From assembly GCA_041650835.1 (NCBI GenBank), contig JBAZKL010000001.1, positions 15,449 through 79,448 on the forward strand: a DNA stretch of 64,000 nt, written 5' to 3'. The notes below the pieces were generated by a model. The model searched no databases and was not told the origin of the DNA. It saw nothing but the letters and a program-made list of their open reading frames with translations. Source of the stretch: Candidatus Omnitrophota bacterium. GTDB taxonomy: Bacteria > Omnitrophota > Gorgyraeia > Gygaellales > Profunditerraquicolaceae. Positions 1-64,000 of the stretch are shown here, piece after piece (positions within the stretch are counted from its first letter, which is position 1; each line of letters begins with the position of its first letter). The translations under genes and the position numbers were made by a program.

Positions 1-260
1 GAAACAAAGGACTATCAATCTTTCTTTTACTTTATCGACAAGAGGCTCAACGACGCCGCTTTCTTAAAAAACCATGAAAAAGACCTGTTACGGCAAGCCT
101 GGAGAGAATGGCTGGGTATTGACGTATACTACCCGTACTTTAAAGCCAAAGAAGCTGAAGATTGGGTAAGCGATAAAGCAAAAATAACTATATTCAAAAT
201 ACGCGGCCGCCCCAAGATCGAAGATAATAAGGTTAAATATATCTTCAGCATAAAGTTCTA
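1..260 (+). CDS. 3' end of an uncharacterised gene (C-terminal ~86 codons; start lies left of window)
   Basis: Frame open from window edge to TAA at 258-260 (...RGRPKIEDNKVKYIFSIKF*); Lys-rich, no family recognised. Confidence 0.3.
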
Positions 261-353
261 ACCGCTCTATGATACGCCTTTATTTTGAGCCTTAACGAAA
301 GGTCTTAATAAAAATCATCCTAACGACGCGCCGGGGGTTTACCGGAAAAGGAG

Positions 354-1058
354 TTAATGAAAGAATGCGCGAATGAATAAAAGTGATTTCTTCAGGGAAA
401 CGGCTAAGGCGTCTTTATCGGACGGGCTTAAGTCACGATAAAACGGTTTTTCCCGGATAATATCGCTCACATAAAACAACGCTGCCGCCCTCACTCCCGC
501 GTGGCTTGCGGCAGAGAAGAACGCGCTGCTCTCCATATCTACCGCGTCAATACCGTCGGAGAGAAATGCATCCGCCCTTTCTTCTTCAAGCTTCAAAGAA
601 GCAACGCTGGAGCAGTTGACTTTTTGAACCCCTAATCCGCTGCCGGCTGTTAAAAGCAACTCTACCAGGCCTTTATCCGGAAGATACCCGGCATCTTTAT
701 AATCATGCTTCGACAACATTCCGGAAAAACTCTCCTGGGAGAACGATTTGACAGGACATACCAAACTCCCGATATCACAGCCGGGTTTCGCGGCAACCAG
801 CCCGCAGGAGCCGAAAAGCAGCAGGGTTTGGGCTAAAGTCCCCTGTAAATACAAAACCGCGTCTCCTACAAAACCGGCCCCCATACCCGTGACGATCAGA
901 GTAAAATATTTTGTATTACCCGCGCTATAGAGCTTGCCGCGCTTAAGCTTATCAACACCTAAAACGCTCAAAGTATCTTTAGTCAGGAACGGCATTAAAA
1001 CACAGTTGCGTTTTACTTCTGAATTTCTGATGCCGAATAAAACTTCAAACTTATTATC
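354..1058 (-). CDS. PNP_UDP_1 family nucleosidase (MTA/SAH / 5'-deoxyadenosine nucleosidase-like; futalosine-hydrolase-like)
   Basis: Start moved to internal Met MDNKFEVLFGI (tracked ORF's first 22 codons overlap the next gene). Motifs VTGMGAGFVGDAVL, LLLFGSCGLV and AVDMESSAFFSAASHAGV align with MtnN/MqnB-type nucleosidases. Packed 8 nt behind the rSAM gene. Confidence 0.6.
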   Translation of the reverse strand, partial: DNKFEVLFGIRNSEVKRNCVLMPFLTKDTLSVLGVDKLKRGKLYSAGNTKYFTLIVTGMGAGFVGDAVLYLQGTLAQTLLLFGSCGLVAAKPGCDIGSLVCPVKSFSQESFSGMLSKHDYKDAGYLPDKGLVELLLTAGSGLGVQKVNCSSVASLKLEEERADAFLSDGIDAVDMESSAFFSAASHAGVRAAALFYVSDIIREKPFYRDLSPSDKDALAVSLKKSLLFIRAFFH

Positions 1059-1065
1059 CATATTT

Positions 1066-1923
1066 TTAAGAGTATTTATTCTTAAAATAATCTCCGTACG
1101 CGTGAGTATGTAGCTTGACCTCACTTTTCACTTCTAAAGCGCACGCGTCGATCTCCTGCGAGATATTCTCCCAGACTTCATTATAAAACAACGGGTCCTG
1201 CCGCATTCTTTCATACCGGGATGCCAATGCGCAGGCATGAGCGCTTATTTTTCCTATTATATCATCAATATTGCTTAAATTGAAGTTAAGACATTCGAAT
1301 TCAATATGCCGGGCCATCGGACATCGAGTAAAAACACTTTTGAAATCAGATATCCACGGTAACAACGGAGAAAAATACGGTACTACCGGTATTCCCGCTT
1401 CAAGAAGATTATTGACCGCGCTTATCCTGGCGTCAAAATCAGGGCTTTTGGCCTCGAGAAGATCTTTAAGTTCAGGGCTGAACTCATTCACCGTGAAATA
1501 AACCCTTTTACAAAACCCTTTACGCAATAAAGGCAGGTATTGCTGAATATACGGCGAACGAGTAAGAATAACATACTGTACCTGAAAACGATTCAATATT
1601 TCAAGCAGTTGCTTTGTTACCGCCGACTTTTCTTCCTGAGGCTGAAAACATTCGGTAGTCGACCCCAAAAGAACAACTGCGGGCTTTTTTACTGCCAACT
1701 CTTTCTCCAGCAGCTCAGGCGCATTGACCCGGATATCAACATACTCGCCCCACGGATGCCCTCTTTTTACAACAGACTGATTCGACCTGACGTAACAATA
1801 CAAGCATCCGAATTCACACCCCGCATAGGGATTAATGACATATTCACCTAAACTGATCGATGTCGGATTGAGGATACGCTCACTGGTTACTTCAGCTATT
1901 TTTATCATCAGGCCCTTTTTCAA
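1066..1923 (-). CDS. radical SAM protein, SPL/COG1533-like (DNA-repair-photolyase family architecture)
   Basis: CxxxCxxC cluster NPYAGCEFGCLYCY near N-terminus, ~285 aa; overlaps the upstream B12-rSAM gene by ~30 nt (operon). Confidence 0.6.
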   Translation of the reverse strand: MKKGLMIKIAEVTSERILNPTSISLGEYVINPYAGCEFGCLYCYVRSNQSVVKRGHPWGEYVDIRVNAPELLEKELAVKKPAVVLLGSTTECFQPQEEKSAVTKQLLEILNRFQVQYVILTRSPYIQQYLPLLRKGFCKRVYFTVNEFSPELKDLLEAKSPDFDARISAVNNLLEAGIPVVPYFSPLLPWISDFKSVFTRCPMARHIEFECLNFNLSNIDDIIGKISAHACALASRYERMRQDPLFYNEVWENISQEIDACALEVKSEVKLHTHAYGDYFKNKYS

Positions 1924-3217
1924 TTAAATTCCCCAGGAAAGCGTTGGTGAACTTGAAATTATTGCGTTTGATCTCCCTGACAAAAACATCCATCTTTTTA
2001 AAAGCTTCAGGATTACGCTTATAATCGCCGGACTTATCCGCGCAGGTGCCGTCATAATACGTAAAGGGATTGACTTGTTCGATCTTAGGGATTAACCCCT
2101 TATTTTTGATCACAAATTCAAGGCTCTCGGTGAAATCAGCATCGCTTTCTCCGGGATATCCGACAATAATACTGATTCCAAAAACTAAACCGGCTTCATG
2201 CAATTTCCGGAAGAAATGTTCCGCCTGAGCGCAAGTAAAACCTTTATTCATAAGTTTAAGCGTCCTGTCAGAACCCGACTCAAACCCTATGAACAAATTA
2301 TAACATCCGCTTTGTTTGATCTTACGCAAAAGCCCCTCATCGAGGTCGTCACGGACGGCCATCTGCGCTTCCCACGGGACCGAGCCAAATGCATTGATGA
2401 TCCCCTCGCAAAGCTCATCAAGCTTCTTTATATCGGCGTTCAAGAAAGAATCAAAAAAAACAAAATGCGTCATCCCGTTATCCTTATGATACCGGATTTC
2501 TTCGATGATACTTTCAACCGGCCGCAAGCGATACCCCTTGAATAATAATTTCTCGGAACAAAAATTACACCCGCGGATACAACCGCGTGAGAACAAAAGC
2601 GGGACCGCGCTGCTTTTAGGATAAGACGAAAAATTCAACCCCGTATACCGGGGAAACGCCAGTTTTTCCAGGTCGGGAAGTTGCGCAAAAGCAGCTATTT
2701 TTTGCGGGAGCCGCCCTTGAGCAATAAACTCCAAAAAACTCTTTTCTCCTTCCCCGACGACAAGCAGATCAGCAGCGCAAGAAAGGCCCTGATCAAATTC
2801 CGTATTTGTCTTAAAATATTGCCGGGTGATCTCCGGGCCTCCTAAGACGACCTTAAGTGAAGGCTTCCTTACCTTAAGGACCTTAACTATTTCAAAGGTG
2901 CTTTTAAGATTACTTTTAAAACATGAAAATCCGATAACGTCTGCCTTAAGCATTTGCTCCAAAGCCGCAGCGAACGCCGCCGGGAAATCCCTCATAATAA
3001 TTGAAACAATATTCTCCTCTAAGAACGTATTACAGCTTAAAAGCCAGGAGCGTTTTAACTCAAGCTCCGCTTTATTATAAAAAACATTATTTAAATCCAG
3101 GATATCCGCGGCAATGCCGTTTTGAGCGCAATAACTCTGCAGGCAGGCTAATCCCAACGGCGGCATATTCGGCCAGAATACGGGAAGCATTGTAAGCAGT
3201 ATCTTAGGATGATTCAT
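1892..3217 (-). CDS. B12-binding domain radical SAM protein
   Basis: N-terminal cobalamin-binding-like domain (KILLTMLPVFWPNMPPLGLACL), radical SAM core SRGCIRGCNFCSE, 441 aa. Confidence 0.75.
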   Translation of the reverse strand: MNHPKILLTMLPVFWPNMPPLGLACLQSYCAQNGIAADILDLNNVFYNKAELELKRSWLLSCNTFLEENIVSIIMRDFPAAFAAALEQMLKADVIGFSCFKSNLKSTFEIVKVLKVRKPSLKVVLGGPEITRQYFKTNTEFDQGLSCAADLLVVGEGEKSFLEFIAQGRLPQKIAAFAQLPDLEKLAFPRYTGLNFSSYPKSSAVPLLFSRGCIRGCNFCSEKLLFKGYRLRPVESIIEEIRYHKDNGMTHFVFFDSFLNADIKKLDELCEGIINAFGSVPWEAQMAVRDDLDEGLLRKIKQSGCYNLFIGFESGSDRTLKLMNKGFTCAQAEHFFRKLHEAGLVFGISIIVGYPGESDADFTESLEFVIKNKGLIPKIEQVNPFTYYDGTCADKSGDYKRNPEAFKKMDVFVREIKRNNFKFTNAFLGNLIEKGPDDKNS

Positions 3218-3362
3218 TGTAATTACCTTAATTTAAGGTTAAAGATTAAAGATTAAAGGTTAAAATTTATGCTTTAGCCTTTGAATTTCCTTTGTTATTT
3301 AACCTTTAAACTTTAACATTTACTTATAGTAAATAATAACAAACATTGTTATTTTAATCTTA

Positions 3363-3745
3363 GTTAGGCTGAGAGATTACTTCTTTTACGGTAACCCGAA
3401 TAATGCCCGTTTCTAAGTCGGCAATTTCGCTGAAAGCTGCACTGGTCAGATCCATAATCCTTCCCTGAGAATACAGCCGTTTTGCGGGGCCAAAATTATT
3501 ATGCTGACCACGACACACTTGCCGTTGGCATCATTACATACCTGGTAGGATTTCCCGTAATCGGCCCTGCGCAAAGCGCACGTAAAAGCATTACCATCAA
3601 ACTCCTCACCGCTTGAAGTCCGGCGCGCCGTATACCAGGACGCAATGCCTTTCGACGGATAGATACCGGCAACCGGCTCTGTGTTCTCACAACCTGCTAT
3701 TACAAAGAAACCTGCGGACAAAAGAGCAATAATAGTTTTTTTCAT
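3363..3745 (-). pseudogene. rlpA: RlpA-like double-psi beta-barrel lipoprotein, interrupted by a frameshift near 3505-3512
   Basis: Signal peptide plus lipobox MKKTIIALLSAGFFVIAGC. DPBB motif ASWYTARRTSSGEEFDGNAFTCA in frame A to GKCVVV. The canonical C-terminal part HNNFGPAKRLYSQGRIMDLTSAAFSEIADLETG...* continues in a different frame down to TAA at 3360-3362. Tracked ORF 3446..3745 is the truncated frame-A product. Confidence 0.55.
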
Positions 3746-3754
3746 GGCAACCTA

Positions 3755-4384
3755 TTACGGGTTTTCGGGTATTACCTGAGCGCTCATCACAATACTTACT
3801 CCGGCTTCCCGCATTGATCCAAACGCGCACTCAACATCACCTGCCATTACATCGACTCCGCGGCAAGCGTCTTGTATGACAAAAGTTTTAAATCCAAGGA
3901 TTACCGCGTCAAGAGCGGTAAATTTGACGCAATAATCCGTGGCTAACCCGGCAATATAAACTTCAGTAACACCCTTGGTCCGCAAAAAAGCCCCTAAACC
4001 AGTCGATTTCTTATGGCCATTATCAAAGAAACCGCTGTAACTATCAACATTTTTATCCATTCCTTTTTGAAAAACCCGGGTGATACCCTTGGTTTCAAGG
4101 GTATCGGGGAACAAAGCGCCTTTACTGCCCTGCACACAATGCTCCGGCCACAAGATCTGCTCAATACCATCCAAAACGACCTTATCTCCCGCGGATTTAC
4201 CGTGAGCGCCGGCAAAACTACCATGGCCGCTTGGATGCCAATCCTGCGTTGCAACAACAAGATCGAACAATTTTTGCAATTCATTCACTACCGGGATAAT
4301 CGCGTCGCCGTCTTTAACCGCTAACGCGCCGCGCGGCAGGAAATCATTTTGAATGTCGACAATGATCAACGCTCTCATGAACAC
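3755..4384 (-). CDS. pncA: nicotinamidase/pyrazinamidase (isochorismatase family)
   Basis: ALIIVDIQNDF hallmark, catalytic Cys region AGLATDYCVKFT, ~205 aa; immediately downstream of pncB. Confidence 0.85.
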   Translation of the reverse strand: MFMRALIIVDIQNDFLPRGALAVKDGDAIIPVVNELQKLFDLVVATQDWHPSGHGSFAGAHGKSAGDKVVLDGIEQILWPEHCVQGSKGALFPDTLETKGITRVFQKGMDKNVDSYSGFFDNGHKKSTGLGAFLRTKGVTEVYIAGLATDYCVKFTALDAVILGFKTFVIQDACRGVDVMAGDVECAFGSMREAGVSIVMSAQVIPENP

Positions 4385-4393
4385 CCCTTTTGG

Positions 4394-5866
4394 TTATTGC
4401 TTGGATTCTCTGGTTTGTAAAATAAGGTCAGTTTTTAAAGCAAACAAGGATTTTTCAAGGCCGACGGGGTACTGATGGGGATTTACGAAGCGCTTGATAC
4501 CTGCGTGGAATTGGTTAAGGCTCTCGCTGACGGATCCCTTGATCGATAAGATATTAACCGCGGGATACACCTTCTTGCCCGCGCGGAAAACCGGGACAAG
4601 GAGGTCTTTGCCGGCGGTATTGGCAGCGATACGCTTCTGACGGGTCATATCCAAAGGGTCGATCAAAATACAGCCCTGAGAAATATCTGTTTTTTCATCA
4701 TAAATAACATCGGCAACATTTTCTTCGCTGCTGCGGAAACGCCTGACCTGCTGGATACCGGGATTTGAGACTTTTAAGGTTTGTTCAGAAAGTTTAACCT
4801 TATACTTCCACTCTTTCCCGGGTGAGCGCACGGCGGATAATTTATAGACTCCGCCTAAAGCAGGCTGATCATAAGCGGTGATCAATTTTGTCCCCACGCC
4901 CCAAACATTAATTTTGGCCCCCTGATTCTTTAAACTGGCAATGATCTGTTCATCCAGCTCATTACTGGCAACGATCAACGCGTCGGGAAAGCCGCCGTCA
5001 TCAAGGATCTTGCGGGCTTCAATACTTAAATACGCCAGGTCTCCCGAATCCAAACGGATACCGATCATCTTATGGCCTGCCTGGCGAAGCCACAGGCCGG
5101 CCTCAACCGCTTTCTTGACACCCTCCAGAGTATCGTAAGTATCAACCAGGAAAATACAATTATTCGGCATAGCCAAAGCATATTCCCGGAATGCCTCCAA
5201 CTCATCGTCAAATGTCATGATCCAGCTATGCGCCTGAGTACCCTTAACCGGGATCCCGAAGATCTTGCCGGCAAGGGTATTAGAAGTCGCCGCCGTACCC
5301 CCGATATAAGCGGCACGGCTTGCCGCAAGCGATCCGTCTATCCCCTGCGCTCTTCTCAAACCAAATTCCAGGATAGCTTCGCCTTGGGCGGCAATGAACA
5401 TGCGCGCGGCTTTTGTGGCGATCAAGGTCTGGAAATTAATAATATTCAATAAAGCGGTCTCAATAAGCTGGCACTGAATAAGCGGCCCGCGGACACGTAC
5501 CAGCGGCTCAAGAGGGAAGACCACTGTTCCTTCGGGGACGGCATCAATATCGCAGGAAAAACGCATTTTCTCCAAATACGCCAAGAAACCTTTTTCGAAC
5601 AAAGCCTTGCCGTCGTTGCCGGTAAGGCTTGCAAGGTAATCGATGTCCGTCTTGTCGATCTTAAAATTCTCCAGGTAATCAATCACATATTCAAGCCCGC
5701 AGGCAATGGTAAAACCCCCTTTGAACGGGCTCGTGCGGAAGAAAAGATGGAAAACCGCCTCTTTTTCGTCAACACCGGACTTCCAGTAGCCATAGGCCAT
5801 GGTAAGCTGGTACAGATCGGTCAAGAGCGAAAGCGATTGATTATAGGGCAGCACTGAATATCCCAC
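4394..5866 (-). CDS. pncB: nicotinate phosphoribosyltransferase
   Basis: N-terminal LTDLYQLTMAYGYW motif typical of NAPRTase, 490 aa, operon with pncA. Confidence 0.9.
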   Translation of the reverse strand: MGYSVLPYNQSLSLLTDLYQLTMAYGYWKSGVDEKEAVFHLFFRTSPFKGGFTIACGLEYVIDYLENFKIDKTDIDYLASLTGNDGKALFEKGFLAYLEKMRFSCDIDAVPEGTVVFPLEPLVRVRGPLIQCQLIETALLNIINFQTLIATKAARMFIAAQGEAILEFGLRRAQGIDGSLAASRAAYIGGTAATSNTLAGKIFGIPVKGTQAHSWIMTFDDELEAFREYALAMPNNCIFLVDTYDTLEGVKKAVEAGLWLRQAGHKMIGIRLDSGDLAYLSIEARKILDDGGFPDALIVASNELDEQIIASLKNQGAKINVWGVGTKLITAYDQPALGGVYKLSAVRSPGKEWKYKVKLSEQTLKVSNPGIQQVRRFRSSEENVADVIYDEKTDISQGCILIDPLDMTRQKRIAANTAGKDLLVPVFRAGKKVYPAVNILSIKGSVSESLNQFHAGIKRFVNPHQYPVGLEKSLFALKTDLILQTRESKQ

Positions 5867-5926
5867 GGGTTTCTCCTTGAATATATCATAGTAAAATTAG
5901 CCCACTGTGTCAACGCATCGTTTGCT

Positions 5927-5965
5927 CGTAAAAATAAGCGGGGGCATACACCCATGCCCCCGCTT
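5927..5965 (-). terminator. Rho-independent terminator after mscS-family gene
   Basis: 12-bp GC-rich stem AAGCGGGGGCAT/ATGCCCCCGCTT with 6-nt loop, followed on minus strand by AUUUUUAC. Confidence 0.55.
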
Positions 5966-5996
5966 GATAAATCCTCTTAAAACCGCCAATTCCCCT

Positions 5997-6524
5997 CTAC
6001 TTGGGATAAATAGTTATCTTATCTCCCGAAATCTTGGCGTTAGGGACAATGACTTTTTTATTATCTTTGGTCATCATAATAGTCGAGAATATCTGTATTT
6101 CTTTGACAATTCCGGCTGCCCCGCCTGCCTCGATCTCATCCCCGACCTTAAACGGCTGGAACAAAATAAGCATGACCCCCCCGGCAAAGTTAGACAATGA
6201 GCCTTGCAGAGCCAGGCCCACCGCAAGGCCCGCCGCTCCCACGATCGCCACAAATGATGTCGTCTCAACTCCCAGTTTGTTCAATGCCGCGATCGCCACA
6301 AAAATAAGAATAATATAATAAACGATATTTTTAGTAAAAGATACCAACGTATCATTGATCTTTGAACGCCCCATCACCTGCCCGATAATACAGCTGGAGA
6401 GCCGCGCGAGCCACTTTCCGACGATAAAGATGACTACGGCAGCAGCCACACTCATGCCGTATTGAATAACATATCCTGAAACCGTACCTGCGATATTTTC
6501 CATATCTATCTCCTTTAAGTTCAT
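5997..6524 (-). CDS. small MscS-family mechanosensitive channel (truncated-type, 175 aa)
   Basis: 3 N-terminal TM helices then MscS beta-domain motif FKVGDEIEAGGAAGIVKEIQIFSTIMMTKDNKKVIVPNAKI. Confidence 0.7.
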   Translation of the reverse strand: MNLKEIDMENIAGTVSGYVIQYGMSVAAAVVIFIVGKWLARLSSCIIGQVMGRSKINDTLVSFTKNIVYYIILIFVAIAALNKLGVETTSFVAIVGAAGLAVGLALQGSLSNFAGGVMLILFQPFKVGDEIEAGGAAGIVKEIQIFSTIMMTKDNKKVIVPNAKISGDKITIYPK

Positions 6525-6566
6525 ATCAGCTTAAACAACCGCCGCGTATATTACACAAGCCTTCTT

Positions 6567-7316
6567 TTATGATTTAACGATAACAGATGCCGTAGTATCA
6601 AAGGGGTTAGTCCGCATGGCAAGAGAAAAAAGATAAGGATAACACTTATGTAAATGTTCCATATACGAAAGCCAGTCCTGGACCAAAAGCCCATAAACCC
6701 TTCTCATATCGCCATTAAGGTGCTTATAATCGGCTTCGGGAAGGCCGGCGAGGGTGTCCCTGCGCTGTAATTCTTCCGTCAGATGAAAAACAGCCCAGAG
6801 CAGCTCGGTAAAAGCTTCGTGCTCCATCAAATTCGGGTTTTCCAGCAGTGTTAAGAAAAAACCCCTTTTAGCGATGAAGAAATCCCGCAGTTCCTGCAAG
6901 TTAGCCTTCGTGAAATCAAGCGAGTACTCCCGGGACTTGATGATCGCCTTTACCTTAAGGAATTCTTTTGAAGACCAGTCCCTCGTTACGATCAAGGAAG
7001 CGCTCAAAGCTCCTCCCCGGGTATCCATTAAGAAAAATGATTTCAAGAGAGGAGTGCCGGCTTCGCTATAGAAAGCGCCCACGATCATATTCAGCTTATT
7101 GAGCATCGCGCGCTTCTCATGGTTGTTTAGAACATTATGGATAACCAGGGTGACCAAGAGGACTTCTATCGGGACAAAAGCGATATCCAGGATCAAATAA
7201 TAAAAGATATGGTGAATGTCCCTAAAGATAACGTAATGGACAAAACAGATGGCAAGAGAAACAAAAATAAGGACCAAGCTCAAAACAAACTGCCAGCTCA
7301 AAATTTTAAGCTTCAT
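6567..7316 (-). CDS. hypothetical inner-membrane protein downstream of exbBD (2-3 N-terminal TM + ~170-aa soluble domain)
   Basis: ATG start at MKLKILSWQ preceded by AAAAGG (tracked upstream extension begins with TTG); no family recognised; 13 nt after exbD stop. Confidence 0.4.
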   Translation of the reverse strand: MKLKILSWQFVLSLVLIFVSLAICFVHYVIFRDIHHIFYYLILDIAFVPIEVLLVTLVIHNVLNNHEKRAMLNKLNMIVGAFYSEAGTPLLKSFFLMDTRGGALSASLIVTRDWSSKEFLKVKAIIKSREYSLDFTKANLQELRDFFIAKRGFFLTLLENPNLMEHEAFTELLWAVFHLTEELQRRDTLAGLPEADYKHLNGDMRRVYGLLVQDWLSYMEHLHKCYPYLFSLAMRTNPFDTTASVIVKS

Positions 7317-7329
7317 CAAAATAGCCTTT

Positions 7330-7752
7330 TTATCCGGTAGTTGCCGCAATATTAAGGTTTTTTACCCCCAGCTCGTTCAAAACATCCAGCACGATAACTA
7401 TATCCTGGAAGCGCACTAATTTATCCGAGTTCAAAATAACCGCTAATTCCGGATTACGCGCGGCTAAAACCGATACCTTCTCCTTCAACTCTTTTTTGGT
7501 AACCACATTTTTATCCAAATACATGACCCCTTCATTGGTTATCGTGATATTGACCTGCTTATTATCGATGATCATAGAAGACGCGCTCGCCGCTTCAGGA
7601 AGTTTGACTTCCAGTTTCTTCACGCGCTGGGGGCTGAACGTATAAAGAAGGCTGAATGAAATAAAGAAGAATATGAACATGTTCAACACAATATCAGTCA
7701 TGGCGACTGACTCTAAGCTGACGGCGTAATCACGCTTTCCCGATATCTTCAT
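7330..7752 (-). CDS. exbD: ExbD/TolR family biopolymer transport protein
   Basis: Start at MKISGKRDY; single TM DIVLNMFIFFFISFSLLY then ExbD periplasmic domain; 4-nt overlap with exbB stop. Confidence 0.7.
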   Translation of the reverse strand: MKISGKRDYAVSLESVAMTDIVLNMFIFFFISFSLLYTFSPQRVKKLEVKLPEAASASSMIIDNKQVNITITNEGVMYLDKNVVTKKELKEKVSVLAARNPELAVILNSDKLVRFQDIVIVLDVLNELGVKNLNIAATTG

Positions 7753-8375
7753 GCTATTCTCCCATCCCTGGTCTCTGCGATAACTTCCAAAAGTTGGATA
7801 CAATGATTCGTCAGGTCGTTTGAAACGACTTTGATACGGCTGACAAAATAGTGGTAACATAAATACAGCGGGATCGCCACGATCAAACCCGCGGCCGTGG
7901 TAAGCATAGCCTCATAGATCCCGGCAGCCAAAACGCTCACCGTGACATTAGCGCCGGCGTGTTCCCACGACATAAAAGCGCGGATAAGCCCGGTGATCGT
8001 GCCGAGAAAGCCCATAAGCGGCTCAACACTAATGATCGAGATCAAAGCACCCAGGTTCTTCTCCAGCTTCTGCACCTGGTTGTTGCCTGATTGTTCCAAT
8101 ATTTTCTCTAACCGGTCAAGCGGAAGGTTACGGCGTTCGATGCCTATTTTAAATATAACGGCCAGAGGATGCCTGATATTTTTATTGCACAAATCAACAG
8201 CATCTTTTATCTTATTGGCCATGATACTCTTAAAGACATTCTGGATAAAACCAAAAGTATCCATCTGCATCTGCCGAAAGACCCAAAAACGTTCAAGAGC
8301 AATAGCTAAACCTACGATCGAACCGATAATAATAGGTATCATCACCGGCCCGCCTTTTACGATGAATGTAAACAT
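7749..8375 (-). CDS. exbB: MotA/TolQ/ExbB proton-channel family protein
   Basis: 3 TM; C-terminal TolQ/ExbB signature AAGIYEAMLTTAAGLIVAIP. Confidence 0.75.
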   Translation of the reverse strand: MFTFIVKGGPVMIPIIIGSIVGLAIALERFWVFRQMQMDTFGFIQNVFKSIMANKIKDAVDLCNKNIRHPLAVIFKIGIERRNLPLDRLEKILEQSGNNQVQKLEKNLGALISIISVEPLMGFLGTITGLIRAFMSWEHAGANVTVSVLAAGIYEAMLTTAAGLIVAIPLYLCYHYFVSRIKVVSNDLTNHCIQLLEVIAETRDGRIA

Positions 8376-8614
8376 ACTTCCTCCTCTAAGTAAGTGGCAA
8401 GGTTTTTAAGGATTATGAAGGCAATCCCAATATCCGGGGATCACCTTATTTTTTTCTTGGGGAATTGATCAAAATCGACAAACTTTATTATACCGATACC
8501 AGGCATTTATAGCAAGAAGATTCCATGCTTTTAACTTAAGTTTTCCAATAATCAACATAAAACAATTGATCACGCGCGGCAAGAAACAAGTTTAAAGACC
8601 TTGTTTAAAAATGC

Positions 8615-9934
8615 TTAGAACGAAGATTTCCTGTGCCGGGGGCGGCGTTGCCGCTGTCCTTGATGGCTATAAGAGGAACTGCGGCCAAAGGCACGGCCGG
8701 GGTTGCGGCCGCGGTTGTGGCCGGGCGGACGGCGTCTCTCATCTTCAGAGCCGGACTCGCTGAATTCCTGAAGAGAAAGCTCCTTATTCTTTGAGATCGG
8801 CAAAGTAGTCTTAATCAGTTTCTCGATATCGCGAACATCACGGCTTTGGTCAGGCGTAGCAAAAGAAATCGCGTGCCCCTTATGCCCTGCCCTTGCGGTA
8901 CGGCCGATACGATGCACATAATTATCCGCGTCTTCAGGAAGGTCGTAATTAATGACCAGTTCGATCCCGGTAACATCAATTCCTCTGGCGGCAATATCAG
9001 TAGCAACAAGCACCCGGTATCTGCCCGTTTTAAAGCCTTCCAACGCTTCACGGCGCTGAGGAAGAGACCTATTAGAATGTATTTCGGCAGACCTGTATCC
9101 CATCGCCCTGATAGCTGATGCGATCTTCTTAGCATTATGCTTAGTGCGGGAAAATAAGAGGACCGTCCCGTGGTACTGCGCTAATATTTTTCCTAAAAGC
9201 AGCTGCTTGGCGTCTTTTTTGACAATAAAAACTTCTTGGGTAACTCGTTCCGCGAGAGTCCCGGAAGGCGCGATCTCAACGCAAACAGGAAGCTTCATAT
9301 AACGAGAGGTCAAAGCCATTATTTCCTTAGGGATAGTGGCTGAAAAAAGCATGGTTTGCCGTTCTTGAGGCAAATTACGCAGGATTTTCTCGATTTGAGG
9401 AGCAAACCCCATATCCAGCATCCGGTCAGCTTCATCAAGTACCAGCATCACAACATCTTCTAATATTACATTCCACTGGCTCGCATGATCAAGAAGCCTG
9501 CCTGGAGTAGCAATAACCACACGGGGATTTTTACGCAAAGCCTGCACCTGGTCCTGCATCGAAGCCCCGCCGATAAGACAGGCGGTTTTCATCCCGAAGG
9601 AATGCGCGACTCCCTGAAATGCCTCATCTATCTGAATTGCCAGCTCCCGGGTAGGAGCTAAGACCAACCCTATACCCTTTTTCTGAGCGAGGTTTTGGAC
9701 CATAGGGATCGCGAAAGAATGCGTTTTTCCTGTCCCGGTCTGAGCGATACCAATAAGGTCTTTACCTTCTATCGCTAAAGGGATCGCTTTCAATTGGATC
9801 GGTGTCGGAATCTTAAATTTTATGCGTTCTAGAAAATCAAGGATCTTTGGCGCAATACCAAGGCCGTAGAACCCATCATTTGGTTGGTTCGGGATTTGAG
9901 TTACATTAGCTGGATTATTCGTTCTGTGTGGCAT
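8615..9934 (-). CDS. DEAD-box ATP-dependent RNA helicase (RhlE-like) with Arg/Gly-rich C-terminal tail
   Basis: Q-motif, AQTGTGKT, PTRELA, DEAD, SAT, HRIGRTARAG; tail RRRPPGHNRGRNPGRAFGRSSSYSHQGQRQRRPRHRK. Confidence 0.9.
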   Translation of the reverse strand: MPHRTNNPANVTQIPNQPNDGFYGLGIAPKILDFLERIKFKIPTPIQLKAIPLAIEGKDLIGIAQTGTGKTHSFAIPMVQNLAQKKGIGLVLAPTRELAIQIDEAFQGVAHSFGMKTACLIGGASMQDQVQALRKNPRVVIATPGRLLDHASQWNVILEDVVMLVLDEADRMLDMGFAPQIEKILRNLPQERQTMLFSATIPKEIMALTSRYMKLPVCVEIAPSGTLAERVTQEVFIVKKDAKQLLLGKILAQYHGTVLLFSRTKHNAKKIASAIRAMGYRSAEIHSNRSLPQRREALEGFKTGRYRVLVATDIAARGIDVTGIELVINYDLPEDADNYVHRIGRTARAGHKGHAISFATPDQSRDVRDIEKLIKTTLPISKNKELSLQEFSESGSEDERRRPPGHNRGRNPGRAFGRSSSYSHQGQRQRRPRHRKSSF

Positions 9935-9980
9935 TTCTTACACCTACCTGTCTTCTATAAATTATGTTTACACAACTACA

Positions 9981-10018
9981 AAAAAAAAACCGCAAAGGTT
10001 AGTTGTCTTCCTTTACGG
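9981..10018 (-). terminator. Rho-independent terminator after korB
   Basis: Stem CCGCAAAGG/CCTTTACGG with 12-nt loop followed on minus strand by U9. Confidence 0.6.
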
Positions 10019-10100
10019 TTTAAGCATTACTAATCTTCATCACGATTATTAAGTATACCATAATATCTGAATTTGTCAAACACAATCTTTACTCTCCCCT

Positions 10101-10952
10101 TTATACCGCTTGAGCGAGAAAATCGCTTATTTTCTCATCAACCTGTTTCTGTGAGCCCGGAGATTTCAAAAAATGATCCTCAAAACAAGGAGCTTCTTTT
10201 TTATAAAAGACCCCCAGAGCAATTCGCGCGTCACGGTCATAGTCCCATTCCCTGATCTTAGCCTCCGCGAGGCTTCGGTCGAACGGATCATGACCAGCCA
10301 ATTCATACACCCGTTTATCGTAATATTCATACATATTATAATAAGTGACGCAGACTTGCAGCACATCGATCAGGGAAAACCCCTTATGGAGAATAGCTTC
10401 TTTAAAGATCTTTTTGAGTAAATCCAGGCCATGGGATGTCCCCCGCGCAAGAAACGTCGCGCCGCAGGCAAGCATCACCTCAAGAGGATTTAACGGATGT
10501 TCCCGTGTGCCAAACGGCGTTGAACGGCCCTTATAGCCTAAAGGTGAAGTAGGCGTATATTGGCCGGTCGTCAAGCCATACACGCGGTTATTATGGATTA
10601 TCATGGTTATATCTATGTTCCTTTTGGCGGCAAAGATCAAATGCTCCATGCCTTCACCATAGGCGTCGCCGTCACCGGCAAACCCGATAACCTTCATCCC
10701 GGGACGGGCGATCTTAATGGCTTCCGCGGGAGGGACCACGCGCCCATGAAGAGAATAAAAGCTATTTACATTAATATAATCGGCGATCTTGGCGTGGCAG
10801 CCGATCCCGGAAACTATAACGATGTCTTCTAAAGCGAGGCCCTCTTCTACTAACGATTTCAAAACCATTTTTATCGCGGAAAGAATGGCAAAATTTCCGC
10901 ATCCCGGGCACCAGGTATTGACTGCCTGCGTGTTTAAATTAATATCGTTCAT
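10101..10952 (-). CDS. korB: 2-oxoacid:ferredoxin oxidoreductase beta subunit (TPP-binding)
   Basis: WCPGCGNF N-terminus, TPP motif GFAGDGDAYGEG; ATGA overlap with alpha subunit. Confidence 0.8.
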   Translation of the reverse strand: MNDINLNTQAVNTWCPGCGNFAILSAIKMVLKSLVEEGLALEDIVIVSGIGCHAKIADYINVNSFYSLHGRVVPPAEAIKIARPGMKVIGFAGDGDAYGEGMEHLIFAAKRNIDITMIIHNNRVYGLTTGQYTPTSPLGYKGRSTPFGTREHPLNPLEVMLACGATFLARGTSHGLDLLKKIFKEAILHKGFSLIDVLQVCVTYYNMYEYYDKRVYELAGHDPFDRSLAEAKIREWDYDRDARIALGVFYKKEAPCFEDHFLKSPGSQKQVDEKISDFLAQAV

Positions 10953-12601
10953 AGCAATTCCTTTCGCACTCGAGCTTCCAGTTCATCAACGGAAAACGGC
11001 CTGCCGTCAGACCTCAAGATCATTTTCTTTATCGAAACCCCATAACGCGACATAAGGCCGGCGAGCTGGCCTGTCGCGTTATTTTCAACACAAATCACTT
11101 CCTTGGCTCCCCGCAGGCTTTTCTTTACCTGATTTAAGGGAAATGGCGACATAACCGCTATCTGCACGACTTTTAAACCCAACGACTGCGCTACTTCACA
11201 ACAAGCCCCCTTATTCGACCCCCAGCACAAAAGGGTTCGTGAGGCTTTTGGGTCTCCATAGACTTTCACCGTTTCATACAACTTCAATTCTTCTGCCAGG
11301 TGAATTCCTTTACGCAGCCTTTTTGCCTGCATCAAAGAACTTATTACAGGATCTTCCGTAGTGATCCCGGATTCATCATGTTCATAGCTGGTAACTTTAA
11401 CGACCGTATCTTTTTCCGGGGCAAAAGCTAACGGAGAAACTCCGGTCTCTGAATTTAAATATCTTTTATAAGGAAAGGCCTTATCCCTGAGCGGCAACAG
11501 CTCTTTAAGGATTTCCGGGACCGCTTGCATATCAAAGCTAAACGCCCCTTCCGCCAAAGTCTTATCGACCAAAACAATCGCCGGGACCTGATACTTCCAC
11601 GCCAGCTGCAAAGAAACAGCCGACCAATAATATGCTTCTTCAGCATCAGCCGGGGCGGCTACTAAACGGGGGAATTCCCCCTGCCCGGCATATAAGACAA
11701 AATTCAGTTCAGTTTGCGAGGTATACGTCGGCAACCCTGTGCTCGGGCCCGGACGCTGGCCCATAATAATGGCCACCGGCAATTCAGCCATGCCCGCAAA
11801 GCTTAAACCTTCGGTCATCAAACAAAAGCCCCCCCCTGATGTCGACACCGCAGTCTTTTCTCCGGCGTAGGCAAAGCCGAGCGCCATAAGGACCACCCCT
11901 ATTTCACTTTCAGGATGGATCACCTTGATACCGGTATCCTGCGCCATAGAAGCTAGAAAATGCAAAACCCCCGATGTCGGGGTCATAGGATACGCGACAA
12001 AATTACGCAGTCCCCCCTTCATAAGCCCGAGGCCGACCGCTTCATTACCGGTAATGATCGGCGCTTTCAGGGAAGTCAACGGCGGGATCACCGCTCGCGT
12101 TTCAACCGCGCCATAACCACGCTTGGCTACTTTCAGGTTAATATCGGGATCTTTTTCTATGTTTTTCTTAAAAACATTTTCGAGGATCTCCCAAGGGATC
12201 CCGGCAGCTTTACAAAACCCGCCGATGACGCATGAATTACGCATAATTTCCGAGGCATTTTCTTCCTTTAATATCTCAGCGACGCCGATACCCTGGCCCC
12301 CTGACCGCGCGGCGGATGCGTCATATACGATATTCCCGTTCTCTTTCAATCTGCCCTTATGCAGCTCAACCGTCTCCTGGTTAAGCGCCAGGAGAAAATC
12401 AATCCCTTCCTTATGGCAGGAAATCTTGCTTCCTGAAGCCCTGACAAGCGAATAGGTATGGCCGCCCCGGATAAGCGAAGGGTAATCGCGGTATACATAA
12501 ATATAATATCCCAGCTGATTTAACAGCCGGGCGATGAGAGAACCTGCTTTATCGATACCAAAACCTGCTTTCCCTCCGACAAGAATAGATAAGTCATTCA
12601 T
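10949..12601 (-). CDS. korA: 2-oxoacid:ferredoxin oxidoreductase alpha subunit with N-terminally fused gamma domain
   Basis: N-terminal gamma-type GGKAGFGIDKAGSLIARLL then alpha domain FVAYPMTPTSGVLHFLA...GGGFCLMTEGLSFAGMAELP; 550 aa. Confidence 0.8.
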   Translation of the reverse strand: MNDLSILVGGKAGFGIDKAGSLIARLLNQLGYYIYVYRDYPSLIRGGHTYSLVRASGSKISCHKEGIDFLLALNQETVELHKGRLKENGNIVYDASAARSGGQGIGVAEILKEENASEIMRNSCVIGGFCKAAGIPWEILENVFKKNIEKDPDINLKVAKRGYGAVETRAVIPPLTSLKAPIITGNEAVGLGLMKGGLRNFVAYPMTPTSGVLHFLASMAQDTGIKVIHPESEIGVVLMALGFAYAGEKTAVSTSGGGFCLMTEGLSFAGMAELPVAIIMGQRPGPSTGLPTYTSQTELNFVLYAGQGEFPRLVAAPADAEEAYYWSAVSLQLAWKYQVPAIVLVDKTLAEGAFSFDMQAVPEILKELLPLRDKAFPYKRYLNSETGVSPLAFAPEKDTVVKVTSYEHDESGITTEDPVISSLMQAKRLRKGIHLAEELKLYETVKVYGDPKASRTLLCWGSNKGACCEVAQSLGLKVVQIAVMSPFPLNQVKKSLRGAKEVICVENNATGQLAGLMSRYGVSIKKMILRSDGRPFSVDELEARVRKELL

Positions 12602-12633
12602 AGCGTTTTTAAAGATTCTCCCCTTTTAAGCGG

Positions 12634-12678
12634 TAAAAAAACAACAAAGGAGCCTTCTGTTTTCATCACAGAAGGCTC
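12634..12678 (-). terminator. Rho-independent terminator after rhodanese gene
   Basis: Perfect 11-bp stem GAGCCTTCTGT/ACAGAAGGCTC, 7-nt loop, followed on minus strand by CUUUGUUGUUUUUUU. Confidence 0.6.
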
Positions 12679-12857
12679 GAGGAAACTCCCCATCGTTTAC
12701 CGCGATTTTTTCCTCGGGGAGGCTTTCTTTCCCTTTTTCGACTCACAACACATGATAGACATTCCTTCCCACGGGTCGAAAAAGCTTATCGGGTAACACC
12801 TTTGACCCTGACGTTCAGTAGCCGTTCTTCTCATATGTCATCACCTCCTAAAAAAAC

Positions 12858-13229
12858 CTAGCACATCATACATTCCGCGCAAACATCCTGATCAACTTCA
12901 TGCAACTTACCCTCTAAAGCCAGATTCGCTTCTTTATAATCTTTCAAGCCCCCCTTATAATCCAGAACAGCCTGATACCCCATCAAAAGCAATTTTTCAG
13001 CTGCTTTTGTGCTTGCCGAACAATCAAAGCTGCCGCAATACGTAACTATAGTCTCGGTTTTCTTAAGCAAGCCGGCAGCTTTCAACTCTATGTCATTTAA
13101 GGGTATTGAAAGAGCGCCTTTTATATGCTCATTTTCAAAGCTTTCCCGGGGCAGGACATCAACCAGCTTAAAAGCGACCTTTGAATCCATCATCCTTAGC
13201 AATTCATCCCTCGAAATTTGTCTGACCAT
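12858..13229 (-). CDS. rhodanese-domain sulfurtransferase with C-terminal CxxCxxC tail
   Basis: Rhodanese fold with Cys loop VTYCGSFDCSAST; C-terminus DQDVCAECMMC. Confidence 0.7.
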   Translation of the reverse strand: MVRQISRDELLRMMDSKVAFKLVDVLPRESFENEHIKGALSIPLNDIELKAAGLLKKTETIVTYCGSFDCSASTKAAEKLLLMGYQAVLDYKGGLKDYKEANLALEGKLHEVDQDVCAECMMC

Positions 13230-13281
13230 AGCGGCCTCCTTTCTTTTTCTTATAATTAGATGCCCGAAGAAAAAGAAAGTT

Positions 13282-14085
13282 TCATTTTTCCTTGTCCTTT
13301 GATAAAAACGACTCGATTTTAGTTCGCAGGGCCGCAGGGATATCCCCGCATTCCAGCGCTTTCATGATCGTCAACGACCTGCCGTATTCCTTTAAGAACC
13401 CGGAGCACTCAGGACAATCCCGCGTGTGTTCGTTAAACGACGCGTGACGCTTATCATCAAAGCTGTCTTGCACGAAATCATAGATAAAGCTCATCCAAAT
13501 CCCGCATTGAGGCTTTCCGTTTCCTTTCCCTTGCTTCTGCAGCCGGTCTTCAAAATAGCCGACAATTTCCGATTTAAGCATGGCATATGCGCGGTGCAGC
13601 CGGGTTTTTAAAGAATTAAGCTTGATACCGAGTATTTGCGCGCTTTCCAAAAGCGCTAAACCTTCAACTTTATGCAACAAGAGCGGCATTCGATATTTAA
13701 GCGGAAGCGACCTGACGGCGGCATCTATCCTGGATTTAAGTTCATCATCCAGTAAATGCTTATCGGGCAGCTTAGCCCAATTAACAAATAACCAGGAAGA
13801 ATTTCTCTCGCCTGAGCGCGAAAAGCTGCCCTGCAACTTTAATTGCCGGGATTTCTTTCTCACATACATTAACGATTCATTATACGCGATCTTATAGAGC
13901 CAGGTTGATACCTGGGAGTTACCCCGAAAGCTGTCTATATGCTTCAGTGCCTGGAGATATACGTTTTGCAGGATATCTTCGGCGTCATTGGGGTTACGCG
14001 AAATACTTATCGCAATGGCATAGATCATCCTTTTGTATTTCTTGAATAGGACCTCTATGCTTTCCCGCGGCTGCTGTGTTTCCAT
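13282..14085 (-). CDS. ECF-type RNA polymerase sigma factor fused to a C-terminal ZAS-like zinc-finger anti-sigma domain
   Basis: Sigma70 region 2 (DAEDILQNVYLQALKHIDSF...TWLYKIAYN) and region 4 (LPLKYRMPLLLHKVEGLALLESAQILGIKLNSLKTRLHRA), then ~90-aa extension with HxxxCxxC (FNEHTRDCPECSGF); no TM segment. Confidence 0.7.
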   Translation of the reverse strand: METQQPRESIEVLFKKYKRMIYAIAISISRNPNDAEDILQNVYLQALKHIDSFRGNSQVSTWLYKIAYNESLMYVRKKSRQLKLQGSFSRSGERNSSWLFVNWAKLPDKHLLDDELKSRIDAAVRSLPLKYRMPLLLHKVEGLALLESAQILGIKLNSLKTRLHRAYAMLKSEIVGYFEDRLQKQGKGNGKPQCGIWMSFIYDFVQDSFDDKRHASFNEHTRDCPECSGFLKEYGRSLTIMKALECGDIPAALRTKIESFLSKDKEK

Positions 14086-14123
14086 ATTATTATTTCCCTG
14101 AGCTGAAGCGATAAAGAAATACC

Positions 14124-14756
14124 TTACCTGAAAAACCCGAAAATTAAAGCAATAAACCAGAAAATAAGATCTTGCATAAACGAAATAACCGGATCCAAGA
14201 GACGAGTAAAAAGTAAGAAAACCAAAATAAAAAACCCGTAGGGCTCAATTCTTGAGAGTTGCTCTTGAACCTGCTGCGGCAGGAAGCTCATCAGGATCTT
14301 AGAACCGTCAAGCGGAGGTATGGGTATCAGATTAAAAGCACCCAAAATTATATTGATCCTGACCACGATCGGCAATAAAGTTGCAAGAACAAGGCTGTTA
14401 CGGGGGCCTTCAAACTGTAACACTACGAGCGCGATCATCGCGATAAGTATATTTGCCGCGCATCCTGCCAAAGACACGCTAAAAAGGGCGAAACGGGAAT
14501 GCTTTAAACGATCATAATCGACCGGCACCGGTTTTGCCCAGCCAAAACCTACTAAAAAAAGCATCAAAGCTCCTACAGGGTCAATATGAGATATGGGATT
14601 CAAAGTTAATCGGCCGTAACGCTTCGCAGTATCATCGCCAAAAAGATAGGCGACCGCACCATGAGCAACTTCATGCGCGATAATGGAATAGAGCAGCAAC
14701 ACAGATAGAATAAGGAATAAAATCGGATTGCTAAAAAGCAATGACAATAACCCCAC
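14124..14756 (-). CDS. M50-family site-2 protease-like membrane metalloprotease (minimal, no PDZ)
   Basis: HExxH (IAHEVAHGAVAY) in TM helix plus NLIPIPPLDG motif; GTG start preceded by AAGGAGGG; 210 aa. Confidence 0.75.
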   Translation of the reverse strand: MGLLSLLFSNPILFLILSVLLLYSIIAHEVAHGAVAYLFGDDTAKRYGRLTLNPISHIDPVGALMLFLVGFGWAKPVPVDYDRLKHSRFALFSVSLAGCAANILIAMIALVVLQFEGPRNSLVLATLLPIVVRINIILGAFNLIPIPPLDGSKILMSFLPQQVQEQLSRIEPYGFFILVFLLFTRLLDPVISFMQDLIFWFIALIFGFFR

Positions 14757-14784
14757 GCTTTACCCTCCTTTTTTATGAATCTTT

Positions 14785-14812
14785 ATTATACCTTAATTTT
14801 AAACATTGTTAA
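14785..14812 (-). promoter_or_regulatory. sigma70-like promoter for the M50 protease / sigma-ZAS operon
   Basis: On minus strand TTAACA-16 nt-TATAAT about 30 nt upstream of the SD/GTG start. Confidence 0.45.
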
Positions 14813-14820
14813 CCAGCTTC

Positions 14821-14963
14821 TTCCCCTTTTTATTGACTTTTTGCTTCTTTTATGCGTTTTCGCATAAAAGAAGCATCCCGAAGTTTGCGCAGAAAATGTT
14901 AGAAAATTAACCCGCTCCCCATTTAACAATTTTCTAACTTTTTCAAGCGCATAAACGAGGGAG
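14821..14963. repeat. Structured intergenic repeat element, copy 1 (two hairpins)
   Basis: Begins TTCCCCTTTTTATTGACTTTT. Perfect 14-bp inverted repeat GCTTCTTTTATGCG-TTTT-CGCATAAAAGAAGC, then second hairpin GCGCAGAAAATGTTAGAAAATT...AATTTTCTAACTTTTTCAAGCGC. ~110 nt are identical to 19264-19372. Confidence 0.7.
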
Positions 14964-14989
14964 TTACCTTAAAGCTTTATTGAGCGTAA

Positions 14990-15430
14990 CCCGGCGCTAT
15001 GAGCACCTTGGCATAAATGATTGCCAAGTGCGCGCCTTCTGCCCAGAAAGGGCGCACCCAGCATTCCTATAAGCTGGGGTGCTGCGGCGTGTTCTGCTTT
15101 CTGCCCAGCAAGGGCGCACCCAGCATTCCTATTAAGCTGGGGTGCTGACTTACACCCCGCGCTAATCGGTATTGCGCGGGTGTGTGTCTTTCTGACTTAC
15201 ACCCGGCGCTATGAGCACCTTGGTATAAATGATTACCAAGTGCGCGCCTTCTGCGCAGGAAGTTGCGCCGGCACCCCGCCTTATTGGACTGGCGGGGTAC
15301 GCCGCCTTCTGCGGCGTGTTCTGCTTTCTGCCTTACACCCGGCGCTATGAGGAAGTTGCGCCGGTGTGCCGCTTTCTGCCTTACACCCGGCGCTATGAGG
15401 AAGTTGCGCCGGTGTTCTGCTTTCTGCAGA
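14990..15430. repeat. Array of REP-like palindromic repeat units (at least three unit families, tandem and interleaved)
   Basis: CCCGGCGCTATGAGCACCTTGGCATAAATGATTGCCAAGTGCGCGCC occurs twice. GCGCACCCAGCATTCCTATTAAGCTGGGGTGCTG occurs twice. The 47-nt unit CTTTCTGCCTTACACCCGGCGCTATGAGGAAGTTGCGCCGGTG occurs twice in tandem. Each unit is a hairpin; unit composition is irregular, so not CRISPR. Confidence 0.7.
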
Positions 15431-15465
15431 AAAAAAAGCCCGGGACACTGTTAAATGTCCCGGGC
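15430..15465 (-). terminator. Rho-independent terminator after cspA
   Basis: GCCCGGGACA-loop-TGTCCCGGGC stem followed on minus strand by U8. Confidence 0.7.
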
Positions 15466-15482
15466 AATATTTTGGATTCAGA

Positions 15483-15683
15483 TTATAATTTGACTACGTT
15501 TGTAGCCTGTTCGCCTTTAGGGCCCTTTTCGATCTGAAACTCGACCTGAGCACCCTCATCTAAAGACTTGTAACCTTCCCCCTGAATTGCGCTGTGATGT
15601 ACGAATACATCGCTGCCATTCTCAGGAGTGATAAATCCATAACCTTTTTGGTTATTGAACCATTTCACTATTCCTTTTGCCAT
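15483..15683 (-). CDS. cspA: cold-shock protein (CspA family)
   Basis: [18 protein letters not shown]...FVHHSAI RNP motifs, 66 aa; ~80-nt AT-rich 5' leader. Confidence 0.9.
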
Positions 15684-15733
15684 TACTTACTACCTCCTTT
15701 CCGTCTAAAATTATAGTAAATAATGACAAGACT

Positions 15734-15769
15734 TAAAAAAAAACGCAAGGTTAGTACTCTAATCCTTGC
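15734..15769 (-). terminator. Rho-independent terminator after CpaF-type ATPase gene
   Basis: CGCAAGG-13 nt loop-CCTTGCG followed on minus strand by U9. Confidence 0.55.
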
Positions 15770-15843
15770 GGCTTAAGACTTCTAATCTGTTATTTACTAC
15801 AAAAGTAAGTATAACACTTATTTCATATTTGTCAATATATATT

Positions 15844-17199
15844 TTAAACAAATTTTTTGTCTTGCGCGTACGGCTTAATTTCCTCGAATGCCTGCCGCGG
15901 GTCTTTAATATACCACTCACAATACTTCGCTACATCTTTTATGCCCCTGATGCCGGCTTTACACAAGCCATCGATAAAACGCCTCCTCATCTCGATCTCT
16001 TCAAGGATCTCTCTGCCGCTTAAACCGCTTGACCTGCTGAGCTTGTCCCGGTAGACGGATGTCGGCGACAACTTCTTAAATCTTTCCGAAGCAATATCAA
16101 AACCCCACAAAGGAGAGATGAGGACCGTCTTCTGCTCCAAACCCGCCGTCTCCGCGATCGCCTCCACCACACGGTGGATCCGGTTATTCACGTTGATCTT
16201 TCTCATCACAACGAAACAATCGAACAAATTCACTAATGTTTCCGAAATATTCATAGGATTGCTTTGCAGCCGAAGGATCGTTTCCCTGACACTGCTGGCA
16301 TGAATAGTTGCCATGCAATATTTACCGATATTCATCGCCGTTGCCAGGTCCTGAGCCTCACTACCTCTGACTTCACCGATAATGATACGATCCGGCCTCA
16401 TGCGCAAACTATTCTTAACCAGGTCCGCCAAAGAAAGATCATCATCGCTTTCAAGGCGTGAAACATTACCGATCCAATCGGTCAAAAGCTCATAGGTATC
16501 TTCTATAACTACGACATGCTGATCAGTCGGGATAAAGCTCAAAAGCGCGTTCAAAAGCGTAGTCTTGCCGCTTCCCGGGCCTCCGGAAATGACCAAATTA
16601 GTCGGATAAACCTTCGCGCCTTCAATGTAAAGCCACAACAAAGCCGCCATCTCCGAAGTTAAGGTCGCTTCTTCGATAAGCTCAACAATACTTAAAGGAT
16701 TGGCCTTGATTATCGTGATCGTCAAATCCGGCCCCCGTGGCGAGTAAACGATATTCACCCTTCCCCGCATCCCGGGCAAATCGACATTGCTGATCTTCTT
16801 CGACATATCATTCCCGGAGTAAATCGCTATTTTCTTGATCAAAAGCTCCAACTCCTGCAGGGTTTCAAAATGGATATCGGTCTCTTTCAGGCCGTCCTTG
16901 GCATGGTGCACATAGACGGGGCCGGTAGCGTTAATAATGATATCTTCGACCTCAGGGTCATCCAGCAAAGGCGTTATGATACCGTAACTTTGCACGCCTG
17001 ACAGCATGTCGACCTTATTCTTCTCATCACGCAAATAACTCAATTTCTCTTCACATTCCTTATCGCCCAGCGCGTTACAAAAATCACAAAAAGCATCCAA
17101 TATGATCTTTTGTTTTTCCGCGGCAGGCTGAGAAAAAGTGATCTTACTTTTTACCTTATTAAGGAACTCCTCTTCTAATTTTATCCTTGCGTCATCCAT
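15844..17199 (-). CDS. CpaF/TadA/VirB11-type secretion ATPase (T2SS-E family), orphan
   Basis: Walker A ISGGPGSGKTTLLNAL, Asp/His boxes, RPDRIIIGEVRGSEA, N-terminal T2SSE-N-like domain; no platform or pilin genes adjacent. Confidence 0.75.
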   Translation of the reverse strand: MDDARIKLEEEFLNKVKSKITFSQPAAEKQKIILDAFCDFCNALGDKECEEKLSYLRDEKNKVDMLSGVQSYGIITPLLDDPEVEDIIINATGPVYVHHAKDGLKETDIHFETLQELELLIKKIAIYSGNDMSKKISNVDLPGMRGRVNIVYSPRGPDLTITIIKANPLSIVELIEEATLTSEMAALLWLYIEGAKVYPTNLVISGGPGSGKTTLLNALLSFIPTDQHVVVIEDTYELLTDWIGNVSRLESDDDLSLADLVKNSLRMRPDRIIIGEVRGSEAQDLATAMNIGKYCMATIHASSVRETILRLQSNPMNISETLVNLFDCFVVMRKINVNNRIHRVVEAIAETAGLEQKTVLISPLWGFDIASERFKKLSPTSVYRDKLSRSSGLSGREILEEIEMRRRFIDGLCKAGIRGIKDVAKYCEWYIKDPRQAFEEIKPYAQDKKFV

Positions 17200-17234
17200 A
17201 TATTCTTCTTTCAGAACGTGATTTCCAAGCTCAC

Positions 17235-17801
17235 TTACGGGCGCTTCCCGGCTGAAAAAGCCTGCGCGAGGAAATCCCCAACGCTATAATACCCGCGGTT
17301 CGCGGGGTTAAAGATCAACGGCTTTATTTTAGAGATGCCGGGAACCCCTTGAGCCTCAAGCATATCTTCATCGACCAAAATATCCTTGATCTCCCCGATA
17401 AATTGCGTATGTAAGCCGATTTTAACCGTATTTATGAGCCGGCATGCCAGATTTAACGGAAATTCCTTAATGTAGGGGGCATCAACAATATCGCTTTTAC
17501 AAGGAGTCAATCCAGCGACGGTGAACTTGTCTTCGCTCTTTCCTGAGGAGACCCCCAAATAATCCACTTCCTTAACATGCTTTTGAGAAGGGATGTTAAC
17601 GGTAAATGCCTTGCGCTCCATGATATTTCCGTAGGTATAGGTGGCTTCCCGCAAAGAAATAGCCACGCACGGCGGACGAGAGCAACAGATACCTCCCCAG
17701 GCAACGGCCATAGCGTTGGGTTTACCGGAGCTATCGTACGTCGAAACAATAAAGACCGGCGTCGGAAAAAGAATAGTTTGAGCCCCTATGGATATCTTCA
17801 C
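17235..17801 (-). CDS. flavin reductase-like (FMN-binding split-barrel) domain protein
   Basis: 188 aa, NAMAVAWGG...FTVNIP pattern of flavin reductase-like domain. Confidence 0.6.
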
Positions 17802-17820
17802 GGCTTCCCCCCTTTATTCA

Positions 17821-18618
17821 TTACTTTGCTCGCTCCTTAGCTTTAGAAAATATCTCCCCTAAGAACGATTTCATCGCTTCCCACGAACGGCTGTCTGCCT
17901 CTTTATTATACGCTGCTCCGGAGGCTGGGTCATTACCTGAACCGGGATTAGTAAAACTATGCACCGCGTTCCCATAAATATTCAGCTGCCAATCTACGCG
18001 GGCAGCGCGCATTTCGTCCTGAAAAGCGCTCAATTGTTCAGGTTTCACGAATGGATCGTCAGCGCCGTGACAGACCAATACGCTCCCTTTAATGTTCCGG
18101 GCATCTTCGGGATGAGGCGTATCAAGATTACCGTGAAAACTCACCGCACCGTCAATAAGAGCTCCGCTGCGCGCCAACTCTAATACCACGCCTCCTCCGA
18201 AACAATACCCGATTGCGGCGATACGGGAGCGGTCCACAAAAGGAAACTTTTTTATCGCTTCAAGGCCGGCGAGAGCGCGCTGGCGCATCAATTCCCGATC
18301 GCTTCTATAAATACCCGCCTGCGCTGAAGCCTCTTTTGGATCTTTAGGCCTGATCCCTTTGCCGTAAATATCCATAGCAAAACCAACATATCCCAGCCCG
18401 GCTATTTGCTCTGCCCGTTCTTTAACATACTGCCCGACCCCCGTCCATTCATGCGCGATCAAAACGCCGGGCAGTTGCCCCTTCAAAGAATCGTCATAAG
18501 CGCAATACCCTTCCAGGACAACATCCCCCTGCTTATATTCGACTACTTGAGTACGTATATCTGCCGACGCAGGGTGCGCCAGCGCGAGCAATACAAGAAT
18601 GGAAAGAAAATATCTCAT
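17821..18618 (-). CDS. secreted dienelactone hydrolase family protein
   Basis: Signal peptide MRYFLSILVLLALAHPASA (start chosen at this Met), nucleophile elbow GYCFGGG, C-terminal HGADDPFV. Confidence 0.65.
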   Translation of the reverse strand: MRYFLSILVLLALAHPASADIRTQVVEYKQGDVVLEGYCAYDDSLKGQLPGVLIAHEWTGVGQYVKERAEQIAGLGYVGFAMDIYGKGIRPKDPKEASAQAGIYRSDRELMRQRALAGLEAIKKFPFVDRSRIAAIGYCFGGGVVLELARSGALIDGAVSFHGNLDTPHPEDARNIKGSVLVCHGADDPFVKPEQLSAFQDEMRAARVDWQLNIYGNAVHSFTNPGSGNDPASGAAYNKEADSRSWEAMKSFLGEIFSKAKERAK

Positions 18619-18661
18619 ATCTGCCTCCTTATCTGTAGACTTTTTGCTGCGGGCGCAACTG

Positions 18662-19078
18662 CTACAAATATTTCTTAATTTCATCCAGGATCTTAGATGA
18701 TGCCTCTTTATCGCCGTCTATCGCTCCGACACGAATATCTATCTTTGAAGAAGCATCTGTTATCCTGCGGATATCGATCCAGACAGTCTTGCCGTCGGTA
18801 TATTTACTGATGATCTGCGCGATATTCTCTTGCCTTGTTTCTTTGGTGACCTCAAGATGCAGCGATTGGAGAGCCGACACGGAAGCTTTAATCGCCTTAT
18901 CGAACGGGGCGTTTACTTCCTGAGACAACTTTTCTGAAAGCCAGACAGCAGTGCCTGCTCCGCCTGCAGCTCCCGCCAATAAAGCGACACAGCCGTACAC
19001 ATTCACTAAAATAAGGAACGCGCACATTGCGACTGCCAATTGGTTAAATATAACCAACTTTGTTGAACTCCTTTTCAT
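18662..19078 (-). CDS. hypothetical small lipoprotein (DUF3568-like)
   Basis: Signal/lipobox ...LILVNVYGC, 138 aa; sigma70-like promoter TTGTAA-16-TATAAT upstream; repeat element copy 2 lies just upstream of that promoter. Confidence 0.45.
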   Translation of the reverse strand: MKRSSTKLVIFNQLAVAMCAFLILVNVYGCVALLAGAAGGAGTAVWLSEKLSQEVNAPFDKAIKASVSALQSLHLEVTKETRQENIAQIISKYTDGKTVWIDIRRITDASSKIDIRVGAIDGDKEASSKILDEIKKYL

Positions 19079-19140
19079 AAATACCTCCTTGTTGATTTTA
19101 TATATTATAATTGAATCCGGTCAATTTACAAATCTTATAA

Positions 19141-19372
19141 TTCCCCTTTTTATTGACTTTTGAACACCAAATGTTTTTATCCAGTGAAACTCAAACAGCT
19201 ACGAGGAAATTATGGAGCGAAGCGGAAGAATTTCCGAAGTGCTTAGCTGTTTGAGTGGGCAGACGTTTTCGCATAAAAGAAGCATCCCGAAGTTTGCGCA
19301 GAAAATGTTAGAAAATTAACCCGCTCCCCATTTAACAATTTTCTAACTTTTTCAAGCGCATAAACGAGGGAG
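19141..19372. repeat. Structured intergenic repeat element, copy 2 (with ~100-nt nested-hairpin insertion)
   Basis: Same TTCCCCTTTTTATTGACTTTT head and identical ~110-nt tail as copy 1. The left arm of hairpin A is replaced by a 102-nt insert carrying 13-bp stem ACTCAAACAGCTA/TAGCTGTTTGAGT enclosing inner stem GGAAATT/AATTTCC. Confidence 0.7.
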
Positions 19373-19492
19373 CCCTTCCTTTTACGCGCCCCTCGCTTCT
19401 GATACTGAGAAACCAGGGAAACTCGAAGTTGTATAGTTGCTTCAAAGTTAAAGCGAAAGGATCAACAGGAAGGCAATAGCTTTTAATCAGGC

Positions 19493-19912
19493 TTATTTCA
19501 GCAGGACCTCTGAATTAGCGGCACCGTCATTTAATATAACCCTGTCTTTCTTGATCTCAACGACGGTCTTTTCCCCCACTCTTTCCCCAACACCAACAAC
19601 AATATCATCGATTATTGCCCGCGGAGACTTTTCATCCCAGATTATGCCGGTCAGCCCCGTCAAGCCGCCGTTCTTTTGAGAGAAAATATTCCTTTTATAT
19701 GATGAAAAACTTGTTTTCTTAGCGCGCCGCTCAACCGCGGATATTATTCTATCTGATCTTACATTTGCGAGAGGATAGCTATCTTGCTCCTTTACGGGAA
19801 TTCCCGCATTATCTTTTATGGTTGCGGTAATTCCATACATTAAGCTCAATATACCGGCTGTTCCCAGAATAATCAAGATTAATAGTTTTTTATCCTTCAT
19901 ATTATTATCCAC
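19493..19912 (-). CDS. PilP/GspC-like pilus assembly lipoprotein (tentative)
   Basis: N-terminal TM anchor, C-terminal beta-rich segment GLTGIIWDEKSPRAIIDDIVVGVGERVGEKTVVEIKKDRVILNDG resembling PilP/GspC HR domain; last gene of pil cluster. Confidence 0.4.
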   Translation of the reverse strand: MDNNMKDKKLLILIILGTAGILSLMYGITATIKDNAGIPVKEQDSYPLANVRSDRIISAVERRAKKTSFSSYKRNIFSQKNGGLTGLTGIIWDEKSPRAIIDDIVVGVGERVGEKTVVEIKKDRVILNDGAANSEVLLK

Positions 19913-19954
19913 CTGCCTCTATTCCCTCACGTGGAGCTTAGCGAATGAGTGCCT

Positions 19955-20494
19955 TTAGCTCTTTTCTTTTCCCAATATATATAGCTCTAAGACCATATTC
20001 ACTTTGAGCCTATTCTCACCTTCCGTATTTAGGGCTGCCTCAAAGCTTTTAACCTTGATCACGCTATTCTTGAGATCCGCCAACGAACCCAGAAAACCAG
20101 CGAATTTCTGTTCAGGCGCCGCCATGATTATCTCAAGCGGCAATATCTTGTAAAACCATTGCGGCCCGCTCGTTATCTCCCCGGGCTTTATTGAAATAAA
20201 AGTGACCCCTTTTAATTTTCCGTGCCGGGTCAATTCAGCGATCGCGATCGATACCTCATCTTCCGTAATAAGCGCCCTCTTAACCCCGGAAATCCCGGTT
20301 TGCTCTATGGCGTAGCGCGCGCTTTCTAAATATTTCTCCAAGGCTTTATTTTCTAAAGAGCTCAGCGTGATCTTTTTTATTAACGGGCCGTAAAAAACCG
20401 CGTGTATCACAATTACGGCCAACGCGGCCGCGATCGATATAATTAAAGCCATTCTTCTTTGGATAAATTCAAATGCGCTCATTTTATTGATCAA
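19955..20494 (-). CDS. pilO: PilO-like type IV pilus assembly protein
   Basis: Single N-terminal TM plus coiled region plus PilO-like C-terminus, 179 aa, directly after pilMN. Confidence 0.55.
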   Translation of the reverse strand: MINKMSAFEFIQRRMALIISIAAALAVIVIHAVFYGPLIKKITLSSLENKALEKYLESARYAIEQTGISGVKRALITEDEVSIAIAELTRHGKLKGVTFISIKPGEITSGPQWFYKILPLEIIMAAPEQKFAGFLGSLADLKNSVIKVKSFEAALNTEGENRLKVNMVLELYILGKEKS

Positions 20495-21980
20495 CCTTGC
20501 ACTTCAATTCAAATTCGATCCCCGGGACATCTCCCCTATTCCTGCTCTCAACCAATTTAACGTTATTCAACAACCCTTTTTCTAACGCGAGGATGAACTG
20601 GGAGAGTATTTGCTCGCCATCCAAAGCCGGAACAACCCCATCCATAGTAATTAAATTATCTTCCAATTTAAGCAGCCTGATATATGCTTTATCAGGGATC
20701 AGGTTGGAAAGTTCGACAAAAACGTCTTCCCACCGCGGCTCATCAACCAGTATCGTTGACGCCAGGTTCTGCTCTTCGAGGCGCTTTAACTGCGGTTGTA
20801 AGCTTGAGAGCTCCAGATTTGCCGTAGAAATTCCCTTCTCGAAATTTGCCAGTTGTATCCTCATGCCTATATAACTGAAGACGGAAATAAGACCGATCGC
20901 TATTACGACGCTTTCAATCGTTATCCTCTGAAGCAATCTCCCCGCTTTTTCCTTTATTACAACAGGAAGAAGATTAAGCCCTTTTCCTTCGCTTAAAGCC
21001 GCGCCTATCGCAAGCGCGAAACGATGCGTTTGACTGGCGCTGCCGGCTATTACCTCTTTTGAGGCCTTCAAGGGCGTCAACGAATCTCCAAGCCTGGCTT
21101 CTACTCCCAATCGTTGGATCAAATATTTAATTATATCCCCCAACAGTTGCGCCTCTCCTGATACGATAACCGAATCGATCTTGCGGCCTACACCCTCTTC
21201 CTTATAATAATCAAAGCTTTTCTCTATTTCCACTGCCAATTGCTCCAAGGCAATGAGCTCCTGAGAAAGGATCTGCGTTGAGTCCGGGTCATCGCTCCTG
21301 CCGGAAGGCAAAGTATTCCTTAAAGCTTTTGTAAAATCATCGCCTTTAACAGGTATCTTACGGTTAAATACAAAATCTTTCCCCTTACAGACGATAAGCT
21401 CCACGCCGAATTCTCCGATATCAACGAAGCACTGCGTTTGCCCTTGCCTGCAGTAAAGGCTCTCCGCCGATCTCAACAGCGCGTAAGAAAAAGGCACAAA
21501 CGAAGCCGGTTTCACGCCGGCCTTTTCCAGTAAGGCTAAATATTTATTCACTGTTTGCTCGGGGCTCACCGCAACTATCAGATCGTATTTCCTGACGCCG
21601 TTATCAACAGACTCTCCTCGTATCTCAAAATCGAAGATAAACTGCTCTATCGAGAACGGAAAATAGTTTTTCGACTCTAATTTTACTCCTTCACACAATT
21701 CCGCCTTGGGCATATACGGGGCCGTCACTTTTCTGAGCACGGTTTGACTGCAATTAACACTCGCCACAACCGTGGCTTTATGCATATCAATGTCCTTCAT
21801 TAATTCCTTAAGAGCGCCTATCACCTCCTCTTCACAGGCGCCGGCATCACTGCCGGCATGTTTGACCTCTTTTAGATCGAGCCGAAGAAGATGCAAGCCA
21901 TCATCCTTCTTTTCGAATTGAGCCGCCTTTATTGAAGAAGGACTGATATCCAAGCCGATAATCAGGTTTTTTTTAAACAT
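20484..21980 (-). CDS. pilMN: PilM-PilN fusion (actin-like ATPase domain fused to PilN-type TM/periplasmic domain)
   Basis: N-terminal 350 aa PilM-like (IIGLDISPSSIKAAQF...). Then TM helix IESVVIAIGLISVFSYIGM and PilN-like C-terminal domain. 498 aa total. Confidence 0.65.
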   Translation of the reverse strand: MFKKNLIIGLDISPSSIKAAQFEKKDDGLHLLRLDLKEVKHAGSDAGACEEEVIGALKELMKDIDMHKATVVASVNCSQTVLRKVTAPYMPKAELCEGVKLESKNYFPFSIEQFIFDFEIRGESVDNGVRKYDLIVAVSPEQTVNKYLALLEKAGVKPASFVPFSYALLRSAESLYCRQGQTQCFVDIGEFGVELIVCKGKDFVFNRKIPVKGDDFTKALRNTLPSGRSDDPDSTQILSQELIALEQLAVEIEKSFDYYKEEGVGRKIDSVIVSGEAQLLGDIIKYLIQRLGVEARLGDSLTPLKASKEVIAGSASQTHRFALAIGAALSEGKGLNLLPVVIKEKAGRLLQRITIESVVIAIGLISVFSYIGMRIQLANFEKGISTANLELSSLQPQLKRLEEQNLASTILVDEPRWEDVFVELSNLIPDKAYIRLLKLEDNLITMDGVVPALDGEQILSQFILALEKGLLNNVKLVESRNRGDVPGIEFELKCKVDQ

Positions 21981-22023
21981 TTTTCTTATGCCCGCTTGCG
22001 TAAACGCCTAAAACCATAACCGG

Positions 22024-22866
22024 TTAAATAGCCGGGACTATCTCTTTCCAATCTATCTGATCATATGCCCTTGACAATCCGTCAGCTACCGTTACCCTGC
22101 CGTCATGGACCGCCACGGTCCGGGAGATCTTCCTGTTCATAACGCTCATTGTCCCTGTTGAGGTGATCTTTGCTCCGATAGCCTCTACGGAGGCGACCCT
22201 GACGCCGGAGTTCGCGGTAACCCTGGTAACGCTCAAGCGCAGATATTTGACGTCGGCCGCAGCGGAAAATTCATTGGTTACATCAGAGGAGCTATTATTG
22301 TTTTTCGTAACCACGGTTGTATACGTTATATTATCGGCAGATACCTGCCATGTATAATCCCTGGGCGCCCGCGAGGAAGCTTTCGCCGGCACTAAAAAAC
22401 GGACCTTATTTATCGTCAGTTTACGCGGAAAAGTAACAGTAACGTATTGCGGTTTCTTGTCCGAGGGCTTCGAAGCTGATTGCCAATACGTCGTATCCGA
22501 ATTGTCTGTGACTCGGTCTGCCCCATGGTTTGCGGCACTTGATGATGCCGTCACAGCGCTGTCGTGAGCCGCCAGGCACCAGTCCCATCTTTCTACTTTC
22601 AAGGTATAACTGCCCGCTCCTAAATTCTCCGTCGTTGAGGAAGTTATCCAATCTTCCCCCTTACCGCCTGACGCCAGGGGAGTCATAAGGTTCCATATAG
22701 CCTTCTGGACCCCGGCTTCAGCAAGCCATAACGCCTTGGAGCCGGCGATACCATACCCCGCCCCCCTTGTTTGAACGCTGGTCATATACAAAAATGAAGC
22801 TGTAATAACGGTTAAAGTTATCATAATGATAAACGTAAGTATAAGCACCATGCCTTTTCTGTTCAC
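22024..22866 (-). CDS. PilX/GspK-like minor pilin with C-terminal discoidin (F5/8 type C)-like domain
   Basis: N-terminal hydrophobic pilin-like helix GMVLILTFIIMITLTVITASF. C-terminal region TDNSDTTYWQSASKPSDKKPQYVTVTFPRKLTINKVRF is typical of discoidin/galactose-binding-like domains. ATGA overlap with upstream minor pilin. Confidence 0.55.
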   Translation of the reverse strand: MNRKGMVLILTFIIMITLTVITASFLYMTSVQTRGAGYGIAGSKALWLAEAGVQKAIWNLMTPLASGGKGEDWITSSTTENLGAGSYTLKVERWDWCLAAHDSAVTASSSAANHGADRVTDNSDTTYWQSASKPSDKKPQYVTVTFPRKLTINKVRFLVPAKASSRAPRDYTWQVSADNITYTTVVTKNNNSSSDVTNEFSAAADVKYLRLSVTRVTANSGVRVASVEAIGAKITSTGTMSVMNRKISRTVAVHDGRVTVADGLSRAYDQIDWKEIVPAI

Positions 22867-23384
22867 AGATTCCTTGGCCTGATCGCCGTCCTTGACCTTA
22901 TGGTTTCATCGTTTCTCTTCAGGCTTAGATCAATATTGATCAAATTACCGCTTATTGACAGATCTGAAGCGGGGGGAGCAACGACATCGGTCATTTTAAT
23001 ATCTCCCGAACCATAGGTAAACTTCCCGGCGATGCCTCCGGTAAGTGAGGCTTTGCGCAATTGATAAGCGCTTTTATTAAATAACGGGGGATACGGATCA
23101 GCCGCGTTATACAGGTAATAAATATAATAACCGGCCTCCCCCTGATAAAACCGTATCTCATTATTCGAGCACTGGACAGCGCTTACATCCCGTAAATCCC
23201 GGACTATCTCCTCGACCCCCCGGTCAAGATTGATATCAATACCTGCCCTGGCTTCCTCACTTGACCAGCTCAATAATACCGCTCTCAGGACAGAAACAAG
23301 GACTACCGTCAAAACAACCAGCATTGAAACCGTGATCATCAATTCCATTAATGTCAGGCCGCGTCTTACACTCTGAGTAACCAT
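22863..23384 (-). CDS. minor (pseudo)pilin, PilW/GspJ-like
   Basis: Start at MVTQSVRRGLTLMELMITVSML gives prepilin motif G-LTLMEL with Glu+5; 1-nt TGATG overlap with upstream gene. Confidence 0.6.
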   Translation of the reverse strand: MVTQSVRRGLTLMELMITVSMLVVLTVVLVSVLRAVLLSWSSEEARAGIDINLDRGVEEIVRDLRDVSAVQCSNNEIRFYQGEAGYYIYYLYNAADPYPPLFNKSAYQLRKASLTGGIAGKFTYGSGDIKMTDVVAPPASDLSISGNLINIDLSLKRNDETIRSRTAIRPRNL

Positions 23385-23746
23385 CAGTAATTCGCGACAA
23401 GCGTTGTCAAAGTTACATTCGCCTGTCCGCCTTTCGTGTACCAATAAACCGTTACATCCACCTGTTTAAGGCTGGTATGAAGGAGCTTTACCGCTACCTG
23501 CCTCTGAAAGGCAGAAAATCCGGGCACCGCAGATCTATCTTCATTGACAACAGCCGCGTAGAATTGCTCCTTAATACCTTCCATTTTCTCCTGGGTGAGG
23601 TTTTGGGCCAGATCAACGCTCTCAAGATCGCCGGAAGTGACTATCCCCGAGCTGAAAGCTCCCGCGATCGACAATACGCCCACGCTCAAGAGAAGAGTAG
23701 CGATAAGTACTTCCAAGAGTGTAAATCCGCTTTTCTTTCGCTTCAT
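23384..23746 (-). CDS. minor (pseudo)pilin, PilV/GspI-like
   Basis: MKRKKSGFTLLEVLIATLLLSVGVL class-III prepilin signal; 120 aa. Confidence 0.65.
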   Translation of the reverse strand: MKRKKSGFTLLEVLIATLLLSVGVLSIAGAFSSGIVTSGDLESVDLAQNLTQEKMEGIKEQFYAAVVNEDRSAVPGFSAFQRQVAVKLLHTSLKQVDVTVYWYTKGGQANVTLTTLVANY

Positions 23747-23804
23747 GGCAAATAGGATTTAGCCTTTCCGTCAAGATCTCGCCGTTATAAAATACAGCCA
23801 AAGG

Positions 23805-24263
23805 CTACGGTTGCGTGTCTTTTGTCGCGCCGTTAGTAACGTAGATACAGCTCGAGCCGTTAGTTTCCGTAATAACGCCCGCCGTCGAAATTGCCGCGCT
23901 TCCGTTACCGCCGACCCCGACGGAATAAATAACGTAATACTTAACCGGAGTTGCTCCATCAGTGGCATATCCGTATTGAGTTGAACTGTTAAATGGATCG
24001 GTCAAGGCAGTACCGATAATGTTAGGAGTAGCGCCGGTAAGGGAAGTTTCCCATGTGGCTGAAGCTGCCGGGTACGTATTATTGTTATGAATATAATAAC
24101 TTTCAACGGCAGACTGCAGGGTCCTCAACTCGCCCTTTGCCTGCGCGATCCTGCCTTCATCCTGCATACCTCTAAAACGAGGCAAAGCAATACCGACCAA
24201 TATGGAAATAACGGCAATTACGATCAAAAGCTCCATAATAGTAAAACCTCTTTTTTGCAGCAT
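23805..24263 (-). CDS. type IV pilin / major pseudopilin (PilA/GspG-like)
   Basis: MLQKRGFTIMELLIVIAVISILVGIALP (G-1, F+1, E+5), 152 aa, Ser/Thr/Gly-rich variable region. Confidence 0.8.
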   Translation of the reverse strand: MLQKRGFTIMELLIVIAVISILVGIALPRFRGMQDEGRIAQAKGELRTLQSAVESYYIHNNNTYPAASATWETSLTGATPNIIGTALTDPFNSSTQYGYATDGATPVKYYVIYSVGVGGNGSAAISTAGVITETNGSSCIYVTNGATKDTQP

Positions 24264-24335
24264 TTCTCCCTCCTTTTGAGCACTGATTGTTTTTTTTTAA
24301 GCGTCTCCCGACGCGCATTCAAGGATTTTAAAGGC

Positions 24336-25550
24336 TTAACGCTTCAGCGTTTTTACCATATCAAAAATAGGCATAAGCATCGATGCCATGATCATGCCGA
24401 CCATAGACCCCATAACAACTAAAAATAACGGTTCTATAAGCGTGGTTAATTTCTTGATCGTGTAGCCTACGCTGATATCATAAAAATCAGCAATTTTGTT
24501 AAGCATCTCGGCTAAATTTCCGCTCTCCTCGCCTGCGGCGACCATCTGAACCACATTCGCGGGGAATTCACCGCTTATTTTCATCGATTGAGCCATGCGG
24601 TCGCCTTTTTCAACGCTTTTGCGCATCTGCGCAACAGCACGCACCATTATTTCATTCTCGATCACCTCCTTGCTAAGGTTTAAAGCTTCCAAAATAGAGA
24701 GCCCGCTTCCTAAGAGCGTAGCTAATGTCCTGGTAAAGCGTGAAATATATACTTCCCGGTATAACGGGCCGATAATGATCATACGCAACTTTAATCTATC
24801 GCGCAAAAACTTGCCCCCCGGCGTCCTCACATAATAACGTAATGCCGCCAGGAAACCGACAAAAGAGGCGGCGAATAAATACCAGTAGCTTTTTAAAGCC
24901 ATGCCTGTTTTATATACGATCAAGGTAGGGACAGGCAGCTTGAGCCCCGCCCTTAAATATATCTCGGAAAACTGAGGCATAATAAAGGTAACGACAAACA
25001 GTGTAACCGCGACTCCCGCGCAAAGCAGTATCAGGGGATAAAAAAGAGCTCCCTGGATCTTTTCCTTGATGTCATGCTGCTGTTCAAAGAAAAGTGCGTA
25101 GCGCTTCAAAACAACATCGAGTTTACCGCTTTTTTCCCCTGAATTTATCATATTGACGAAAAGCTTGCTAAATATGCCCGGGTACATCGCAAAAGCCTCG
25201 GAGAGGCGGCGCCCCGATTCAACCTGCCTGACAACGGTATCAACCGCCTCTTTTAAGATCTTATTTTCTATCTGCCTGGAAAGCGTATTCAGGCTCGCCA
25301 GGATGGTTATACCGGCATTAATAAGATTAGACAGCTGAAAATAGAACATGAGCATCTCCGTAGGACCGATCCATTGGAATTTATCAAGTATGCTTCCGGC
25401 AATTCCCGCTACAGGAGCTTTAGCCACAAATGTAGTCATGCAGCCCTTCTCATGAAGTTCAGCGATAAGCGCTTGCTTATTAACAGCATCCATAATACCT
25501 TTAACGGATCTACCGGCTGGATCTCTGGCTTTGTAAATGTAAAACGGCAT
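24336..25550 (-). CDS. pilC: type IV pilus platform protein PilC (GspF family, two T2SS-F domains)
   Basis: Start at MPFYIYKA preceded by AAGGAGAGG-4 nt; duplicated GspF-type domains, C-terminal VVMGSMVGMIMASMLMPIFDM. Confidence 0.8.
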   Translation of the reverse strand: MPFYIYKARDPAGRSVKGIMDAVNKQALIAELHEKGCMTTFVAKAPVAGIAGSILDKFQWIGPTEMLMFYFQLSNLINAGITILASLNTLSRQIENKILKEAVDTVVRQVESGRRLSEAFAMYPGIFSKLFVNMINSGEKSGKLDVVLKRYALFFEQQHDIKEKIQGALFYPLILLCAGVAVTLFVVTFIMPQFSEIYLRAGLKLPVPTLIVYKTGMALKSYWYLFAASFVGFLAALRYYVRTPGGKFLRDRLKLRMIIIGPLYREVYISRFTRTLATLLGSGLSILEALNLSKEVIENEIMVRAVAQMRKSVEKGDRMAQSMKISGEFPANVVQMVAAGEESGNLAEMLNKIADFYDISVGYTIKKLTTLIEPLFLVVMGSMVGMIMASMLMPIFDMVKTLKR

Positions 25551-25687
25551 CAAACCTCTCCTTACGAACATAATGACATTACTACGAAAAACACTCATAA
25601 ACATATCCTGCTCTTTAATTTATCGGCATTATATCCTATTTACTTTAATAAAATTATCAGGCAGAGGGGGGACCTGTGTCCTTATAA

Positions 25688-25725
25688 AACAAAAAAGGCC
25701 GTGATCAATACAATCGATCACAGCC
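25688..25725 (-). terminator. Rho-independent terminator after the giant gene
   Basis: 12-bp stem GGCUGUGAUCGA/UUGAUCACGGCC (two G-U), 5-nt loop, followed on minus strand by UUUUUUGUUUU. Confidence 0.6.
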
Positions 25726-25760
25726 TTCTTTTATCGCTATTCCCTGAAACTAACCCTTAG

Positions 25761-28700
25761 TTATGTAGCTAATTTAGAATCAACAAGCACCAACGCTTCT
25801 TTTATTTCCACCGGCAACTCATCGCACGGCTCATTAGCTTCCTGCCACTGGCAGATCTCCACTAATGCTACCACTAAATCATTCAAATAAGTATTAACCT
25901 CTCCTTTTTGCATACACGCGGCCATAAACTCTTTGATCCGCTGGCCGGAAACCACGATACCGCTGTCAGCCATATTCTTGATCTGCATCATTTCATCAGC
26001 AAGATTCATCTTATCCAAAGCCTCCCGGCTTAATACCGGAAGGGCAAAATTCAAACCGTTAAAACTACCCATAGGCTTAATTACCAGCGTCCTGTCAATG
26101 CCGGCGGCAAAATCGATACCACCTTTTTTCCCCGGCGCCTGATCAGGCTTTGCCATAGGCGAGGCGGAAGTTGGCCCTTGATCTATTTGTTCAATCACTG
26201 CACCGTCAGTTCTTGCTTCAGCCTCAAACTGCTCAAGAGACGCCTGCGGGTCAACTCTAAGAAGATCTAACACCTTCCGGCGTTGTTCTTCAGGCAAACG
26301 GCCTAAGAGCGGATACAAAACATTAAACTGTTTATCCGCCATCTGCTTTAACTCATTCTGCAATAGGTCTTTAGCTGCCTGGACCAGATCAGCATCATTG
26401 ATCTTTTGCGCGACTGCCGCGACATAGACATCAATATCTTGAATGCTGGTTTGAGGAACAAGCGCGATTTCTCCACGTATCGCCGCGCGCACCTTACGGG
26501 CCTGCTCCTGAAGAAGGCTTTTTTGCAGTATTACTTGCTTTTCTTCTGCGGAAAGGGCCGGGTTTACCGCGTTCTGATATGCCGTTTCCGCGTTTTTAAG
26601 AAGCTCTTCTTTCTTAGCATCAGGCAAAACTGAATTTGCGATCAAGCCGTCGATCAAGGCTTTGCTCTGCTCAACATCATCGTTTGCCCTACCGCTGCCG
26701 GGAGCATAGCTTAACAATTCATTGAGCCAATCATTGATCTCATTAACTTCCCGCATAGCCCTTATTTGGCGCAGAGCATCCTTAATAACGGTTTTTTCCG
26801 CTGCAGTCAGTGACTCTCCATCTTCGCCGTCTAAAGCTTCCAACGCCAGATCATAGGCAGCCAATATATCTTCCGGCCGCGAAGAGCTGGACATTTCCTG
26901 AGCGAGATCTTTTATTACCTCAGGAGTATTTTCCGGAATAGCGACGTCTCTTAAACCTGTTTCTGTCGCAGGTAAGTTAGACTGAGCAATTCTTGCTTCT
27001 TGCGCTGCGGCTTTTGCCGCCTGTCGCGCTTTAGCTTGTTCAATCGCCGCGAGCGTTGCCGCGCGAATGACCTCCTCTATAGCAGGCCTGCTGGCGATCG
27101 CAGGCCCCTTGTTCCCATGCAAGAGCTGTAAAGCATTCGTCTGCGCCTGCAATATCTGCTCTTGCGTCCTATTCCTGGTAAACATATTATTAACAATTCT
27201 TTTGATCTCTTTATTCGCTTTAAGTTTATTTAATTCCTTCATCCAATTCCGGGGAGTTGAAATTTTTGCGGCATTTTCTTCATCAGCACCCGGCAATTCA
27301 GCCTTGCGCTTCTGGGCGGCCTCATCAATTGCTTTCAATATCGCATCCGCGGCCTCTTGCGTCAACAACCCATCCGCAACATCCCTTTTTAACAACGCTT
27401 CCGCTGAATCCCTGATCTTTGTTACATCCTCAACTGTCCGGGCTTCATTAATTCCTTCTATCATTGTTAAAGCAAGCGCAGGTAATCCTTCTTCCATTAA
27501 CATAGCCTTACGATTCTCTGCAGCCTCATCAATTGCTTTCAATATCGCATCAGCCGCCTCTTGCGTCAGCAACCCGTCAGCCACGTCCCTTTTCAGTAAC
27601 GTTGCCGCGGAATCCCTGATCCTCGCCACATCCTCAATTGTCGGGGCTTCATTAATTCCCTGGATCATCGTTTGCGCAAGAGAAGGTAATCCTTTCTGGA
27701 TGGCCCCCCCCTCATTTTCTTCCTGCTTTTTTTCCTGGTTCCACAATCCAAGGCCTCTCCAAAAATCGGAAACAACGGCAATACCTGCCCGGAGTATAGC
27801 TTTAAAAGGATTGACCGTTACCGTATTATTAGTTACATCACTTACCGTACGCACCGCCTGATAGAAAACTTCTCTCAAAAGCCCTGTCTTCTCACCCGCC
27901 AAAGCCCAAACGCTTGAGCCGCGCCTGGCATGTAAATAAGAGAAAAGCGCGTTGCTCCTGTTCTTAGCCGCTCCTAAACGGGGATCGTTAAGCAAAAGGT
28001 CCAATATCTTTTCGACCTTTTGCGTTTGAGTCAAGCCGTGGTCACGATAAATTCCCAAAACATCCTGCAAAATAAGATTAAAGGTCCTGCCATCAACATT
28101 CAGGTACCCTTTATAGTGCCTGGTAAAATAATTCATGAAGCGCGCCAAAGCCTGCGGATCAGCGGGATTAGTTAAACGCTCTCCAAATATTGATATCAAA
28201 TTCCGCTTTACCGCGGCAGTATTCCATATCGCCTCAAGCAACGACTTTTCCAAATCATTGGTCACGCCATTGACCTTCCTGATGTTATGGGTCAAACAAT
28301 ACTCCCTTACGATATGCCAAACGGTAGGCGGCTTGATCGAGATATTTCCTGTTTGCGCTTCAAAATAAGCCTTAAACTCTGATGCTCGAGCAGGCCCGAG
28401 TAAACGCAGGAGCTCGTCTTTAAATCCCTGGTCCTGCCACAATGCCGCGATAAACTGGTCCTGCCAGCCGCTTACGTTTATTTGGGAAAGCGTGACATCT
28501 CCTATGTATTGCTTCAGCGCGTCGGCTACCGCGTGGTTTGACATGCGGGAAACATCGACTAACTCGACTAATTTTGCCAAATCCATCCCTCCGGCATTAC
28601 CGGAGAAAACATAAGCGACCGTTTCCTGGGTTTGCGCCGCGCTTATTCCCTTACTGGTCAAAAACTGCTCCAATAAGACCTTATTATTCAACGCGGTATA

Positions 28701-31700
28701 ATGCTGCCCCAGCAAAGTGCCAAGGTCAGCGGTTGCGGCCTTAAACTCCAGTTGCGCGAAAGTCGTATCTTCCAAAAATTTCCGAAAAGCATTGGCGATC
28801 CTGACATCAGGACTGTTAATGAATTCCGCTAATTTGCTGGTATTGAGCGTTCCCGGAGTAGGGGCCAATTGGCTGATAAGATTACTTGCGTCAGTTACGC
28901 CGGCATCGCTTAAGGCTCTCGCCAATGTCCCCGAACTGATCTTAGCAAGTATATTCGCCTTTTGCGTTGCCAGAAAATTAAGCAAAGTATCCGTTGTAGA
29001 TGCTCCGGGAGCAGGCACAAACCATGAAAGGCCTGCCAAGAGCGTAGCAGGAATTAACTTCATCGCCAGAGGGATAATGATAAAGCTTGTCAAACCAAAT
29101 ACGATCCCTCCTACCGCTAAAGCAAATACCACCTTCGTCGCGATTTCTTTTGTTTTAACGGAATTATATGCCTTAGTATCTATTACGTCAGCGCGGGTTA
29201 TTTTAACTTGCGCGCGTGCCGCCGCGACCTCGTCGTTTGTCAGGGCAAGGTTTTGCATTACTTTACTAACCGAGCCCCAGAGTTCTTTCCTTAAAATCTC
29301 GTCACTCTTTGTCTCATGAGAAAATTTGAACAAAGTTATAGATTTCTTACTCTGCTGTTCCTGCTCCTGCAGCTCCTGATAATCCAGTATCCTGCCGATC
29401 AATGCCAAAGCCTTACCTTTATCAGTGCCGACAGCCTGTAATTCTTCAATAGTCCTGGCAACATCCAGCTTCCTGGCTAAGGTCGGCTCTAACTTATTAT
29501 CCAAGTACGTGCGCCCTTGTGTTGACCGCCCCAGAAGCCCCATATTATCGCGCAGCTCAGCCTGGATCTTACTTTGATTAACTTCAGTATTAGCGCGCAG
29601 CGCCGTAATGATCAATCCTGCCGCGATCGCCGGAACAGCAACAGGCCAACCTGCTAACCCGAGGCTGACGATTTTAACTATACCGAATATGACTGCCCCG
29701 TAACCTACCATGCTTATGCCGGAGCTGATAATGAACGGAGAGGTCAGCGGCCCGAGGATACGGCTGCGCTGCATTGCGGTAATCACATTATTCCACCAAC
29801 CCGCGATAGCGGGAGTTTTGATCGCGACATCCTCTCCTTCTGACAGATCCACGGAAAGCGCGATATCATTTGTCGTCAAAGCAGCAGTATCTCGATTGCT
29901 CCACTGGACTTTCATGGCGCGCGCCGCCTGCAAAAGATTAGACCCCAGTACGTCACGGTCTTTATTCTTGCCGAAAATATCAAGGAGCCGCTGCGTAAAA
30001 GTAAGATCATCAACCTTATTTTGTATGTACTCGACGAAAAGCTGTTTTATTTCTTCCAGTTGCGTCCCGGTAACCGCAGTTACCGTTGCGGCCTTGCCCG
30101 TTAATTGCCCATAGACATTTTCCTGTATAGTATCGGCAAAAGCAGCGAGCATATCGATAAACTGTTCAGGTGATTCCATATTCCTCAAAAGGCCTACGGC
30201 GACACTGCGGTCTCCCAGCATATTCTCTAATTCCGTGATCAAATCATTCAATTCTTTTCCGGCTGTGTCGCTATTCCAATTGTTGATTATGGATACTAAT
30301 CTTTTTTGATATTCGGCAGCAAATCTTTCCCTCAGGGGCGCCGCCCGAAACCGGGATAACGCCCTTTTCATGAGCTTTGACCAGAAACCGCCTGTCTGCA
30401 AATACGCGTTAAAACGTTCTTCCGCAAATGCTTGAGCGATACTTTTGACTTTGTGGATGCCATTGAGCACGGTAGCTTTTACGGTACTTCCTCCCGGGCC
30501 GTTATTACCATTATCATCTTCTGTCTTTTTAGCCGCTGCTAAAACCTCTTCGTTATGTTTTACAATAACCGGCTCATCGACACCTTTTTGCTTGCTTTCC
30601 ACCAATCCGCTCAAACCATCTCTGGTAGAAGGAGATAACGTAACCCCGAGATTGTCTTCTATCCTTTTTACCACTTCTGCGGCACCAGGCGCCGCTGACT
30701 TCATGAGAGATAAACCTTCAGTGACCTTTTGCTCTACCGGCTGCTCGACGATCTGAGATAATTTATCGACCAAATTCCCGATCTCATTCATCATACCTGT
30801 CGCTAATTCCGCGGGAGCTAATTCTCCTTCGGCAGGCTGATTCGTCGCGTCAATCAACAAGCCCTGTTTATGTATTTCGCTTAAGGTAACTTTGATCTTT
30901 TCTAAGGCTTCCTTTTTCTCTGCCTGGCTCACCCCTGGCTCCATAATTTGCTCAAGCATCTTCTTGATCTCTTGGAGAGGCTTACCGAAGGCTTCAGGAA
31001 AATTCTGAACTTCTTTTTTAGATAAATAACCGGCTATAATTTCCAGAATTTGTTTGACGGTAACGATAAAATCTTCTCCCGCTCGCGGGGCTTCTACGGC
31101 AGGCTGCATATAAGTAGGCATCGCGGCGATAGTGACGCCGGTTGCATCGTCAGTGACATTGACCACATCAAGGACGTCCCGCACCGCGTCATGCGCGAGC
31201 TTTTGCGCTGCTTCCGGAGGGACACCCTGCGTTTGGAGATCCTCGACTAAACCGTCGATCAGATCATAATAATTTATCGCTCCCCGGACAAAACAGAGCT
31301 GCAGCCAAAAAGCTTCCAATTGATCGCCAGGCGCCTGCGCGCGCATAATTCCATCCGCGGAATGGGGGTCCTTAAAAGGATGCTTCAAAAACCCGGTGTT
31401 TTCCGATGTTGAAAGGCTGGGGACCGCGTATTTTGCCGCGTAGCTGTTCTTGATCGCTTCTCTTACCTCCTGCCGCCATTGCTCGATGTTGAGCGCCGGC
31501 AAGATCTGCTGCTTTATGCCTGTTTCCTGCACTAAGCCATGAATTTGGATCTGCGGATTTATCATTTTCGTTACCACTGCCAGAAACGGAGGAAAAGTGC
31601 AATAACCGCTGTCCACGAACATTACTTTTTCTGCGCCTGCTATCCCGAGGGATTTCAACTCTCCCTGAATAAGTTCGATCTTATCCCTGAACTGTTTATC

Positions 31701-33503
31701 ATTGAGCATTTTGTCTTTAATAAACTGTTCGAACTTAAGATAGAACTCTTCGCGGGAGTCGGTCGTATTCGCTATTGACTTGATCGCGTCCCTGATCTCG
31801 CTGTAAAAATCCTTAAAGGTCGCGTTCCTGCCGCTGATATAATACAGGAAAGCGTCAACATCTCCCTCGATAATAAGATTTAAAGTATTATGCGCCGAGG
31901 CAAGTAACCCCGAATCACGGGGGATCCCGACGACCCTAAAGTCGCCATTCTGATAAAAAAACATCTCTTCGCCGTTCCAGGCCGCCATGGCTGATGCGTA
32001 ATGCTGCTGACTGGAGCCGTTAACGATCCTGTTGACCAATTCAGTCACCTGGTTCTCAACGTGCGCTTTTTGCTGAGGGTGTTTGGCGATCAAAATATCC
32101 GCGAGTTCCCTGACCGCTTTCATATGGATATCATTCAATAACCGTTCCCTTTCCGCTAAACTCATACTCCCGTCTTTTACTTTTTCCCTCAAGGCGACCA
32201 TTTCCTTGGCATATCCGGATATGACCTGCCAATAGACCTTCTGCAATTCCTCCTGGGTAATAACCTCATCCTCTTGTTTTATGATTTCCGGCAATTCTAT
32301 CGGGCTTCCCGCTGTTCTTGCGGGTTGAGGATCATCTGCTGCCGGCGGAATTGAGCCGCGCACTTCGTCACCGGGAGTTATTACCGCGGGGCCATTCCCG
32401 CCCATCCACTCCATGGGTACCGTATTCGGAAGATCAACGCGTAAAGGACTGGCTCCCTGAAGCCCGTTTATCGGGACATTTTTCGTGACATCGATGCCTC
32501 CGCTGAAATAGCTGCGGATGACCTGGCCGGTGGGAGTATAAACTGGCTCTTTAATATTATATTCGCCTTCAGAAAAAGATTTTTTGTAGGCATCAAAATA
32601 AGTATTCTTACTCCAACTATCTTTGGAAGTCAAATTACTCAAGTCTTTTTTATCGATTCGCGCGGCATAATTTGAATTCTGGCCGGCAAAGCGGATCTTG
32701 AACCAGCGCGATAACACAAGCGAATAATACACCTGGCGTAACGCGGCGTAGCGCTTGGAAGCATTAACCTCTTTGGTCAATTTCGGGATAATGATCTGAC
32801 GGATAAGCTCTGAGGAATATTCATTCAATACCTTCGCGCGCTCATCCTTAAAATTATACTGCGCGGAATCCTTTAAATAATCCTGCTCCAGCATGACCTT
32901 GAGCGTAGCCTTATAAATATAGGCGCTGTCTTGGGCTTCACGGACAATGATCTCATTCGGAACGATCCAGGGACGGGTCAGGGTAGGAATATTGACATTC
33001 TCCATCCCATAGATCTCAGCGGCTTTCTTATACAATTTATCCCAATACTGCTTACCTTCCTGCGTCTGGGGAGAGGTAAACAGAGCGGTATCTTTCTTAA
33101 GCTGCAGGTCAGCTTCAAGCATGATCTTGCCGACATCGGTATTCTCAAGGTCTTTATCTATGATCTGGTCGGAGGCGTCAGGACGCAAATTGACCCAGAA
33201 AGTGCTGTTCGGAAGGCTTAAGCCTGTCAAAAAATAATCTAAAAGGACTTTAGTCGTATCTTGAAGCTGCCTGCCGGCGGCATCTTTACTATCCCCCTTG
33301 TCTAAAAGGACCCGGATATTGTCGTTTTGCGCGTCATAAGAGAAATACCGCAAGTGCATCGGCCGGTATTTATCGATTACAAGATTAGAATTCATCTTGT
33401 TCAAATAACCGCCGAAATTAAGTTCCGCGGCGACCTGCGCAAAGCCTAATTGCTGAAACAATAAACTAATACTTATAACTAATGACAGAATTCGACGGGC
33501 CAT
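25761..33503 (-). CDS. giant (2,580 aa) secreted/membrane-anchored alpha-helical protein of unknown function
   Basis: Single uninterrupted ORF. N-terminal signal peptide MARRILSLVISISLLFQQLGFAQVAA. Two hydrophobic hairpins mid-protein (FIISSGISMVGYGAVIFGIVKIVSLGLAGWPVAVPAIAAGLIITAL and VVFALAVGGIVFGLTSFIIIPLAMKLIPATLLAGLSWFVPA). Tandem 68-aa repeats. No catalytic motifs recognised. Confidence 0.75.
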   Translation of the reverse strand: MARRILSLVISISLLFQQLGFAQVAAELNFGGYLNKMNSNLVIDKYRPMHLRYFSYDAQNDNIRVLLDKGDSKDAAGRQLQDTTKVLLDYFLTGLSLPNSTFWVNLRPDASDQIIDKDLENTDVGKIMLEADLQLKKDTALFTSPQTQEGKQYWDKLYKKAAEIYGMENVNIPTLTRPWIVPNEIIVREAQDSAYIYKATLKVMLEQDYLKDSAQYNFKDERAKVLNEYSSELIRQIIIPKLTKEVNASKRYAALRQVYYSLVLSRWFKIRFAGQNSNYAARIDKKDLSNLTSKDSWSKNTYFDAYKKSFSEGEYNIKEPVYTPTGQVIRSYFSGGIDVTKNVPINGLQGASPLRVDLPNTVPMEWMGGNGPAVITPGDEVRGSIPPAADDPQPARTAGSPIELPEIIKQEDEVITQEELQKVYWQVISGYAKEMVALREKVKDGSMSLAERERLLNDIHMKAVRELADILIAKHPQQKAHVENQVTELVNRIVNGSSQQHYASAMAAWNGEEMFFYQNGDFRVVGIPRDSGLLASAHNTLNLIIEGDVDAFLYYISGRNATFKDFYSEIRDAIKSIANTTDSREEFYLKFEQFIKDKMLNDKQFRDKIELIQGELKSLGIAGAEKVMFVDSGYCTFPPFLAVVTKMINPQIQIHGLVQETGIKQQILPALNIEQWRQEVREAIKNSYAAKYAVPSLSTSENTGFLKHPFKDPHSADGIMRAQAPGDQLEAFWLQLCFVRGAINYYDLIDGLVEDLQTQGVPPEAAQKLAHDAVRDVLDVVNVTDDATGVTIAAMPTYMQPAVEAPRAGEDFIVTVKQILEIIAGYLSKKEVQNFPEAFGKPLQEIKKMLEQIMEPGVSQAEKKEALEKIKVTLSEIHKQGLLIDATNQPAEGELAPAELATGMMNEIGNLVDKLSQIVEQPVEQKVTEGLSLMKSAAPGAAEVVKRIEDNLGVTLSPSTRDGLSGLVESKQKGVDEPVIVKHNEEVLAAAKKTEDDNGNNGPGGSTVKATVLNGIHKVKSIAQAFAEERFNAYLQTGGFWSKLMKRALSRFRAAPLRERFAAEYQKRLVSIINNWNSDTAGKELNDLITELENMLGDRSVAVGLLRNMESPEQFIDMLAAFADTIQENVYGQLTGKAATVTAVTGTQLEEIKQLFVEYIQNKVDDLTFTQRLLDIFGKNKDRDVLGSNLLQAARAMKVQWSNRDTAALTTNDIALSVDLSEGEDVAIKTPAIAGWWNNVITAMQRSRILGPLTSPFIISSGISMVGYGAVIFGIVKIVSLGLAGWPVAVPAIAAGLIITALRANTEVNQSKIQAELRDNMGLLGRSTQGRTYLDNKLEPTLARKLDVARTIEELQAVGTDKGKALALIGRILDYQELQEQEQQSKKSITLFKFSHETKSDEILRKELWGSVSKVMQNLALTNDEVAAARAQVKITRADVIDTKAYNSVKTKEIATKVVFALAVGGIVFGLTSFIIIPLAMKLIPATLLAGLSWFVPAPGASTTDTLLNFLATQKANILAKISSGTLARALSDAGVTDASNLISQLAPTPGTLNTSKLAEFINSPDVRIANAFRKFLEDTTFAQLEFKAATADLGTLLGQHYTALNNKVLLEQFLTSKGISAAQTQETVAYVFSGNAGGMDLAKLVELVDVSRMSNHAVADALKQYIGDVTLSQINVSGWQDQFIAALWQDQGFKDELLRLLGPARASEFKAYFEAQTGNISIKPPTVWHIVREYCLTHNIRKVNGVTNDLEKSLLEAIWNTAAVKRNLISIFGERLTNPADPQALARFMNYFTRHYKGYLNVDGRTFNLILQDVLGIYRDHGLTQTQKVEKILDLLLNDPRLGAAKNRSNALFSYLHARRGSSVWALAGEKTGLLREVFYQAVRTVSDVTNNTVTVNPFKAILRAGIAVVSDFWRGLGLWNQEKKQEENEGGAIQKGLPSLAQTMIQGINEAPTIEDVARIRDSAATLLKRDVADGLLTQEAADAILKAIDEAAENRKAMLMEEGLPALALTMIEGINEARTVEDVTKIRDSAEALLKRDVADGLLTQEAADAILKAIDEAAQKRKAELPGADEENAAKISTPRNWMKELNKLKANKEIKRIVNNMFTRNRTQEQILQAQTNALQLLHGNKGPAIASRPAIEEVIRAATLAAIEQAKARQAAKAAAQEARIAQSNLPATETGLRDVAIPENTPEVIKDLAQEMSSSSRPEDILAAYDLALEALDGEDGESLTAAEKTVIKDALRQIRAMREVNEINDWLNELLSYAPGSGRANDDVEQSKALIDGLIANSVLPDAKKEELLKNAETAYQNAVNPALSAEEKQVILQKSLLQEQARKVRAAIRGEIALVPQTSIQDIDVYVAAVAQKINDADLVQAAKDLLQNELKQMADKQFNVLYPLLGRLPEEQRRKVLDLLRVDPQASLEQFEAEARTDGAVIEQIDQGPTSASPMAKPDQAPGKKGGIDFAAGIDRTLVIKPMGSFNGLNFALPVLSREALDKMNLADEMMQIKNMADSGIVVSGQRIKEFMAACMQKGEVNTYLNDLVVALVEICQWQEANEPCDELPVEIKEALVLVDSKLAT
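27321..27728. repeat. Tandem 204-nt duplication inside giant gene (encodes 2 x 68-aa repeat)
   Basis: CCTCATCAATTGCTTTCAATATCGCATC... recurs at 27321 and 27525. Encoded repeats begin GLPSLAQTMIQGINEAPTIEDV... and GLPALALTMIEGINEARTVEDV... Confidence 0.8.
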
Positions 33504-33790
33504 GGTAAATCTCCTTTTATGGGATTTATAGTGAAATTCGATAAAAAAACAATGTATTACGATAAATATAACCTATAAACCGGCGCTTTTCAAGGCATTA
33601 CGGAAAACTTTTGAAAGCGTTTGCAAAAGATATGGCAGCCTTCAGACTTATGCAATAAAACCAACGCAGCACGAAAAATAAAAAAAGGACGTTTAAACGC
33701 CCCATTTAAATTATTCTAATGCTTTACAAGTATTTAATTATACCGGTTTTTCTTAAATATGGCAGGATACTATTCAGGGACAGCTACCGA

Positions 33791-33872
33791 TTAAGCTGGG
33801 GTGCTGCGCAGAAAGTGCGCACCCAGCATTCCTGTTAAGCTGGGGTGCTGCGCAGAAAGGGCGCAGCCAAAA
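33791..33872. repeat. REP-like palindromic units (2 tandem copies) of the same family as at 15.04-15.13 kb
   Basis: GCGCACCCAGCATTCCTGTTAAGCTGGGGTGCTGCGCAGAAAG x2 between giant gene start and macB stop. Confidence 0.7.
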
Positions 33873-33896
33873 CCCTTTACCTATATAGTAGCTCTT

Positions 33897-35864
33897 CTAT
33901 TCATACCGCAGCGCTTCGATAGGATCAAGCTGAGAAGCTTTTTGAGCCGGCCAGAGGCCGAAGACAACGCCAACGATCAAGGAAAAACCGGTAGCGAGGA
34001 TTATTGAAGCAGGGGCAACTCTTACCGCCCATCCGGCGAACATAGTTATTAAAACTGCTATACCGGTCCCGAATAAAACACCTGCCGCGCCGCCGATAAA
34101 CGACATTAAAACCGCTTCAATAAGGAACTGCACCAAAATATCCTTATTATTAGCGCCTATCGCCTTACGTAAACCTATCTCGCGGGTGCGTTCGGAGACG
34201 GAAACAAGCATAATGTTCATAATACCGATACCGCCGACTAAAAGCGAAATAGCGGCGATCGAGCCTAAGAGCAAAGACATTGTTTTGGTCGTCGCCTCAA
34301 GAGTATTCTTGATATCGGTCATATTACGGATCTGAAATGAATCTTCCGCGTCTTTGTCATTCAAGCGGTGTTGTTTTATAATTACGTCTGATATCGATCG
34401 TTGCGCGACATCTATTACATCAGGACTTTTTGCCTCCACATAAATAGTATCGACGTATTCTTTACCGAAGACCCGGAACATAGCTGTTGAGACCGGAATA
34501 AGCGCGTTATCATCCTGGTCGCGAAAGGTATTAGCGCCCTTACTCGGCAGCACGCCGATAACTTTGAAATTATTCAGGTTTATCTTTATCGTTTCCCCGA
34601 CAGGATTAGCATCGCCGAAAAGCTCTCCCACAACTGTCGGGCCTAATAATACAACCTTATCCCTGGAACGGACCTCCTCTTCCGTGAAAAACCTTCCCAC
34701 CTCAGGGAGCGAAGCCCGCATTACCGCGTAATCTACCCCCACCCCTTCGAGCTGCGTGCTCCAGTTCTTATTGCCGTATACCATCTGGCCCCTGCCTGTC
34801 ACTGAAGGGCTTACCCTGTTGACCAGATCGGAAAGTTTCTTAATAGCGGCAACATCCTGCAGCGTCAAGCGCGTCACCGCGCCGCTCTCTAAAGCCACAC
34901 CATGGATCCGGGAAGAGCCCGGCCTGACCACTAAAAGATTCGAGCCTAAAGATGCCAGCTGCTTCTCAATGGACTCTTTCGCACCCTCACCGATCGCCAG
35001 CATCGCGATCACCGCGGCCACACCGATCAGTATGCCCAGGATCGACAAAAATGACCTCATTTTATGGCTCACCATCGACCCTGCCGCCTGACGCAGGTAA
35101 TCAAAGAATTTTGTCCCCCGGGCGATCCTTTCAGGCTCGGACAAAACGGTATCAATGATCGAATCCATCCGGTTTTCAGATGATACCTTCGGTCCTGACG
35201 ACTGCTTATCAGAGATGATCCTGCCGTCACGCATCACAAGGATCCGCTTGGCGTGCGCGGCAACTTCATTCTCATGGGTGACCATGACAATGGTCTTGCC
35301 TTTACGGTTAAGCTCCTTAAGAATAGCGATAATTTCTTCTTTGCTTTTCGAATCGAGATTACCGGTAGGCTCATCCGCCATCAATATTAACGGATCATTC
35401 ACCAAAGAGCGGGCGATAGCTACGCGCTGCTGCTGGCCGCCGGAAAGCTCATTAGGGCGATGGGTTATCCTGTCGGTGAGCCCGACTTCAGATATCTTCT
35501 GGCGCGCCCTTTCCAAAAGAGAACGCTTCCCGGCATAAATTAAAGGCAGCGCCGCATTTTCCAAGGCCGTCATGCGGGGAAGAAGATGGAACTGTTGAAA
35601 TACAAAACCTACCAGGCGGTTTCGCACCGCGGATAATTCCTCATCGGTAAGTTTATTGACCACTCTCTTGCCCAAGGAATACTCCCCCCTGTCCGGGCGG
35701 TCAAGAAGCCCAAGCAAATGCATAAGCGTCGATTTCCCGGAACCGGAAGGCCCCATGATCGCCACGAACTCACCCGGGGAAATGGACACAGATACATCCT
35801 CCAAAGCCCGGACTTCGACTTTCCCCATTAGATAGGTCTTATACACGTGCTTTAATTCGATCAT
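33897..35864 (-). CDS. macB: MacB-type ABC transporter (fused ATPase + FtsX-like permease)
   Basis: N-terminal ABC ATPase (GPSGSGKST, LSGGQQQRVAIARSL, LMADEPTGNLD), C-terminal 4-TM permease with large periplasmic domain; 655 aa. Confidence 0.8.
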   Translation of the reverse strand: MIELKHVYKTYLMGKVEVRALEDVSVSISPGEFVAIMGPSGSGKSTLMHLLGLLDRPDRGEYSLGKRVVNKLTDEELSAVRNRLVGFVFQQFHLLPRMTALENAALPLIYAGKRSLLERARQKISEVGLTDRITHRPNELSGGQQQRVAIARSLVNDPLILMADEPTGNLDSKSKEEIIAILKELNRKGKTIVMVTHENEVAAHAKRILVMRDGRIISDKQSSGPKVSSENRMDSIIDTVLSEPERIARGTKFFDYLRQAAGSMVSHKMRSFLSILGILIGVAAVIAMLAIGEGAKESIEKQLASLGSNLLVVRPGSSRIHGVALESGAVTRLTLQDVAAIKKLSDLVNRVSPSVTGRGQMVYGNKNWSTQLEGVGVDYAVMRASLPEVGRFFTEEEVRSRDKVVLLGPTVVGELFGDANPVGETIKINLNNFKVIGVLPSKGANTFRDQDDNALIPVSTAMFRVFGKEYVDTIYVEAKSPDVIDVAQRSISDVIIKQHRLNDKDAEDSFQIRNMTDIKNTLEATTKTMSLLLGSIAAISLLVGGIGIMNIMLVSVSERTREIGLRKAIGANNKDILVQFLIEAVLMSFIGGAAGVLFGTGIAVLITMFAGWAVRVAPASIILATGFSLIVGVVFGLWPAQKASQLDPIEALRYE

Positions 35865-36820
35865 TATCTTCTGCGCCCCGGCATAAAGGGGTTCGTACCT
35901 GTTGAATTCTTAGGCAACTTATATTGCCTGGACCGTATCATGATCCGGTCGCTTGCAGTGACCCCGGAAAGCACCTCTATATTCTTATCGTCGGAAAACC
36001 CAAGCTTAACGCGCGCCCGGACCGGTTCTGTGCCGTTATCCTGCATTACAAGAACAAAACTTTCCCCGTTATCCTTATTTACCGCTTCAACGGGAATAAG
36101 CAGGATATTTTCTTTATCCTGTTCAATGAAATCAACCGTCGCGTTCATTCCCGAACGGAAAAAACGAGGGATCTCCCGCGGCATAAGATCCACCTCGTAA
36201 ATCGTCACATTATTGACCGTCTGAGATTCGTAATAAATATGTTCCACTGAAGATTTTATGATCACGTCGGGATAAGCGTCAAGAGTAATGTTAGCTTTTT
36301 TATCAAGGGTGATCTTACCGATATCGGTTTCATCGACCTGAGCCCTGACGATCAAGTGATCCGACAAAACCACGACGGCATCCGCGGTTGTAACCGCCTG
36401 GCCGGGCTGGGTCTTGGCGACAATGACCTGCCCGTCTATAGGAGCCGGCAAAGGTATCGGTTTATAGGCGTCTTCCCAATATTTATAGGACTCCTCCCCC
36501 TTGCCCCTGGCAGCATCCAGAAGGGCCGCCCGTTCAGTTGAACTCATCCAGGCCAGGACATCCCCGGCTTTTACCGCCACACCTTCCTGCACGAGGATCC
36601 GGTCGATCCTACCGTTGACCGGAGGCTTAAGCTCCAGCCGGTTTTTCGGAAGCACTGTCCCGGTGCATGAAATAAATGTCCTCAGAGAACCGATAAAAGG
36701 TTTTACTTCTTTAATGACCTCGCCATTTGATTTCTTTTGATTCAACCTCCAGATAACCGCCGAAGCAACAATAACCACAACAAAAAACGTAAAGAATATC
36801 TTTAATTTTTTATGGCGCAT
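35864..36820 (-). CDS. macA: periplasmic adaptor (membrane fusion protein, HlyD/MacA family)
   Basis: N-terminal TM anchor, lipoyl/beta-barrel adaptor motifs (VKAGDVLAWMSSTE...), ATGA-type coupling to macB. Confidence 0.65.
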   Translation of the reverse strand: MRHKKLKIFFTFFVVVIVASAVIWRLNQKKSNGEVIKEVKPFIGSLRTFISCTGTVLPKNRLELKPPVNGRIDRILVQEGVAVKAGDVLAWMSSTERAALLDAARGKGEESYKYWEDAYKPIPLPAPIDGQVIVAKTQPGQAVTTADAVVVLSDHLIVRAQVDETDIGKITLDKKANITLDAYPDVIIKSSVEHIYYESQTVNNVTIYEVDLMPREIPRFFRSGMNATVDFIEQDKENILLIPVEAVNKDNGESFVLVMQDNGTEPVRARVKLGFSDDKNIEVLSGVTASDRIMIRSRQYKLPKNSTGTNPFMPGRRR

Positions 36821-38096
36821 ACTCGAGTATCTCTCCTTTCGCCTGGACCCAATCAGCCTCCGCTAATAATGCATTCACCTGCGCGTTCAAAAAGACTTTT
36901 TTCCTGCTCACCAGATCATCTTCTATGATCGTCCAGGTATCAAACTGGATCAACCCTAACGAATACTGCGCTTCGGCGATCAAAGAGCGCTCCTCGACAG
37001 CCAAAAGGAATTTCTTTTGCACCGCGACTGTTTCAAGGGAGTCCTGCAACGCGGCCCACGACTGCTGAAGGCCGACAATAATATTATCTTTTGTGCTGCG
37101 CTCGTCAGCTTCCGCTTGATTATATACTGCTTTAGCCCGCGCGACTTGCGCCGAGCGCAGACCTCCCTCAAACAAAGGGAAACTTAAACTTAACCCCGCA
37201 TTCAACTGGTCGTTCTGCGGCAAGAAACGCGCCCCCGTCCTGTTTGCCGCGGCCTGTAATGAAAGCTGCGGCAAATATTCGGCTTGCGCGGCCTTAATAC
37301 TAAAAGAGGCTGAATTTTTCTGAGCAATACTCTTACCCAAAGAGGGATGCTTCTTTGCCAGCGCTTGGAGATCAGGCTTCTGCGAAACAGTATCCCGCAC
37401 GTTAAAGTCAGCCGAGACCTTTAACGGAGAAAACCCGCCCCTGCCTATTTCTTTATTCAATTGGCTTTGCGCGACGAAGAGTGCCCGCTTATTCTGGGTG
37501 ATCTCAAATTCCGACTGAGCTAAATTCGCCTGCGCGGTCAAAAGCGCGCCCTTATGCTCCATGCCCGATTCATAGCGCAACGTGATCAATTCAAGATTAC
37601 TTCTTCGTATTGAATAGATCTCCCGGGTAAGGTTTAATAATTCCTGGGCCTTGAGCAGGTCAATAAACGCCGTCCGTAAACGAAGCCGCACTTCCGATGA
37701 AATAAAGGAATAACTGTATTGAGCGGCCAAAATATCCTCACCTGCAGAGCTGACCTCATTCTTCGTTTTTGCCCCGTCAAAAAGCAATTGGCTGGCGCTG
37801 GCGCCGTACTGGAACGAATTCGCCGTCTTTTTGGCTTTGCCTGAAGAGGCGCTGGTAGTAGTCATGGCCCGGGAAGCATCTATCGACGCGTTCACCTGGG
37901 GAGCCAGCCCGCTCTGAGAGATCGCCTTGGCTGCCTGGCTTTGTTTCACAAATTCAAGCGCCGATATCAGATCAGGATGGTTCTTTTGAGCTTCGCGCAA
38001 ACAATCCTGCCAGGTCAATACCTCTTCTGACTGCGCGAATAGCACTCCGAAGAACACAAGCACTATACTCGCGCAAAAACCCGCGGTCTTACTCAT
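36810..38096 (-). CDS. TolC-like outer-membrane efflux protein
   Basis: Signal peptide, two OEP-type repeat halves with coiled-coil heptads, 428 aa. Confidence 0.65.
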   Translation of the reverse strand: MSKTAGFCASIVLVFFGVLFAQSEEVLTWQDCLREAQKNHPDLISALEFVKQSQAAKAISQSGLAPQVNASIDASRAMTTTSASSGKAKKTANSFQYGASASQLLFDGAKTKNEVSSAGEDILAAQYSYSFISSEVRLRLRTAFIDLLKAQELLNLTREIYSIRRSNLELITLRYESGMEHKGALLTAQANLAQSEFEITQNKRALFVAQSQLNKEIGRGGFSPLKVSADFNVRDTVSQKPDLQALAKKHPSLGKSIAQKNSASFSIKAAQAEYLPQLSLQAAANRTGARFLPQNDQLNAGLSLSFPLFEGGLRSAQVARAKAVYNQAEADERSTKDNIIVGLQQSWAALQDSLETVAVQKKFLLAVEERSLIAEAQYSLGLIQFDTWTIIEDDLVSRKKVFLNAQVNALLAEADWVQAKGEILEYAP

Positions 38097-38344
38097 TATT
38101 GTTCGTCCTTTAACACAGGTTTCGTCTTGATCTTTGCCAGCATCGCGTTTGCCTGAGAGAGGAACTCGCTGAACTGCTCAGCAGGCACCAAGCCTATAGG
38201 CCCGCCTCCTGACTTGGCAAAAACGATCAGCTTATCCCCTGAATTGATCTTGAACATTTTCCTCACCTCAACCGGGATCACGATCTGCCCCCGCTCTCCT
38301 ACCGTTACCGCTCCAAACAACTTCGGCATGGGGAATTTTTCCAT
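38096..38344 (-). CDS. AbrB/MazE/SpoVT-family DNA-binding protein (first gene of efflux operon)
   Basis: Swapped-hairpin motif AVTVGERGQIVIPVEVRKMFKINSGDKLIV; 82 aa; stop overlaps tolC-like start. Confidence 0.6.
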   Translation of the reverse strand: MEKFPMPKLFGAVTVGERGQIVIPVEVRKMFKINSGDKLIVFAKSGGGPIGLVPAEQFSEFLSQANAMLAKIKTKPVLKDEQ

Positions 38345-38458
38345 AGCTTCATCTCCATTTAAATAAATATGATTTACATGATTAGTGTAACTTATATGAT
38401 AAATATATCAAATCATACTTATTTGTCAAGAAGATTCATCAAAAATCTAACCTGCGGA

Positions 38459-39046
38459 CTAATTCCCATAGAGAGCCCGCAATTGCTCCATAGTCGGATT
38501 ACCTTCGTAATATTCTCCCTGCGGCCCGATATAGCCGGTGCCGCGTTTCTCTAAGGTAACAGCGTTATAGCCCCCTCTTGCATTAGGGACATTGATCGTC
38601 ACGATCCCCGAACCCGAAGCTGCAGTTAAAGGCTCGACCTGAGGAGGAGCAATGATCACGGGAGCCGGAACGACGTAATATCCGCGCTGATGCCTGCGAT
38701 AGTAAATATGGTTATAACGATAGTATGGCTCACCTGCGACAATAACCGTGCTATACCCAAAGGGGAGGTGCGTAATGAACGCGCCCCGGATAGGTGCATT
38801 GAATCTGTATGAAAAGCCAAACCTCCCGGGCCGGTAAAACCTGCCATAATGATAGTAGTGCCTGCGATGATCTACTACCACGGCTTCCCGATGGCTCCTA
38901 TAGTGGCCGCCGCCTCTATGATAGCCGCGCATATCTCCATACCCCCTGCCGCCATCCCTGGCAAACGCGGCAGAATACGGCGCTATGGTTAATAAGCACA
39001 GCAAAACCATTAAAAACACCTTCAATACAGGATATGTTTTTTTCAT
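38459..39046 (-). CDS. secreted His/Tyr/Arg/Gly-rich low-complexity protein
   Basis: Start at MKKTYPVLKVF preceded by GCAGGAGGTGG. Signal peptide ...LTIAPYSAAFA. Mature part GRGYGDMRGYHRGGGHYRSHRE...HRRHYYHYGRFYRPGRFGFSYRF...YYRYNHIYYRRHQRGYY. Confidence 0.55.
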   Translation of the reverse strand: MKKTYPVLKVFLMVLLCLLTIAPYSAAFARDGGRGYGDMRGYHRGGGHYRSHREAVVVDHRRHYYHYGRFYRPGRFGFSYRFNAPIRGAFITHLPFGYSTVIVAGEPYYRYNHIYYRRHQRGYYVVPAPVIIAPPQVEPLTAASGSGIVTINVPNARGGYNAVTLEKRGTGYIGPQGEYYEGNPTMEQLRALYGN

Positions 39047-39287
39047 TTTCCACCTCCTGCAGGTAAAAATCAATTGATACGGCACTTCCTCTATGCCTCT
39101 TATTAATTAGACAGCAGGAAAGGGTAAAAAGTTTCAAGAAAAATTGATTTTTCAGGATAAATTTTCTCTATGATAGCTAAAGGGAAGACTGATCATAACC
39201 CGGAAGAAAAAGCCGTGCAGCGGCGGTTAACCCGTATCCGCAATATAACAAAACCATACCTGTCATCTTTTGTAAATTCAGGGGTAT

Positions 39288-40655
39288 TTAGATATTCTGG
39301 GCCGTAAACTGCGGCGGCGCAAATTCCGGGGCATTCATCCATTTGCGCTGCCAGAACCTGCGGGTCAAAAAGACCGTCTGTATGATGATCGAAATATTCA
39401 TCGACCACCAGACTGCAGGCGCGCCGAACCCGCAATTTATCCCTAATAAGTAACTCAAAGGCAAGCGCACCAGCCAAATACTTAGAGAAACAATTTTCAT
39501 CACTCCCCGGGTATCCCCCGCTCCATTCAGGCATCCGCCTAAAATCACGCCCCAGGCCATAACCGGCTCAAAGATAAGGCTGATACGGATATAGCGGACA
39601 CATTCGTTAACGACGATCTCATTATTAGAAAGCAGCAAAGCGATCGGCCGGGCGAAAATCATCCCCAAAACCGATAAAGCGGTGACAATACCCACGCCAA
39701 GGGCGGCTGTAACCAGCCCTGAGTGAAAAGCCTGCTGGTTTTTTTTCGCGCCCAAAAGATTTCCCGTCAAAACCGCGGCAGCCAGATTAAAGGCGAACGC
39801 GGGAAGGAATATCGCTGATTCGACTTTTAATCCATTCGTAAAAGCCGCCAGTATCTCAACATTATGCGAGGGCAATTTGCTTAAAACCAGATATAACACA
39901 AGCGCGGCTAACTGCCATAATATCTGCAGGAGCCCCGCCGGCCAGCCGATACGAAAGACCTTTACTGCCGCTGCCCAGGAAAATTTATAAAAACCGTCCA
40001 TAAGCCCGCGAACAAAGGCCATATTGATCAAAACCCCGACGATCGAGCTGGCAACGGTAGCTACCGCTATCCCCTGATATCCGAGAGGAGTCATGAACGC
40101 AAGAGTAAAATTAAGTATTATATTCAACAAACAGACAATCAGCATGGTCAAGAGCGATCTTTTGATCATTTTACAGGCCCGTAATATCCCGTTGGTGGCA
40201 ATAAGCGCGTAGTTGAACAGAAGCCCCACGGAATAAATAAGCAGGAAAGAGACCGCCATGCCCTTAAGCTCATCAGGCACATCCAAAGCGCGAATAACCG
40301 GACCGGAAAAAACGATACCGGCTCCGCTGGCGAGCAAACCGCAGCAAAAAGTCAATAAAAGCGTTGAATCAAGCGTGCGGTTGAATTCTTCCTTTTCACC
40401 TGAAGTATACAGCCTCGACAAAATAGAAACCGCCCCCACGGTCAGGGCAAAAACAATAATGCTCAATATAAAATATATCTGGCTCGCCAGGCCATAGGCA
40501 GCCTGCACCTCTTTGCCGAACATTCCCGCGACGTAAACATCCGAAAAACCGATAAGAAAGATAAAGAACATGATCACTGCCATCGGCCAGCTCACTGACC
40601 AGCTTTCTTTCAAGATACCGGCATCGCTTAATAACCGCTCAAGCTTCATCTTCAT
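39288..40655 (-). CDS. MATE family efflux transporter
   Basis: 12 TM, 455 aa, MATE N-terminal pattern SWPMAVIMFFIFLIGFSDVYVAG. Confidence 0.75.
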   Translation of the reverse strand: MKMKLERLLSDAGILKESWSVSWPMAVIMFFIFLIGFSDVYVAGMFGKEVQAAYGLASQIYFILSIIVFALTVGAVSILSRLYTSGEKEEFNRTLDSTLLLTFCCGLLASGAGIVFSGPVIRALDVPDELKGMAVSFLLIYSVGLLFNYALIATNGILRACKMIKRSLLTMLIVCLLNIILNFTLAFMTPLGYQGIAVATVASSIVGVLINMAFVRGLMDGFYKFSWAAAVKVFRIGWPAGLLQILWQLAALVLYLVLSKLPSHNVEILAAFTNGLKVESAIFLPAFAFNLAAAVLTGNLLGAKKNQQAFHSGLVTAALGVGIVTALSVLGMIFARPIALLLSNNEIVVNECVRYIRISLIFEPVMAWGVILGGCLNGAGDTRGVMKIVSLSIWLVRLPLSYLLGINCGFGAPAVWWSMNISIIIQTVFLTRRFWQRKWMNAPEFAPPQFTAQNI

Positions 40656-42292
40656 CGGCTCTGATTTCCTTCATTCATGGTTTTATACAACGTATGGCGC
40701 TGCTCTTTTATCTGCTCATGAGCAAGGTATTCATCATAGCCCATGGCACGGTCGATATATCCGCAGGGAGTTATCTCAATAATACGGTTGGCAACGGTCT
40801 GCACCAATTGATGGTCATGCGAAGAGAACAATATCGTCCCGGGGAATTTCTCAAGGCCCCGGTTAAGCGACGTGATCGCTTCCAGGTCAAGGTGATTTGT
40901 CGGTTCATCAAGTATCAGAACATTGGGCTGCACGACCATCATACGGGCAAACATGCATTTCGCCTTTTCTCCGCCGGAAAGGACATTGACCGGCTTCAAA
41001 GACTCATCACCCGAAAAAAGCATCCTTCCCAAAAAGGAACGAATAAACTCCTCGTCCGTATTCGCCGAATACTGCCGCAGCCAATCCACCACGCTTAACG
41101 GCGCGTTAAAATAAGTTACATTGCTGCGCGGATAATACGAGCGCTTCACCGATGCGCCCCACTTAAAATTCCCCTCATCGCTTTGGGCCTCCTGCATCAG
41201 GATCGAGAAAAGCATAGTCCGGGCAAGGTCATTCGGCCCCACAAACGCGACTTTATCGCCCCGGTGGATAGTAATATTCAAACGTTCAAAACAAACCAGG
41301 CCGTCAACCGACTTAGACAAATTATTAATGCTCAGGATATCATTGCCGGCAAAACGCTCCTGCTCAAAATTGATAAAGGGATACTTCCGGGAAGAAGGTT
41401 CAATATCATCAAGCGTCAGCTTTTCCAGGATCTTCTTACGGCTGGTCGCCTGGCGCGACTTAGAAGCGTTATTGGCAAAACGCATGATAAACTCTTTTAA
41501 TTCTTTACGCTGTTCCTCGATCTTTTTATTGGCCTCGCCGCGCTGGCGCGCCGCGAGCTGGCTTGCTTCCGACCAAAACGTATAATTTCCGGTATAAAGG
41601 CGGATCTTGCCGAAATCGATATCAGCGATATGGGTACAGACCTTATCCAGAAAATGCCGGTCATGCGAGACCACGATCGCCGTATTCTCGAAATTACACA
41701 AAAATTCCTCCAGCCACATGCATGACTCCACATCCAGATGATTAGTCGGTTCATCCAAAAGCAGGATATCGGGATTTCCGAATAATGCCTGAGCCAGTAA
41801 AACACGCACTTTCTGCCCCGCCTCCAACTGGTTCATATGCAGCATGTGCAGCGGCTCTTCGATGCCCAAATCACTTAACAGCTTTGCCGCGTCGGATTCC
41901 GCGCTCCATCCTTCCAATTCCGTGAACTCGCTCTCAAGCTCTGAAGCGCGCATACCATCTTCAGCGGTAAACGGAGCTTTAGCGTATAACGCGTTTTTCC
42001 CGGTTATGATCTCGAAAAGCTTCTTATGCCCCATAATGACCGTCATCAGCACCGTAAACCGGTCAAAAGCAAACTGGTCCTGCTTTAAAACAGAAACGCG
42101 CTTTCCCGGCGCGATATCAACACCCCCGGACGTGGAATCTAACTCCGAGGAAAGGATCTTTAAGAATGTGGATTTACCGCAGCCGTTAGCCCCGATCAAC
42201 CCGTAACAATTCCCCGGAGAGAAAACGATGTTAACTCCGGAGAAAAGCTTACGCTCACCGAATTGCAATGACACATCATTAACGGAAATCAT
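40652..42292 (-). CDS. ABC-F family ATPase (tandem ABC domains, YbiT/EttA-like translation factor type)
   Basis: Two Walker A (GANGCGKST; second in C-terminal half), two signature/Walker B (LLLDEPTNHLD x2), linker domain, no TM; 546 aa. Confidence 0.8.
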   Translation of the reverse strand: MISVNDVSLQFGERKLFSGVNIVFSPGNCYGLIGANGCGKSTFLKILSSELDSTSGGVDIAPGKRVSVLKQDQFAFDRFTVLMTVIMGHKKLFEIITGKNALYAKAPFTAEDGMRASELESEFTELEGWSAESDAAKLLSDLGIEEPLHMLHMNQLEAGQKVRVLLAQALFGNPDILLLDEPTNHLDVESCMWLEEFLCNFENTAIVVSHDRHFLDKVCTHIADIDFGKIRLYTGNYTFWSEASQLAARQRGEANKKIEEQRKELKEFIMRFANNASKSRQATSRKKILEKLTLDDIEPSSRKYPFINFEQERFAGNDILSINNLSKSVDGLVCFERLNITIHRGDKVAFVGPNDLARTMLFSILMQEAQSDEGNFKWGASVKRSYYPRSNVTYFNAPLSVVDWLRQYSANTDEEFIRSFLGRMLFSGDESLKPVNVLSGGEKAKCMFARMMVVQPNVLILDEPTNHLDLEAITSLNRGLEKFPGTILFSSHDHQLVQTVANRIIEITPCGYIDRAMGYDEYLAHEQIKEQRHTLYKTMNEGNQSR

Positions 42293-42534
42293 AGTATTAT
42301 ATTATTCCATGCTTTAAATAAAATTAATAAGGATCAAATTGGGGTCAGAGCAAAAATAGCCGGAAGGAATGTATTATAACAGCATAGCTCAAAAAGTAAA
42401 GTCCTGTGTATATTATTTTTACGGTTATCGGCAGGCCTGACGCGGTGACTTTAGAAAACGGCCACCTTTTTATTTAATCCGGCCGTTTATATATGCGCGT
42501 ATTTCGCGGATCACCACTACGGGACGGGGCCGCG

Positions 42535-43623
42535 CTAAAACCATCTTTTTCTTTTAAAATAAAGGATCATGCCGAAGGATACCGAAGCCATGATACCGAG
42601 GGCGAAGAAATAACCGAACTTCCAATTCAATTCCGGCATATTAAAAGCTGACTTTTGCCAGTTAAAATTCATCCCGTAGATGCCGGCGATAAACGTCAAG
42701 GGCATAAAAATGGTGGCAATAACCGTCAACACCTTCATGACTTCATTAAGCCGGTGGCTTAAACTTGAGAGATAAATATCCAGCATTCCTGAAACAGTAT
42801 CCCTGAACGCTTCAATAGTATCGACAACCTGGATGACATGGTCATAGATATCACGGTAATAAACTAAAGCATTATCGCTCAACATTTCCGATTCAAACTG
42901 CGTAAGCCCATGAACAACCTCACGAAGCGGCCAAACGGATTTGCGCAGGAAAATAAGGGTCCTTTTTAATTTATTGATGGTTGAGAGAACATGGGGATCG
43001 GGGTTACTGACCACGGTCTCCTCCAATGCCTCGACCTTTTCCCCGACCTTCTCAAGGATAGAAAAATAACTGTCAACGATAGCGTCTAAAAGCGTATAGG
43101 CCAGGTAATCCGCCTTCATCTTGCGGATACGGCCTTTACCGGCCCGGATCCTCTGGCGGATATCGTCAAAGACATCCCCCTGCTTCTCTTCCTGAAAAGA
43201 TATCAGGAAATTCTTCCCTAAGATCATGCTTACCTGTTCATCGACGACTTCATCTATACCGTCATTGAAAGTAAGCATTTTTACCGCAATATAGATATAT
43301 TCACCGAAATCCTCGACTTTGGCGCGCTGGTTGATATTGAGGATATCCTCCAGCACCAGATGATGGATCTGATAACACGATGTCAATTTTTCCAGGACAT
43401 CGACACGATGGACCCCGTCGACATTGACCCAGGTCACTGTCGGTTTTTCTTTAAACGGGATACAATCTTCAGCCCCAAAGGTCTCTTTTTCAATAAAATT
43501 ATTCTCATCATAATCGAAAATCGTTATCTTAACCTGTTCGGACCTCGAGATCCCCTCATAAAGCAAGGTCTCCGGCGGCTGGCCGATAAGCTTTGATTTC
43601 CTGAATAGCTTTGTCATGAACAA
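42535..43623 (-). CDS. corA: CorA magnesium/cobalt transporter
   Basis: C-terminal two TM with YGMNF motif (GIYGMNFNWQ), 362 aa. Confidence 0.85.
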   Translation of the reverse strand: MFMTKLFRKSKLIGQPPETLLYEGISRSEQVKITIFDYDENNFIEKETFGAEDCIPFKEKPTVTWVNVDGVHRVDVLEKLTSCYQIHHLVLEDILNINQRAKVEDFGEYIYIAVKMLTFNDGIDEVVDEQVSMILGKNFLISFQEEKQGDVFDDIRQRIRAGKGRIRKMKADYLAYTLLDAIVDSYFSILEKVGEKVEALEETVVSNPDPHVLSTINKLKRTLIFLRKSVWPLREVVHGLTQFESEMLSDNALVYYRDIYDHVIQVVDTIEAFRDTVSGMLDIYLSSLSHRLNEVMKVLTVIATIFMPLTFIAGIYGMNFNWQKSAFNMPELNWKFGYFFALGIMASVSFGMILYFKRKRWF

Positions 43624-43753
43624 CTCCTTTTAAACACATCACCTTGAATGAACCGCACGTAAAGTCCGGCAAAATATTACCGGGCGTATCGGAAAAAGAA
43701 ACACATTATTCCCACCAAGCTCAAGCCTCCCCTGATCAGTCCACTCATAGCTT

Positions 43754-44110
43754 TCACTTGACCGTGTAGCCTAACTTACCCAGTTCCTGCTTGAGCTGCT
43801 CCCGATGATCTCCCTGCAGCTCGATAGAATACTCCTTAACCGAACCGCCTGTGCCTAAGCGCTGCTTTAATTTCCTAATTACTTCCCATAGGCCTTCCTC
43901 ACTCAAAGGCAACCCGCTTACAATAGTCACCCCTTTACCTTTACGGCCTTTGGTTTCATGCCGCAGGCGCGCGATCCCATCGGTTTCAGGTAGCGCCGCT
44001 CTCTTAATCTTACGGCAGGCGCATTGATCGACTGCCCGGGCGCACCCCGGACAGACCGGCCCAAGCGCGGTAGAATAGATCAAGCGGGAATTAGATCCTC
44101 GGTTTTGCAT
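43754..44110 (-). CDS. yciH: SUI1/YciH-family translation initiation factor
   Basis: VCPGC...C N-terminal zinc motif, SUI1 core RKGKGVTIVSGL...GTGGSVKEYSIELQGDHREQ. Confidence 0.75.
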   Translation of the reverse strand: MQNRGSNSRLIYSTALGPVCPGCARAVDQCACRKIKRAALPETDGIARLRHETKGRKGKGVTIVSGLPLSEEGLWEVIRKLKQRLGTGGSVKEYSIELQGDHREQLKQELGKLGYTVK

Positions 44111-44173
44111 AAAACAATAAACAGATTAACAAATTTATGATTTAAGTTATCTCTCGACAGGCCGTAACGTGAG

Positions 44174-45391
44174 CTATTCAAGTATGCCTGTTTCACAGAC
44201 ACGGGAAAATAAGTGGGCGCTTTCCCGGGGCGTCCGCTGGAGCGTCTTATAATCAATATCGATCAAGCCGAATCTCGGGGCAAACCCCTTGTCCCACTCA
44301 AAATTATCCATGAGCGACCAATAAAGATAACCCCGCACATCCACACCCGCTTCCAGAGCGCGGTGGATATTCTCTAAATGCGAGCGAATAAACTCCCAAC
44401 GCTCCTTATCATCAAGCGTACAGATCCCATTCTCCGTCACTATGACCGGTAGTTTATATTTTTTAAGCTTTACCAGCACGTCATACATGCCTTCGGGATA
44501 AATATCCCAGCCCAGGGAATTCTTCTTGACCGGATAATGATCATCTTCACAGGCACCCGTCAATAACTGCCTTATACCCAATTGTTTTACCTCAACCAAT
44601 TGGCGGGAATAATAATTCAAACCGATAAAATCCAGGGCCTTTGAGCGGGTTAAAACATCAATGAACCCGCAGTTAAACCAATCATGCCTCAAAGACGCCG
44701 CAATACGGTTTAAGATATTCTTACCGCAGGGGACATACGCCTGCATATGTTGAGATATGCTCACCGCGGGGCTCCTCTCGCCTATCCCCCGGTAAGCCGC
44801 GTGGATAAAACGATAGGCTTTCAAGTGCGCGAGGATAAAATTACCTTCAACTGCTTTAACTTTCAGGAGTGACTTTTTCTGGGGAGGCCAGAAACCGAAC
44901 AAGTACGCGTGAGATATGTATATGGTCGGCTCATTGATCGTGATCCAATACCGGACATCTTTCGCCAAGGCCGGAACTACAAAGCCGCAGTAACGAAGGA
45001 AATAATCGACAGACTTCTTTTTTTCCCATCCTCCCCGGCGGGCAAACCATTCAGGATTGGTAAAATGGTGCAACGTCACGAAAGGTTCAATATTGCGCCT
45101 CTTAAGCGCGCGGATGACCTGACGGTAGTGCTCGAGCGACTCTTGAGAGAATTTTCCTTCTTCAGGCTCGATACGGCTCCACTCGATAGAAAGGCGGTGG
45201 GCGTTATGATGCAGGGTTTTCGCCAGGTCAAAATCCTGTTCATACAACCGGTAATGGCCGCACGCGGCCCCGGAATTCTCTTTCCCGGCAGATTTCTCCC
45301 ACCGCCACCAGTCAGCATGAATATTCTCTCCCTCCACCTGATAGGAAGAAGTCGCAGCCCCCCAAATGAAATGACGCGGGAATACCTTCAT
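44174..45391 (-). CDS. glycoside hydrolase family 1 beta-glucosidase
   Basis: FIWGAATSSYQVEG, acid/base NEP (ITINEPTIY), nucleophile VIVTENG; 405 aa. Confidence 0.85.
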   Translation of the reverse strand: MKVFPRHFIWGAATSSYQVEGENIHADWWRWEKSAGKENSGAACGHYRLYEQDFDLAKTLHHNAHRLSIEWSRIEPEEGKFSQESLEHYRQVIRALKRRNIEPFVTLHHFTNPEWFARRGGWEKKKSVDYFLRYCGFVVPALAKDVRYWITINEPTIYISHAYLFGFWPPQKKSLLKVKAVEGNFILAHLKAYRFIHAAYRGIGERSPAVSISQHMQAYVPCGKNILNRIAASLRHDWFNCGFIDVLTRSKALDFIGLNYYSRQLVEVKQLGIRQLLTGACEDDHYPVKKNSLGWDIYPEGMYDVLVKLKKYKLPVIVTENGICTLDDKERWEFIRSHLENIHRALEAGVDVRGYLYWSLMDNFEWDKGFAPRFGLIDIDYKTLQRTPRESAHLFSRVCETGILE

Positions 45392-45485
45392 GGTAAAATT
45401 ATATCACTACAACCGGTAAATCTTAATAATTATTTTTCTAATTACCTCACTTGACGCGCCGCTGAAAACAGTGTAAATTAAACTC

Positions 45486-46781
45486 ATGCATTCCCTCATA
45501 AAACTGATCAAGAAAACATATACCATGGCGCGGCCGCAGGAAAGCAAGGTGGTCATAGATAATGCCGCCGCCCTTTCAACGCTGCAATTCATTACCTATA
45601 TCCTGCCTATAATCGTCCTGCCCTACCTCTTCAGGGTCATCGGGGCGGATAAATTCGGCCTGCTGGCTTTCGCGCAGGCCTTTGTCCAATACTTCATGAT
45701 ACTGATGGATTACGGATTTAACGTTTCCGCGACAAAAGAGATCTCCCTGTGCCGCGACAACCTCCCGAAAATGTCTAAAACATTCTCCGCGGTCATAATG
45801 ACAAAAGCCGTATTGATATGCATAAGCCTCTTACTCTTCTGCGTCACCGTCTTCTCTGTCCCGAAATTCAGGAGCGATTGGCCGGTTTATCTCTTTACGT
45901 TCGCCGGAGTGGTAGGAAACACGGTCTTTCCTACCTGGTTTTTCCAAGGAACGGAAAAAATGAAATATATCACGAATTTGAATATTGGCGGGGGGATATT
46001 GTTCGCGGGGTTGATCTTCATTTTTGTGCGCGGGCCCCGGGATTATCTCCTGGTGCCCTTTACCGGCTGCTGCGTGTACCTCCTGACCGGCATCTTTGGA
46101 CACATGATCGCCATAAAGAAATTCCGGCTTGTATTCTCATTCCAGGGATATAAACATATCGGAAAACATCTTAAGAGCAGCTGGGATATTTTTATTTCTA
46201 TCGCGGCCATCAACGTTTATACCGCCTCACGGGTATTTGCGATCGGCCTTTTGACCAACAATAACATCACCGGATACTATTCTATCGCCGAAAGGATCGC
46301 CAACGCCTGCCAAACATTCCCTTTAATATCTTTTTCCCAGGCGATCTTCCCCCGTTTAAGCCATATATTCCACAGGAACAAAACCAAAGCATTCCAAATA
46401 ATGGGCCATATACAACAGATCACGACTGCGATGTCCTTGATCAGCCTGCCGGTAGTCTTTATTCTATCGCCGTTGATCGTGGAATTTGTCTGCGGGAATG
46501 TCTACCGGGAAGCAGTCCTCTCCTTACGGATGCTGCTTATCTCGGTATTTTTTGTGCACGCGAATGCTTTTCGCGTGCAATTCTTACTGGTCAGCGGAAA
46601 AACCCGGCTTTATTCCCGGATACACGTCATCATGGCGATCCTGGGGCTTCCTTTGATCATTTTATTGATCTCTTCTTTTTCCTATACGGGAGCGGCAGCC
46701 GCGACAATTGCCATCGAATCCGGGATCTTCGTCATCACTTATATTGCCGTAAAAAACCTGCCGTTTCACAACTCACCTTAA
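45486..46781 (+). CDS. Wzx-like polysaccharide flippase (MOP superfamily)
   Basis: ~12 TM, 431 aa, polysaccharide-biosynthesis-protein pattern; start uncertain (alternative Met at 45525); one of three plus-strand genes. Confidence 0.6.
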   Translation: MHSLIKLIKKTYTMARPQESKVVIDNAAALSTLQFITYILPIIVLPYLFRVIGADKFGLLAFAQAFVQYFMILMDYGFNVSATKEISLCRDNLPKMSKTFSAVIMTKAVLICISLLLFCVTVFSVPKFRSDWPVYLFTFAGVVGNTVFPTWFFQGTEKMKYITNLNIGGGILFAGLIFIFVRGPRDYLLVPFTGCCVYLLTGIFGHMIAIKKFRLVFSFQGYKHIGKHLKSSWDIFISIAAINVYTASRVFAIGLLTNNNITGYYSIAERIANACQTFPLISFSQAIFPRLSHIFHRNKTKAFQIMGHIQQITTAMSLISLPVVFILSPLIVEFVCGNVYREAVLSLRMLLISVFFVHANAFRVQFLLVSGKTRLYSRIHVIMAILGLPLIILLISSFSYTGAAAATIAIESGIFVITYIAVKNLPFHNSP

Positions 46782-46808
46782 AACGCCCGGCACAATACGG
46801 ATATATCC

Positions 46809-49187
46809 TTAAACTTTCATGGTAAGGGTGACCTTTGTGCCATGTTTACTCTCAACACGTAAGCTGCCGAGCTCTTTGGCTAATACCCGTATCAATTCCA
46901 TTCCAAGTGTTTTAACCTGATCAACTTCGAAATGGAGAGGCAACCCGACGCCGTTATCAGCGACAGTAAGCGCCAATTCACCGGCTGCGTTACGATTTAA
47001 CCCGACGGAGATCTCACCACGGCGCTCACCCGGGAAAGCGTACTTAAAAGCGTTAGTAACCAATTCATTAATGATCAACCCGCAATTTACCGTTTTGTCT
47101 ATTCCCAGATCTATCCCTTTAACGATATCGATCGTGATCCTTACTCTGCCATTGCTTATGTTAAAGGATCGCATGATACTTTTTACCAGGTCAGAAACAT
47201 ACTCCTCAAAATCGATCTTTCCCAGATCGCGCGATTGATACAATTTCTGATGGACGAGCGCTATCGCGTTAACCCGCACCTGGCTTTCTTTCAGGATAGC
47301 CTTCATATTCGCGTTCGTGACCTTCTCCGCCTGAAGGTTTACCAGGCTGCTGATAATTTGCAGGTTGTTTTTCACGCGGTGATTGACCTCCTGCAGCAAT
47401 ATTTCTTTTTCCCGCAGCGCTGCCTTAATCTTTTCTTCAGCTATCCTGCGTTCAGTATTATCCCAGGCAATTCCGATTATTCTCACGGCCGTTCCTTCTT
47501 TATCACAAACCAGCCTCCCGCGCGCGCTTATATGCCTGAGGCTTCCATCAGGCAAACTCACGCGGTATTCCGACTCATACGGCAAACCTTTTTTTAAAGT
47601 ATCCGCTAACGAGGCCTTGACTTTCGGCAGGTCATCAGGGAAAACAACTCCGAAAAATTCAGCCGCGGACCCTTTAAACGCGGCAGGGTCGATCCCTAAA
47701 AGACTGCATACTTGATCGTCGAAAACGCGCTTATTCTCAACGATATCAAAATGCCATACACCCATCTGAGCCGCGTTCAACGCCAGGTCCAATTTTGCCT
47801 TATTCGCGAATAAGGCTTCCTCCGCTAATTTTCGCTCGGTAATGACATCGAATATAGCCACAAAATGCCCCGGGTGAGGACAATAGACAGAGATGGAAAA
47901 CCAACTCTTTAAAGTTTTTAGATAGAACTCAAAATTTTCAGAGCCGCCTCTCTGCGCTACCCGGCCATAGATCTGCAAGAGCCCGGGATCATTTTCCCTT
48001 ATACCCGGAATAACTTCACTTACCTTCTTTCCAAGCACATTTTTTAGCCCGGTTAAAGCCTTAAAGGCCTCATTCACTGCCAGGTAGATAAAATCCCGGG
48101 GTGTTCCATCCGCGTCAAACAGCATTTTGCAATACGCAAAGCCATGGCGCATATTATTAAAAAGAGACCGATAGCGCTGCTCGCTCTCACGAAGCGCGTC
48201 ATCAACGCGCAGTTTAGCCAAACCCACAGAAAGATAACCCGACAAATGCTCCCAAAAAGCAATGCTTTCAGCGCTGAACATTCCTTTACGCCGGCTGTTT
48301 AACTGCAGCAACCCCAAGCGCTCATTACCGGCGCGTAACGGCAACAAAGCCACTGATTCATAGCCTTCTCCATTGCAACGGTTACGTGTACGCGCCTGGC
48401 GGTCAGCTTCAGTCGTGCTCGCCAATAACTCTGAAGTAGAATTAGTCCAAAAACTGCCGCCTCCCGTGAAAAAAGGCTTAGACTCATCAATGCGGCCGCA
48501 AATAACATTACCGCACATACACTCGATCACAGGATTACCGGAGCTCTCGCGAATAAGCTCTCCCGCGGCATCCCGGCTGCAGAGTGAATTTTCCAACAAC
48601 ACGAATTGAGCGGGAAAACCGCGCGTTTCAAAATAAGGAAAATCTTCCCCGTCGCGCAAACGCACCCCGACCGCCTCGCATCCGGACTGCCGGAGAAAGA
48701 AAATAACCACGTCATGGATCAACTCTTGCGCGCTCTTACTTCCATTAATTATCCTTAACATCTCTAACGCGGCTTCTTGTTCACGTTCTATACGCTTATT
48801 TTCGGTTATATCGCGGGCAACGCAAAAAAGCCCGATCACCGAACCATTCTTGTCGAACAAGGGGCCTTTAGTAGAATTAAATACCCTGCGCCGGCCATCC
48901 GCAGTAGTAACCTGCTCCTCACAAGTCAAGCCCTGAGCGCTTTCCATAACTTGTTTGTCGTGCGCCATCACTATTTGAGCTTCTTCAGGCGCCAAGATAA
49001 AAGTATCGTCATGCCCGACGATTTCAGACGCTTCCTTACCGAGAGAACAGCTCCCGACGCTATTTAAAAGGATATATCTCCCTTTTAGATCCTTGAGGAA
49101 CACCGCGTCTAAGGAACCTTCCACAATAGAGTCAAAACAATGCTTACTTTCCCGTAAGGACTCTTCAGCTCGCACCTGAGCGGTCAC
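46809..49187 (-). CDS. PAS/GAF/PAS sensor histidine kinase (HisKA_2-type). Probably the C-terminal 793 codons of a single frameshifted gene (see 49202..50446)
   Basis: GTG-initiated frame; multiple PAS/PAC, a GAF, HRVKNNLQIISSLVNLQ H-box, HATPase_c. Upstream of the GTG in the same frame reads KGNIDGLIGYFKNVTAQVRAEESL, completing the PAC motif of the upstream ORF. Confidence 0.7.
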   Translation of the reverse strand: MTAQVRAEESLRESKHCFDSIVEGSLDAVFLKDLKGRYILLNSVGSCSLGKEASEIVGHDDTFILAPEEAQIVMAHDKQVMESAQGLTCEEQVTTADGRRRVFNSTKGPLFDKNGSVIGLFCVARDITENKRIEREQEAALEMLRIINGSKSAQELIHDVVIFFLRQSGCEAVGVRLRDGEDFPYFETRGFPAQFVLLENSLCSRDAAGELIRESSGNPVIECMCGNVICGRIDESKPFFTGGGSFWTNSTSELLASTTEADRQARTRNRCNGEGYESVALLPLRAGNERLGLLQLNSRRKGMFSAESIAFWEHLSGYLSVGLAKLRVDDALRESEQRYRSLFNNMRHGFAYCKMLFDADGTPRDFIYLAVNEAFKALTGLKNVLGKKVSEVIPGIRENDPGLLQIYGRVAQRGGSENFEFYLKTLKSWFSISVYCPHPGHFVAIFDVITERKLAEEALFANKAKLDLALNAAQMGVWHFDIVENKRVFDDQVCSLLGIDPAAFKGSAAEFFGVVFPDDLPKVKASLADTLKKGLPYESEYRVSLPDGSLRHISARGRLVCDKEGTAVRIIGIAWDNTERRIAEEKIKAALREKEILLQEVNHRVKNNLQIISSLVNLQAEKVTNANMKAILKESQVRVNAIALVHQKLYQSRDLGKIDFEEYVSDLVKSIMRSFNISNGRVRITIDIVKGIDLGIDKTVNCGLIINELVTNAFKYAFPGERRGEISVGLNRNAAGELALTVADNGVGLPLHFEVDQVKTLGMELIRVLAKELGSLRVESKHGTKVTLTMKV

Positions 49188-49201
49188 ATTCTTGAAATAC
49201 C

Positions 49202-50446
49202 CTATAAGGCCGTCAATATTCCCTTTTTATCGCGTTTCGGTATATATGTCCCATCGAAACACTCTGCTTCCCCATGGGCGGATTTCAAAGATAAGAGCAC
49301 ATGCTCCGGGACTCCGGACGCAAGCACGTTCTTTTTTATTTTTGTCAGCCGCTCTGCCTCTTCAAAAGAAAGGATATCATAATCAGTATTGCCGATTATT
49401 TTCTGCGTTGTTAAACCCAACTGCGGGTTAAGCACCCAAAGATACCTCAATTCCTTATCCTGGACAAGGACATGGTCAGGAGTGTTAAGGGATATTGTTT
49501 TAAAACGCTCTTCACTATCTTCCAACGCTTGACGGATCCGCTTCTGCTCCGTAAAAACAACCGCGGTCAATAATCCTATCAAAGCAACAATACCGGTGAA
49601 TAACATTGCTAAAGCTGAAGGGAAAAAAGAGCTTGGAATAGCGGAACCGGGAAGATTATATAACCGGGCGGCTTGAGCCCCATAAAAAAAAGCGAATATA
49701 ACGCTTGCCGCTGAAGCTATCGATAACCCGTATCTGAACGCGGACCATAGAATAAATGGAATAACCAAATACCCTAAATTCAGGCCATAACGGTGATTTC
49801 CCGCAAACAAAAACCAACAAAATATAAAAAATACCGATAAAAAAACGGCCCTTTCCACAAAGTTTAAAAAACCTTTTTTAAAATAATTGGGATTTACGGG
49901 TAAGCGGACCGAGATAAACAGCGGGACAAATAACAATATGCTCAGGAAATCAGAGCTCCACCACAAAAACCAGGTGTTCCAATAATTATGGCTCTTCAAG
50001 AAGAACTTCAACGCAAAAGCTCCCAGGGAAGCGCTCAAAGAGGTGCTCAGAATAGCCGCGTAAAGCAACAATCCTGTAGCTTCTTTTAAAGTTGCTAAGG
50101 TAAAATTTTTGCTTACAAAACGCCTTAATAACCATGCGGCACTGAGAGCTTCCAGCACATTACCTGAAGCAAACAATAAAGCAACTTTTAATTCTTGCCC
50201 GCTATAAAGATCAAATAACAAATTCGCGCTGAACGCTGCTAAGGCCACCCAAGACCAACGCTTACTGCCGGTTTTTAAAAGAACAGCCAAAAATAAACCA
50301 CTGGGTATCCAGAAATTAACAAATCCCGCTGAATGTAAAGAAATAAACCGCCCTGAAAGCGCGCTTAAAAAATATCCTATTTGAAAAAGCGCTAATTTTA
50401 AGGCAAATTCCCCTGTTTCCGGTATATTATTTCTTTTTAAAACCAT
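49202..50446 (-). CDS. N-terminal part of the same sensor kinase: MASE-like 8-10 TM sensor domain + PAS; ends at a frameshift in a T5 run (49224-49228)
   Basis: Polytopic membrane domain then PAS (ERFKTISLNTPDHVLVQDKE...) terminating ...KRDKKGILTAL*. A +1 shift in the A5/T5 run gives ...KRDKKGNIDGLIGYFKNVTAQVRAEESL, continuous with the next ORF. Confidence 0.65.
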   Translation of the reverse strand: MVLKRNNIPETGEFALKLALFQIGYFLSALSGRFISLHSAGFVNFWIPSGLFLAVLLKTGSKRWSWVALAAFSANLLFDLYSGQELKVALLFASGNVLEALSAAWLLRRFVSKNFTLATLKEATGLLLYAAILSTSLSASLGAFALKFFLKSHNYWNTWFLWWSSDFLSILLFVPLFISVRLPVNPNYFKKGFLNFVERAVFLSVFFIFCWFLFAGNHRYGLNLGYLVIPFILWSAFRYGLSIASAASVIFAFFYGAQAARLYNLPGSAIPSSFFPSALAMLFTGIVALIGLLTAVVFTEQKRIRQALEDSEERFKTISLNTPDHVLVQDKELRYLWVLNPQLGLTTQKIIGNTDYDILSFEEAERLTKIKKNVLASGVPEHVLLSLKSAHGEAECFDGTYIPKRDKKGILTAL

Positions 50447-50812
50447 TTATTATTGATCAGGCTATGCATAAAGTTTTTTCCAGACAAATGCTGAACCGCT
50501 ATTTCCAGCTTATACCCTATTCTATTCCTTATTTAGAGCAAGTAAAGCCAAATAAAAGGATTATTTTGCTCATTTAAGCCTTCATTGAAATCACAAAAAT
50601 AAACACATTATTTCACATTAATCTCCCGGCATGATTACGCATATCCCTAAGGACAGGTGCGCGGTTTTGTAAAACCAGATGGAGCTTAAATTGAAAACAA
50701 GAGACCGCGTTCATTTACGAATGGCGCGAATATTGATGTATTTTTTATCTTTATGGCGTCTTTGAGCGGCATGGCAGGGACTTGCGCGGGGGGATATTCA
50801 GAGATTTAAGAT

Positions 50813-51235
50813 TTAGCCTTTTTTCACAAAATCAAAATACACGGCAATGATAAGGGCAAGCGCTGACGAAACAAAGATCAACAAATAATTGATCCGGTCT
50901 TTATGTGAGCTCATGGCGCAAAGGATAGAACCGATAAGCCGGCGGTCCTCCTGAGAGATGCGCTCTGCCTGAGACAGCTTATCCATAAGCTTTTGTTTAA
51001 CGATAAGCTTATAGCGCGCCCGTTCGATCTTGTATTTATAAACAAAAAAAACAAAAAATCCGACTACACCGATATACCAGGCGATCTGCCCGTAGAGCGG
51101 ATTGATATGCACCAGGACCGTCACTATCCGCACCGCGATGGTAGCGATCACGCCGATAATGAAAAAGAACCATGAAGCGGAATCTTCTTTACATCTTTTA
51201 TATTCGGAACACGCGGCGCACTTGCGGACGGGCAT
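50813..51235 (-). CDS. hypothetical small membrane protein with N-terminal Cys cluster
   Basis: CAACSEYKRC then 3 predicted TM; 140 aa; no family recognised. Confidence 0.35.
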   Translation of the reverse strand: MPVRKCAACSEYKRCKEDSASWFFFIIGVIATIAVRIVTVLVHINPLYGQIAWYIGVVGFFVFFVYKYKIERARYKLIVKQKLMDKLSQAERISQEDRRLIGSILCAMSSHKDRINYLLIFVSSALALIIAVYFDFVKKG

Positions 51236-51326
51236 AGAAAATCTCTTTCTTAAAATAAATTCACCCTGAATGACCGCCGTATAATATTTACGGCCGGATC
51301 AGCTGAGGCATGAGTAACGATACTCT

Positions 51327-52118
51327 TTAAGGGCATCTTTGAGCCATGATATCCTGAGCAGTTACGTGCGGGTGCGTATAACGCTTTTTGCCGAGGGTAG
51401 AATTTTTATACTGGATGGCTGCTGCCGGGCACCATTGAAGGCATGCCATACAATGCTGACAATGCGTCAGCCATACAGGCAAATTATTGCGCATCTCAAT
51501 ATTGGCTACCGGGCAAACCTGCGCGCAGAGCCCGCAGCGAGTACAAGCGTCAGTAACCCAGAAACCCTTAGCTGAAAGCGGGATCTGGCGGGAGCCGGGC
51601 CGGTATAATAACGCGTAAAGCAGGAAATTCGGCAAAAAAGGCTTTTCCTCAATGATACCGGCTTCTTTCCCCCTTACTTTCATCGCGATCTCTTTTACCC
51701 TTATCTTTTCTTGCTGAAATTCCCGGTCCTGCTGCTCCCGAGAGATCGCTCCATAAAGCGGGGTATAATTTCCGGGCATAAGCACAGAAAACCCCGAGGA
51801 AAGCGCGATACCGCGCTTTTGCAGGATTTTTTTCGCCTGGCTATGCGCCCTCCCCGGCATGCCTCCTAATGTCGCAACGCTAAACACATACGTCCCCGGA
51901 AGTATTTTCACCTTCCTCAAGAAATCAGCGACCAGAAGCGGTAAACCGAACATATATACGGGAAATACAATACCGACTGCCTCTGCCGTGTTTTCTTTGT
52001 CCGCCCTCAATGCTTGAGTTATCGGGACGAGGTCAACAGCGCCTATTTCCCGAACGAGATCTTTGGCGACGGCCAATGAGTTTCCCGTCGCTGAAAAATA
52101 ATAAATAATCGTTTTCAT
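51327..52118 (-). CDS. flavodoxin-like domain fused to 4Fe-4S dicluster ferredoxin domain
   Basis: N-terminal flavodoxin fold (MKTIIYYFSATGNS); C-terminal CTRCGLCAQVCP and CQHCMACLQWCP. Confidence 0.7.
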   Translation of the reverse strand: MKTIIYYFSATGNSLAVAKDLVREIGAVDLVPITQALRADKENTAEAVGIVFPVYMFGLPLLVADFLRKVKILPGTYVFSVATLGGMPGRAHSQAKKILQKRGIALSSGFSVLMPGNYTPLYGAISREQQDREFQQEKIRVKEIAMKVRGKEAGIIEEKPFLPNFLLYALLYRPGSRQIPLSAKGFWVTDACTRCGLCAQVCPVANIEMRNNLPVWLTHCQHCMACLQWCPAAAIQYKNSTLGKKRYTHPHVTAQDIMAQRCP

Positions 52119-52306
52119 GATCTTGCCCCTTTCATGCTCAAGGCACCCTTATCATTACCGGGTCAATAAATGCCCCGGGGGCGGAATTTCGAAACTCTTT
52201 TTATTTTAGCCTTGAAAACCGTTAAAGGCAATATAATCTTTTACGTGCCCCCGCCATCCATAACAGGGAGCGCTAAGCCGCAAGGGTAAGGCCGCACCTG
52301 CTTAAA

Positions 52307-52345
52307 AAACAATTGTAACATTTCACATACTATTATATTATTATA
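52307..52345 (+). promoter_or_regulatory. candidate sigma70 promoter for amidinotransferase gene
   Basis: TTGTAA-17 nt-TATTAT(TATAAT) ~50 nt upstream of GGAGGAGG SD. Confidence 0.35.
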
Positions 52346-52393
52346 ATACATACACCGTTGAATACCGTGAGAATACTTCCGGAGGAGGACGCA

Positions 52394-53470
52394 ATGCCCG
52401 TTAATGTTTTTACCGAATGGGGGCCTTTAAAAGAAATTATCATAGGCAATAGCATTAACTTTAACATGAAGGGTTTCGACGAAGTCTTTGCCTACCTTTA
52501 CCGCGACCAGATAAATCAGCTCAAAGGCTCACGGAAATCCCCTCCCCTGATAAACCGCCAATTCACCCAGGAACGCCAGGAAGACCTGGATAATTTCGCC
52601 AACACCCTCACCAAGGAAGGAATAACGGTAAAACGGCCCAAACAACTCGTGAGGGCGTCTTTTATTAAAACGCCATACTTTAAAGCTATGGTAAACGCGC
52701 TCGACGCCCCTCGAGACACATTTTTGTGTATCGGCAATGAAATAATCGAAACTCCGCCCACCAACAGGAACAGGTATTTCGAAGGATTGATGCTCAGGGA
52801 AGTTTTTATGGATTATTTCAGAAGCGGGGCGCGCTGGACCCTGGCCCCCCGCTCCAGACTGACAATGGAAAGCATGGACACCAGACACTGGAGCAAAGTA
52901 AGGACGCTTCACGCATTAAAAAATATCGAAGGGCATTTCGATATCGCCTTCGACGCGGCCAATTGCCTGAAATTCGGAAAAGATATCCTCATGAATGTCG
53001 GGAACAAAAACCATGAACTCGGCGCCATCTGGCTGCAGCGGCACCTCGGGAACACCTTTAAAATACATCCCGTCAGGGTCTGCGACTGGCATATTGATGG
53101 AAGCATTATGCCTTTAAAAGAAGGCGTTTTACTCATCAACCCGAACATGAAAAAAAGATTGCGGCTTTTGCCTAAACCCCTGCAAAAATGGCGGACCATT
53201 GAAGGCCTTGACGAAAGTAAAGGCAGCTTTGATTACCCCCCCAGCCACCGCCAGCTGGCAAGCTTTAACGGAATGAGCATCAACGTATTATCGATAAATG
53301 AAACTACCGTCTGCGTGCGGACAGTGGATCAACTCCTCAGGAACAGGCTGGAAAAAGCGGGATTTACGGTAATACCGGTACAAATGAGGCACTGCGAACT
53401 TTTTGGAGGCGGGTTACACTGCATCAGCCTCGATGTAAACCGTGACGAATCTTTAGCAAAACACTGGTAA
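52394..53470 (+). CDS. amidinotransferase-superfamily enzyme (glycine/inosamine amidinotransferase-like)
   Basis: Start at MPVNVFTEW preceded by GGAGGAGG-5 nt; C-terminal catalytic Cys motif FGGGLHCISLDVNR matching GGxxHCxTxDxxR of amidinotransferases. Confidence 0.65.
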   Translation: MPVNVFTEWGPLKEIIIGNSINFNMKGFDEVFAYLYRDQINQLKGSRKSPPLINRQFTQERQEDLDNFANTLTKEGITVKRPKQLVRASFIKTPYFKAMVNALDAPRDTFLCIGNEIIETPPTNRNRYFEGLMLREVFMDYFRSGARWTLAPRSRLTMESMDTRHWSKVRTLHALKNIEGHFDIAFDAANCLKFGKDILMNVGNKNHELGAIWLQRHLGNTFKIHPVRVCDWHIDGSIMPLKEGVLLINPNMKKRLRLLPKPLQKWRTIEGLDESKGSFDYPPSHRQLASFNGMSINVLSINETTVCVRTVDQLLRNRLEKAGFTVIPVQMRHCELFGGGLHCISLDVNRDESLAKHW

Positions 53471-53521
53471 TTACACAAAACTCAAGGCCGCAGCGAGCCT
53501 CAATGCTTATAAAACCTAAGC

Positions 53522-55741
53522 TCATTTCACGCGCAAAACGCTGAAGAAATTCACGTACTGATCGGTCCAGGAGGCAATATCTCTTTTCTCTGCCCGCCAT
53601 GAAGACAACCAATAACATTCATCGACTAAATATTCATATATACTTTTATCCCTGCAAACTGCTATCCAGAGCGCCATATCCGCGTCGGGATGCACTGCTT
53701 CATCATTAGCCTTCAAACAAACATAAAAACCCGAATCCCTCGCCGCGCGCGCGATCACAGGCCTGAGGTCAAAGACGCAATTAGAAGCGTGCAGAAGCAA
53801 CAAGCCGTCATATCTAAGCACTCTCATATATTCTTCTATGGCTTCCCGGGTCAAAAGATGGACCGGTATTACCCCGCTGCTAAAAGCGTCTATGACAAGT
53901 AGATCGTAAAAGTTATCCCGGACTTGACGCAGTAAAACCCTGCCGTCGCCAAACTTAAATTTAAGCACAGCGCCTTTTTCCCGGGCAAGCCGTAAATAAC
54001 TGAAATAACGCTCCGCCACCGCTAAATTATCGGGATCAAGTTCATAGATAGACAATGACTGCCCCGCCCCCATATACGCGGCTGTCGCCCCTGTACCCAA
54101 GCCGACCATAGCGGCATTACTGAATTTAAACCGGCGGTCCCGCAGCAATTCTCCGAGAGGAGTGGTCGGATGATAATAGGAAAGCGGCGTGTTGACCAGC
54201 GGGCCGCTGAGATACTGCCGTCCATGCAGCGTAGTTCCGTGCTTCAGGTGGCGCTCACCGTCCTTATCCATGATCAGATAAACCCCATAATAATTTCTCA
54301 GCCTTATTTTCTTCTGTGAACCGGAAGAAAATTGCTCTACCCACTGCGCGCAAACGATAACCGAGGCCAAAACACATACCGTAGGGATGAATTTAGCTGA
54401 AGTAACGCGTAAAACCAGAAAAACACAAAAAGCCGCGACAACAAAGATCGTGTGACTGCGCGCCTTAAAGAAATGCTCCGCCGCCTGAGGGAATACAATC
54501 AAAGCGATAATTACAGCCAGGCTCCCGAGGGCCGCCGGCGCGGCTGTTTTCGAAAAACCGCCGCGCTTATAAAACTTACCCGACAAACCAAGAGCGACTG
54601 CCGCAAGCAAAAAAGAAGCGGGATACTCGACAAAAAAAGTATTAAAACACGGGATCACCATCCCGACCAGGAAACTTCCCGCGAAACCTCCCGCGGCGAT
54701 CGACGAATAAAACAGGGTCAATCCCCTTCCGGAAGGCTTAAGCTCCGCCAGGGTGCCATGACAATTCAAACAAATAACGAACAATACCCCTAACAGCAGA
54801 AATAATGTTATTACGACAGGAAACCCGATAAGCAGTAAACTCGCTAAATACAAACTAATGCCCAGGGGAAGCGCCCAGGTAAAAAGCGCTTTAGCCCATC
54901 GGGGATACCAGGGCTTGCGCTTAAATACCAGTATAAAAGTCAACAGGTAAATAGATAACGGGATCGCCCACAAAAAAGTAACAGAGGCTATATCAAAAGT
55001 GATCACGTTCGTGATCGCCAAAAGCGTAAAACTCCCCGCCAAACTCAACAAAAAACAGTTCAGCGTGCGCGGCAGCTCCTGCCTGTCCAGGGAAAAAGCC
55101 TCAACGTTGTGCTCCCTCTCACTCATCCGCCGAGGCAGGCAAAGTATGTGTAAAACAACAACTACCAAGTATCCTGCCCACCAGATATATCCCTGCCGGG
55201 TAAGGGTGAAAAATGGTTCAAAGAAAACAGGATAGGTTAAAAGCCCAAGCATTGCCCCGAAGTTCGAAGCGCTATAAAGGACATACGGATTATCCCTGTC
55301 GGGGATATCAGAGGCGTAAAACCAGCTTTGCAGCAGCAGGCTGGCGGTAGAAAGGACAAAAAACGGCAAGCCCGCGAACATAAGCAGGCGAAAGAATACA
55401 ATTGCCGCGAGAGGAAAACCGGACACAGAGCCGGTTAACTCATTGAAGCGGTAGGGAAAAGCTAAGAACGGAAGCAGAAGCGCTATTACATGCCAACGGG
55501 CATACCTGGTTATGCCTATTGCGCGTTGAACATTATGAGCGTAAAGATACCCCAAAAGCAGTACTGCCTGAAAGAACACTACCGAGGCAGCCCAGACTGA
55601 ATAACTGCCGCCGAATCCCGGGAGCATCGCCTTAGTAAGCATAAGCTCAACCTGGAATAATAAGAACCCGCTTAAAAAAACAGCGCACCGGAACAACCAG
55701 ATCATTTTCATAATATTTCTTTCTATCTTCGTAGAAATCAA
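53522..55741 (-). CDS. polytopic membrane domain fused to spermidine-synthase-like (aminopropyltransferase-fold) domain
   Basis: ~12 TM N-terminal half; C-terminal half has Rossmann MTase/aminopropyltransferase motifs (VGLGTGATAAY, VIDAFSSGVIPVHLLTREAIEEY). Confidence 0.6.
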   Translation of the reverse strand: MISTKIERNIMKMIWLFRCAVFLSGFLLFQVELMLTKAMLPGFGGSYSVWAASVVFFQAVLLLGYLYAHNVQRAIGITRYARWHVIALLLPFLAFPYRFNELTGSVSGFPLAAIVFFRLLMFAGLPFFVLSTASLLLQSWFYASDIPDRDNPYVLYSASNFGAMLGLLTYPVFFEPFFTLTRQGYIWWAGYLVVVVLHILCLPRRMSEREHNVEAFSLDRQELPRTLNCFLLSLAGSFTLLAITNVITFDIASVTFLWAIPLSIYLLTFILVFKRKPWYPRWAKALFTWALPLGISLYLASLLLIGFPVVITLFLLLGVLFVICLNCHGTLAELKPSGRGLTLFYSSIAAGGFAGSFLVGMVIPCFNTFFVEYPASFLLAAVALGLSGKFYKRGGFSKTAAPAALGSLAVIIALIVFPQAAEHFFKARSHTIFVVAAFCVFLVLRVTSAKFIPTVCVLASVIVCAQWVEQFSSGSQKKIRLRNYYGVYLIMDKDGERHLKHGTTLHGRQYLSGPLVNTPLSYYHPTTPLGELLRDRRFKFSNAAMVGLGTGATAAYMGAGQSLSIYELDPDNLAVAERYFSYLRLAREKGAVLKFKFGDGRVLLRQVRDNFYDLLVIDAFSSGVIPVHLLTREAIEEYMRVLRYDGLLLLHASNCVFDLRPVIARAARDSGFYVCLKANDEAVHPDADMALWIAVCRDKSIYEYLVDECYWLSSWRAEKRDIASWTDQYVNFFSVLRVK

Positions 55742-55839
55742 GAGCCCTAAAATATTCCGGGCTCATGAAAAACCGCTCGACGCTCGATCGTCGAGGATAT
55801 AATCGCCAAACGCCCTTTTACACCGGGCGCGAACAGATG

Positions 55840-56949
55840 CTATTGTTTCTTACGGCCCAAGAGCGCGTCCTTAAGCTGAGGCGCTTCCAATAAACTGCCA
55901 TAGTGAAAAATAACACTTGACCCGCCGGCTTCCTGACTTTGCCGGAATTCCTGCGCGAACAATTGCGGAGAACGCAAGAATTTATAGGCTCCCACGCCTA
56001 TTTTGATCCTGGAAAAATCAGGCACTATCTTCTTGACCGACGCAAGCCACCTGGCGAATTCTTCCGGGTCGGGAGAATAACTCATGATCGTCACAAAATC
56101 AACCAGCCCGCAAGAAAGCCATGAAGGCCAATCCTGGTACGCTTCATAATACGCACGGGCATACGGCATGCATCCTGTCGCGGACACCTGAATACCGGGG
56201 CTCAGCGCCCTGGCTTCCTTCACCAAAACTGCCAGTAATTCGGTAACCTGAGCGCGTTTCCAATCTTGCCATTGCCGGCTGTTCTCATCAATAATACCTT
56301 GCCCTGTTGCTTTCTTAAAGCGTTCAACATTATTTTTTGCGTACCCATAATGAGGAGCGGTATCAGGATAACGGACATAATCGAATTGTATCCCATCCAA
56401 ACGAGGATAACGCCTCAACAGCTCAGAAACTATTTTTACGAGGTCTCCCCTTACCCGCTGGTCTCCCGGTTCAAGGAAATACTGAGAATCGATCAGGAAA
56501 TCACGCAATTGTTTTTTTTGAGCCGTGTTTCGCGTCAAAACCTCGGTCCCGTATTTTTTAAGGAATACCGCGTCCTGATTATTTGCCAGGCTTAACATAT
56601 TTACCCACGCGTGCACTTGGATACCGGCGCGGTGAGCCTGCCGGAGTAACAGTTCAAAAGGGTCTTCGGCAACATCTTTGAGGCATTTTTGATACGGGGC
56701 GTCGTCAGCTGCCTCTGAAGGAAACCATGCCTGGTTCTTACGATACACCTGCACGAAAAGCAGCGTGATGCGGGCGTCTTTGGCGAAACTGATGAGCTTC
56801 TCGATCTCACGGCGGCTTGAAAGCACCACAGGGTCCTGCACAACAGAGACAAAAAGAGCGCGCGGGGCTGCCCCGCCGCTTTGCGCCGGGATAAAAGGAA
56901 CTAACCCGAAAAACAAAGCTAAAAATAAAACCCGCGCAGTATTCATCAT
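55840..56949 (-). CDS. secreted GHL10-type (family 10 glycoside-hydrolase-like, DUF4015) protein
   Basis: Signal peptide; TIM-barrel GHL10-like motifs (HAWVNM, GIQFDYVRYP); 4-nt overlap with deacetylase stop. Confidence 0.5.
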   Translation of the reverse strand: MMNTARVLFLALFFGLVPFIPAQSGGAAPRALFVSVVQDPVVLSSRREIEKLISFAKDARITLLFVQVYRKNQAWFPSEAADDAPYQKCLKDVAEDPFELLLRQAHRAGIQVHAWVNMLSLANNQDAVFLKKYGTEVLTRNTAQKKQLRDFLIDSQYFLEPGDQRVRGDLVKIVSELLRRYPRLDGIQFDYVRYPDTAPHYGYAKNNVERFKKATGQGIIDENSRQWQDWKRAQVTELLAVLVKEARALSPGIQVSATGCMPYARAYYEAYQDWPSWLSCGLVDFVTIMSYSPDPEEFARWLASVKKIVPDFSRIKIGVGAYKFLRSPQLFAQEFRQSQEAGGSSVIFHYGSLLEAPQLKDALLGRKKQ

Positions 56950-57779
56950 TGATAAAACCCTTTCGCGCGGGCGACCTGCTCTAAGTCATCGTCCCCTTCG
57001 AGGGCGTAGCGCGCTAACGTGAAGGTCTGGTCCCTGCGGAAAATATAGCCGTTGTTTAAACCGTTTACGCTTACCGCGGCATCAAAACCTGCCTGCTTGA
57101 CCATCGAGATCACCTCATCGTTATAATCGCCGAAAGGATAAGCGAACACAACAGCCGGTTTCCTTAAACGGCTTTCCAGGATATTTTTAGGTTCGATTAT
57201 TTCGCGAGAGAGATATTTTTCCGGTAAAACAGTCAATTGAGAATGGGTGTGAGAATGAGGTTCAACATCCATTCCGGCCGTAGCAAGTTCCTCAAGCTGC
57301 CTCCAATCCATGTACGCGGAATGGCCTATAGAATCGGTAATAATAAAAAAAGTGGCGGGGATCTTATATTTCACTAAGAGCGGGAACGCTCCGGTATATT
57401 GGTCTTTCCACCCGTCATCAAAAGTAAGCACGATCGGTGACGCAGGCAGCGCAATGCCTTCTTTACGATGCGCGACTAATTGAGCGAGTGAGACCGGATG
57501 GAAGCCGTGCGCGACGATCCAGGCAAGGTGCGCCTCGAACTTTTTCGGCGAAAGCGTCCAACGCTTGAGCGCCCGGCCGGCGTTCTCAGGCAGGTCAGCG
57601 ATATGATGATACAAAAGGACCGGGACACTCTCTTTTTCAAGCGACGCCCGCACCGGCTCCACAGAAACGCCCGCGCATCCCCCTAAAAGAAAAGCGCCTG
57701 CCCCTAACAAAAAAAACAACCTGATTATCTGAGCGGTCTTTTTTGTTTTTTTCCAAGCCATCCTTAATAGGGATCGCAT
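56946..57779 (-). CDS. polysaccharide deacetylase (CE4/NodB family) lipoprotein
   Basis: Lipoprotein signal MRSLLRMAWKKTKKTAQIIRLFFLLGAGAFLLGGC; NodB motifs LTFDDGW, HSHTH; tracked N-terminal extension starts with TTG, so start moved to first plausible ATG. Confidence 0.7.
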   Translation of the reverse strand: MRSLLRMAWKKTKKTAQIIRLFFLLGAGAFLLGGCAGVSVEPVRASLEKESVPVLLYHHIADLPENAGRALKRWTLSPKKFEAHLAWIVAHGFHPVSLAQLVAHRKEGIALPASPIVLTFDDGWKDQYTGAFPLLVKYKIPATFFIITDSIGHSAYMDWRQLEELATAGMDVEPHSHTHSQLTVLPEKYLSREIIEPKNILESRLRKPAVVFAYPFGDYNDEVISMVKQAGFDAAVSVNGLNNGYIFRRDQTFTLARYALEGDDDLEQVARAKGFYQ

Positions 57780-58244
57780 GGAGATTAAAAAGCTCGTTAC
57801 ACGCTTAACTTTTTCAGGCATATAACTCTCATCGGACACTTCAATCGATAGATTTGACTCATCAAAAATGGAAGGGAACAAAAATAACAGGTTTATTTAG
57901 CAGCTTTCTGCTTATGCACCTTGTCAACTTGGCCGAGATGGACATGACAGTACACTTCGTGATTATAGATACTTAATATATGCTTACAAGAAGAAAATTT
58001 ACATTTCCTCCCCTTAAGTGAAGTCCTTGCTTTCTTCATTTCACGCCCCCTCATCTGATAGGACACACCGCTGTTCTATAATAATCGTTCGCTGGCAAAC
58101 GCTTCCCGGGCCTCCGATCATCCCTAACCATGCGGGATGGCATTATCAAACCCTTAATGCGGCAAGCAACATGCCAAAAACGTATTTTATTATTATATCA
58201 CGTTACGACAGATAAACGGAACAATTCTTTGCTCGATGAGGGCA

Positions 58245-58280
58245 TAAAAAAAAGACAGAACCATGAAGTCCTGTCTTTTA
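58245..58280. terminator. bidirectional Rho-independent terminator after the small Cys-rich ORF
   Basis: AAAAAAAAGACAG-12 nt loop-CTGTCTTTTAT: stem flanked by A-run and T-run. Confidence 0.55.
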
Positions 58281-58309
58281 TCGGTGAAAAAAGGCCGCGA
58301 GCGCTTTAC

Positions 58310-58420
58310 CTACTTTTTACAGACACATTCGCTTGCTTTTTTCCTGCACCCGCTGCAAACTCCTTTTTCAACGGGTTTTCCACACTTCTTACACGGGGTA
58401 CATCCGCAGGTATCGCACAT
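58310..58420 (-). CDS. unannotated 36-aa cysteine-rich peptide (9 Cys; zinc-ribbon/metallothionein-like)
   Basis: Not in ORF track (<60 aa). GGAGG-5 nt-ATG. Peptide MCDTCGCTPCKKCGKPVEKGVCSGCRKKASECVCKK; CxxC...16...CxxC spacing, Lys-rich. Terminator immediately downstream. Confidence 0.5.
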   Translation of the reverse strand: MCDTCGCTPCKKCGKPVEKGVCSGCRKKASECVCKK

Positions 58421-58448
58421 ATGACTACCTCCTTTTTGTATTTACACG

Positions 58449-58922
58449 TTATTCTAATTTCGCGGCAGCTTCTTTTAAGGCTTTTATCAGGTCCTGCCGG
58501 TTATCGTTGCCTTCAAGGCCATAGCTTCCGAGAGTTTCCACCTCCCGTAAAGCCGCTTGGATATATGCCTCCCCCAGGTACTCCCTGGCTTCGGGAAATC
58601 TTGAACGAAGCGCCAAGGCTTTTTTATACGTTTCCAGGGACTCATCGATCAATCCAAGCTTTAGTTGCGTATGAGCGAGCATATTGAGTATATCGGGATT
58701 CTTCCTGTCTTCTCTTAAAGCCTGCTCAAACAAAGCCATGGCACGTCGGTAATCTCCCCTCTCATGCGCAGCTGCCCCCTGATCATAAAGATTTACAACA
58801 GGTGCTTCCTTCGATTGCTCGCCGCGCCAGGAAGAAGAACCGGTCCCCGCGGCATGCGCCGCAATGACCGCGCCGAACAACAATACGCATATGACCACGG
58901 TCGTTTTTAGTTTAGTATCCAT
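58449..58922 (-). CDS. secreted tetratricopeptide-repeat protein
   Basis: Start at MDTKLKTT preceded by GAGGAGG-5 nt; signal peptide; TPR helices (RRAMALFEQALRED..., YKKALALRSRFPEAREYLGEAY). Confidence 0.65.
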   Translation of the reverse strand: MDTKLKTTVVICVLLFGAVIAAHAAGTGSSSWRGEQSKEAPVVNLYDQGAAAHERGDYRRAMALFEQALREDRKNPDILNMLAHTQLKLGLIDESLETYKKALALRSRFPEAREYLGEAYIQAALREVETLGSYGLEGNDNRQDLIKALKEAAAKLE

Positions 58923-58968
58923 TTTTACCTCCTCACCCGCGTTCTCAGGCATCCAAACACCAAACATT

Positions 58969-59301
58969 CTATTTTGGCGGGATTACTCCTTTTTTTAATT
59001 TATTAATTCCTTTTACCGCCATAAAGATCGAAAACGCTACGATCAAAAAATCAATTATATTATTAAAGAACTGCCCGTATCTTAAAGTAACAGCCGGCTG
59101 AGTAAACGTCGCTTCTTTAAGTGTTATCACCAAGTTCTTAAAATCAACACCGCCTATTAACATTCCGACAGGCGGCATTATAACATCATTAACCAAAGAA
59201 TTAACGATCTTCCCAAAGGCAGCGCCGACCACAATACCCACTGCCATATCTACGGCATCACCTTTTACGGCAAATTCTTTAAACTCTTTGATGATCGGCA
59301 T
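58969..59301 (-). CDS. mscL: large-conductance mechanosensitive channel
   Basis: [33 protein letters not shown]...[14 protein letters not shown] canonical MscL, 110 aa. Confidence 0.9.
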
Positions 59302-59491
59302 TCCCCCCCTCCCTCAGAGCGCTTCATGCTTTCTCTCTTTGTTAACTTATTATATCTACTTCAAGTAATTTTTACAATGACAGCTTTCGCCTTTTTTCTG
59401 ACTTTTAAACACCAGCTGTTCTTATATATTGAAATTAACGTTATATGAGTATTTGCTGATAGAGTTACGGGGGAATGCTCAGTGAGTATCG

Positions 59492-61063
59492 CTATCGGGC
59501 TTTAAGACGCTGCCGCGCCGAATCCAGCTTATCAAGGAATTTATCTTTCTTAAACTGCGTTGCCCATCGCTTCATGACCATCCAACCGCCAAAGCGGATC
59601 AGGTCGTTGCGCCAGGACCTGTACCATTTCTTCCATCCTGCTTTAATATTGTATAAAAAGAAAACTAACGCGGGAAAGGAAAATATATTGAATACAACCA
59701 TAAAAACATATTGAAATTGATAGAATCTCCCCATGATCTTTCTATTAGCAAACTGCATATCTTCAGCGCTCATGGGCTTATCAGGCTCAAAAAGAGGAAA
59801 ATTACCGTCATAATATTCCCAGCCGACATCCTGAAGCGGATAAAGCCTGTTTTGCGTGGCAAGCCTATGCCTTAATTCTGTCCCCGGCAGCGGTGTCGGC
59901 AGTAAAACCTGGATAGTATCGATCCTTGCTTTTTTAATAAAACCCTTAAAGCGCTTAATTCTGCGGTTTATCGGCATTTGAAAATTCACGCCGTCTTTCA
60001 TGGGGTATCCGAAAATGAACATGCCGTGCACTAAAAACCCGAATTTATGATATATCCTGGTTAAAGCTATCATATCTTCAGGCATGAGATGTTTATTCAT
60101 CGCCTTGAGCTCCTCTTCAATCGGCGACTCAAAACCGATAGCAACGGTATTGATCCCGGTTTGTCGCATCGCGAAAAGCAGCTCCGGATCTTTAGCTTTA
60201 TCCAGCCTTATCTGAACGACTAAATCCACCCTGGTGCCGATGCTCTTTTGATAATCTTTAAGCATTCCGCAGAAGCGTATTGTTTCATCCCGATGCTGGC
60301 CGAAAAGGTCGTCCACAATAAAAAAATGCCTGGCGTCATGGATCTCAACGAGGCGGCTGATGCATTCAAGCAGGCGCTCAGGAGAGGCGTTGCGCGGCTT
60401 ACCTTTAACCGTGCAGAATTCGCATTCCATACCGCAGCCTCGTATCCGCTCAACCGGATAAACATCTATCCGGGCATAGCGAACCAGGGAAAAATCCGGT
60501 AAAGGAAGCTTATCAAAGTCGATCAAAGGCGCTCTTTTAGGGGTATAGACAGGCAACCCATTCTTTAAATAAACAATGCCTTTGACCGAGGATACATCCT
60601 GCCGCTTTTCTATGGCAGACAGGAGTTCCTTAATAGCCACTTCCCCTTCACCGATAACACAATAGTCAATACCGGAATGTAACGCCTCCGGGATTGTCTC
60701 CTCGACAAAATGCTGCCCTCCGGCAATAGTCACAACTCCCTTTTTCTTATAAAAACGGGATAATTCATAAAGCCGGGGGATAGTGCTGGTCAATCCGCCG
60801 TAAAACCCGACCACATCCGCGGGCCGGTAACTTTGCAAGAATTCATGGTCAGCGCCGCCCGAATAGCCCCGCGGCCCGTGCCGGCGCAGGTTGTTTTCAT
60901 CAATTACCTCGACATCCCAACCCTCTAATTCATGCGCGGCGCTTGCGACACAAACCGGCCCCAAAGCCGTAGTCTTATTCGCAATATGGGAATAAATGTT
61001 AAACGCCGGATACGCCGGGATAACAATCCTTAATCTATACCTTCTTTTGCATGCATCTGACAT
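59492..61063 (-). CDS. B12-binding domain radical SAM protein with C-terminal membrane helix
   Basis: B12-binding N-terminal region, CxxxCxxC (RGCGMECEFCTV), C-terminal hydrophobic FQYVFMVVFNIFSFPALVFFLY; 523 aa. Confidence 0.7.
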   Translation of the reverse strand: MSDACKRRYRLRIVIPAYPAFNIYSHIANKTTALGPVCVASAAHELEGWDVEVIDENNLRRHGPRGYSGGADHEFLQSYRPADVVGFYGGLTSTIPRLYELSRFYKKKGVVTIAGGQHFVEETIPEALHSGIDYCVIGEGEVAIKELLSAIEKRQDVSSVKGIVYLKNGLPVYTPKRAPLIDFDKLPLPDFSLVRYARIDVYPVERIRGCGMECEFCTVKGKPRNASPERLLECISRLVEIHDARHFFIVDDLFGQHRDETIRFCGMLKDYQKSIGTRVDLVVQIRLDKAKDPELLFAMRQTGINTVAIGFESPIEEELKAMNKHLMPEDMIALTRIYHKFGFLVHGMFIFGYPMKDGVNFQMPINRRIKRFKGFIKKARIDTIQVLLPTPLPGTELRHRLATQNRLYPLQDVGWEYYDGNFPLFEPDKPMSAEDMQFANRKIMGRFYQFQYVFMVVFNIFSFPALVFFLYNIKAGWKKWYRSWRNDLIRFGGWMVMKRWATQFKKDKFLDKLDSARQRLKAR

Positions 61064-61508
61064 ATTATACTTATTCTTCTCCCCTCTTCAAGATCTCATT
61101 GCATTTTAACATACCAGGGATCATTCATGTCTTTCCTTTGTCACTTTTAAAAATGTTACCAAATATTTATGCTTAAATTTGACTCCGCATCTCACGCAGC
61201 TATTAATTGTATTCTCCCTTTGTGATGGTTAATGAGAAAAACTACTGCTATTCAGGTAACAGTAGCGAAATATCGTATATAATTATACTACTTTAAAAGC
61301 GTTAAAACAATTCTTTAATCCGGGAGCGATCCCCGCACTCTCACGTCTATTTAACGCGCGCTTTTTCTCTTTACTTACCTTTACCATGCTTTGATATTCC
61401 TGCAGCGGCTTTGTCCGGTTCTTTTTTCTTTCTACAGAATCAATCCCATCTACCGTTGCGCGCGCCGTAGACATAGTCGTCATGTAAGGGAACGTTCCCA
61501 CGCACAGC

Positions 61509-61838
61509 TTACTTGCCGGATTTTTCTTGAGCTTTAGCCTGCAATTCTTCCGCGATCTTCTCAATATACTTTTCAGGGTCTTTTTTAAAATCATCGACAC
61601 ACAGAGCGCAGCAGAAATTGTAGATCTTGCCTTTATATTCATAGGTTACCGCTTCCATGCCCTGCCCAACTTTTTCCCCTGAAACCGGACAAATCATATT
61701 CCCCACATTAACGGATTCCACTTTCCGAGCTGTTTCCTGCTCCTTAAGGTCTTTATCTTCCCGCTGACTGTAAGATAGTTGCGCTGTCCCAAAAAAGAAT
61801 ATTCCTATGCATACAATAAATACTATTCTTTTAAACAT
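61509..61838 (-). CDS. secreted YHS-domain (metal-binding) protein
   Basis: Start at MFKRIVFIVCIGIFFFGTAQ (signal peptide); CPVSGEKV...YEYKGKIYNFCCALCVDDFKKDPEKY matches YHS/TRASH pattern; downstream of HME-RND pump. Confidence 0.6.
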   Translation of the reverse strand: MFKRIVFIVCIGIFFFGTAQLSYSQREDKDLKEQETARKVESVNVGNMICPVSGEKVGQGMEAVTYEYKGKIYNFCCALCVDDFKKDPEKYIEKIAEELQAKAQEKSGK

Positions 61839-61871
61839 TTTCTCTCCCTTGCACAGTATGCGCACACCGGC

Positions 61872-64000
61872 CTATCCGATGAGGCCGGGTGTTTTCTCTA
61901 ATAACCTCTCTTCTCTCCACGAATAAAGCGTAGGCACAATAAACCAAGTGATCATTTCAATGGTCATTCCTCCTATTAAAGGTATCGCCATCGGCTGCAT
62001 TATCTCCGCACCGGTACCTTTTAAGAATAATATCGGTAATAATGCTACAATAGTGGTAACTGTAGTCAGGAATGCCGGCCGGATCCTTCTCAACCCCGCA
62101 TACACGGTAGCCTCAATTACATCCTGCCGCGTCCTTATTATATCCTTACGTTCTTTGAACACTTCGTCAAGATACGTCGTGATCAACACGCCATCATCAA
62201 CCGCAACTCCGAAGAGCGCGATAAAACCTACCCAGACTGCAACGGAAAAGTTAAATCCGAAAAAAGCTAATAACCAAACCCCTCCTGCCAGCGTCACCGG
62301 AACAGCGATAAAAATAAAAACCGACTTTATAATAGAACGGAAATTCATGTAGATGAGCATAAAATTAATCAGTAAACTTATCGGCAATAGCATTGCTATC
62401 TTATTCTTGGCGCGCACCTGATTCTCAAACTGGCCTGACCACTGCAGAAAATAACCCGCAGGCAACTTTATCTCTCTGGCAACTTTCTTGGAAGCCTCTT
62501 CCACAAAACCCACCATATCACGGCCGCGCACATTCATTAACACATAGGCGCGCAAAAGCCCGTTCTCCGAATTAATCATCGCCGGGCCAGTAACAAAATA
62601 TATATCCACTAATTGGGAAATAGGGATCTGCGCGCCGGATTTAGTAGAAACAAGCACGCGCCTAAGCGCGTCAATATTATCACGCAATTCCCGGGCATAG
62701 CGCACACGTACCGGATAACGCTCCCTGCCTTCAACCGTAGTAGTAAGATTTTCTCCTCCGATAGCCATCTCGATCACATCCTGAACATCACGGATGGAAA
62801 TTCCGTAGCGCGCCAACGCTTCTCTTTTGATCTTAAATTCAATATAAGGCTTACCGACAATTTTCTCCGAATACAGATCTACAGCTCCGGGAATAGTCTT
62901 AACAACCTTTTCTACTTCTGTTGCAATTTCTTCTATTTTCTTTAAATCCGGGCCAAACACCTTAACCCCCACCGAAGTCCTGATACCGGTAGCCAACATA
63001 TCAATGCGATTGACGATAGGCTGAGTCCAAATATTAGAAACGCCGGGTATTTGTAAAGCCGCATCCATTTCTCTTGTAAGTTTCTCTTTAGTCATACCCT
63101 TGCGCCACTTGCTCTTGGGTTTTAAAGTAATAATCGTCTCAAACATCTCTACCGGCGCCGGATCCGTAGCTGATTCTGCCCGGCCGACTTTCCCTACCAC
63201 CGTTTCTACTTCCGGGAAAGAATCAATGATCTTATCCTGGATCTGAATCACTCTTACTGCCTCAGTTAAAGAGACAGACGGACGCATCACGGGCATAAAA
63301 AGAATGGAGCCCTCATCAAGTGCAGGCATAAACTCCCGGCCGATACGCGGGCTAAACCAAAACCAGGCTAAGCTTAAAGCTGCAAGTAATAGTATAAGTA
63401 AAACCGATTTTACTTTTTTGGGGAGAATAAAGATAAGTACTGTCAATACAATCCCGGCGAAAATGATCAAAGAAATAATATCTTTGGGCAGAATGAAACT
63501 CAGGCTCGTTATTAAAATAACTGCCGGAATAAGCAGGAAAATAATACGATGCTTTAAACACCAGCGTAAAACTTTTTCATAATTACGCTGTAATATCCTC
63601 ACTAACGGGTTTTCCTCGGGTGAGCGTAATTTACCTTTCAGGAAATACATACTTAATACCGGAATCAAAGTTAAAGCCACGACCACTGAAGCAAGCAAAA
63701 CAAAAGTCTTAGTATACGCCAGCGGTGTAAAAAGCTTTCCTTCCTGCGACTCCAGGGCAAATACCGCTAAAAAAGATACTACGGTAGTTAAAACCGCGGT
63801 GATCACTGCTGAGCCTACTTGGCTAGCAGCATTAAAAATAATTTCCCTCCGCGATCGTATGCCTTTTTTAATATCGTCGGCATGAATGATCAAATGACTA
63901 TAGGCATTTTCGGTCATCACAATTCCCATATCCACCAGAGTCCCAATGGCAATAGCGATACCGGATAAGGACATGATGTTAGAGTCTATTTTAAGATAAT
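61872..64000 (-). CDS. heavy-metal efflux RND permease (CusA/CzcA family), C-terminal ~700 aa; N-terminus beyond right window edge
   Basis: RND TM bundles and periplasmic porter subdomains; AcrB/CusA-like C-terminal TM7-12 pattern; ORF open to window end. Confidence 0.7.
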   Translation of the reverse strand, partial: YLKIDSNIMSLSGIAIAIGTLVDMGIVMTENAYSHLIIHADDIKKGIRSRREIIFNAASQVGSAVITAVLTTVVSFLAVFALESQEGKLFTPLAYTKTFVLLASVVVALTLIPVLSMYFLKGKLRSPEENPLVRILQRNYEKVLRWCLKHRIIFLLIPAVILITSLSFILPKDIISLIIFAGIVLTVLIFILPKKVKSVLLILLLAALSLAWFWFSPRIGREFMPALDEGSILFMPVMRPSVSLTEAVRVIQIQDKIIDSFPEVETVVGKVGRAESATDPAPVEMFETIITLKPKSKWRKGMTKEKLTREMDAALQIPGVSNIWTQPIVNRIDMLATGIRTSVGVKVFGPDLKKIEEIATEVEKVVKTIPGAVDLYSEKIVGKPYIEFKIKREALARYGISIRDVQDVIEMAIGGENLTTTVEGRERYPVRVRYARELRDNIDALRRVLVSTKSGAQIPISQLVDIYFVTGPAMINSENGLLRAYVLMNVRGRDMVGFVEEASKKVAREIKLPAGYFLQWSGQFENQVRAKNKIAMLLPISLLINFMLIYMNFRSIIKSVFIFIAVPVTLAGGVWLLAFFGFNFSVAVWVGFIALFGVAVDDGVLITTYLDEVFKERKDIIRTRQDVIEATVYAGLRRIRPAFLTTVTTIVALLPILFLKGTGAEIMQPMAIPLIGGMTIEMITWFIVPTLYSWREERLLEKTPGLIG

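Follow-up and report, generated by a model that had tools for sequence, protein, structure and literature searches.

Short intergenic repeats that form hairpins are known from several bacterial systems. Palindrome-associated elements of the IS200/IS605 and REP/REPIN-RAYT types are short and non-coding, have stable hairpins near both ends and a fixed strand orientation, and are associated with a Y1/HUH transposase (TnpA or RAYT). IS200/IS605-type transposition leaves no target duplication and targets a tetra- or pentanucleotide, and REPs usually number tens to hundreds of copies. The Correia/NEMIS (Neisseria), RUP, BOX (Streptococcus pneumoniae) and ERIC elements are about 100-150 nt long, intergenic, hairpin-forming and near promoters, differ in presence between relatives and are near-identical within a genome; BOX has a modular mosaic build (boxA-boxB-boxC). 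Here, we report a duplicated unit in a 64,000-nt stretch of a Candidatus Omnitrophota metagenome-assembled genome (MAG), hereafter the window, the larger part of which (M3) is probably a repeat of this already known kind, without sequence relationship to the described families.

Copy 1 of the unit spans approximately 14821-14963 and copy 2 approximately 19141-19372, 4.4 kb apart. The duplication claimed by a first-pass annotation holds: 14855-14963 and 19264-19372 form a 109-nt direct repeat at 100% identity, the heads (14821-14841 and 19141-19161) agree at 21/21 positions, and searches with 36- to 38-nt sub-patterns (≤3 mismatches) found exactly two copies in the 64 kb (0/100 shuffles matched). 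The stretch between head and repeat varies in length: copy 1 has 13 nt there (14842-14854) and copy 2 has 102 nt (19162-19263). What had been taken for a single unit is a composite of two separable parts, a 21-nt head and a 122-nt body (M3), with the following features:

14785-14812, minus strand: sigma-70-type promoter TTAACA-16-TATAAT of the M50/ECF sigma-ZAS operon, outside the repeat
14821-14841, minus strand: head box, copy 1 (gene direction AAAAGTCAATAAAAAGGGGAA), 8 nt upstream of the −35 hexamer of the M50 promoter
14842-14963, plus strand (reading direction only): M3, full form, a 122-nt two-hairpin module (TGCTTCTTTTATGCG ... CGCATAAACGAGGGAG)
14842-14875, no strand: hairpin A, a perfect palindrome with 15-nt arms (14842-14856 and 14861-14875) and a TTTT loop
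14887-14950, no strand: hairpin B, arms GCGCAGAAAATGTTAGAAAATT and AATTTTCTAACTTTTTCAAGCGC, 19-nt loop
14964-14986, no strand: M1' module (TTACCTTAAAGCTTTATTGAGCG), directly after M3; the junction recurs in L067/L068 and L071
14987-15430, no strand: REP/BIME-like array of variable-stem hairpins with GCTTTCTGCC linkers and nested insertions in hairpin loops
19104-19131, minus strand: sigma-70-type promoter TTGTAA-16-TATAAT of the DUF3568 lipoprotein operon
19141-19161, minus strand: head box, copy 2, 9 nt upstream of the −35 hexamer of the DUF3568 lipoprotein promoter
19162-19263, plus strand: 102-nt replacement block, comprising M1' (19162-19186), the M2a hairpin module (19187-19256) and a linker (19257-19263)
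19264-19372, plus strand: M3, truncated form, lacking 13 nt of the head-proximal arm of hairpin A; 100% identical to 14855-14963
59386-59406, minus strand: third head box (AAAAGTCAGAAAAAAGGCGAA), 8 nt upstream of the mscL promoter TTGTAA-17-TATAAT (59349-59377)

An independent Logan assembly from the same organism also contains both head junctions, with contigs that end inside the element, and the element is present as well in independently assembled relatives; the duplicated element is therefore not an assembly artefact. Contigs from independent assemblies break inside M3, which makes such repeats relevant to MAG assembly.

Hairpin A is the perfect inverted repeat with a TTTT loop described in the first-pass annotation, with arms of 15 nt where 14 had been given. 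Hairpin B was likewise recovered with its 19-nt loop (arms 14887-14908 and 14928-14950; 17-nt arms with 94% complementarity as detected by a repeat tool), as were the 13-bp stem (ACTCAAACAGCTA / TAGCTGTTTGAGT) and inner stem of the copy 2 insert. A promoter scan returned both promoters named earlier (11/12 for the M50 and 10/12 for the DUF3568 promoter), and the genes assigned downstream of them were correct (M50 protease, then an ECF sigma with a C-terminal HxxxCxxC domain; DUF3568 lipoprotein). The idea that the element is a target of this adjacent sigma found no support, the nearby promoters being of sigma-70 type. M3 is noncoding; its sole open reading frame, a 47-aa TTG-start frame that enters the promoter, is not conserved. 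Counted from the left, hairpin A starts at nucleotide 1-2 of M3, and hairpin B stops 13 nt short of the opposite end. The left end (CTTCTTTTATGCG) and the reverse complement of the right end (CCTCGTTTATGCG) agree at 11/13 positions, a weak match that is confounded by hairpin A. No T-run follows hairpin A on either strand, and a terminator role for it was rejected.

Compared with the systems above, M3 appears to resemble the IS200/IS605 and REP-RAYT elements in its short, non-coding form, its stable hairpins near both ends, its fixed orientation and the lack of target-site duplication (none in the flanks of copy 1, copy 2, L065 or the two L071 copies). Each full copy lies immediately 3' of one fixed sequence, as in those elements: all five, which may not be independent insertions, directly follow ...ATTGACTTTT. 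M3 also adjoins REP/BIME-like arrays with nested insertions in hairpin loops, as in REP-RAYT systems. It differs from these elements in sequence, having no similarity to any described element, in an apparent target of 9-10 nt, in a copy number that looks low for a REP, and in that neither a Y1/HUH transposase nor any other transposase domain was found in the ten window ORFs checked, both plus-strand genes included. With Correia/NEMIS, RUP, BOX and ERIC it shares size, intergenic position near promoters, hairpins, presence and absence between relatives and near-identical copies per genome, and with BOX the modular mosaic build of its region; unlike them, it lacks a target-site duplication, has only the weak terminal inverted repeat, belongs to a different phylum (Omnitrophota) and is unrelated in sequence, and its effect on expression, if any, is putative.

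Comparison with related loci (L numbers) shows the module boundaries and the presence or absence of M3 at orthologous sites. Full-length homologues were found at L064, L065 and two sites in the sister genome L071. M3 occupies the M50 site of the window, L066, L071 and L067/L068 and is missing there from L005, L006 and L007; it occupies the DUF3568 site of the window and L071/L072, and L005 and L073 lack it at that site. Promoters are kept where M3 is missing (L005/L006 at the M50 site; L073 at the DUF3568 site): the M50 promoter is kept in L005, L007, L067 and L071, with or without M3, and the DUF3568 promoter in L071 and in L073, which has neither head nor M3. In another species, M3 stands beside other genes, encoding a receiver-domain protein (L064) and a secreted protein (L065). 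M3 abuts the head in five copies and is about 100 nt off and truncated in copy 2 and L067/L068; every known copy is placed upstream of a promoter of the head type, always in one orientation. A covariance model found no further M3 copies in 258 kb of related loci, and copy number looks low across the window and the related loci searched (two in 64 kb, four distinct loci over three genomes). The metagenome scan used an exact 22-mer, which misses variants such as L067/L068 (1-nt insertion). Viral contig scans and plasmid and phage BLAST gave no match, and nothing relevant to Omnitrophota repeats came up in the literature searched.

Head and M3 body are separable, because L007, the mscL site and about 20 other loci carry the head without M3. 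L007, L066 and L071 have a head identical to that of copy 1 at the orthologous M50 position, and in L007 a different hairpin module replaces M3; at mscL, an M1'-like stretch follows the head.

Copy 2 is, as judged from the aligned loci, the derived form, in which the 102-nt block replaced 13 nt of hairpin A, because L071 has full M3 beside the head at both sites. The block is absent at the orthologous L071 site, which bears out the earlier proposal that an insertion had replaced the left arm of hairpin A in copy 2. The converse, that copy 1 is derived and its palindrome arose by template switching, was rejected: both L071 sites and L064/L065 carry the palindromic form. L055, L067 and L068 carry copies of M2a with 98-99% identity, and M2a and M2b are both 98-99% identical across species in differing contexts. 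Arrays orthologous to the REP/BIME-like array occur in L005, L006, L067, L068 and L071. REP/MITE-like hairpin modules thus make up the entire intergenic region as a mosaic; the set found in intergenic regions of this clade comprises M1', M2, M3, REP-like units (M4) and M5.

Differences between M3 copies number 0/100 positions within the window, 6/100 within L071, 8-11 per 100 nt between the window and L071, and 2-3 per 100 nt between the window and the copies of the CAZPNW species. Host genes rank the genomes the other way (window versus L071, 92.6% identity, and 82.5% at third codon positions; window versus CAZPNW species, 82.3% and 64%). The alignments thus show M3 similarities that are incongruent with the host genes, because the window M3 is nearer to the distant CAZPNW species than to its sister L071. 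They also show copies grouping by genome, not by site, with six states common within each genome yet differing between the window and L071, a pattern that indicates homogenisation within genomes. In L071, the block shared by the two sites is longer (M5, M1', M3 and head), and the flanking promoter and 5'UTR diverge by 9-10%. Homogenising two copies 4.4 kb apart needs no transposition; local gene conversion suffices. Likewise, the contrast between about 97% M3 identity and about 64% synonymous-site identity (window versus CAZPNW) could be explained by strong selection instead of transfer.

We consider the duplicated unit to be a composite of a promoter-upstream head box and a mobile or recombining repeat, M3, with copy 2 as the derived copy (probability roughly 0.55). 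M3 would land, or be copied, directly beside the head, right after ...ATTGACTTTT; re-copying or gene conversion would keep it uniform per genome, and it appears to move between lineages. Its spread could proceed by strand-specific, hairpin-dependent transposition of the IS200/IS605 or REP-RAYT type, without target duplication, or by ectopic recombination with the head and M1' as homology. In copy 2, a second block (M1' and M2a) would have entered at the same spot, removing 13 nt of hairpin A. Any effect of M3 on neighbouring promoters is putative. Of the functions proposed in the first-pass annotation, a MITE-like mobile repeat fits the 122-nt body best, apart from the absent target-site duplications and low-looking copy number, and an operator or UP-like module suits the 21-nt head and not the body, most head sites being without the 109-nt stretch.

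Several observations speak against reading M3 as a mobile or recombining repeat, namely, its seemingly low copy number, the missing transposase among the ten window ORFs, the weak terminal inverted repeat (11/13), the missing target duplication, and its single orientation, with a head-type promoter always following. Even the L071 copies, diverged elsewhere, keep a 28-nt block and the stem of hairpin A unchanged (the 13-bp stem in every full M3 copy), which would also fit a functional cis element.

That M3 is a functional cis-regulatory DNA module acting with the head, as an auxiliary operator or bent DNA for the regulator of an envelope-related regulon, and is conserved on that account, is possible but unlikely. 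Its placement upstream of head-type promoters in one orientation, the invariant block and stem, and the genes it precedes would all agree with this, the latter looking envelope-related (M50 protease and ECF sigma, DUF3568 lipoprotein, secreted Met/His-rich protein, receiver-domain protein), as would the CAZPNW identity (about 97% versus 64% at synonymous sites). So would a third AAAAG tract, which the head-proximal arm of the full form places in 11-nt phase with the head's two, and a resemblance of the hairpin B arms to the first 13 nt of the head (AAAAGTTAGAAAA versus AAAAGTCAGAAAA). M3 is nonetheless missing at otherwise conserved orthologous promoters (L005, L006, L007 and L073), most head promoters do without it, and its distance from the promoter varies, with a shift of about 100 nt and a truncation in copy 2 and L067/L068; its 8-11% divergence in L071 is about that of the flanking promoter and 5'UTR (9-10%), and grouping by genome is not expected of independently selected operators. 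A passive local duplication, in which a single copying event took one intergenic segment to a promoter region close by, followed by gene conversion between paralogous segments, with M3 neither mobile nor functional, would account for two copies only 4.4 kb apart in 64 kb, for the same two sites in the window and L071 with grouping by genome, and for the longer shared block of L071. We regard it as decidedly unlikely, given that a CAZPNW-like species has M3 at two other, unlinked genes (L064 and L065) and not at the DUF3568 site, that the window M3 is nearer to those copies than to the sister genome's, and that M2a and M2b are also nearly identical across species in differing contexts.

The earlier suggestion of a structured noncoding RNA is not supported, because M3 matches no Rfam family and lacks its own promoter and terminator, compensatory pairs number 0/42, and changes in L071 stems, among them that of hairpin B, break pairs. 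Rfam 15 gave no match in the window at gathering thresholds and, at E ≤ 10, only chance-level, miRNA-like matches on the palindrome; neither strand of M3 has a sigma-70 promoter or intrinsic terminator, and TTGACT in the head has no usable −10 at 16-18 nt. A small RNA gene or element formed by M3 with or without M2, for example, an sRNA divergent from or upstream of the operon promoters, would be consistent with a very stable fold relative to shuffled sequences (copy 1 on the plus strand, −51 kcal/mol, z = −8.6; minus strand, z = −6.4) and with the orientation fixed in all modules. In the M2 hairpins, a double change preserves the pairing (window, ACTCA...TGAGT; L055, ACTCC...GGAGT), and some M2 variants have a C(UUCG)G loop and one a G-U pair, on the gene-sense strand only. 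The perfect 15-bp palindrome is, however, more typical of DNA-level events, and truncated copies persist, which leaves an RNA very improbable. Another reading is rather improbable: a promoter-targeting cassette system, in which hairpin repeats would home to the upstream edge of the box and be copied between promoters by recombination there. Upstream control regions would then be spread or remodelled, for example, by the third in-phase A-tract, rewiring a small envelope-related Omnitrophota regulon; in the strongest form, the box itself would travel with the cassette.

With M3 read as a mobile or recombining repeat, intergenic regions of the uncultivated phylum Omnitrophota are built as mosaics of hairpin modules whose repeats show concerted evolution and apparently cross lineages, a caution for anyone inclined to see regulatory signals in duplicated non-coding sequence. 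The head box may be more useful than the repeat, as a candidate promoter element or operator that can be tested in organisms without genetics.

The head reads AAAAGTCARWAAAAAGGSGAA in the gene direction and lies at about −44 to −64 relative to a sigma-70-type promoter. Its distance to the −35 hexamer is 8-9 nt at the three window promoters and about 20 others elsewhere, and the layout of head, 8 nt, −35, 16-18 nt and −10 occurs without M3 at about 20 loci (Omnitrophota, Elusimicrobia and other MAGs). Promoters scoring at least 8/12 were found at head spacing at 22/59 head sites, versus 2/59 on the other side of the head and 3.2% of random windows. A genome-collection scan with a degenerate head gave many chance matches (terminator stems and an unrelated Bacteroidales repeat). 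The head most likely acts as a UP-like or activator-binding element. It resembles a UP element with phased A-tracts in lying directly upstream of the −35 at fixed spacing, in having two AAAAG tracts 11 nt (one helical turn) apart, and in its occurrence in several phyla, as expected if a conserved part of RNA polymerase reads it. It differs in mismatching the Escherichia coli UP consensus (compared by eye), in having conserved non-A/T positions (GTCA and GGSGAA), and in being discrete, with three exact sites in 64 kb, next-best matches at background (at least 4 mismatches) and no weaker versions; in this it is closer to the binding site of a transcription factor. On the same counts, a diffuse generic UP consensus was rejected for the window. 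Also rejected were attC, dif/Xer, CtsR and CodY sites (wrong half-site order or a missing half, by eye against consensus sequences) and a plus-strand promoter starting from TTGACT in the head, the hexamers 16-18 nt on being TTTATC, CTTATT, AAAGGA or GTTTTC in the different variants, never with A at position 2, and the promoter scan giving none on the plus strand. The box, discrete and 21-28 nt long, often precedes a single-domain response-regulator gene and recurs in several candidate phyla.

The unit repeated in the window consists of a 21-nt box (the head), a middle of variable length (13 nt and 102 nt in copies 1 and 2, respectively) and a 109-nt direct repeat of 100% identity (14855-14963 and 19264-19372). 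Sub-pattern searches with ≤3 mismatches recovered these two copies only in the 64 kb and zero matches in shuffled sequence. Hairpin A of copy 1 is a perfect palindrome with 15-nt arms, and hairpin B (arms, 17 to 22 nt; loop, 19 nt) is present in both copies. The minus strand carries all genes of the region, and both promoters named in the first-pass annotation were recovered by a promoter scan. In a Logan assembly made independently for this organism, contigs break within the element and both head junctions are confirmed. The parts discussed below are as follows.

14821-14841: head of copy 1, upstream of the M50 protease/sigma-ZAS operon; identical to 19141-19161
14842-14963: M3 body of copy 1, full length
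19141-19161: head of copy 2, upstream of the DUF3568 lipoprotein gene
19264-19372: M3 body of copy 2, truncated
59386-59406: third head, 3 substitutions, 8 nt upstream of TTGTAA-17-TATAAT (59349-59377), the promoter of mscL (58969-59301, minus strand)

The head is a box upstream of promoters, spanning roughly -44 to -64 and distinct from the body, because its fixed-spacing layout recurs at promoters that lack the 109-nt sequence. In the gene direction it reads AAAAGTCAATAAAAAGGGGAA (TTCCCCTTTTTATTGACTTTT on the plus strand), ends 8 to 9 nt upstream of the -35 hexamer, and carries two AAAAG tracts 11 nt apart. The motif is discrete within the window: AAAAGTCARWAAAAAGGSGAA has three sites with 0 mismatches, and the next-best sites, with 4 to 5, equal the shuffle background. 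An M1'-like stretch (modules are defined below) follows the third head, which neither the 109-nt body nor M3 adjoins. Scanned for the head motif, a collection with a single genome for each species gave 55 loci, many of them chance matches to terminator stems or to an unrelated repeat of Bacteroidales; about 20 share the order head, 8 nt, -35 hexamer, 16 to 18 nt, -10 hexamer, and none of these has the 109-nt body. Their hosts are Omnitrophota, Elusimicrobia, Schekmanbacteria, unclassified MAGs and a group of "Clostridia" MAGs. Promoters scoring at least 8/12 lay at the head spacing in 22 of 59 head sites, against 2 of 59 on the head's opposite side and 3.2% of random windows. Genes downstream encode eight similar single-domain receiver proteins, as well as lipoproteins, secreted proteins, TusA and DUF1540. 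The head is a candidate UP-like element or a candidate activator site. TTGACT within it was tried as a promoter start and rejected, as no variant has a usable -10 hexamer.

The CheY-like receiver genes (M..KIMIIDDDKEFLEEL...GY.V) preceded by a head (loci L012, L013, L026, L039, L040, L041, L045, and L064) adjoin histidine kinase genes in Elusimicrobia, Omnitrophota and unclassified MAGs, and this suggests cross-phylum conservation of a cis element. Six loci of "Clostridia" and unclassified MAGs (L008, L010, L026, L032, L038, and L049) form a promoter family of one architecture (terminator, GGTGGAA, head, 8 nt, TTGATT, 17 to 18 nt, GATAAT), present in several copies per genome before TusA-like, DUF1540-like and receiver genes. 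The Bacteroidales MAG SKYG01 contributed eight scan matches (L017, L020, L036, L037, L044, L052, L056, and L059) from an unrelated, genome-specific repeat, in which GTCTGAA(A/T)GTCTGAA repeats precede a head-like 21-mer.

Comparison with relatives resolved the intergenic region into modules.

Modules of the intergenic region, read on the plus strand
M1': RARCACC-N10-YTTATYYAGYG, plus a variant
M2: hairpins of ~70 nt, AAACTCC...GGAGT, several subfamilies
M3: 122-nt two-hairpin body, TGCTTC...GAGGGAG; ends, TGCTTCTTTTATGCG ... CGCATAAACGAGGGAG
M4: 14987-15430, REP/BIME-like units with variable stems, GCTTTCTGCC linkers and insertions nested in loops
M5: hairpin module, ~85 nt

The 102-nt block of copy 2 is M1' plus M2a plus a 7-nt linker, and its M2a is 98 to 99% identical to copies at loci of relatives (L055, L067, and L068). 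L071, the sister genome's locus, has the window's gene order (M50 gene, 92.6% identical), and at each of its two sites a full M3 with hairpin A unbroken adjoins the head. For this reason copy 2 of the window is the derived form, in which 13 nt of the head-proximal arm gave way to the block; the intact form at the orthologous L071 site bears out the earlier proposal that an insert had replaced the left arm of hairpin A.

At the M50 site, the promoter TTAACA-16-TATAAT is kept in every relative examined, and what lies upstream varies: neither head nor M3 (L005 and L006), head with a different M2-type hairpin (L007), head, M1', M2a and truncated M3 (L067/L068), or head with full M3 (window, L066, and L071). 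At the DUF3568 site, M3 is present in the window and L071/L072 and absent from L005 and L073, the latter retaining TTGTAA-16-TATAAT. In the more distant CAZPNW-like species, full M3 lies upstream of two other genes, one encoding a receiver-domain protein (L064) and one a secreted protein rich in Met/His (L065). ATTGACTTTT immediately precedes the start of every full M3 copy, and no flanking direct repeats were found at these copies.

The M4 array fills the stretch from M3 to the csp terminator. Its units (CAC(C)-stem-loop-stem-GTG) share a single orientation, some sit inside the loops of others (e.g., 15201-15275), and similar arrays with differing unit numbers occur at L005:9690-9925, L067:30-240 and L071:7570-7810. 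Both sites in L071 carry M5 upstream of M3 (L071:3555-3650 and L071:8020-8105; remnant in the window, ~19385-19440), and the duplicated block there is therefore longer (M5, M1', M3, head). L005 (M50 protein, 89% identical) lacks genes for T2SSE ATPase, dienelactone hydrolase, sigma-ZAS and rhodanese that are present at this locus in the window (15844-18684 and 12858-14085) and in L071; gene content is in flux around these repeat-rich intergenic regions.

Over the 100 nt common to all M3 copies, the two window copies differ at 0 positions, the two L071 sites at 6, window and L071 at 8 to 11, and window and CAZPNW-like copies at 2 to 3. At six positions the two L071 copies agree with each other and the two window copies agree on a different state, whereas the flanking promoters group by site; M3 copies are therefore homogenized within a genome. 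Host genes rank the relatives in the opposite order (L071, 92.6% identical, third positions 82.5%; CAZPNW species, 82.3% and 64%), so M3 has either passed between lineages or been kept under tight constraint in two of them and drifted in L071. Divergence of L071 M3 equals that of its flanking promoter and 5' UTR (9 to 10%). No variation touches a 28-nt block (GCATAAAAGAAGCATCCCGAAGTTTGCG) or the 13-bp hairpin A stem, in contrast to hairpin B and the loops.

On these comparisons, set beside the generally known features of IS200/IS605, REP-RAYT, MITE and UP elements, M3 is probably best read as a non-coding hairpin repeat of the MITE/REP/IS200-IS605-derivative kind, occupying a hot spot where a conserved promoter box has its upstream edge. 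The MITE-like repeat considered in the first-pass annotation is thereby retained for the body, and the association with promoters is explained by the head box and not by M3. Few copies of M3 are known: a search of 258 kb of related loci with its covariance model yielded no more, none matched among viral contigs, plasmids or phages, and the metagenome scan used an exact 22-mer (too strict), with each large DNA collection searched once. This scarcity, the lack of a transposase (none among ten window ORFs examined), the constant orientation and position beside head promoters, and the invariant block leave room for a cis-regulatory role of M3, which we consider doubtful, or for purely local duplication with gene conversion, which we hold to be somewhat less likely still.

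That M3 is a structured RNA, another candidate raised at first, is unlikely. RNAalifold (six sequences) predicted 42 pairs, none with a compensatory change, and the two varying stem positions break pairing in L071. Rfam gave no match at gathering thresholds (chance-level matches only at E ≤ 10), and a scan of both strands found no promoter or terminator inside M3.

Four further features of the window, all on the minus strand, were recorded.

13282-14085: ECF-type sigma factor (Sigma70_r2 and r4_2 domains) whose polypeptide continues into a C-terminal HxxxCxxC (ZAS-like) extension
15435-15791: Rfam cspA thermoregulator match, below threshold (56 bits; gathering score, 78), across csp and its 5' UTR
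25761-33503: gene for a 2580-aa protein, with a 204-nt tandem repeat at 27300-27694 (1.9 copies, 82% matches)
58310-58420: cysteine-rich 36-aa ORF (MCDTCGCTPCKKCGKPVEKGVCSGCRKKASECVCKK) that has a good ribosome-binding site and follows a TPR-like gene

What the first reader, a model, noticed from the sequence alone, without database searches (positions are those of the whole stretch)
19493..33503. Giant 2,580-aa signal-peptide/4-TM helical protein directly upstream of a secretin-less, ATPase-less type IV pilus-like cluster
Seen in sequence: a single 7.7 kb ORF (25761-33503, minus strand) with an N-terminal signal peptide, two mid-protein hydrophobic hairpins (so both large halves face the same compartment), tandem 68-aa repeats and no catalytic motif I recognise. 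It ends in its own terminator (25688-25725). Then come pilC (own SD), a class-III-signal major pilin and three translationally coupled minor pilins (TGATG and ATGA overlaps). The last minor pilin carries a discoidin-like domain. After that are a PilM-PilN fusion, PilO and a PilP-like gene.

There is no PilQ secretin and no PilB/PilT ATPase in the 64 kb, although the cell is clearly diderm (TolC, RlpA, ExbBD). The only secretion ATPase is an orphan CpaF-type gene at 15.8 kb.

Inference: this is a surface-filament or attachment module, and the giant protein is a candidate for its cargo, anchor or contact partner. Giant proteins next to pilus genes are a recurring theme in small-celled host- or partner-associated lineages, but this arrangement (giant helical 4-TM protein, T4P with a lectin-like tip pilin and a PilMN fusion, no secretin) is not a described system as far as I know.
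Basis: partly seen in the sequence, partly recalled or inferred. Interest (0 to 1): 0.75.

Follow-up and report, generated by a model that had tools for sequence, protein, structure and literature searches.

The report
Capped giant protein beside displaced pilus operon
In this Omnitrophota genome a 2,580-residue exported membrane protein sits next to pilus/secretion genes, but it is one member of a huge undescribed protein family that is not otherwise found near such genes, and it occupies the slot where relatives keep the pilus ATPase gene.

Summary
There is a 2,580-aa ORF with a signal-peptide-like N-terminus, two hydrophobic hairpins, a 2x68-aa repeat and its own strong terminator. It is followed by gspF/pilC, four pilins (the last with an F5/8-C domain), a PilM-PilN fusion, PilO and a 135-140-aa gene. 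The 64 kb holds no secretin and no PilB/PilT.

The functional link is not supported. In 26 of 26 informative loci from more distant Omnitrophota the same cluster starts with response regulator(s) plus a GspE/PilB-type ATPase (directly upstream of gspF in 25), and no giant gene is nearby. "ATPase-less" is therefore a lineage-specific rearrangement. The giant gene fills the vacated slot and is bracketed by terminator-like hairpins.

The giant protein belongs to a very large Omnitrophota family (7,433 representative clusters). Members share a signal peptide, a 320-aa N-terminal "cap" with no match in the structure libraries searched, and a 120-aa helical C-terminal "cap". Between the caps lies a variable cargo, often glycolytic enzymes. 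None of 78 other family loci (1.17 Mb) has pil genes within 10 kb.

The adjacency is most likely incidental. The capped family is the more interesting result.

The parts
25761..33503 (-). Giant gene, 2,580 aa. A monocistronic-looking member of the Omnitrophota 'N-cap/C-cap' protein family.
   Evidence: ORF. Exact protein on an 868-kb Omnitrophota contig. dN/dS 0.11 against the ortholog in L003.
33438..33503 (-). Signal-peptide-like N-terminus (aa 1-22): MARR, then ILSLVISISLLF, then QQLGFA|Q.
   Evidence: Hydrophobicity. The same n/h/c layout and an FQQxGFAQ-like motif occur in 187-192 of 221 family members. In the AF2 models it forms a helix joined to the domain only by a low-confidence stretch. 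Cleavage is inferred and was not tested.
32484..33437 (-). N-cap domain (aa 23-340), the family-defining module.
30513..32264 (-). Recurrent cargo module (aa ~414-997). Conserved motifs: SSQQHYAxAMAAWNGEEM, FPRD, YISGxNxTF, FVDSGYxTFP, GLVQE, HPF, PVIxKHN.
   Evidence: Two copies in P0121, four hits in the 2,879-aa neighbouring gene in L004, one in P0004. No Pfam or PDB sequence hit. Function unknown.
29589..29735 (-). Hydrophobic hairpin 1 (aa 1257-1305).
   Evidence: Kyte-Doolittle 19-mer means up to 1.95. Conserved in P0002 and P0003.
29022..29147 (-). Hydrophobic hairpin 2 (aa 1453-1494).
   Evidence: Kyte-Doolittle mean up to 2.5. The double hairpin is seen only in the three orthologs among 221 family members.
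27285..27692 (-). Tandem 68-aa repeat x2 (aa 1938-2073), with a weak DUF2680-like match.
   Evidence: 204-nt period, 83% nt identity. Pfam DUF2680 6.4e-7.
25764..26126 (-). C-cap (aa ~2460-2580): a GGIDF motif followed by a four-helix bundle ending ...EALVLVDS.
25691..25731 (-). Intrinsic-terminator-like hairpin between the giant gene and pilC/gspF.
   Evidence: 19-pair stem, 3-nt loop, TTTTTTGTTTT tail.
33686..33703 (-). Terminator-like hairpin between macB and the giant gene. A promoter-like site lies at 33593-33565.
   Evidence: These are consensus scans only, so the evidence is weak.
24336..25604 (-). GspF/PilC platform protein.
   Evidence: Pfam T2SSF 4.9e-60. NCBIfam GspF 339 bits and PilC 325 bits, both below their cut-offs.
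23805..24263 (-). Major (pseudo)pilin, 152 aa, with a class III signal.
   Evidence: N_methyl and T2SSG. GspG and PilA N-terminal hits. dN/dS 0.05.
23384..23746 (-). Minor pilin 1 (110-120 aa).
   Evidence: N_methyl 2.3e-7. TGATG overlap with the next gene.
22863..23384 (-). Minor pilin 2 (173 aa).
   Evidence: Only a sub-threshold prepilin-motif hit (16.0 vs 16.3 bits) and a weak Verru_Chthon cassette C hit; called a pilin mainly from its position. Gene call.
22024..22866 (-). GspK/PilX-like tip-type minor pilin with an F5/8 type C (discoidin) domain.
   Evidence: PilX_N and F5_F8_type_C 8.6e-16. Matches of 50-56% identity over about 270 aa, spanning the discoidin region, occur in canonical loci L088, L091 and L159, which have no giant gene.
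20484..21980 (-). PilM-PilN fusion, the same architecture as GspL.
   Evidence: PilM_2 7e-25 and PilN. The fusion is conserved across Omnitrophota at 22-86% identity, 109 proteins.
19955..20482 (-). PilO/GspM-like protein.
   Evidence: Pfam PilO 5e-6.
19493..19900 (-). Conserved 135-140-aa last gene of the cluster: an N-terminal TM segment plus a C-terminal beta-rich domain. It sits where PilP or GspC would.
   Evidence: Found in 53 of 83 related loci at 34-44% identity. No Pfam, NCBIfam or PDB sequence hit. The PilP/GspC-HR assignment rests on position and on reading the sequence by eye.

Best explanation
Two separate units lie side by side.

(1) Genes 19.5-25.6 kb are the Omnitrophota-wide type IV filament (T2SS/T4P-like) cluster. 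Its canonical order is response regulator(s), gspE/pilB ATPase, gspF, major pilin, two minor pilins, a GspK/PilX-like tip pilin, a PilM-PilN fusion (GspL-like), PilO (GspM-like) and a 140-aa protein. In this lineage a rearrangement removed the regulator-ATPase head from the locus. The remaining eight genes are still under purifying selection. I infer from this that they work with an ATPase, and a secretin if one is used, encoded elsewhere. The inferred product is a short filament or pseudopilus tipped by a discoidin-domain pilin.

(2) The 7.7-kb gene now in the vacated slot appears to be its own transcription unit. It belongs to a huge Omnitrophota-specific family. Members have a Sec-type signal peptide, a conserved 320-aa N-cap with no match in the structure libraries searched, a variable cargo and a conserved 120-aa helical C-cap.

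Inferred topology of this member: it is exported by Sec and the signal peptide is cut near GFA|Q. The two very hydrophobic hairpins then hold it in the inner membrane, with both large halves on the periplasmic side. Its cargo includes a 580-aa module of unknown function that recurs in other family members.

The adjacency to the pil genes is most likely incidental. It is probably not a cargo or anchor relationship.
For: The canonical cluster.
- Of the 26 related loci (PilMN 33-53% identical) with at least 6.5 kb upstream, 26 carry a ~560-aa MshEN+T2SSE ATPase. It lies directly before gspF in 25 and usually follows response regulator(s).
- None of the 84 such loci (0.76 Mb) contains the N-cap or the C-cap.

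The family.
- The N-cap matches 7,433 representative clusters, 5,583 of them below 1e-30. In the 150 best matches it lies at the N-terminus.
- 184/222 members have the C-cap at the extreme C-terminus.
- Several paralogs occur per genome.
- The middle 2,040 aa of this protein is found only in three orthologs plus part of P0121.

No association with pil genes.
- 0 of 78 non-orthologous family loci (1.17 Mb, median 15.6 kb) have pilC, pilin, pilMN or pilO.
- Their recurrent neighbours look like housekeeping genes by eye (e.g. valS-, leuA-, hisG-like; not scanned against Pfam), with no partner recurring in more than 9 of the loci.

Transcriptional insulation.
- A strong terminator-like hairpin lies at 25731-25691 and another at 33703-33686.

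Selection.
- dN/dS is 0.05-0.27 for all pil genes and 0.11 for the giant gene. All ORFs are intact.

The nearby ATPase.
- The FlaI/TadA-like ATPase at 15.8 kb is missing from that position in two relatives.
Against: - The giant-pilC adjacency is kept in every relative where it can be seen. In one of them an extra efflux operon has been inserted upstream, so this junction has outlasted some local rearrangement.
- Published work reports that much larger Omnitrophota giant genes tend to lie next to T2SS/Tad-like loci (10.1101/2023.11.21.568195; 10.64898/2026.06.07.730766). A functional theme linking long exported proteins and filament machines therefore cannot be dismissed.
- The terminator scan is consensus-based, and read-through is possible.
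- I could not search the rest of this genome for gspE, pilT, the secretin or pilD, so 'ATPase in trans' is an inference from purifying selection.
- Signal-peptide cleavage and membrane topology are predictions from a hydrophobicity calculation. No dedicated predictor was available.
Confidence: 0.6

Rival explanations
1. The giant protein is a dedicated partner of the adjacent filament machine, for example an inner-membrane anchor, a periplasmic scaffold or a displayed cargo. The two were brought together by selection for co-inheritance.
For: - The adjacency is conserved in all close relatives sampled, even where the upstream side was remodelled.
- Both are envelope-located by prediction.
- This ortholog group is the only one among 221 family members with the double hairpin, so it could have a specialised membrane role.
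- Literature precedent exists for giant genes next to T2SS-like loci (10.1101/2023.11.21.568195).
Against: - The relatives with the adjacency are close (giant protein 77-78% identical) and keep general synteny, so the conservation says little.
- 26/26 more distant clusters work without such a neighbour.
- 0/78 family loci are near pil genes.
- A terminator-like hairpin lies between the two units.
- Discoidin-pilin homologs exist in canonical loci without a giant gene.
Confidence: 0.2
2. The N-cap/C-cap proteins as a class are the substrates of the conserved Omnitrophota T2SS-like machine. In this model the N-cap, folded in the periplasm after Sec export, is the recognition module. The adjacency in this window would be a rare genomic trace of that relationship.
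For: - The family-wide Sec-type signal peptide fits two-step secretion.
- The cap is conserved at 55-75% identity, against 33-53% for PilMN over the sampled loci. That suggests interaction with a conserved machine.
- Both the family and the cluster are widespread in the phylum.
- The cluster's gene order is collinear with gspE-F-G-...-K-L-M.
Against: - There is no co-localisation at all in 78 + 84 loci.
- This particular member has two strongly hydrophobic hairpins, which should trap it in the inner membrane.
- Many cargos are enzymes that need cytoplasmic cofactors, such as PGK, GAPDH, enolase and radical SAM enzymes. That is hard to square with secretion.
- No secretin was seen in cis.
Confidence: 0.12
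3. The pil cluster is a decaying remnant that lost its ATPase, and the giant gene is unrelated.
For: No ATPase of the GspE/PilB type and no secretin in 64 kb.
Against: All eight genes are intact in the window and in L003, and the partial contigs of two further relatives show the corresponding genes. dN/dS is 0.05-0.27 at dS around 0.7-1.7. Translational coupling between the pilin genes is kept.
Confidence: 0.05

Closest known systems
Type II secretion system operon (gspC-M) and its pseudopilus
   Same: - The gene order of the canonical Omnitrophota cluster is E-F-G-(minor pilins)-K-like-L-like-M-like.
- The PilM-PilN fusion has the domain architecture of GspL: a cytoplasmic actin-like domain, one TM segment and a periplasmic ferredoxin-like domain (own knowledge of GspL and PilM/PilN structures).
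- The best NCBIfam hit of the platform protein is GspF, and the major pilin hits GspG and T2SSG.
   Different: - No GspD secretin in cis, either here or in the relatives.
- No gspE in this window.
- All NCBIfam scores are below the equivalog cut-offs.
- Pfam calls PilM, PilN and PilO rather than T2SSL and T2SSM.
- Only three minor pilins.
- No substrate is known.
Type IVa pilus (PilA, PilBCD, PilMNOPQ, PilT)
   Same: A class III-signal pilin, a PilC-type platform, PilM/N/O homologs and a PilX-type minor pilin. The literature counts such clusters in Omnitrophota as T4aP (PMC10066038).
   Different: PilM and PilN are fused. There is no PilQ after the PilP-position gene. There is no PilT in any of the loci inspected, and no PilB in this window.
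Omnitrophota giant genes with adjacent T2SS/Tad-like loci ('Archaeovorins' and dockerin-type giants; 10.1101/2023.11.21.568195, PMC10066038, 10.64898/2026.06.07.730766)
   Same: The same phylum. Long proteins bearing a signal peptide and TM segments, with few annotated domains. Secretion or pilus genes lie close by.
   Different: - Those proteins are 10-150 kaa. They are preceded by a locus of more than 10 genes that includes gspD, gspE, gspF, rcpC and a PPIase, and they are followed by pilZ genes.
- Here the protein is 2.6 kaa. The cluster lies downstream and lacks D and E, and none of those accessory genes was seen.
- The N-cap/C-cap signature is not mentioned in those papers.
Cargo proteins with constant sorting modules, such as T9SS substrates (signal peptide plus a conserved C-terminal domain) and polymorphic toxin families. 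This is an analogy only.
   Same: A constant N-terminal signal and constant terminal domain(s) flank a highly variable, modular cargo. Many paralogs occur per genome.
   Different: - The cargos here are mostly central-metabolism enzymes rather than toxins or hydrolases.
- No sorting machinery has been identified.
PVC-type pilus-like cassettes (Verru_Chthon cassette proteins; Akkermansia Amuc_1101 PilM-like family)
   Same: Weak NCBIfam hits: the major pilin to cassette protein D, minor pilin 2 to cassette protein C, and PilMN to Amuc_1101_fam at 3e-17.
   Different: All hits are far below the family cut-offs. I did not analyse this further.

Membership tests
Type II secretion system | GspD secretin | tested here: not met
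   No Secretin Pfam hit in the scanned ORFs of the 64-kb window, nor in the gene lists of related loci L084-L086 and L167. It may be encoded elsewhere, which I could not test.
Type II secretion system | GspE ATPase adjacent to GspF | tested here: not met
   Absent from the window. Present in 26/26 informative related loci, directly upstream of gspF in 25.
Type II secretion system | GspF platform, GspG major pseudopilin and GspK-type minor pseudopilin | tested here: inconclusive
   GspF 339 bits against a cut-off of 424. GspG 45 bits against 88.85. GspK E=0.0077. Pfam T2SSF is clear and T2SSG is at threshold.
Type II secretion system | GspL (PilM-like plus PilN-like in one chain), GspM and GspC | tested here: inconclusive
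   The fused architecture is met. However, Pfam assigns PilM_2, PilN and PilO, and the last gene has no GspC or PilP hit.
Type IVa pilus | PilB extension ATPase and PilT retraction ATPase | tested here: not met
   None in the window. The only ATPase is of FlaI/TadA type (pilT_fam 54 bits against 319; PilB 45 bits against 676).
Type IVa pilus | Separate PilM, PilN, PilO and PilP followed by the PilQ secretin | tested here: not met
   PilM and PilN are fused. No secretin follows the last gene.
Type IVa pilus | Class III-signal major pilin and a PilC platform | tested here: met
   N_methyl 2.3e-6 and T2SSF 4.9e-60.
Omnitrophota N-cap/C-cap family (defined here) | Sec-type signal peptide with an FQQxGFAQ-like c-region, followed by the ~320-aa N-cap at the N-terminus | tested here: met
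   aa 1-340 are 57-70% identical in the pairwise comparisons made, and 61-94% identical in the 150 best representative matches.
Omnitrophota N-cap/C-cap family (defined here) | C-cap (GGIDF motif plus a four-helix bundle ending ...EALVxxDS) at the extreme C-terminus | tested here: met
   aa 2440-2578 are 41-44% identical to P0036 and P0014. 184/222 members have it.
RTX / type I secretion adhesin | No N-terminal signal peptide, GGxGxD nonapeptide repeats, a C-terminal T1SS signal and an adjacent HlyB-type ABC exporter | tested here: not met
   A signal peptide is present. There is no RTX/HemolysinCabind Pfam hit. The adjacent ABC protein is of MacB type. It is separated from the giant gene by another operon in one relative.
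Autotransporter / type V adhesin | C-terminal beta-barrel translocator domain | tested here: not met
   No autotransporter Pfam hit. The C-terminus is predicted as a helical bundle.
Giant-gene/T2SS-like locus of West-Roberts et al. | A giant gene (>10 kaa) preceded by a locus of more than 10 genes with gspD/E/F, rcpC and a PPIase, and followed by pilZ genes | tested here: not met
   The protein is 2.6 kaa. The upstream genes are TolC, an MFP and MacB. No rcpC, Rotamase or PilZ hit in the scanned ORFs of the window.

The most novel reading that the evidence does not exclude
The N-cap and C-cap could be the address labels of an Omnitrophota-specific export or display pathway. The N-cap is led by a signal peptide, has no match in the structure libraries searched, and is 55-75% identical across more than 7,000 protein clusters. 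The pathway would move a polymorphic cargo set out of the cytoplasm, including arrays of lower-glycolysis enzymes (PGK, GAPDH, TPI, enolase in single polypeptides). The cargo would go to the periplasm, the cell surface or a prey cell. The phylum-wide E-F-G-K-L-M filament machine would be the outer step of that pathway. The window's giant protein would then be a membrane-anchored member parked next to its machine.
Probability: 0.12. Interest if true: 0.85.

Novelty: new variant of a known kind. Interest (0 to 1): 0.45.

Why it matters
For the finding as posed, the result is deflationary. The 'secretin-less, ATPase-less pilus with a giant partner' is a rearranged copy of a cluster that is ordinary within Omnitrophota. 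The giant gene is a neighbour by accident of rearrangement as far as the evidence goes.

Two results have wider use.

1. The canonical Omnitrophota filament cluster is now defined. Its order is regulator(s), E, F, G, two minor pilins, a K-like pilin of variable size (some with a discoidin domain), a PilM-N fusion, PilO and a 140-aa protein. No secretin was seen in cis. This gives a reference for reading pil and gsp genes in this uncultured, probably host-dependent phylum.

2. The giant protein reveals a very large protein family that I did not find described in Pfam, NCBIfam, the structure libraries available or the papers searched. Its caps are constant and its cargo is variable. A Sec-type signal peptide is routinely placed in front of enzymes that normally work in the cytoplasm. 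If those proteins really leave the cytoplasm, that bears directly on how these nanobacteria feed on their hosts or prey. If they do not, the 'signal peptide' and caps must have another role, such as membrane tethering or assembly of enzyme arrays. That would itself be new.

Tried and rejected
- **Known families for the giant protein.** Pfam on the whole protein, NCBIfam on the two caps and the PDB by sequence on the whole protein gave only noise-level hits: DUF2680 on the 68-aa repeat, PRESAN, GA and urease gamma.
- **N-cap profile against the PDB**: nothing.
- **Mid-module profile against the PDB**: nothing.
- **C-cap fold search**: only generic or designed helical bundles, which is uninformative.
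- **MacAB-TolC upstream as the exporter of the giant protein.** Rejected. It is separated from the giant gene by another operon in one relative, and a MacB match occurs in only 3 of the 78 other family loci.
- **The FlaI/TadA-like ATPase at 15.8 kb as the cluster's motor.** Rejected as a conserved partner, because it is absent from that position in two relatives.
- **Mobile-element signatures around the giant gene.** No flanking repeats, no tRNA and no transposase were found.
- **A conserved neighbour of N-cap genes.** None was found. The recurrent neighbours look like housekeeping genes and two-component regulators by eye.
- **The 140-aa gene as PilP or GspC.** There is no sequence support.

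Full report
**Source and observation**

The window comes from a Candidatus Omnitrophota MAG. The giant protein is found exactly on an 868-kb ENA contig and on a 17-kb Logan contig, and NCBI names it WC695_00220.

The ORF 25761-33503(-) encodes 2,580 aa. A Kyte-Doolittle scan finds three hydrophobic regions:
- aa 5-27, with the layout of a Sec signal peptide (MARR / ILSLVISISLLF / QQLGFA|Q);
- aa 1257-1305;
- aa 1453-1494.

The last two are each long enough for a helical hairpin, so both large halves would face the same side of the membrane.

The 68-aa repeat is present twice, at aa 1938-2073. At DNA level the period is 204 nt and the copies are 83% identical. A 19-bp-stem hairpin with a T-run at 25731-25691 separates the stop codon from pilC.

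Downstream, Pfam and NCBIfam support the following genes:
- T2SSF;
- a GspG/PilA-like pilin;
- a second N_methyl pilin;
- a third small protein with only a sub-threshold prepilin motif;
- a PilX_N/GspK-like pilin carrying an F5/8 type C domain;
- a single 498-aa protein with PilM and PilN domains;
- PilO;
- a 135-140-aa protein with no family hit.

The minor2/discoidin-pilin junction is GTGA, not ATGA. The TGATG junction is correct.

Pfam scans of the substantial ORFs of the window found no secretin, no PilB/PilT and no prepilin peptidase (four further genes rest on the precomputed gene calls). A GspE query found nothing else in the window. The only secretion ATPase, at 15844-17199, is of FlaI/TadA type.

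**What the giant protein is**

A search of 5.8 billion proteins found three full-length copies: the protein itself and two relatives 77-78% identical. It also found about 600 proteins that match only 13-20% of the query.

Pairwise comparison shows two shared pieces:
- the first ~336-345 residues, at 57-70% identity;
- the last ~120-140 residues, at 41-44% identity.

The 2,040 residues in between are found only in the three orthologs and, in part, in P0121.

An exhaustive HMMER search with aa 1-345 against 1.84 billion 50%-identity representatives gave 7,433 hits, 5,583 of them below 1e-30. In the 150 best, the match lies at the N-terminus, in proteins of 410 to 4,375 aa. In GTDB species representatives the two most conserved peptides of the domain matched 414 confirmed stretches. 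Nearly all are in Omnitrophota MAGs, with three or four per genome among the 80 loci kept.

Other properties of the family:
- Of 222 members in hand, 184 carry the C-terminal piece at the extreme C-terminus.
- 187 of 221 have the same positively charged n-region, hydrophobic h-region and FQQxGFAQ-like motif.
- Only 24 have any internal strongly hydrophobic 19-mer. The double hairpin is confined to the three orthologs.
- A natural 537-aa member (P0173) consists of the N-terminal piece, a linker and the C-terminal piece only.

I call the two constant pieces the N-cap and the C-cap.

The variable middles of the paralogs carry Pfam domains of cytoplasmic-type enzymes (precomputed column). Examples are phosphoglycerate kinase, enolase, GAPDH, triose-phosphate isomerase, phosphomannomutase, phosphoglycerate mutase, PEP synthase/PPDK, transaldolase, transketolase, nucleotide kinases, Nudix, radical SAM and GNAT. 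Several of these can occur in one chain.

This window's member carries none of those. It does have a ~580-aa module (aa 414-997) with sharply conserved motifs. That module recurs twice in P0121, four times in the neighbouring 2,879-aa gene in L004, and once in P0004. It has no Pfam or PDB sequence match.

**Structure**

Neither cap is in Pfam or NCBIfam. I found no description of them in the three Omnitrophota papers that deal with long proteins, nor in four full-text searches.

**What the pil cluster is**

The PilM-PilN fusion is conserved across Omnitrophota: 109 proteins at 22-86% identity, most of them 38-53%.

Gene lists for four more distant relatives on long contigs all show the same order:
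1. response regulator(s), sometimes with a histidine kinase;
2. a 560-564-aa MshEN+T2SSE ATPase;
3. T2SSF;
4. a pilin;
5. two small pilin-like genes;
6. a 358-533-aa PilX_N/T2SSK-like protein;
7. the PilM-N fusion;
8. PilO;
9. a 135-141-aa protein.

A metagenome scan added 80 loci. Of the 25 loci with at least 6.5 kb upstream (three of them from the contig look-ups), all 25 have the GspE-type ATPase. It lies directly upstream of gspF in 24. The closest outgroup, L167, makes it 26 of 26. No N-cap or C-cap match occurs anywhere in these 84 loci, which total 0.76 Mb. None of the four inspected gene lists contains a secretin.

The order E-F-G-...-K-L(=PilM+N)-M(=PilO) is collinear with a gsp operon. 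That GspL has the architecture of a PilM-PilN fusion is my own knowledge of those structures. However, all NCBIfam scores are below the equivalog cut-offs, and Pfam prefers the Pil names. I therefore file the cluster as a type IV filament system intermediate between T2SS and T4aP, and not as a member of either.

The last gene is conserved in 53 of 83 loci. It has a TM segment plus a beta-rich C-terminal domain. Its PilP/GspC identity is positional only.

Discoidin-pilin homologs, 50-56% identical over about 270 aa that span the discoidin region, occur in canonical loci with an ATPase and no giant gene.

**The junction**

In this window and its close relatives the giant gene sits exactly where the regulator-ATPase pair sits elsewhere. 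Upstream of the giant gene lies a TolC-MFP-MacB operon. In one relative a further efflux operon has been inserted between macB and the giant gene.

The giant gene is flanked by terminator-like hairpins on both sides and has a promoter-like site 60 nt upstream. No repeats, tRNA or transposase mark an insertion.

Compared with the ortholog locus L003, the giant gene and all eight pil genes are intact, with dN/dS of 0.05-0.27. The cluster is therefore in use, which implies an ATPase encoded elsewhere. That is an inference.

The FlaI/TadA-like ATPase at 15.8 kb is not that partner in any conserved sense. It is missing from the corresponding position in two relatives.

**Test of the proposed link**

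Of 78 non-orthologous loci holding an N-cap gene (1.17 Mb, median 15.6 kb), none has pilC, a pilin, pilMN or pilO. Their recurrent neighbours look like ordinary housekeeping genes and two-component regulators by eye, and none recurs in more than 9 of the loci.

As a rough estimate, assume a genome of 1.5-2 Mb (an assumption, not measured here) with one 9-kb filament cluster. A random gene then has about a 1-2% chance of lying within 10 kb of that cluster. With several family paralogs per genome, one lineage showing such an adjacency is unremarkable.

The adjacency is conserved only among genomes whose giant proteins are 77-78% identical and which also keep general synteny.

**Conclusion**

The most likely reading, at about 0.6, is two independent units brought together when the head of the filament operon was displaced. 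A specific partnership remains possible at about 0.2. It would gain weight from the unique double hairpin of this ortholog group and from published reports that much larger Omnitrophota giant genes lie beside T2SS/Tad-like loci. Those loci differ in composition and position.

A broader idea is that the capped family as a whole is the substrate set of the filament machine. It is attractive because of the family-wide signal peptide and the very high conservation of the N-cap. It has no positional support, however, and it conflicts with the cytoplasmic nature of much of the cargo.

**Limits**

- There was no genome-wide search for gspE, pilT, the secretin or pilD.
- No dedicated signal-peptide or topology predictor was available.
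- There is no structure for aa 345-2440.
- The AlphaFold database was not searchable.
- The terminator and promoter calls are consensus scans.

Noticed in passing
Proteins P0004-P0120, e.g. P0023 (3,600 aa), P0035, P0036, P0038: Many N-cap/C-cap family members place a Sec-type signal peptide in front of chains of glycolytic enzymes. Single polypeptides carry PGK, GAPDH, TPI and enolase, and others carry PMM, iPGM, PPDK, transaldolase or transketolase. Whether these are the organisms' only copies, and on which side of the membrane they act, is unknown.
   Followed up: partly
L004 1342-17296 (GCA_015233405.1, JADFXT010000008.1): Three N-cap genes lie in tandem: 2,879 aa, 2,272 aa, and a third cut off by the contig end. 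The ~580-aa module of the window's giant protein (aa 414-997) matches four times in the first gene and twice in the second.
   Followed up: partly
P0173 (537 aa): A natural minimal family member made of signal peptide, N-cap, a ~70-aa linker and C-cap, with no cargo. It would be useful as a handle for experiments on the caps.
   Followed up: partly
window 33791-33869: Two 35-nt direct repeats (94% identical, 44-nt spacing) lie in the macB-giant intergenic region. Each contains a GC-rich hairpin (GGGTGCTGCGCAGAAAGTGCGCACCC). They look like REP elements or tandem terminators.
   Followed up: no
window 15844-17199 (-): A stand-alone FlaI/TadA-type secretion ATPase (451 aa), with no platform or pilin gene beside it. 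It is absent from the corresponding position in two related genomes, so it is a variable element of this neighbourhood.
   Followed up: partly
L084-L086, L167 and 20+ metagenome loci: The canonical Omnitrophota filament cluster is headed by one to four stand-alone response-regulator genes, sometimes with a Cache/PAS histidine kinase upstream. PilZ and GGDEF genes are often nearby. This suggests two-component or c-di-GMP control of the ATPase.
   Followed up: no
L084-L086, L167; L088, L091, L159: The GspK/PilX-like pilin varies widely in size: 280 aa in the window and 358-533 aa in the four inspected gene lists. Only some appear to carry the discoidin domain. The tip pilin looks like the variable, possibly target-specific part of an otherwise constant machine.
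   Followed up: partly
window 53522-55741 (-): A 739-aa ORF with no Pfam hit at E<=1e-4. By eye it is a multi-pass membrane domain fused to a C-terminal spermidine-synthase-like methyltransferase fold. It lies in the stretch with the highest AT skew of the window (0.28).
   Followed up: no
window 38096-38344 (-) (L001 5160-5408): A MazE-type antitoxin-like gene (82 aa) lies immediately upstream of the tolC-MFP-macB operon, with its stop codon overlapping the tolC start by one base. No toxin gene was called next to it. The arrangement is conserved in the relatives.
   Followed up: no
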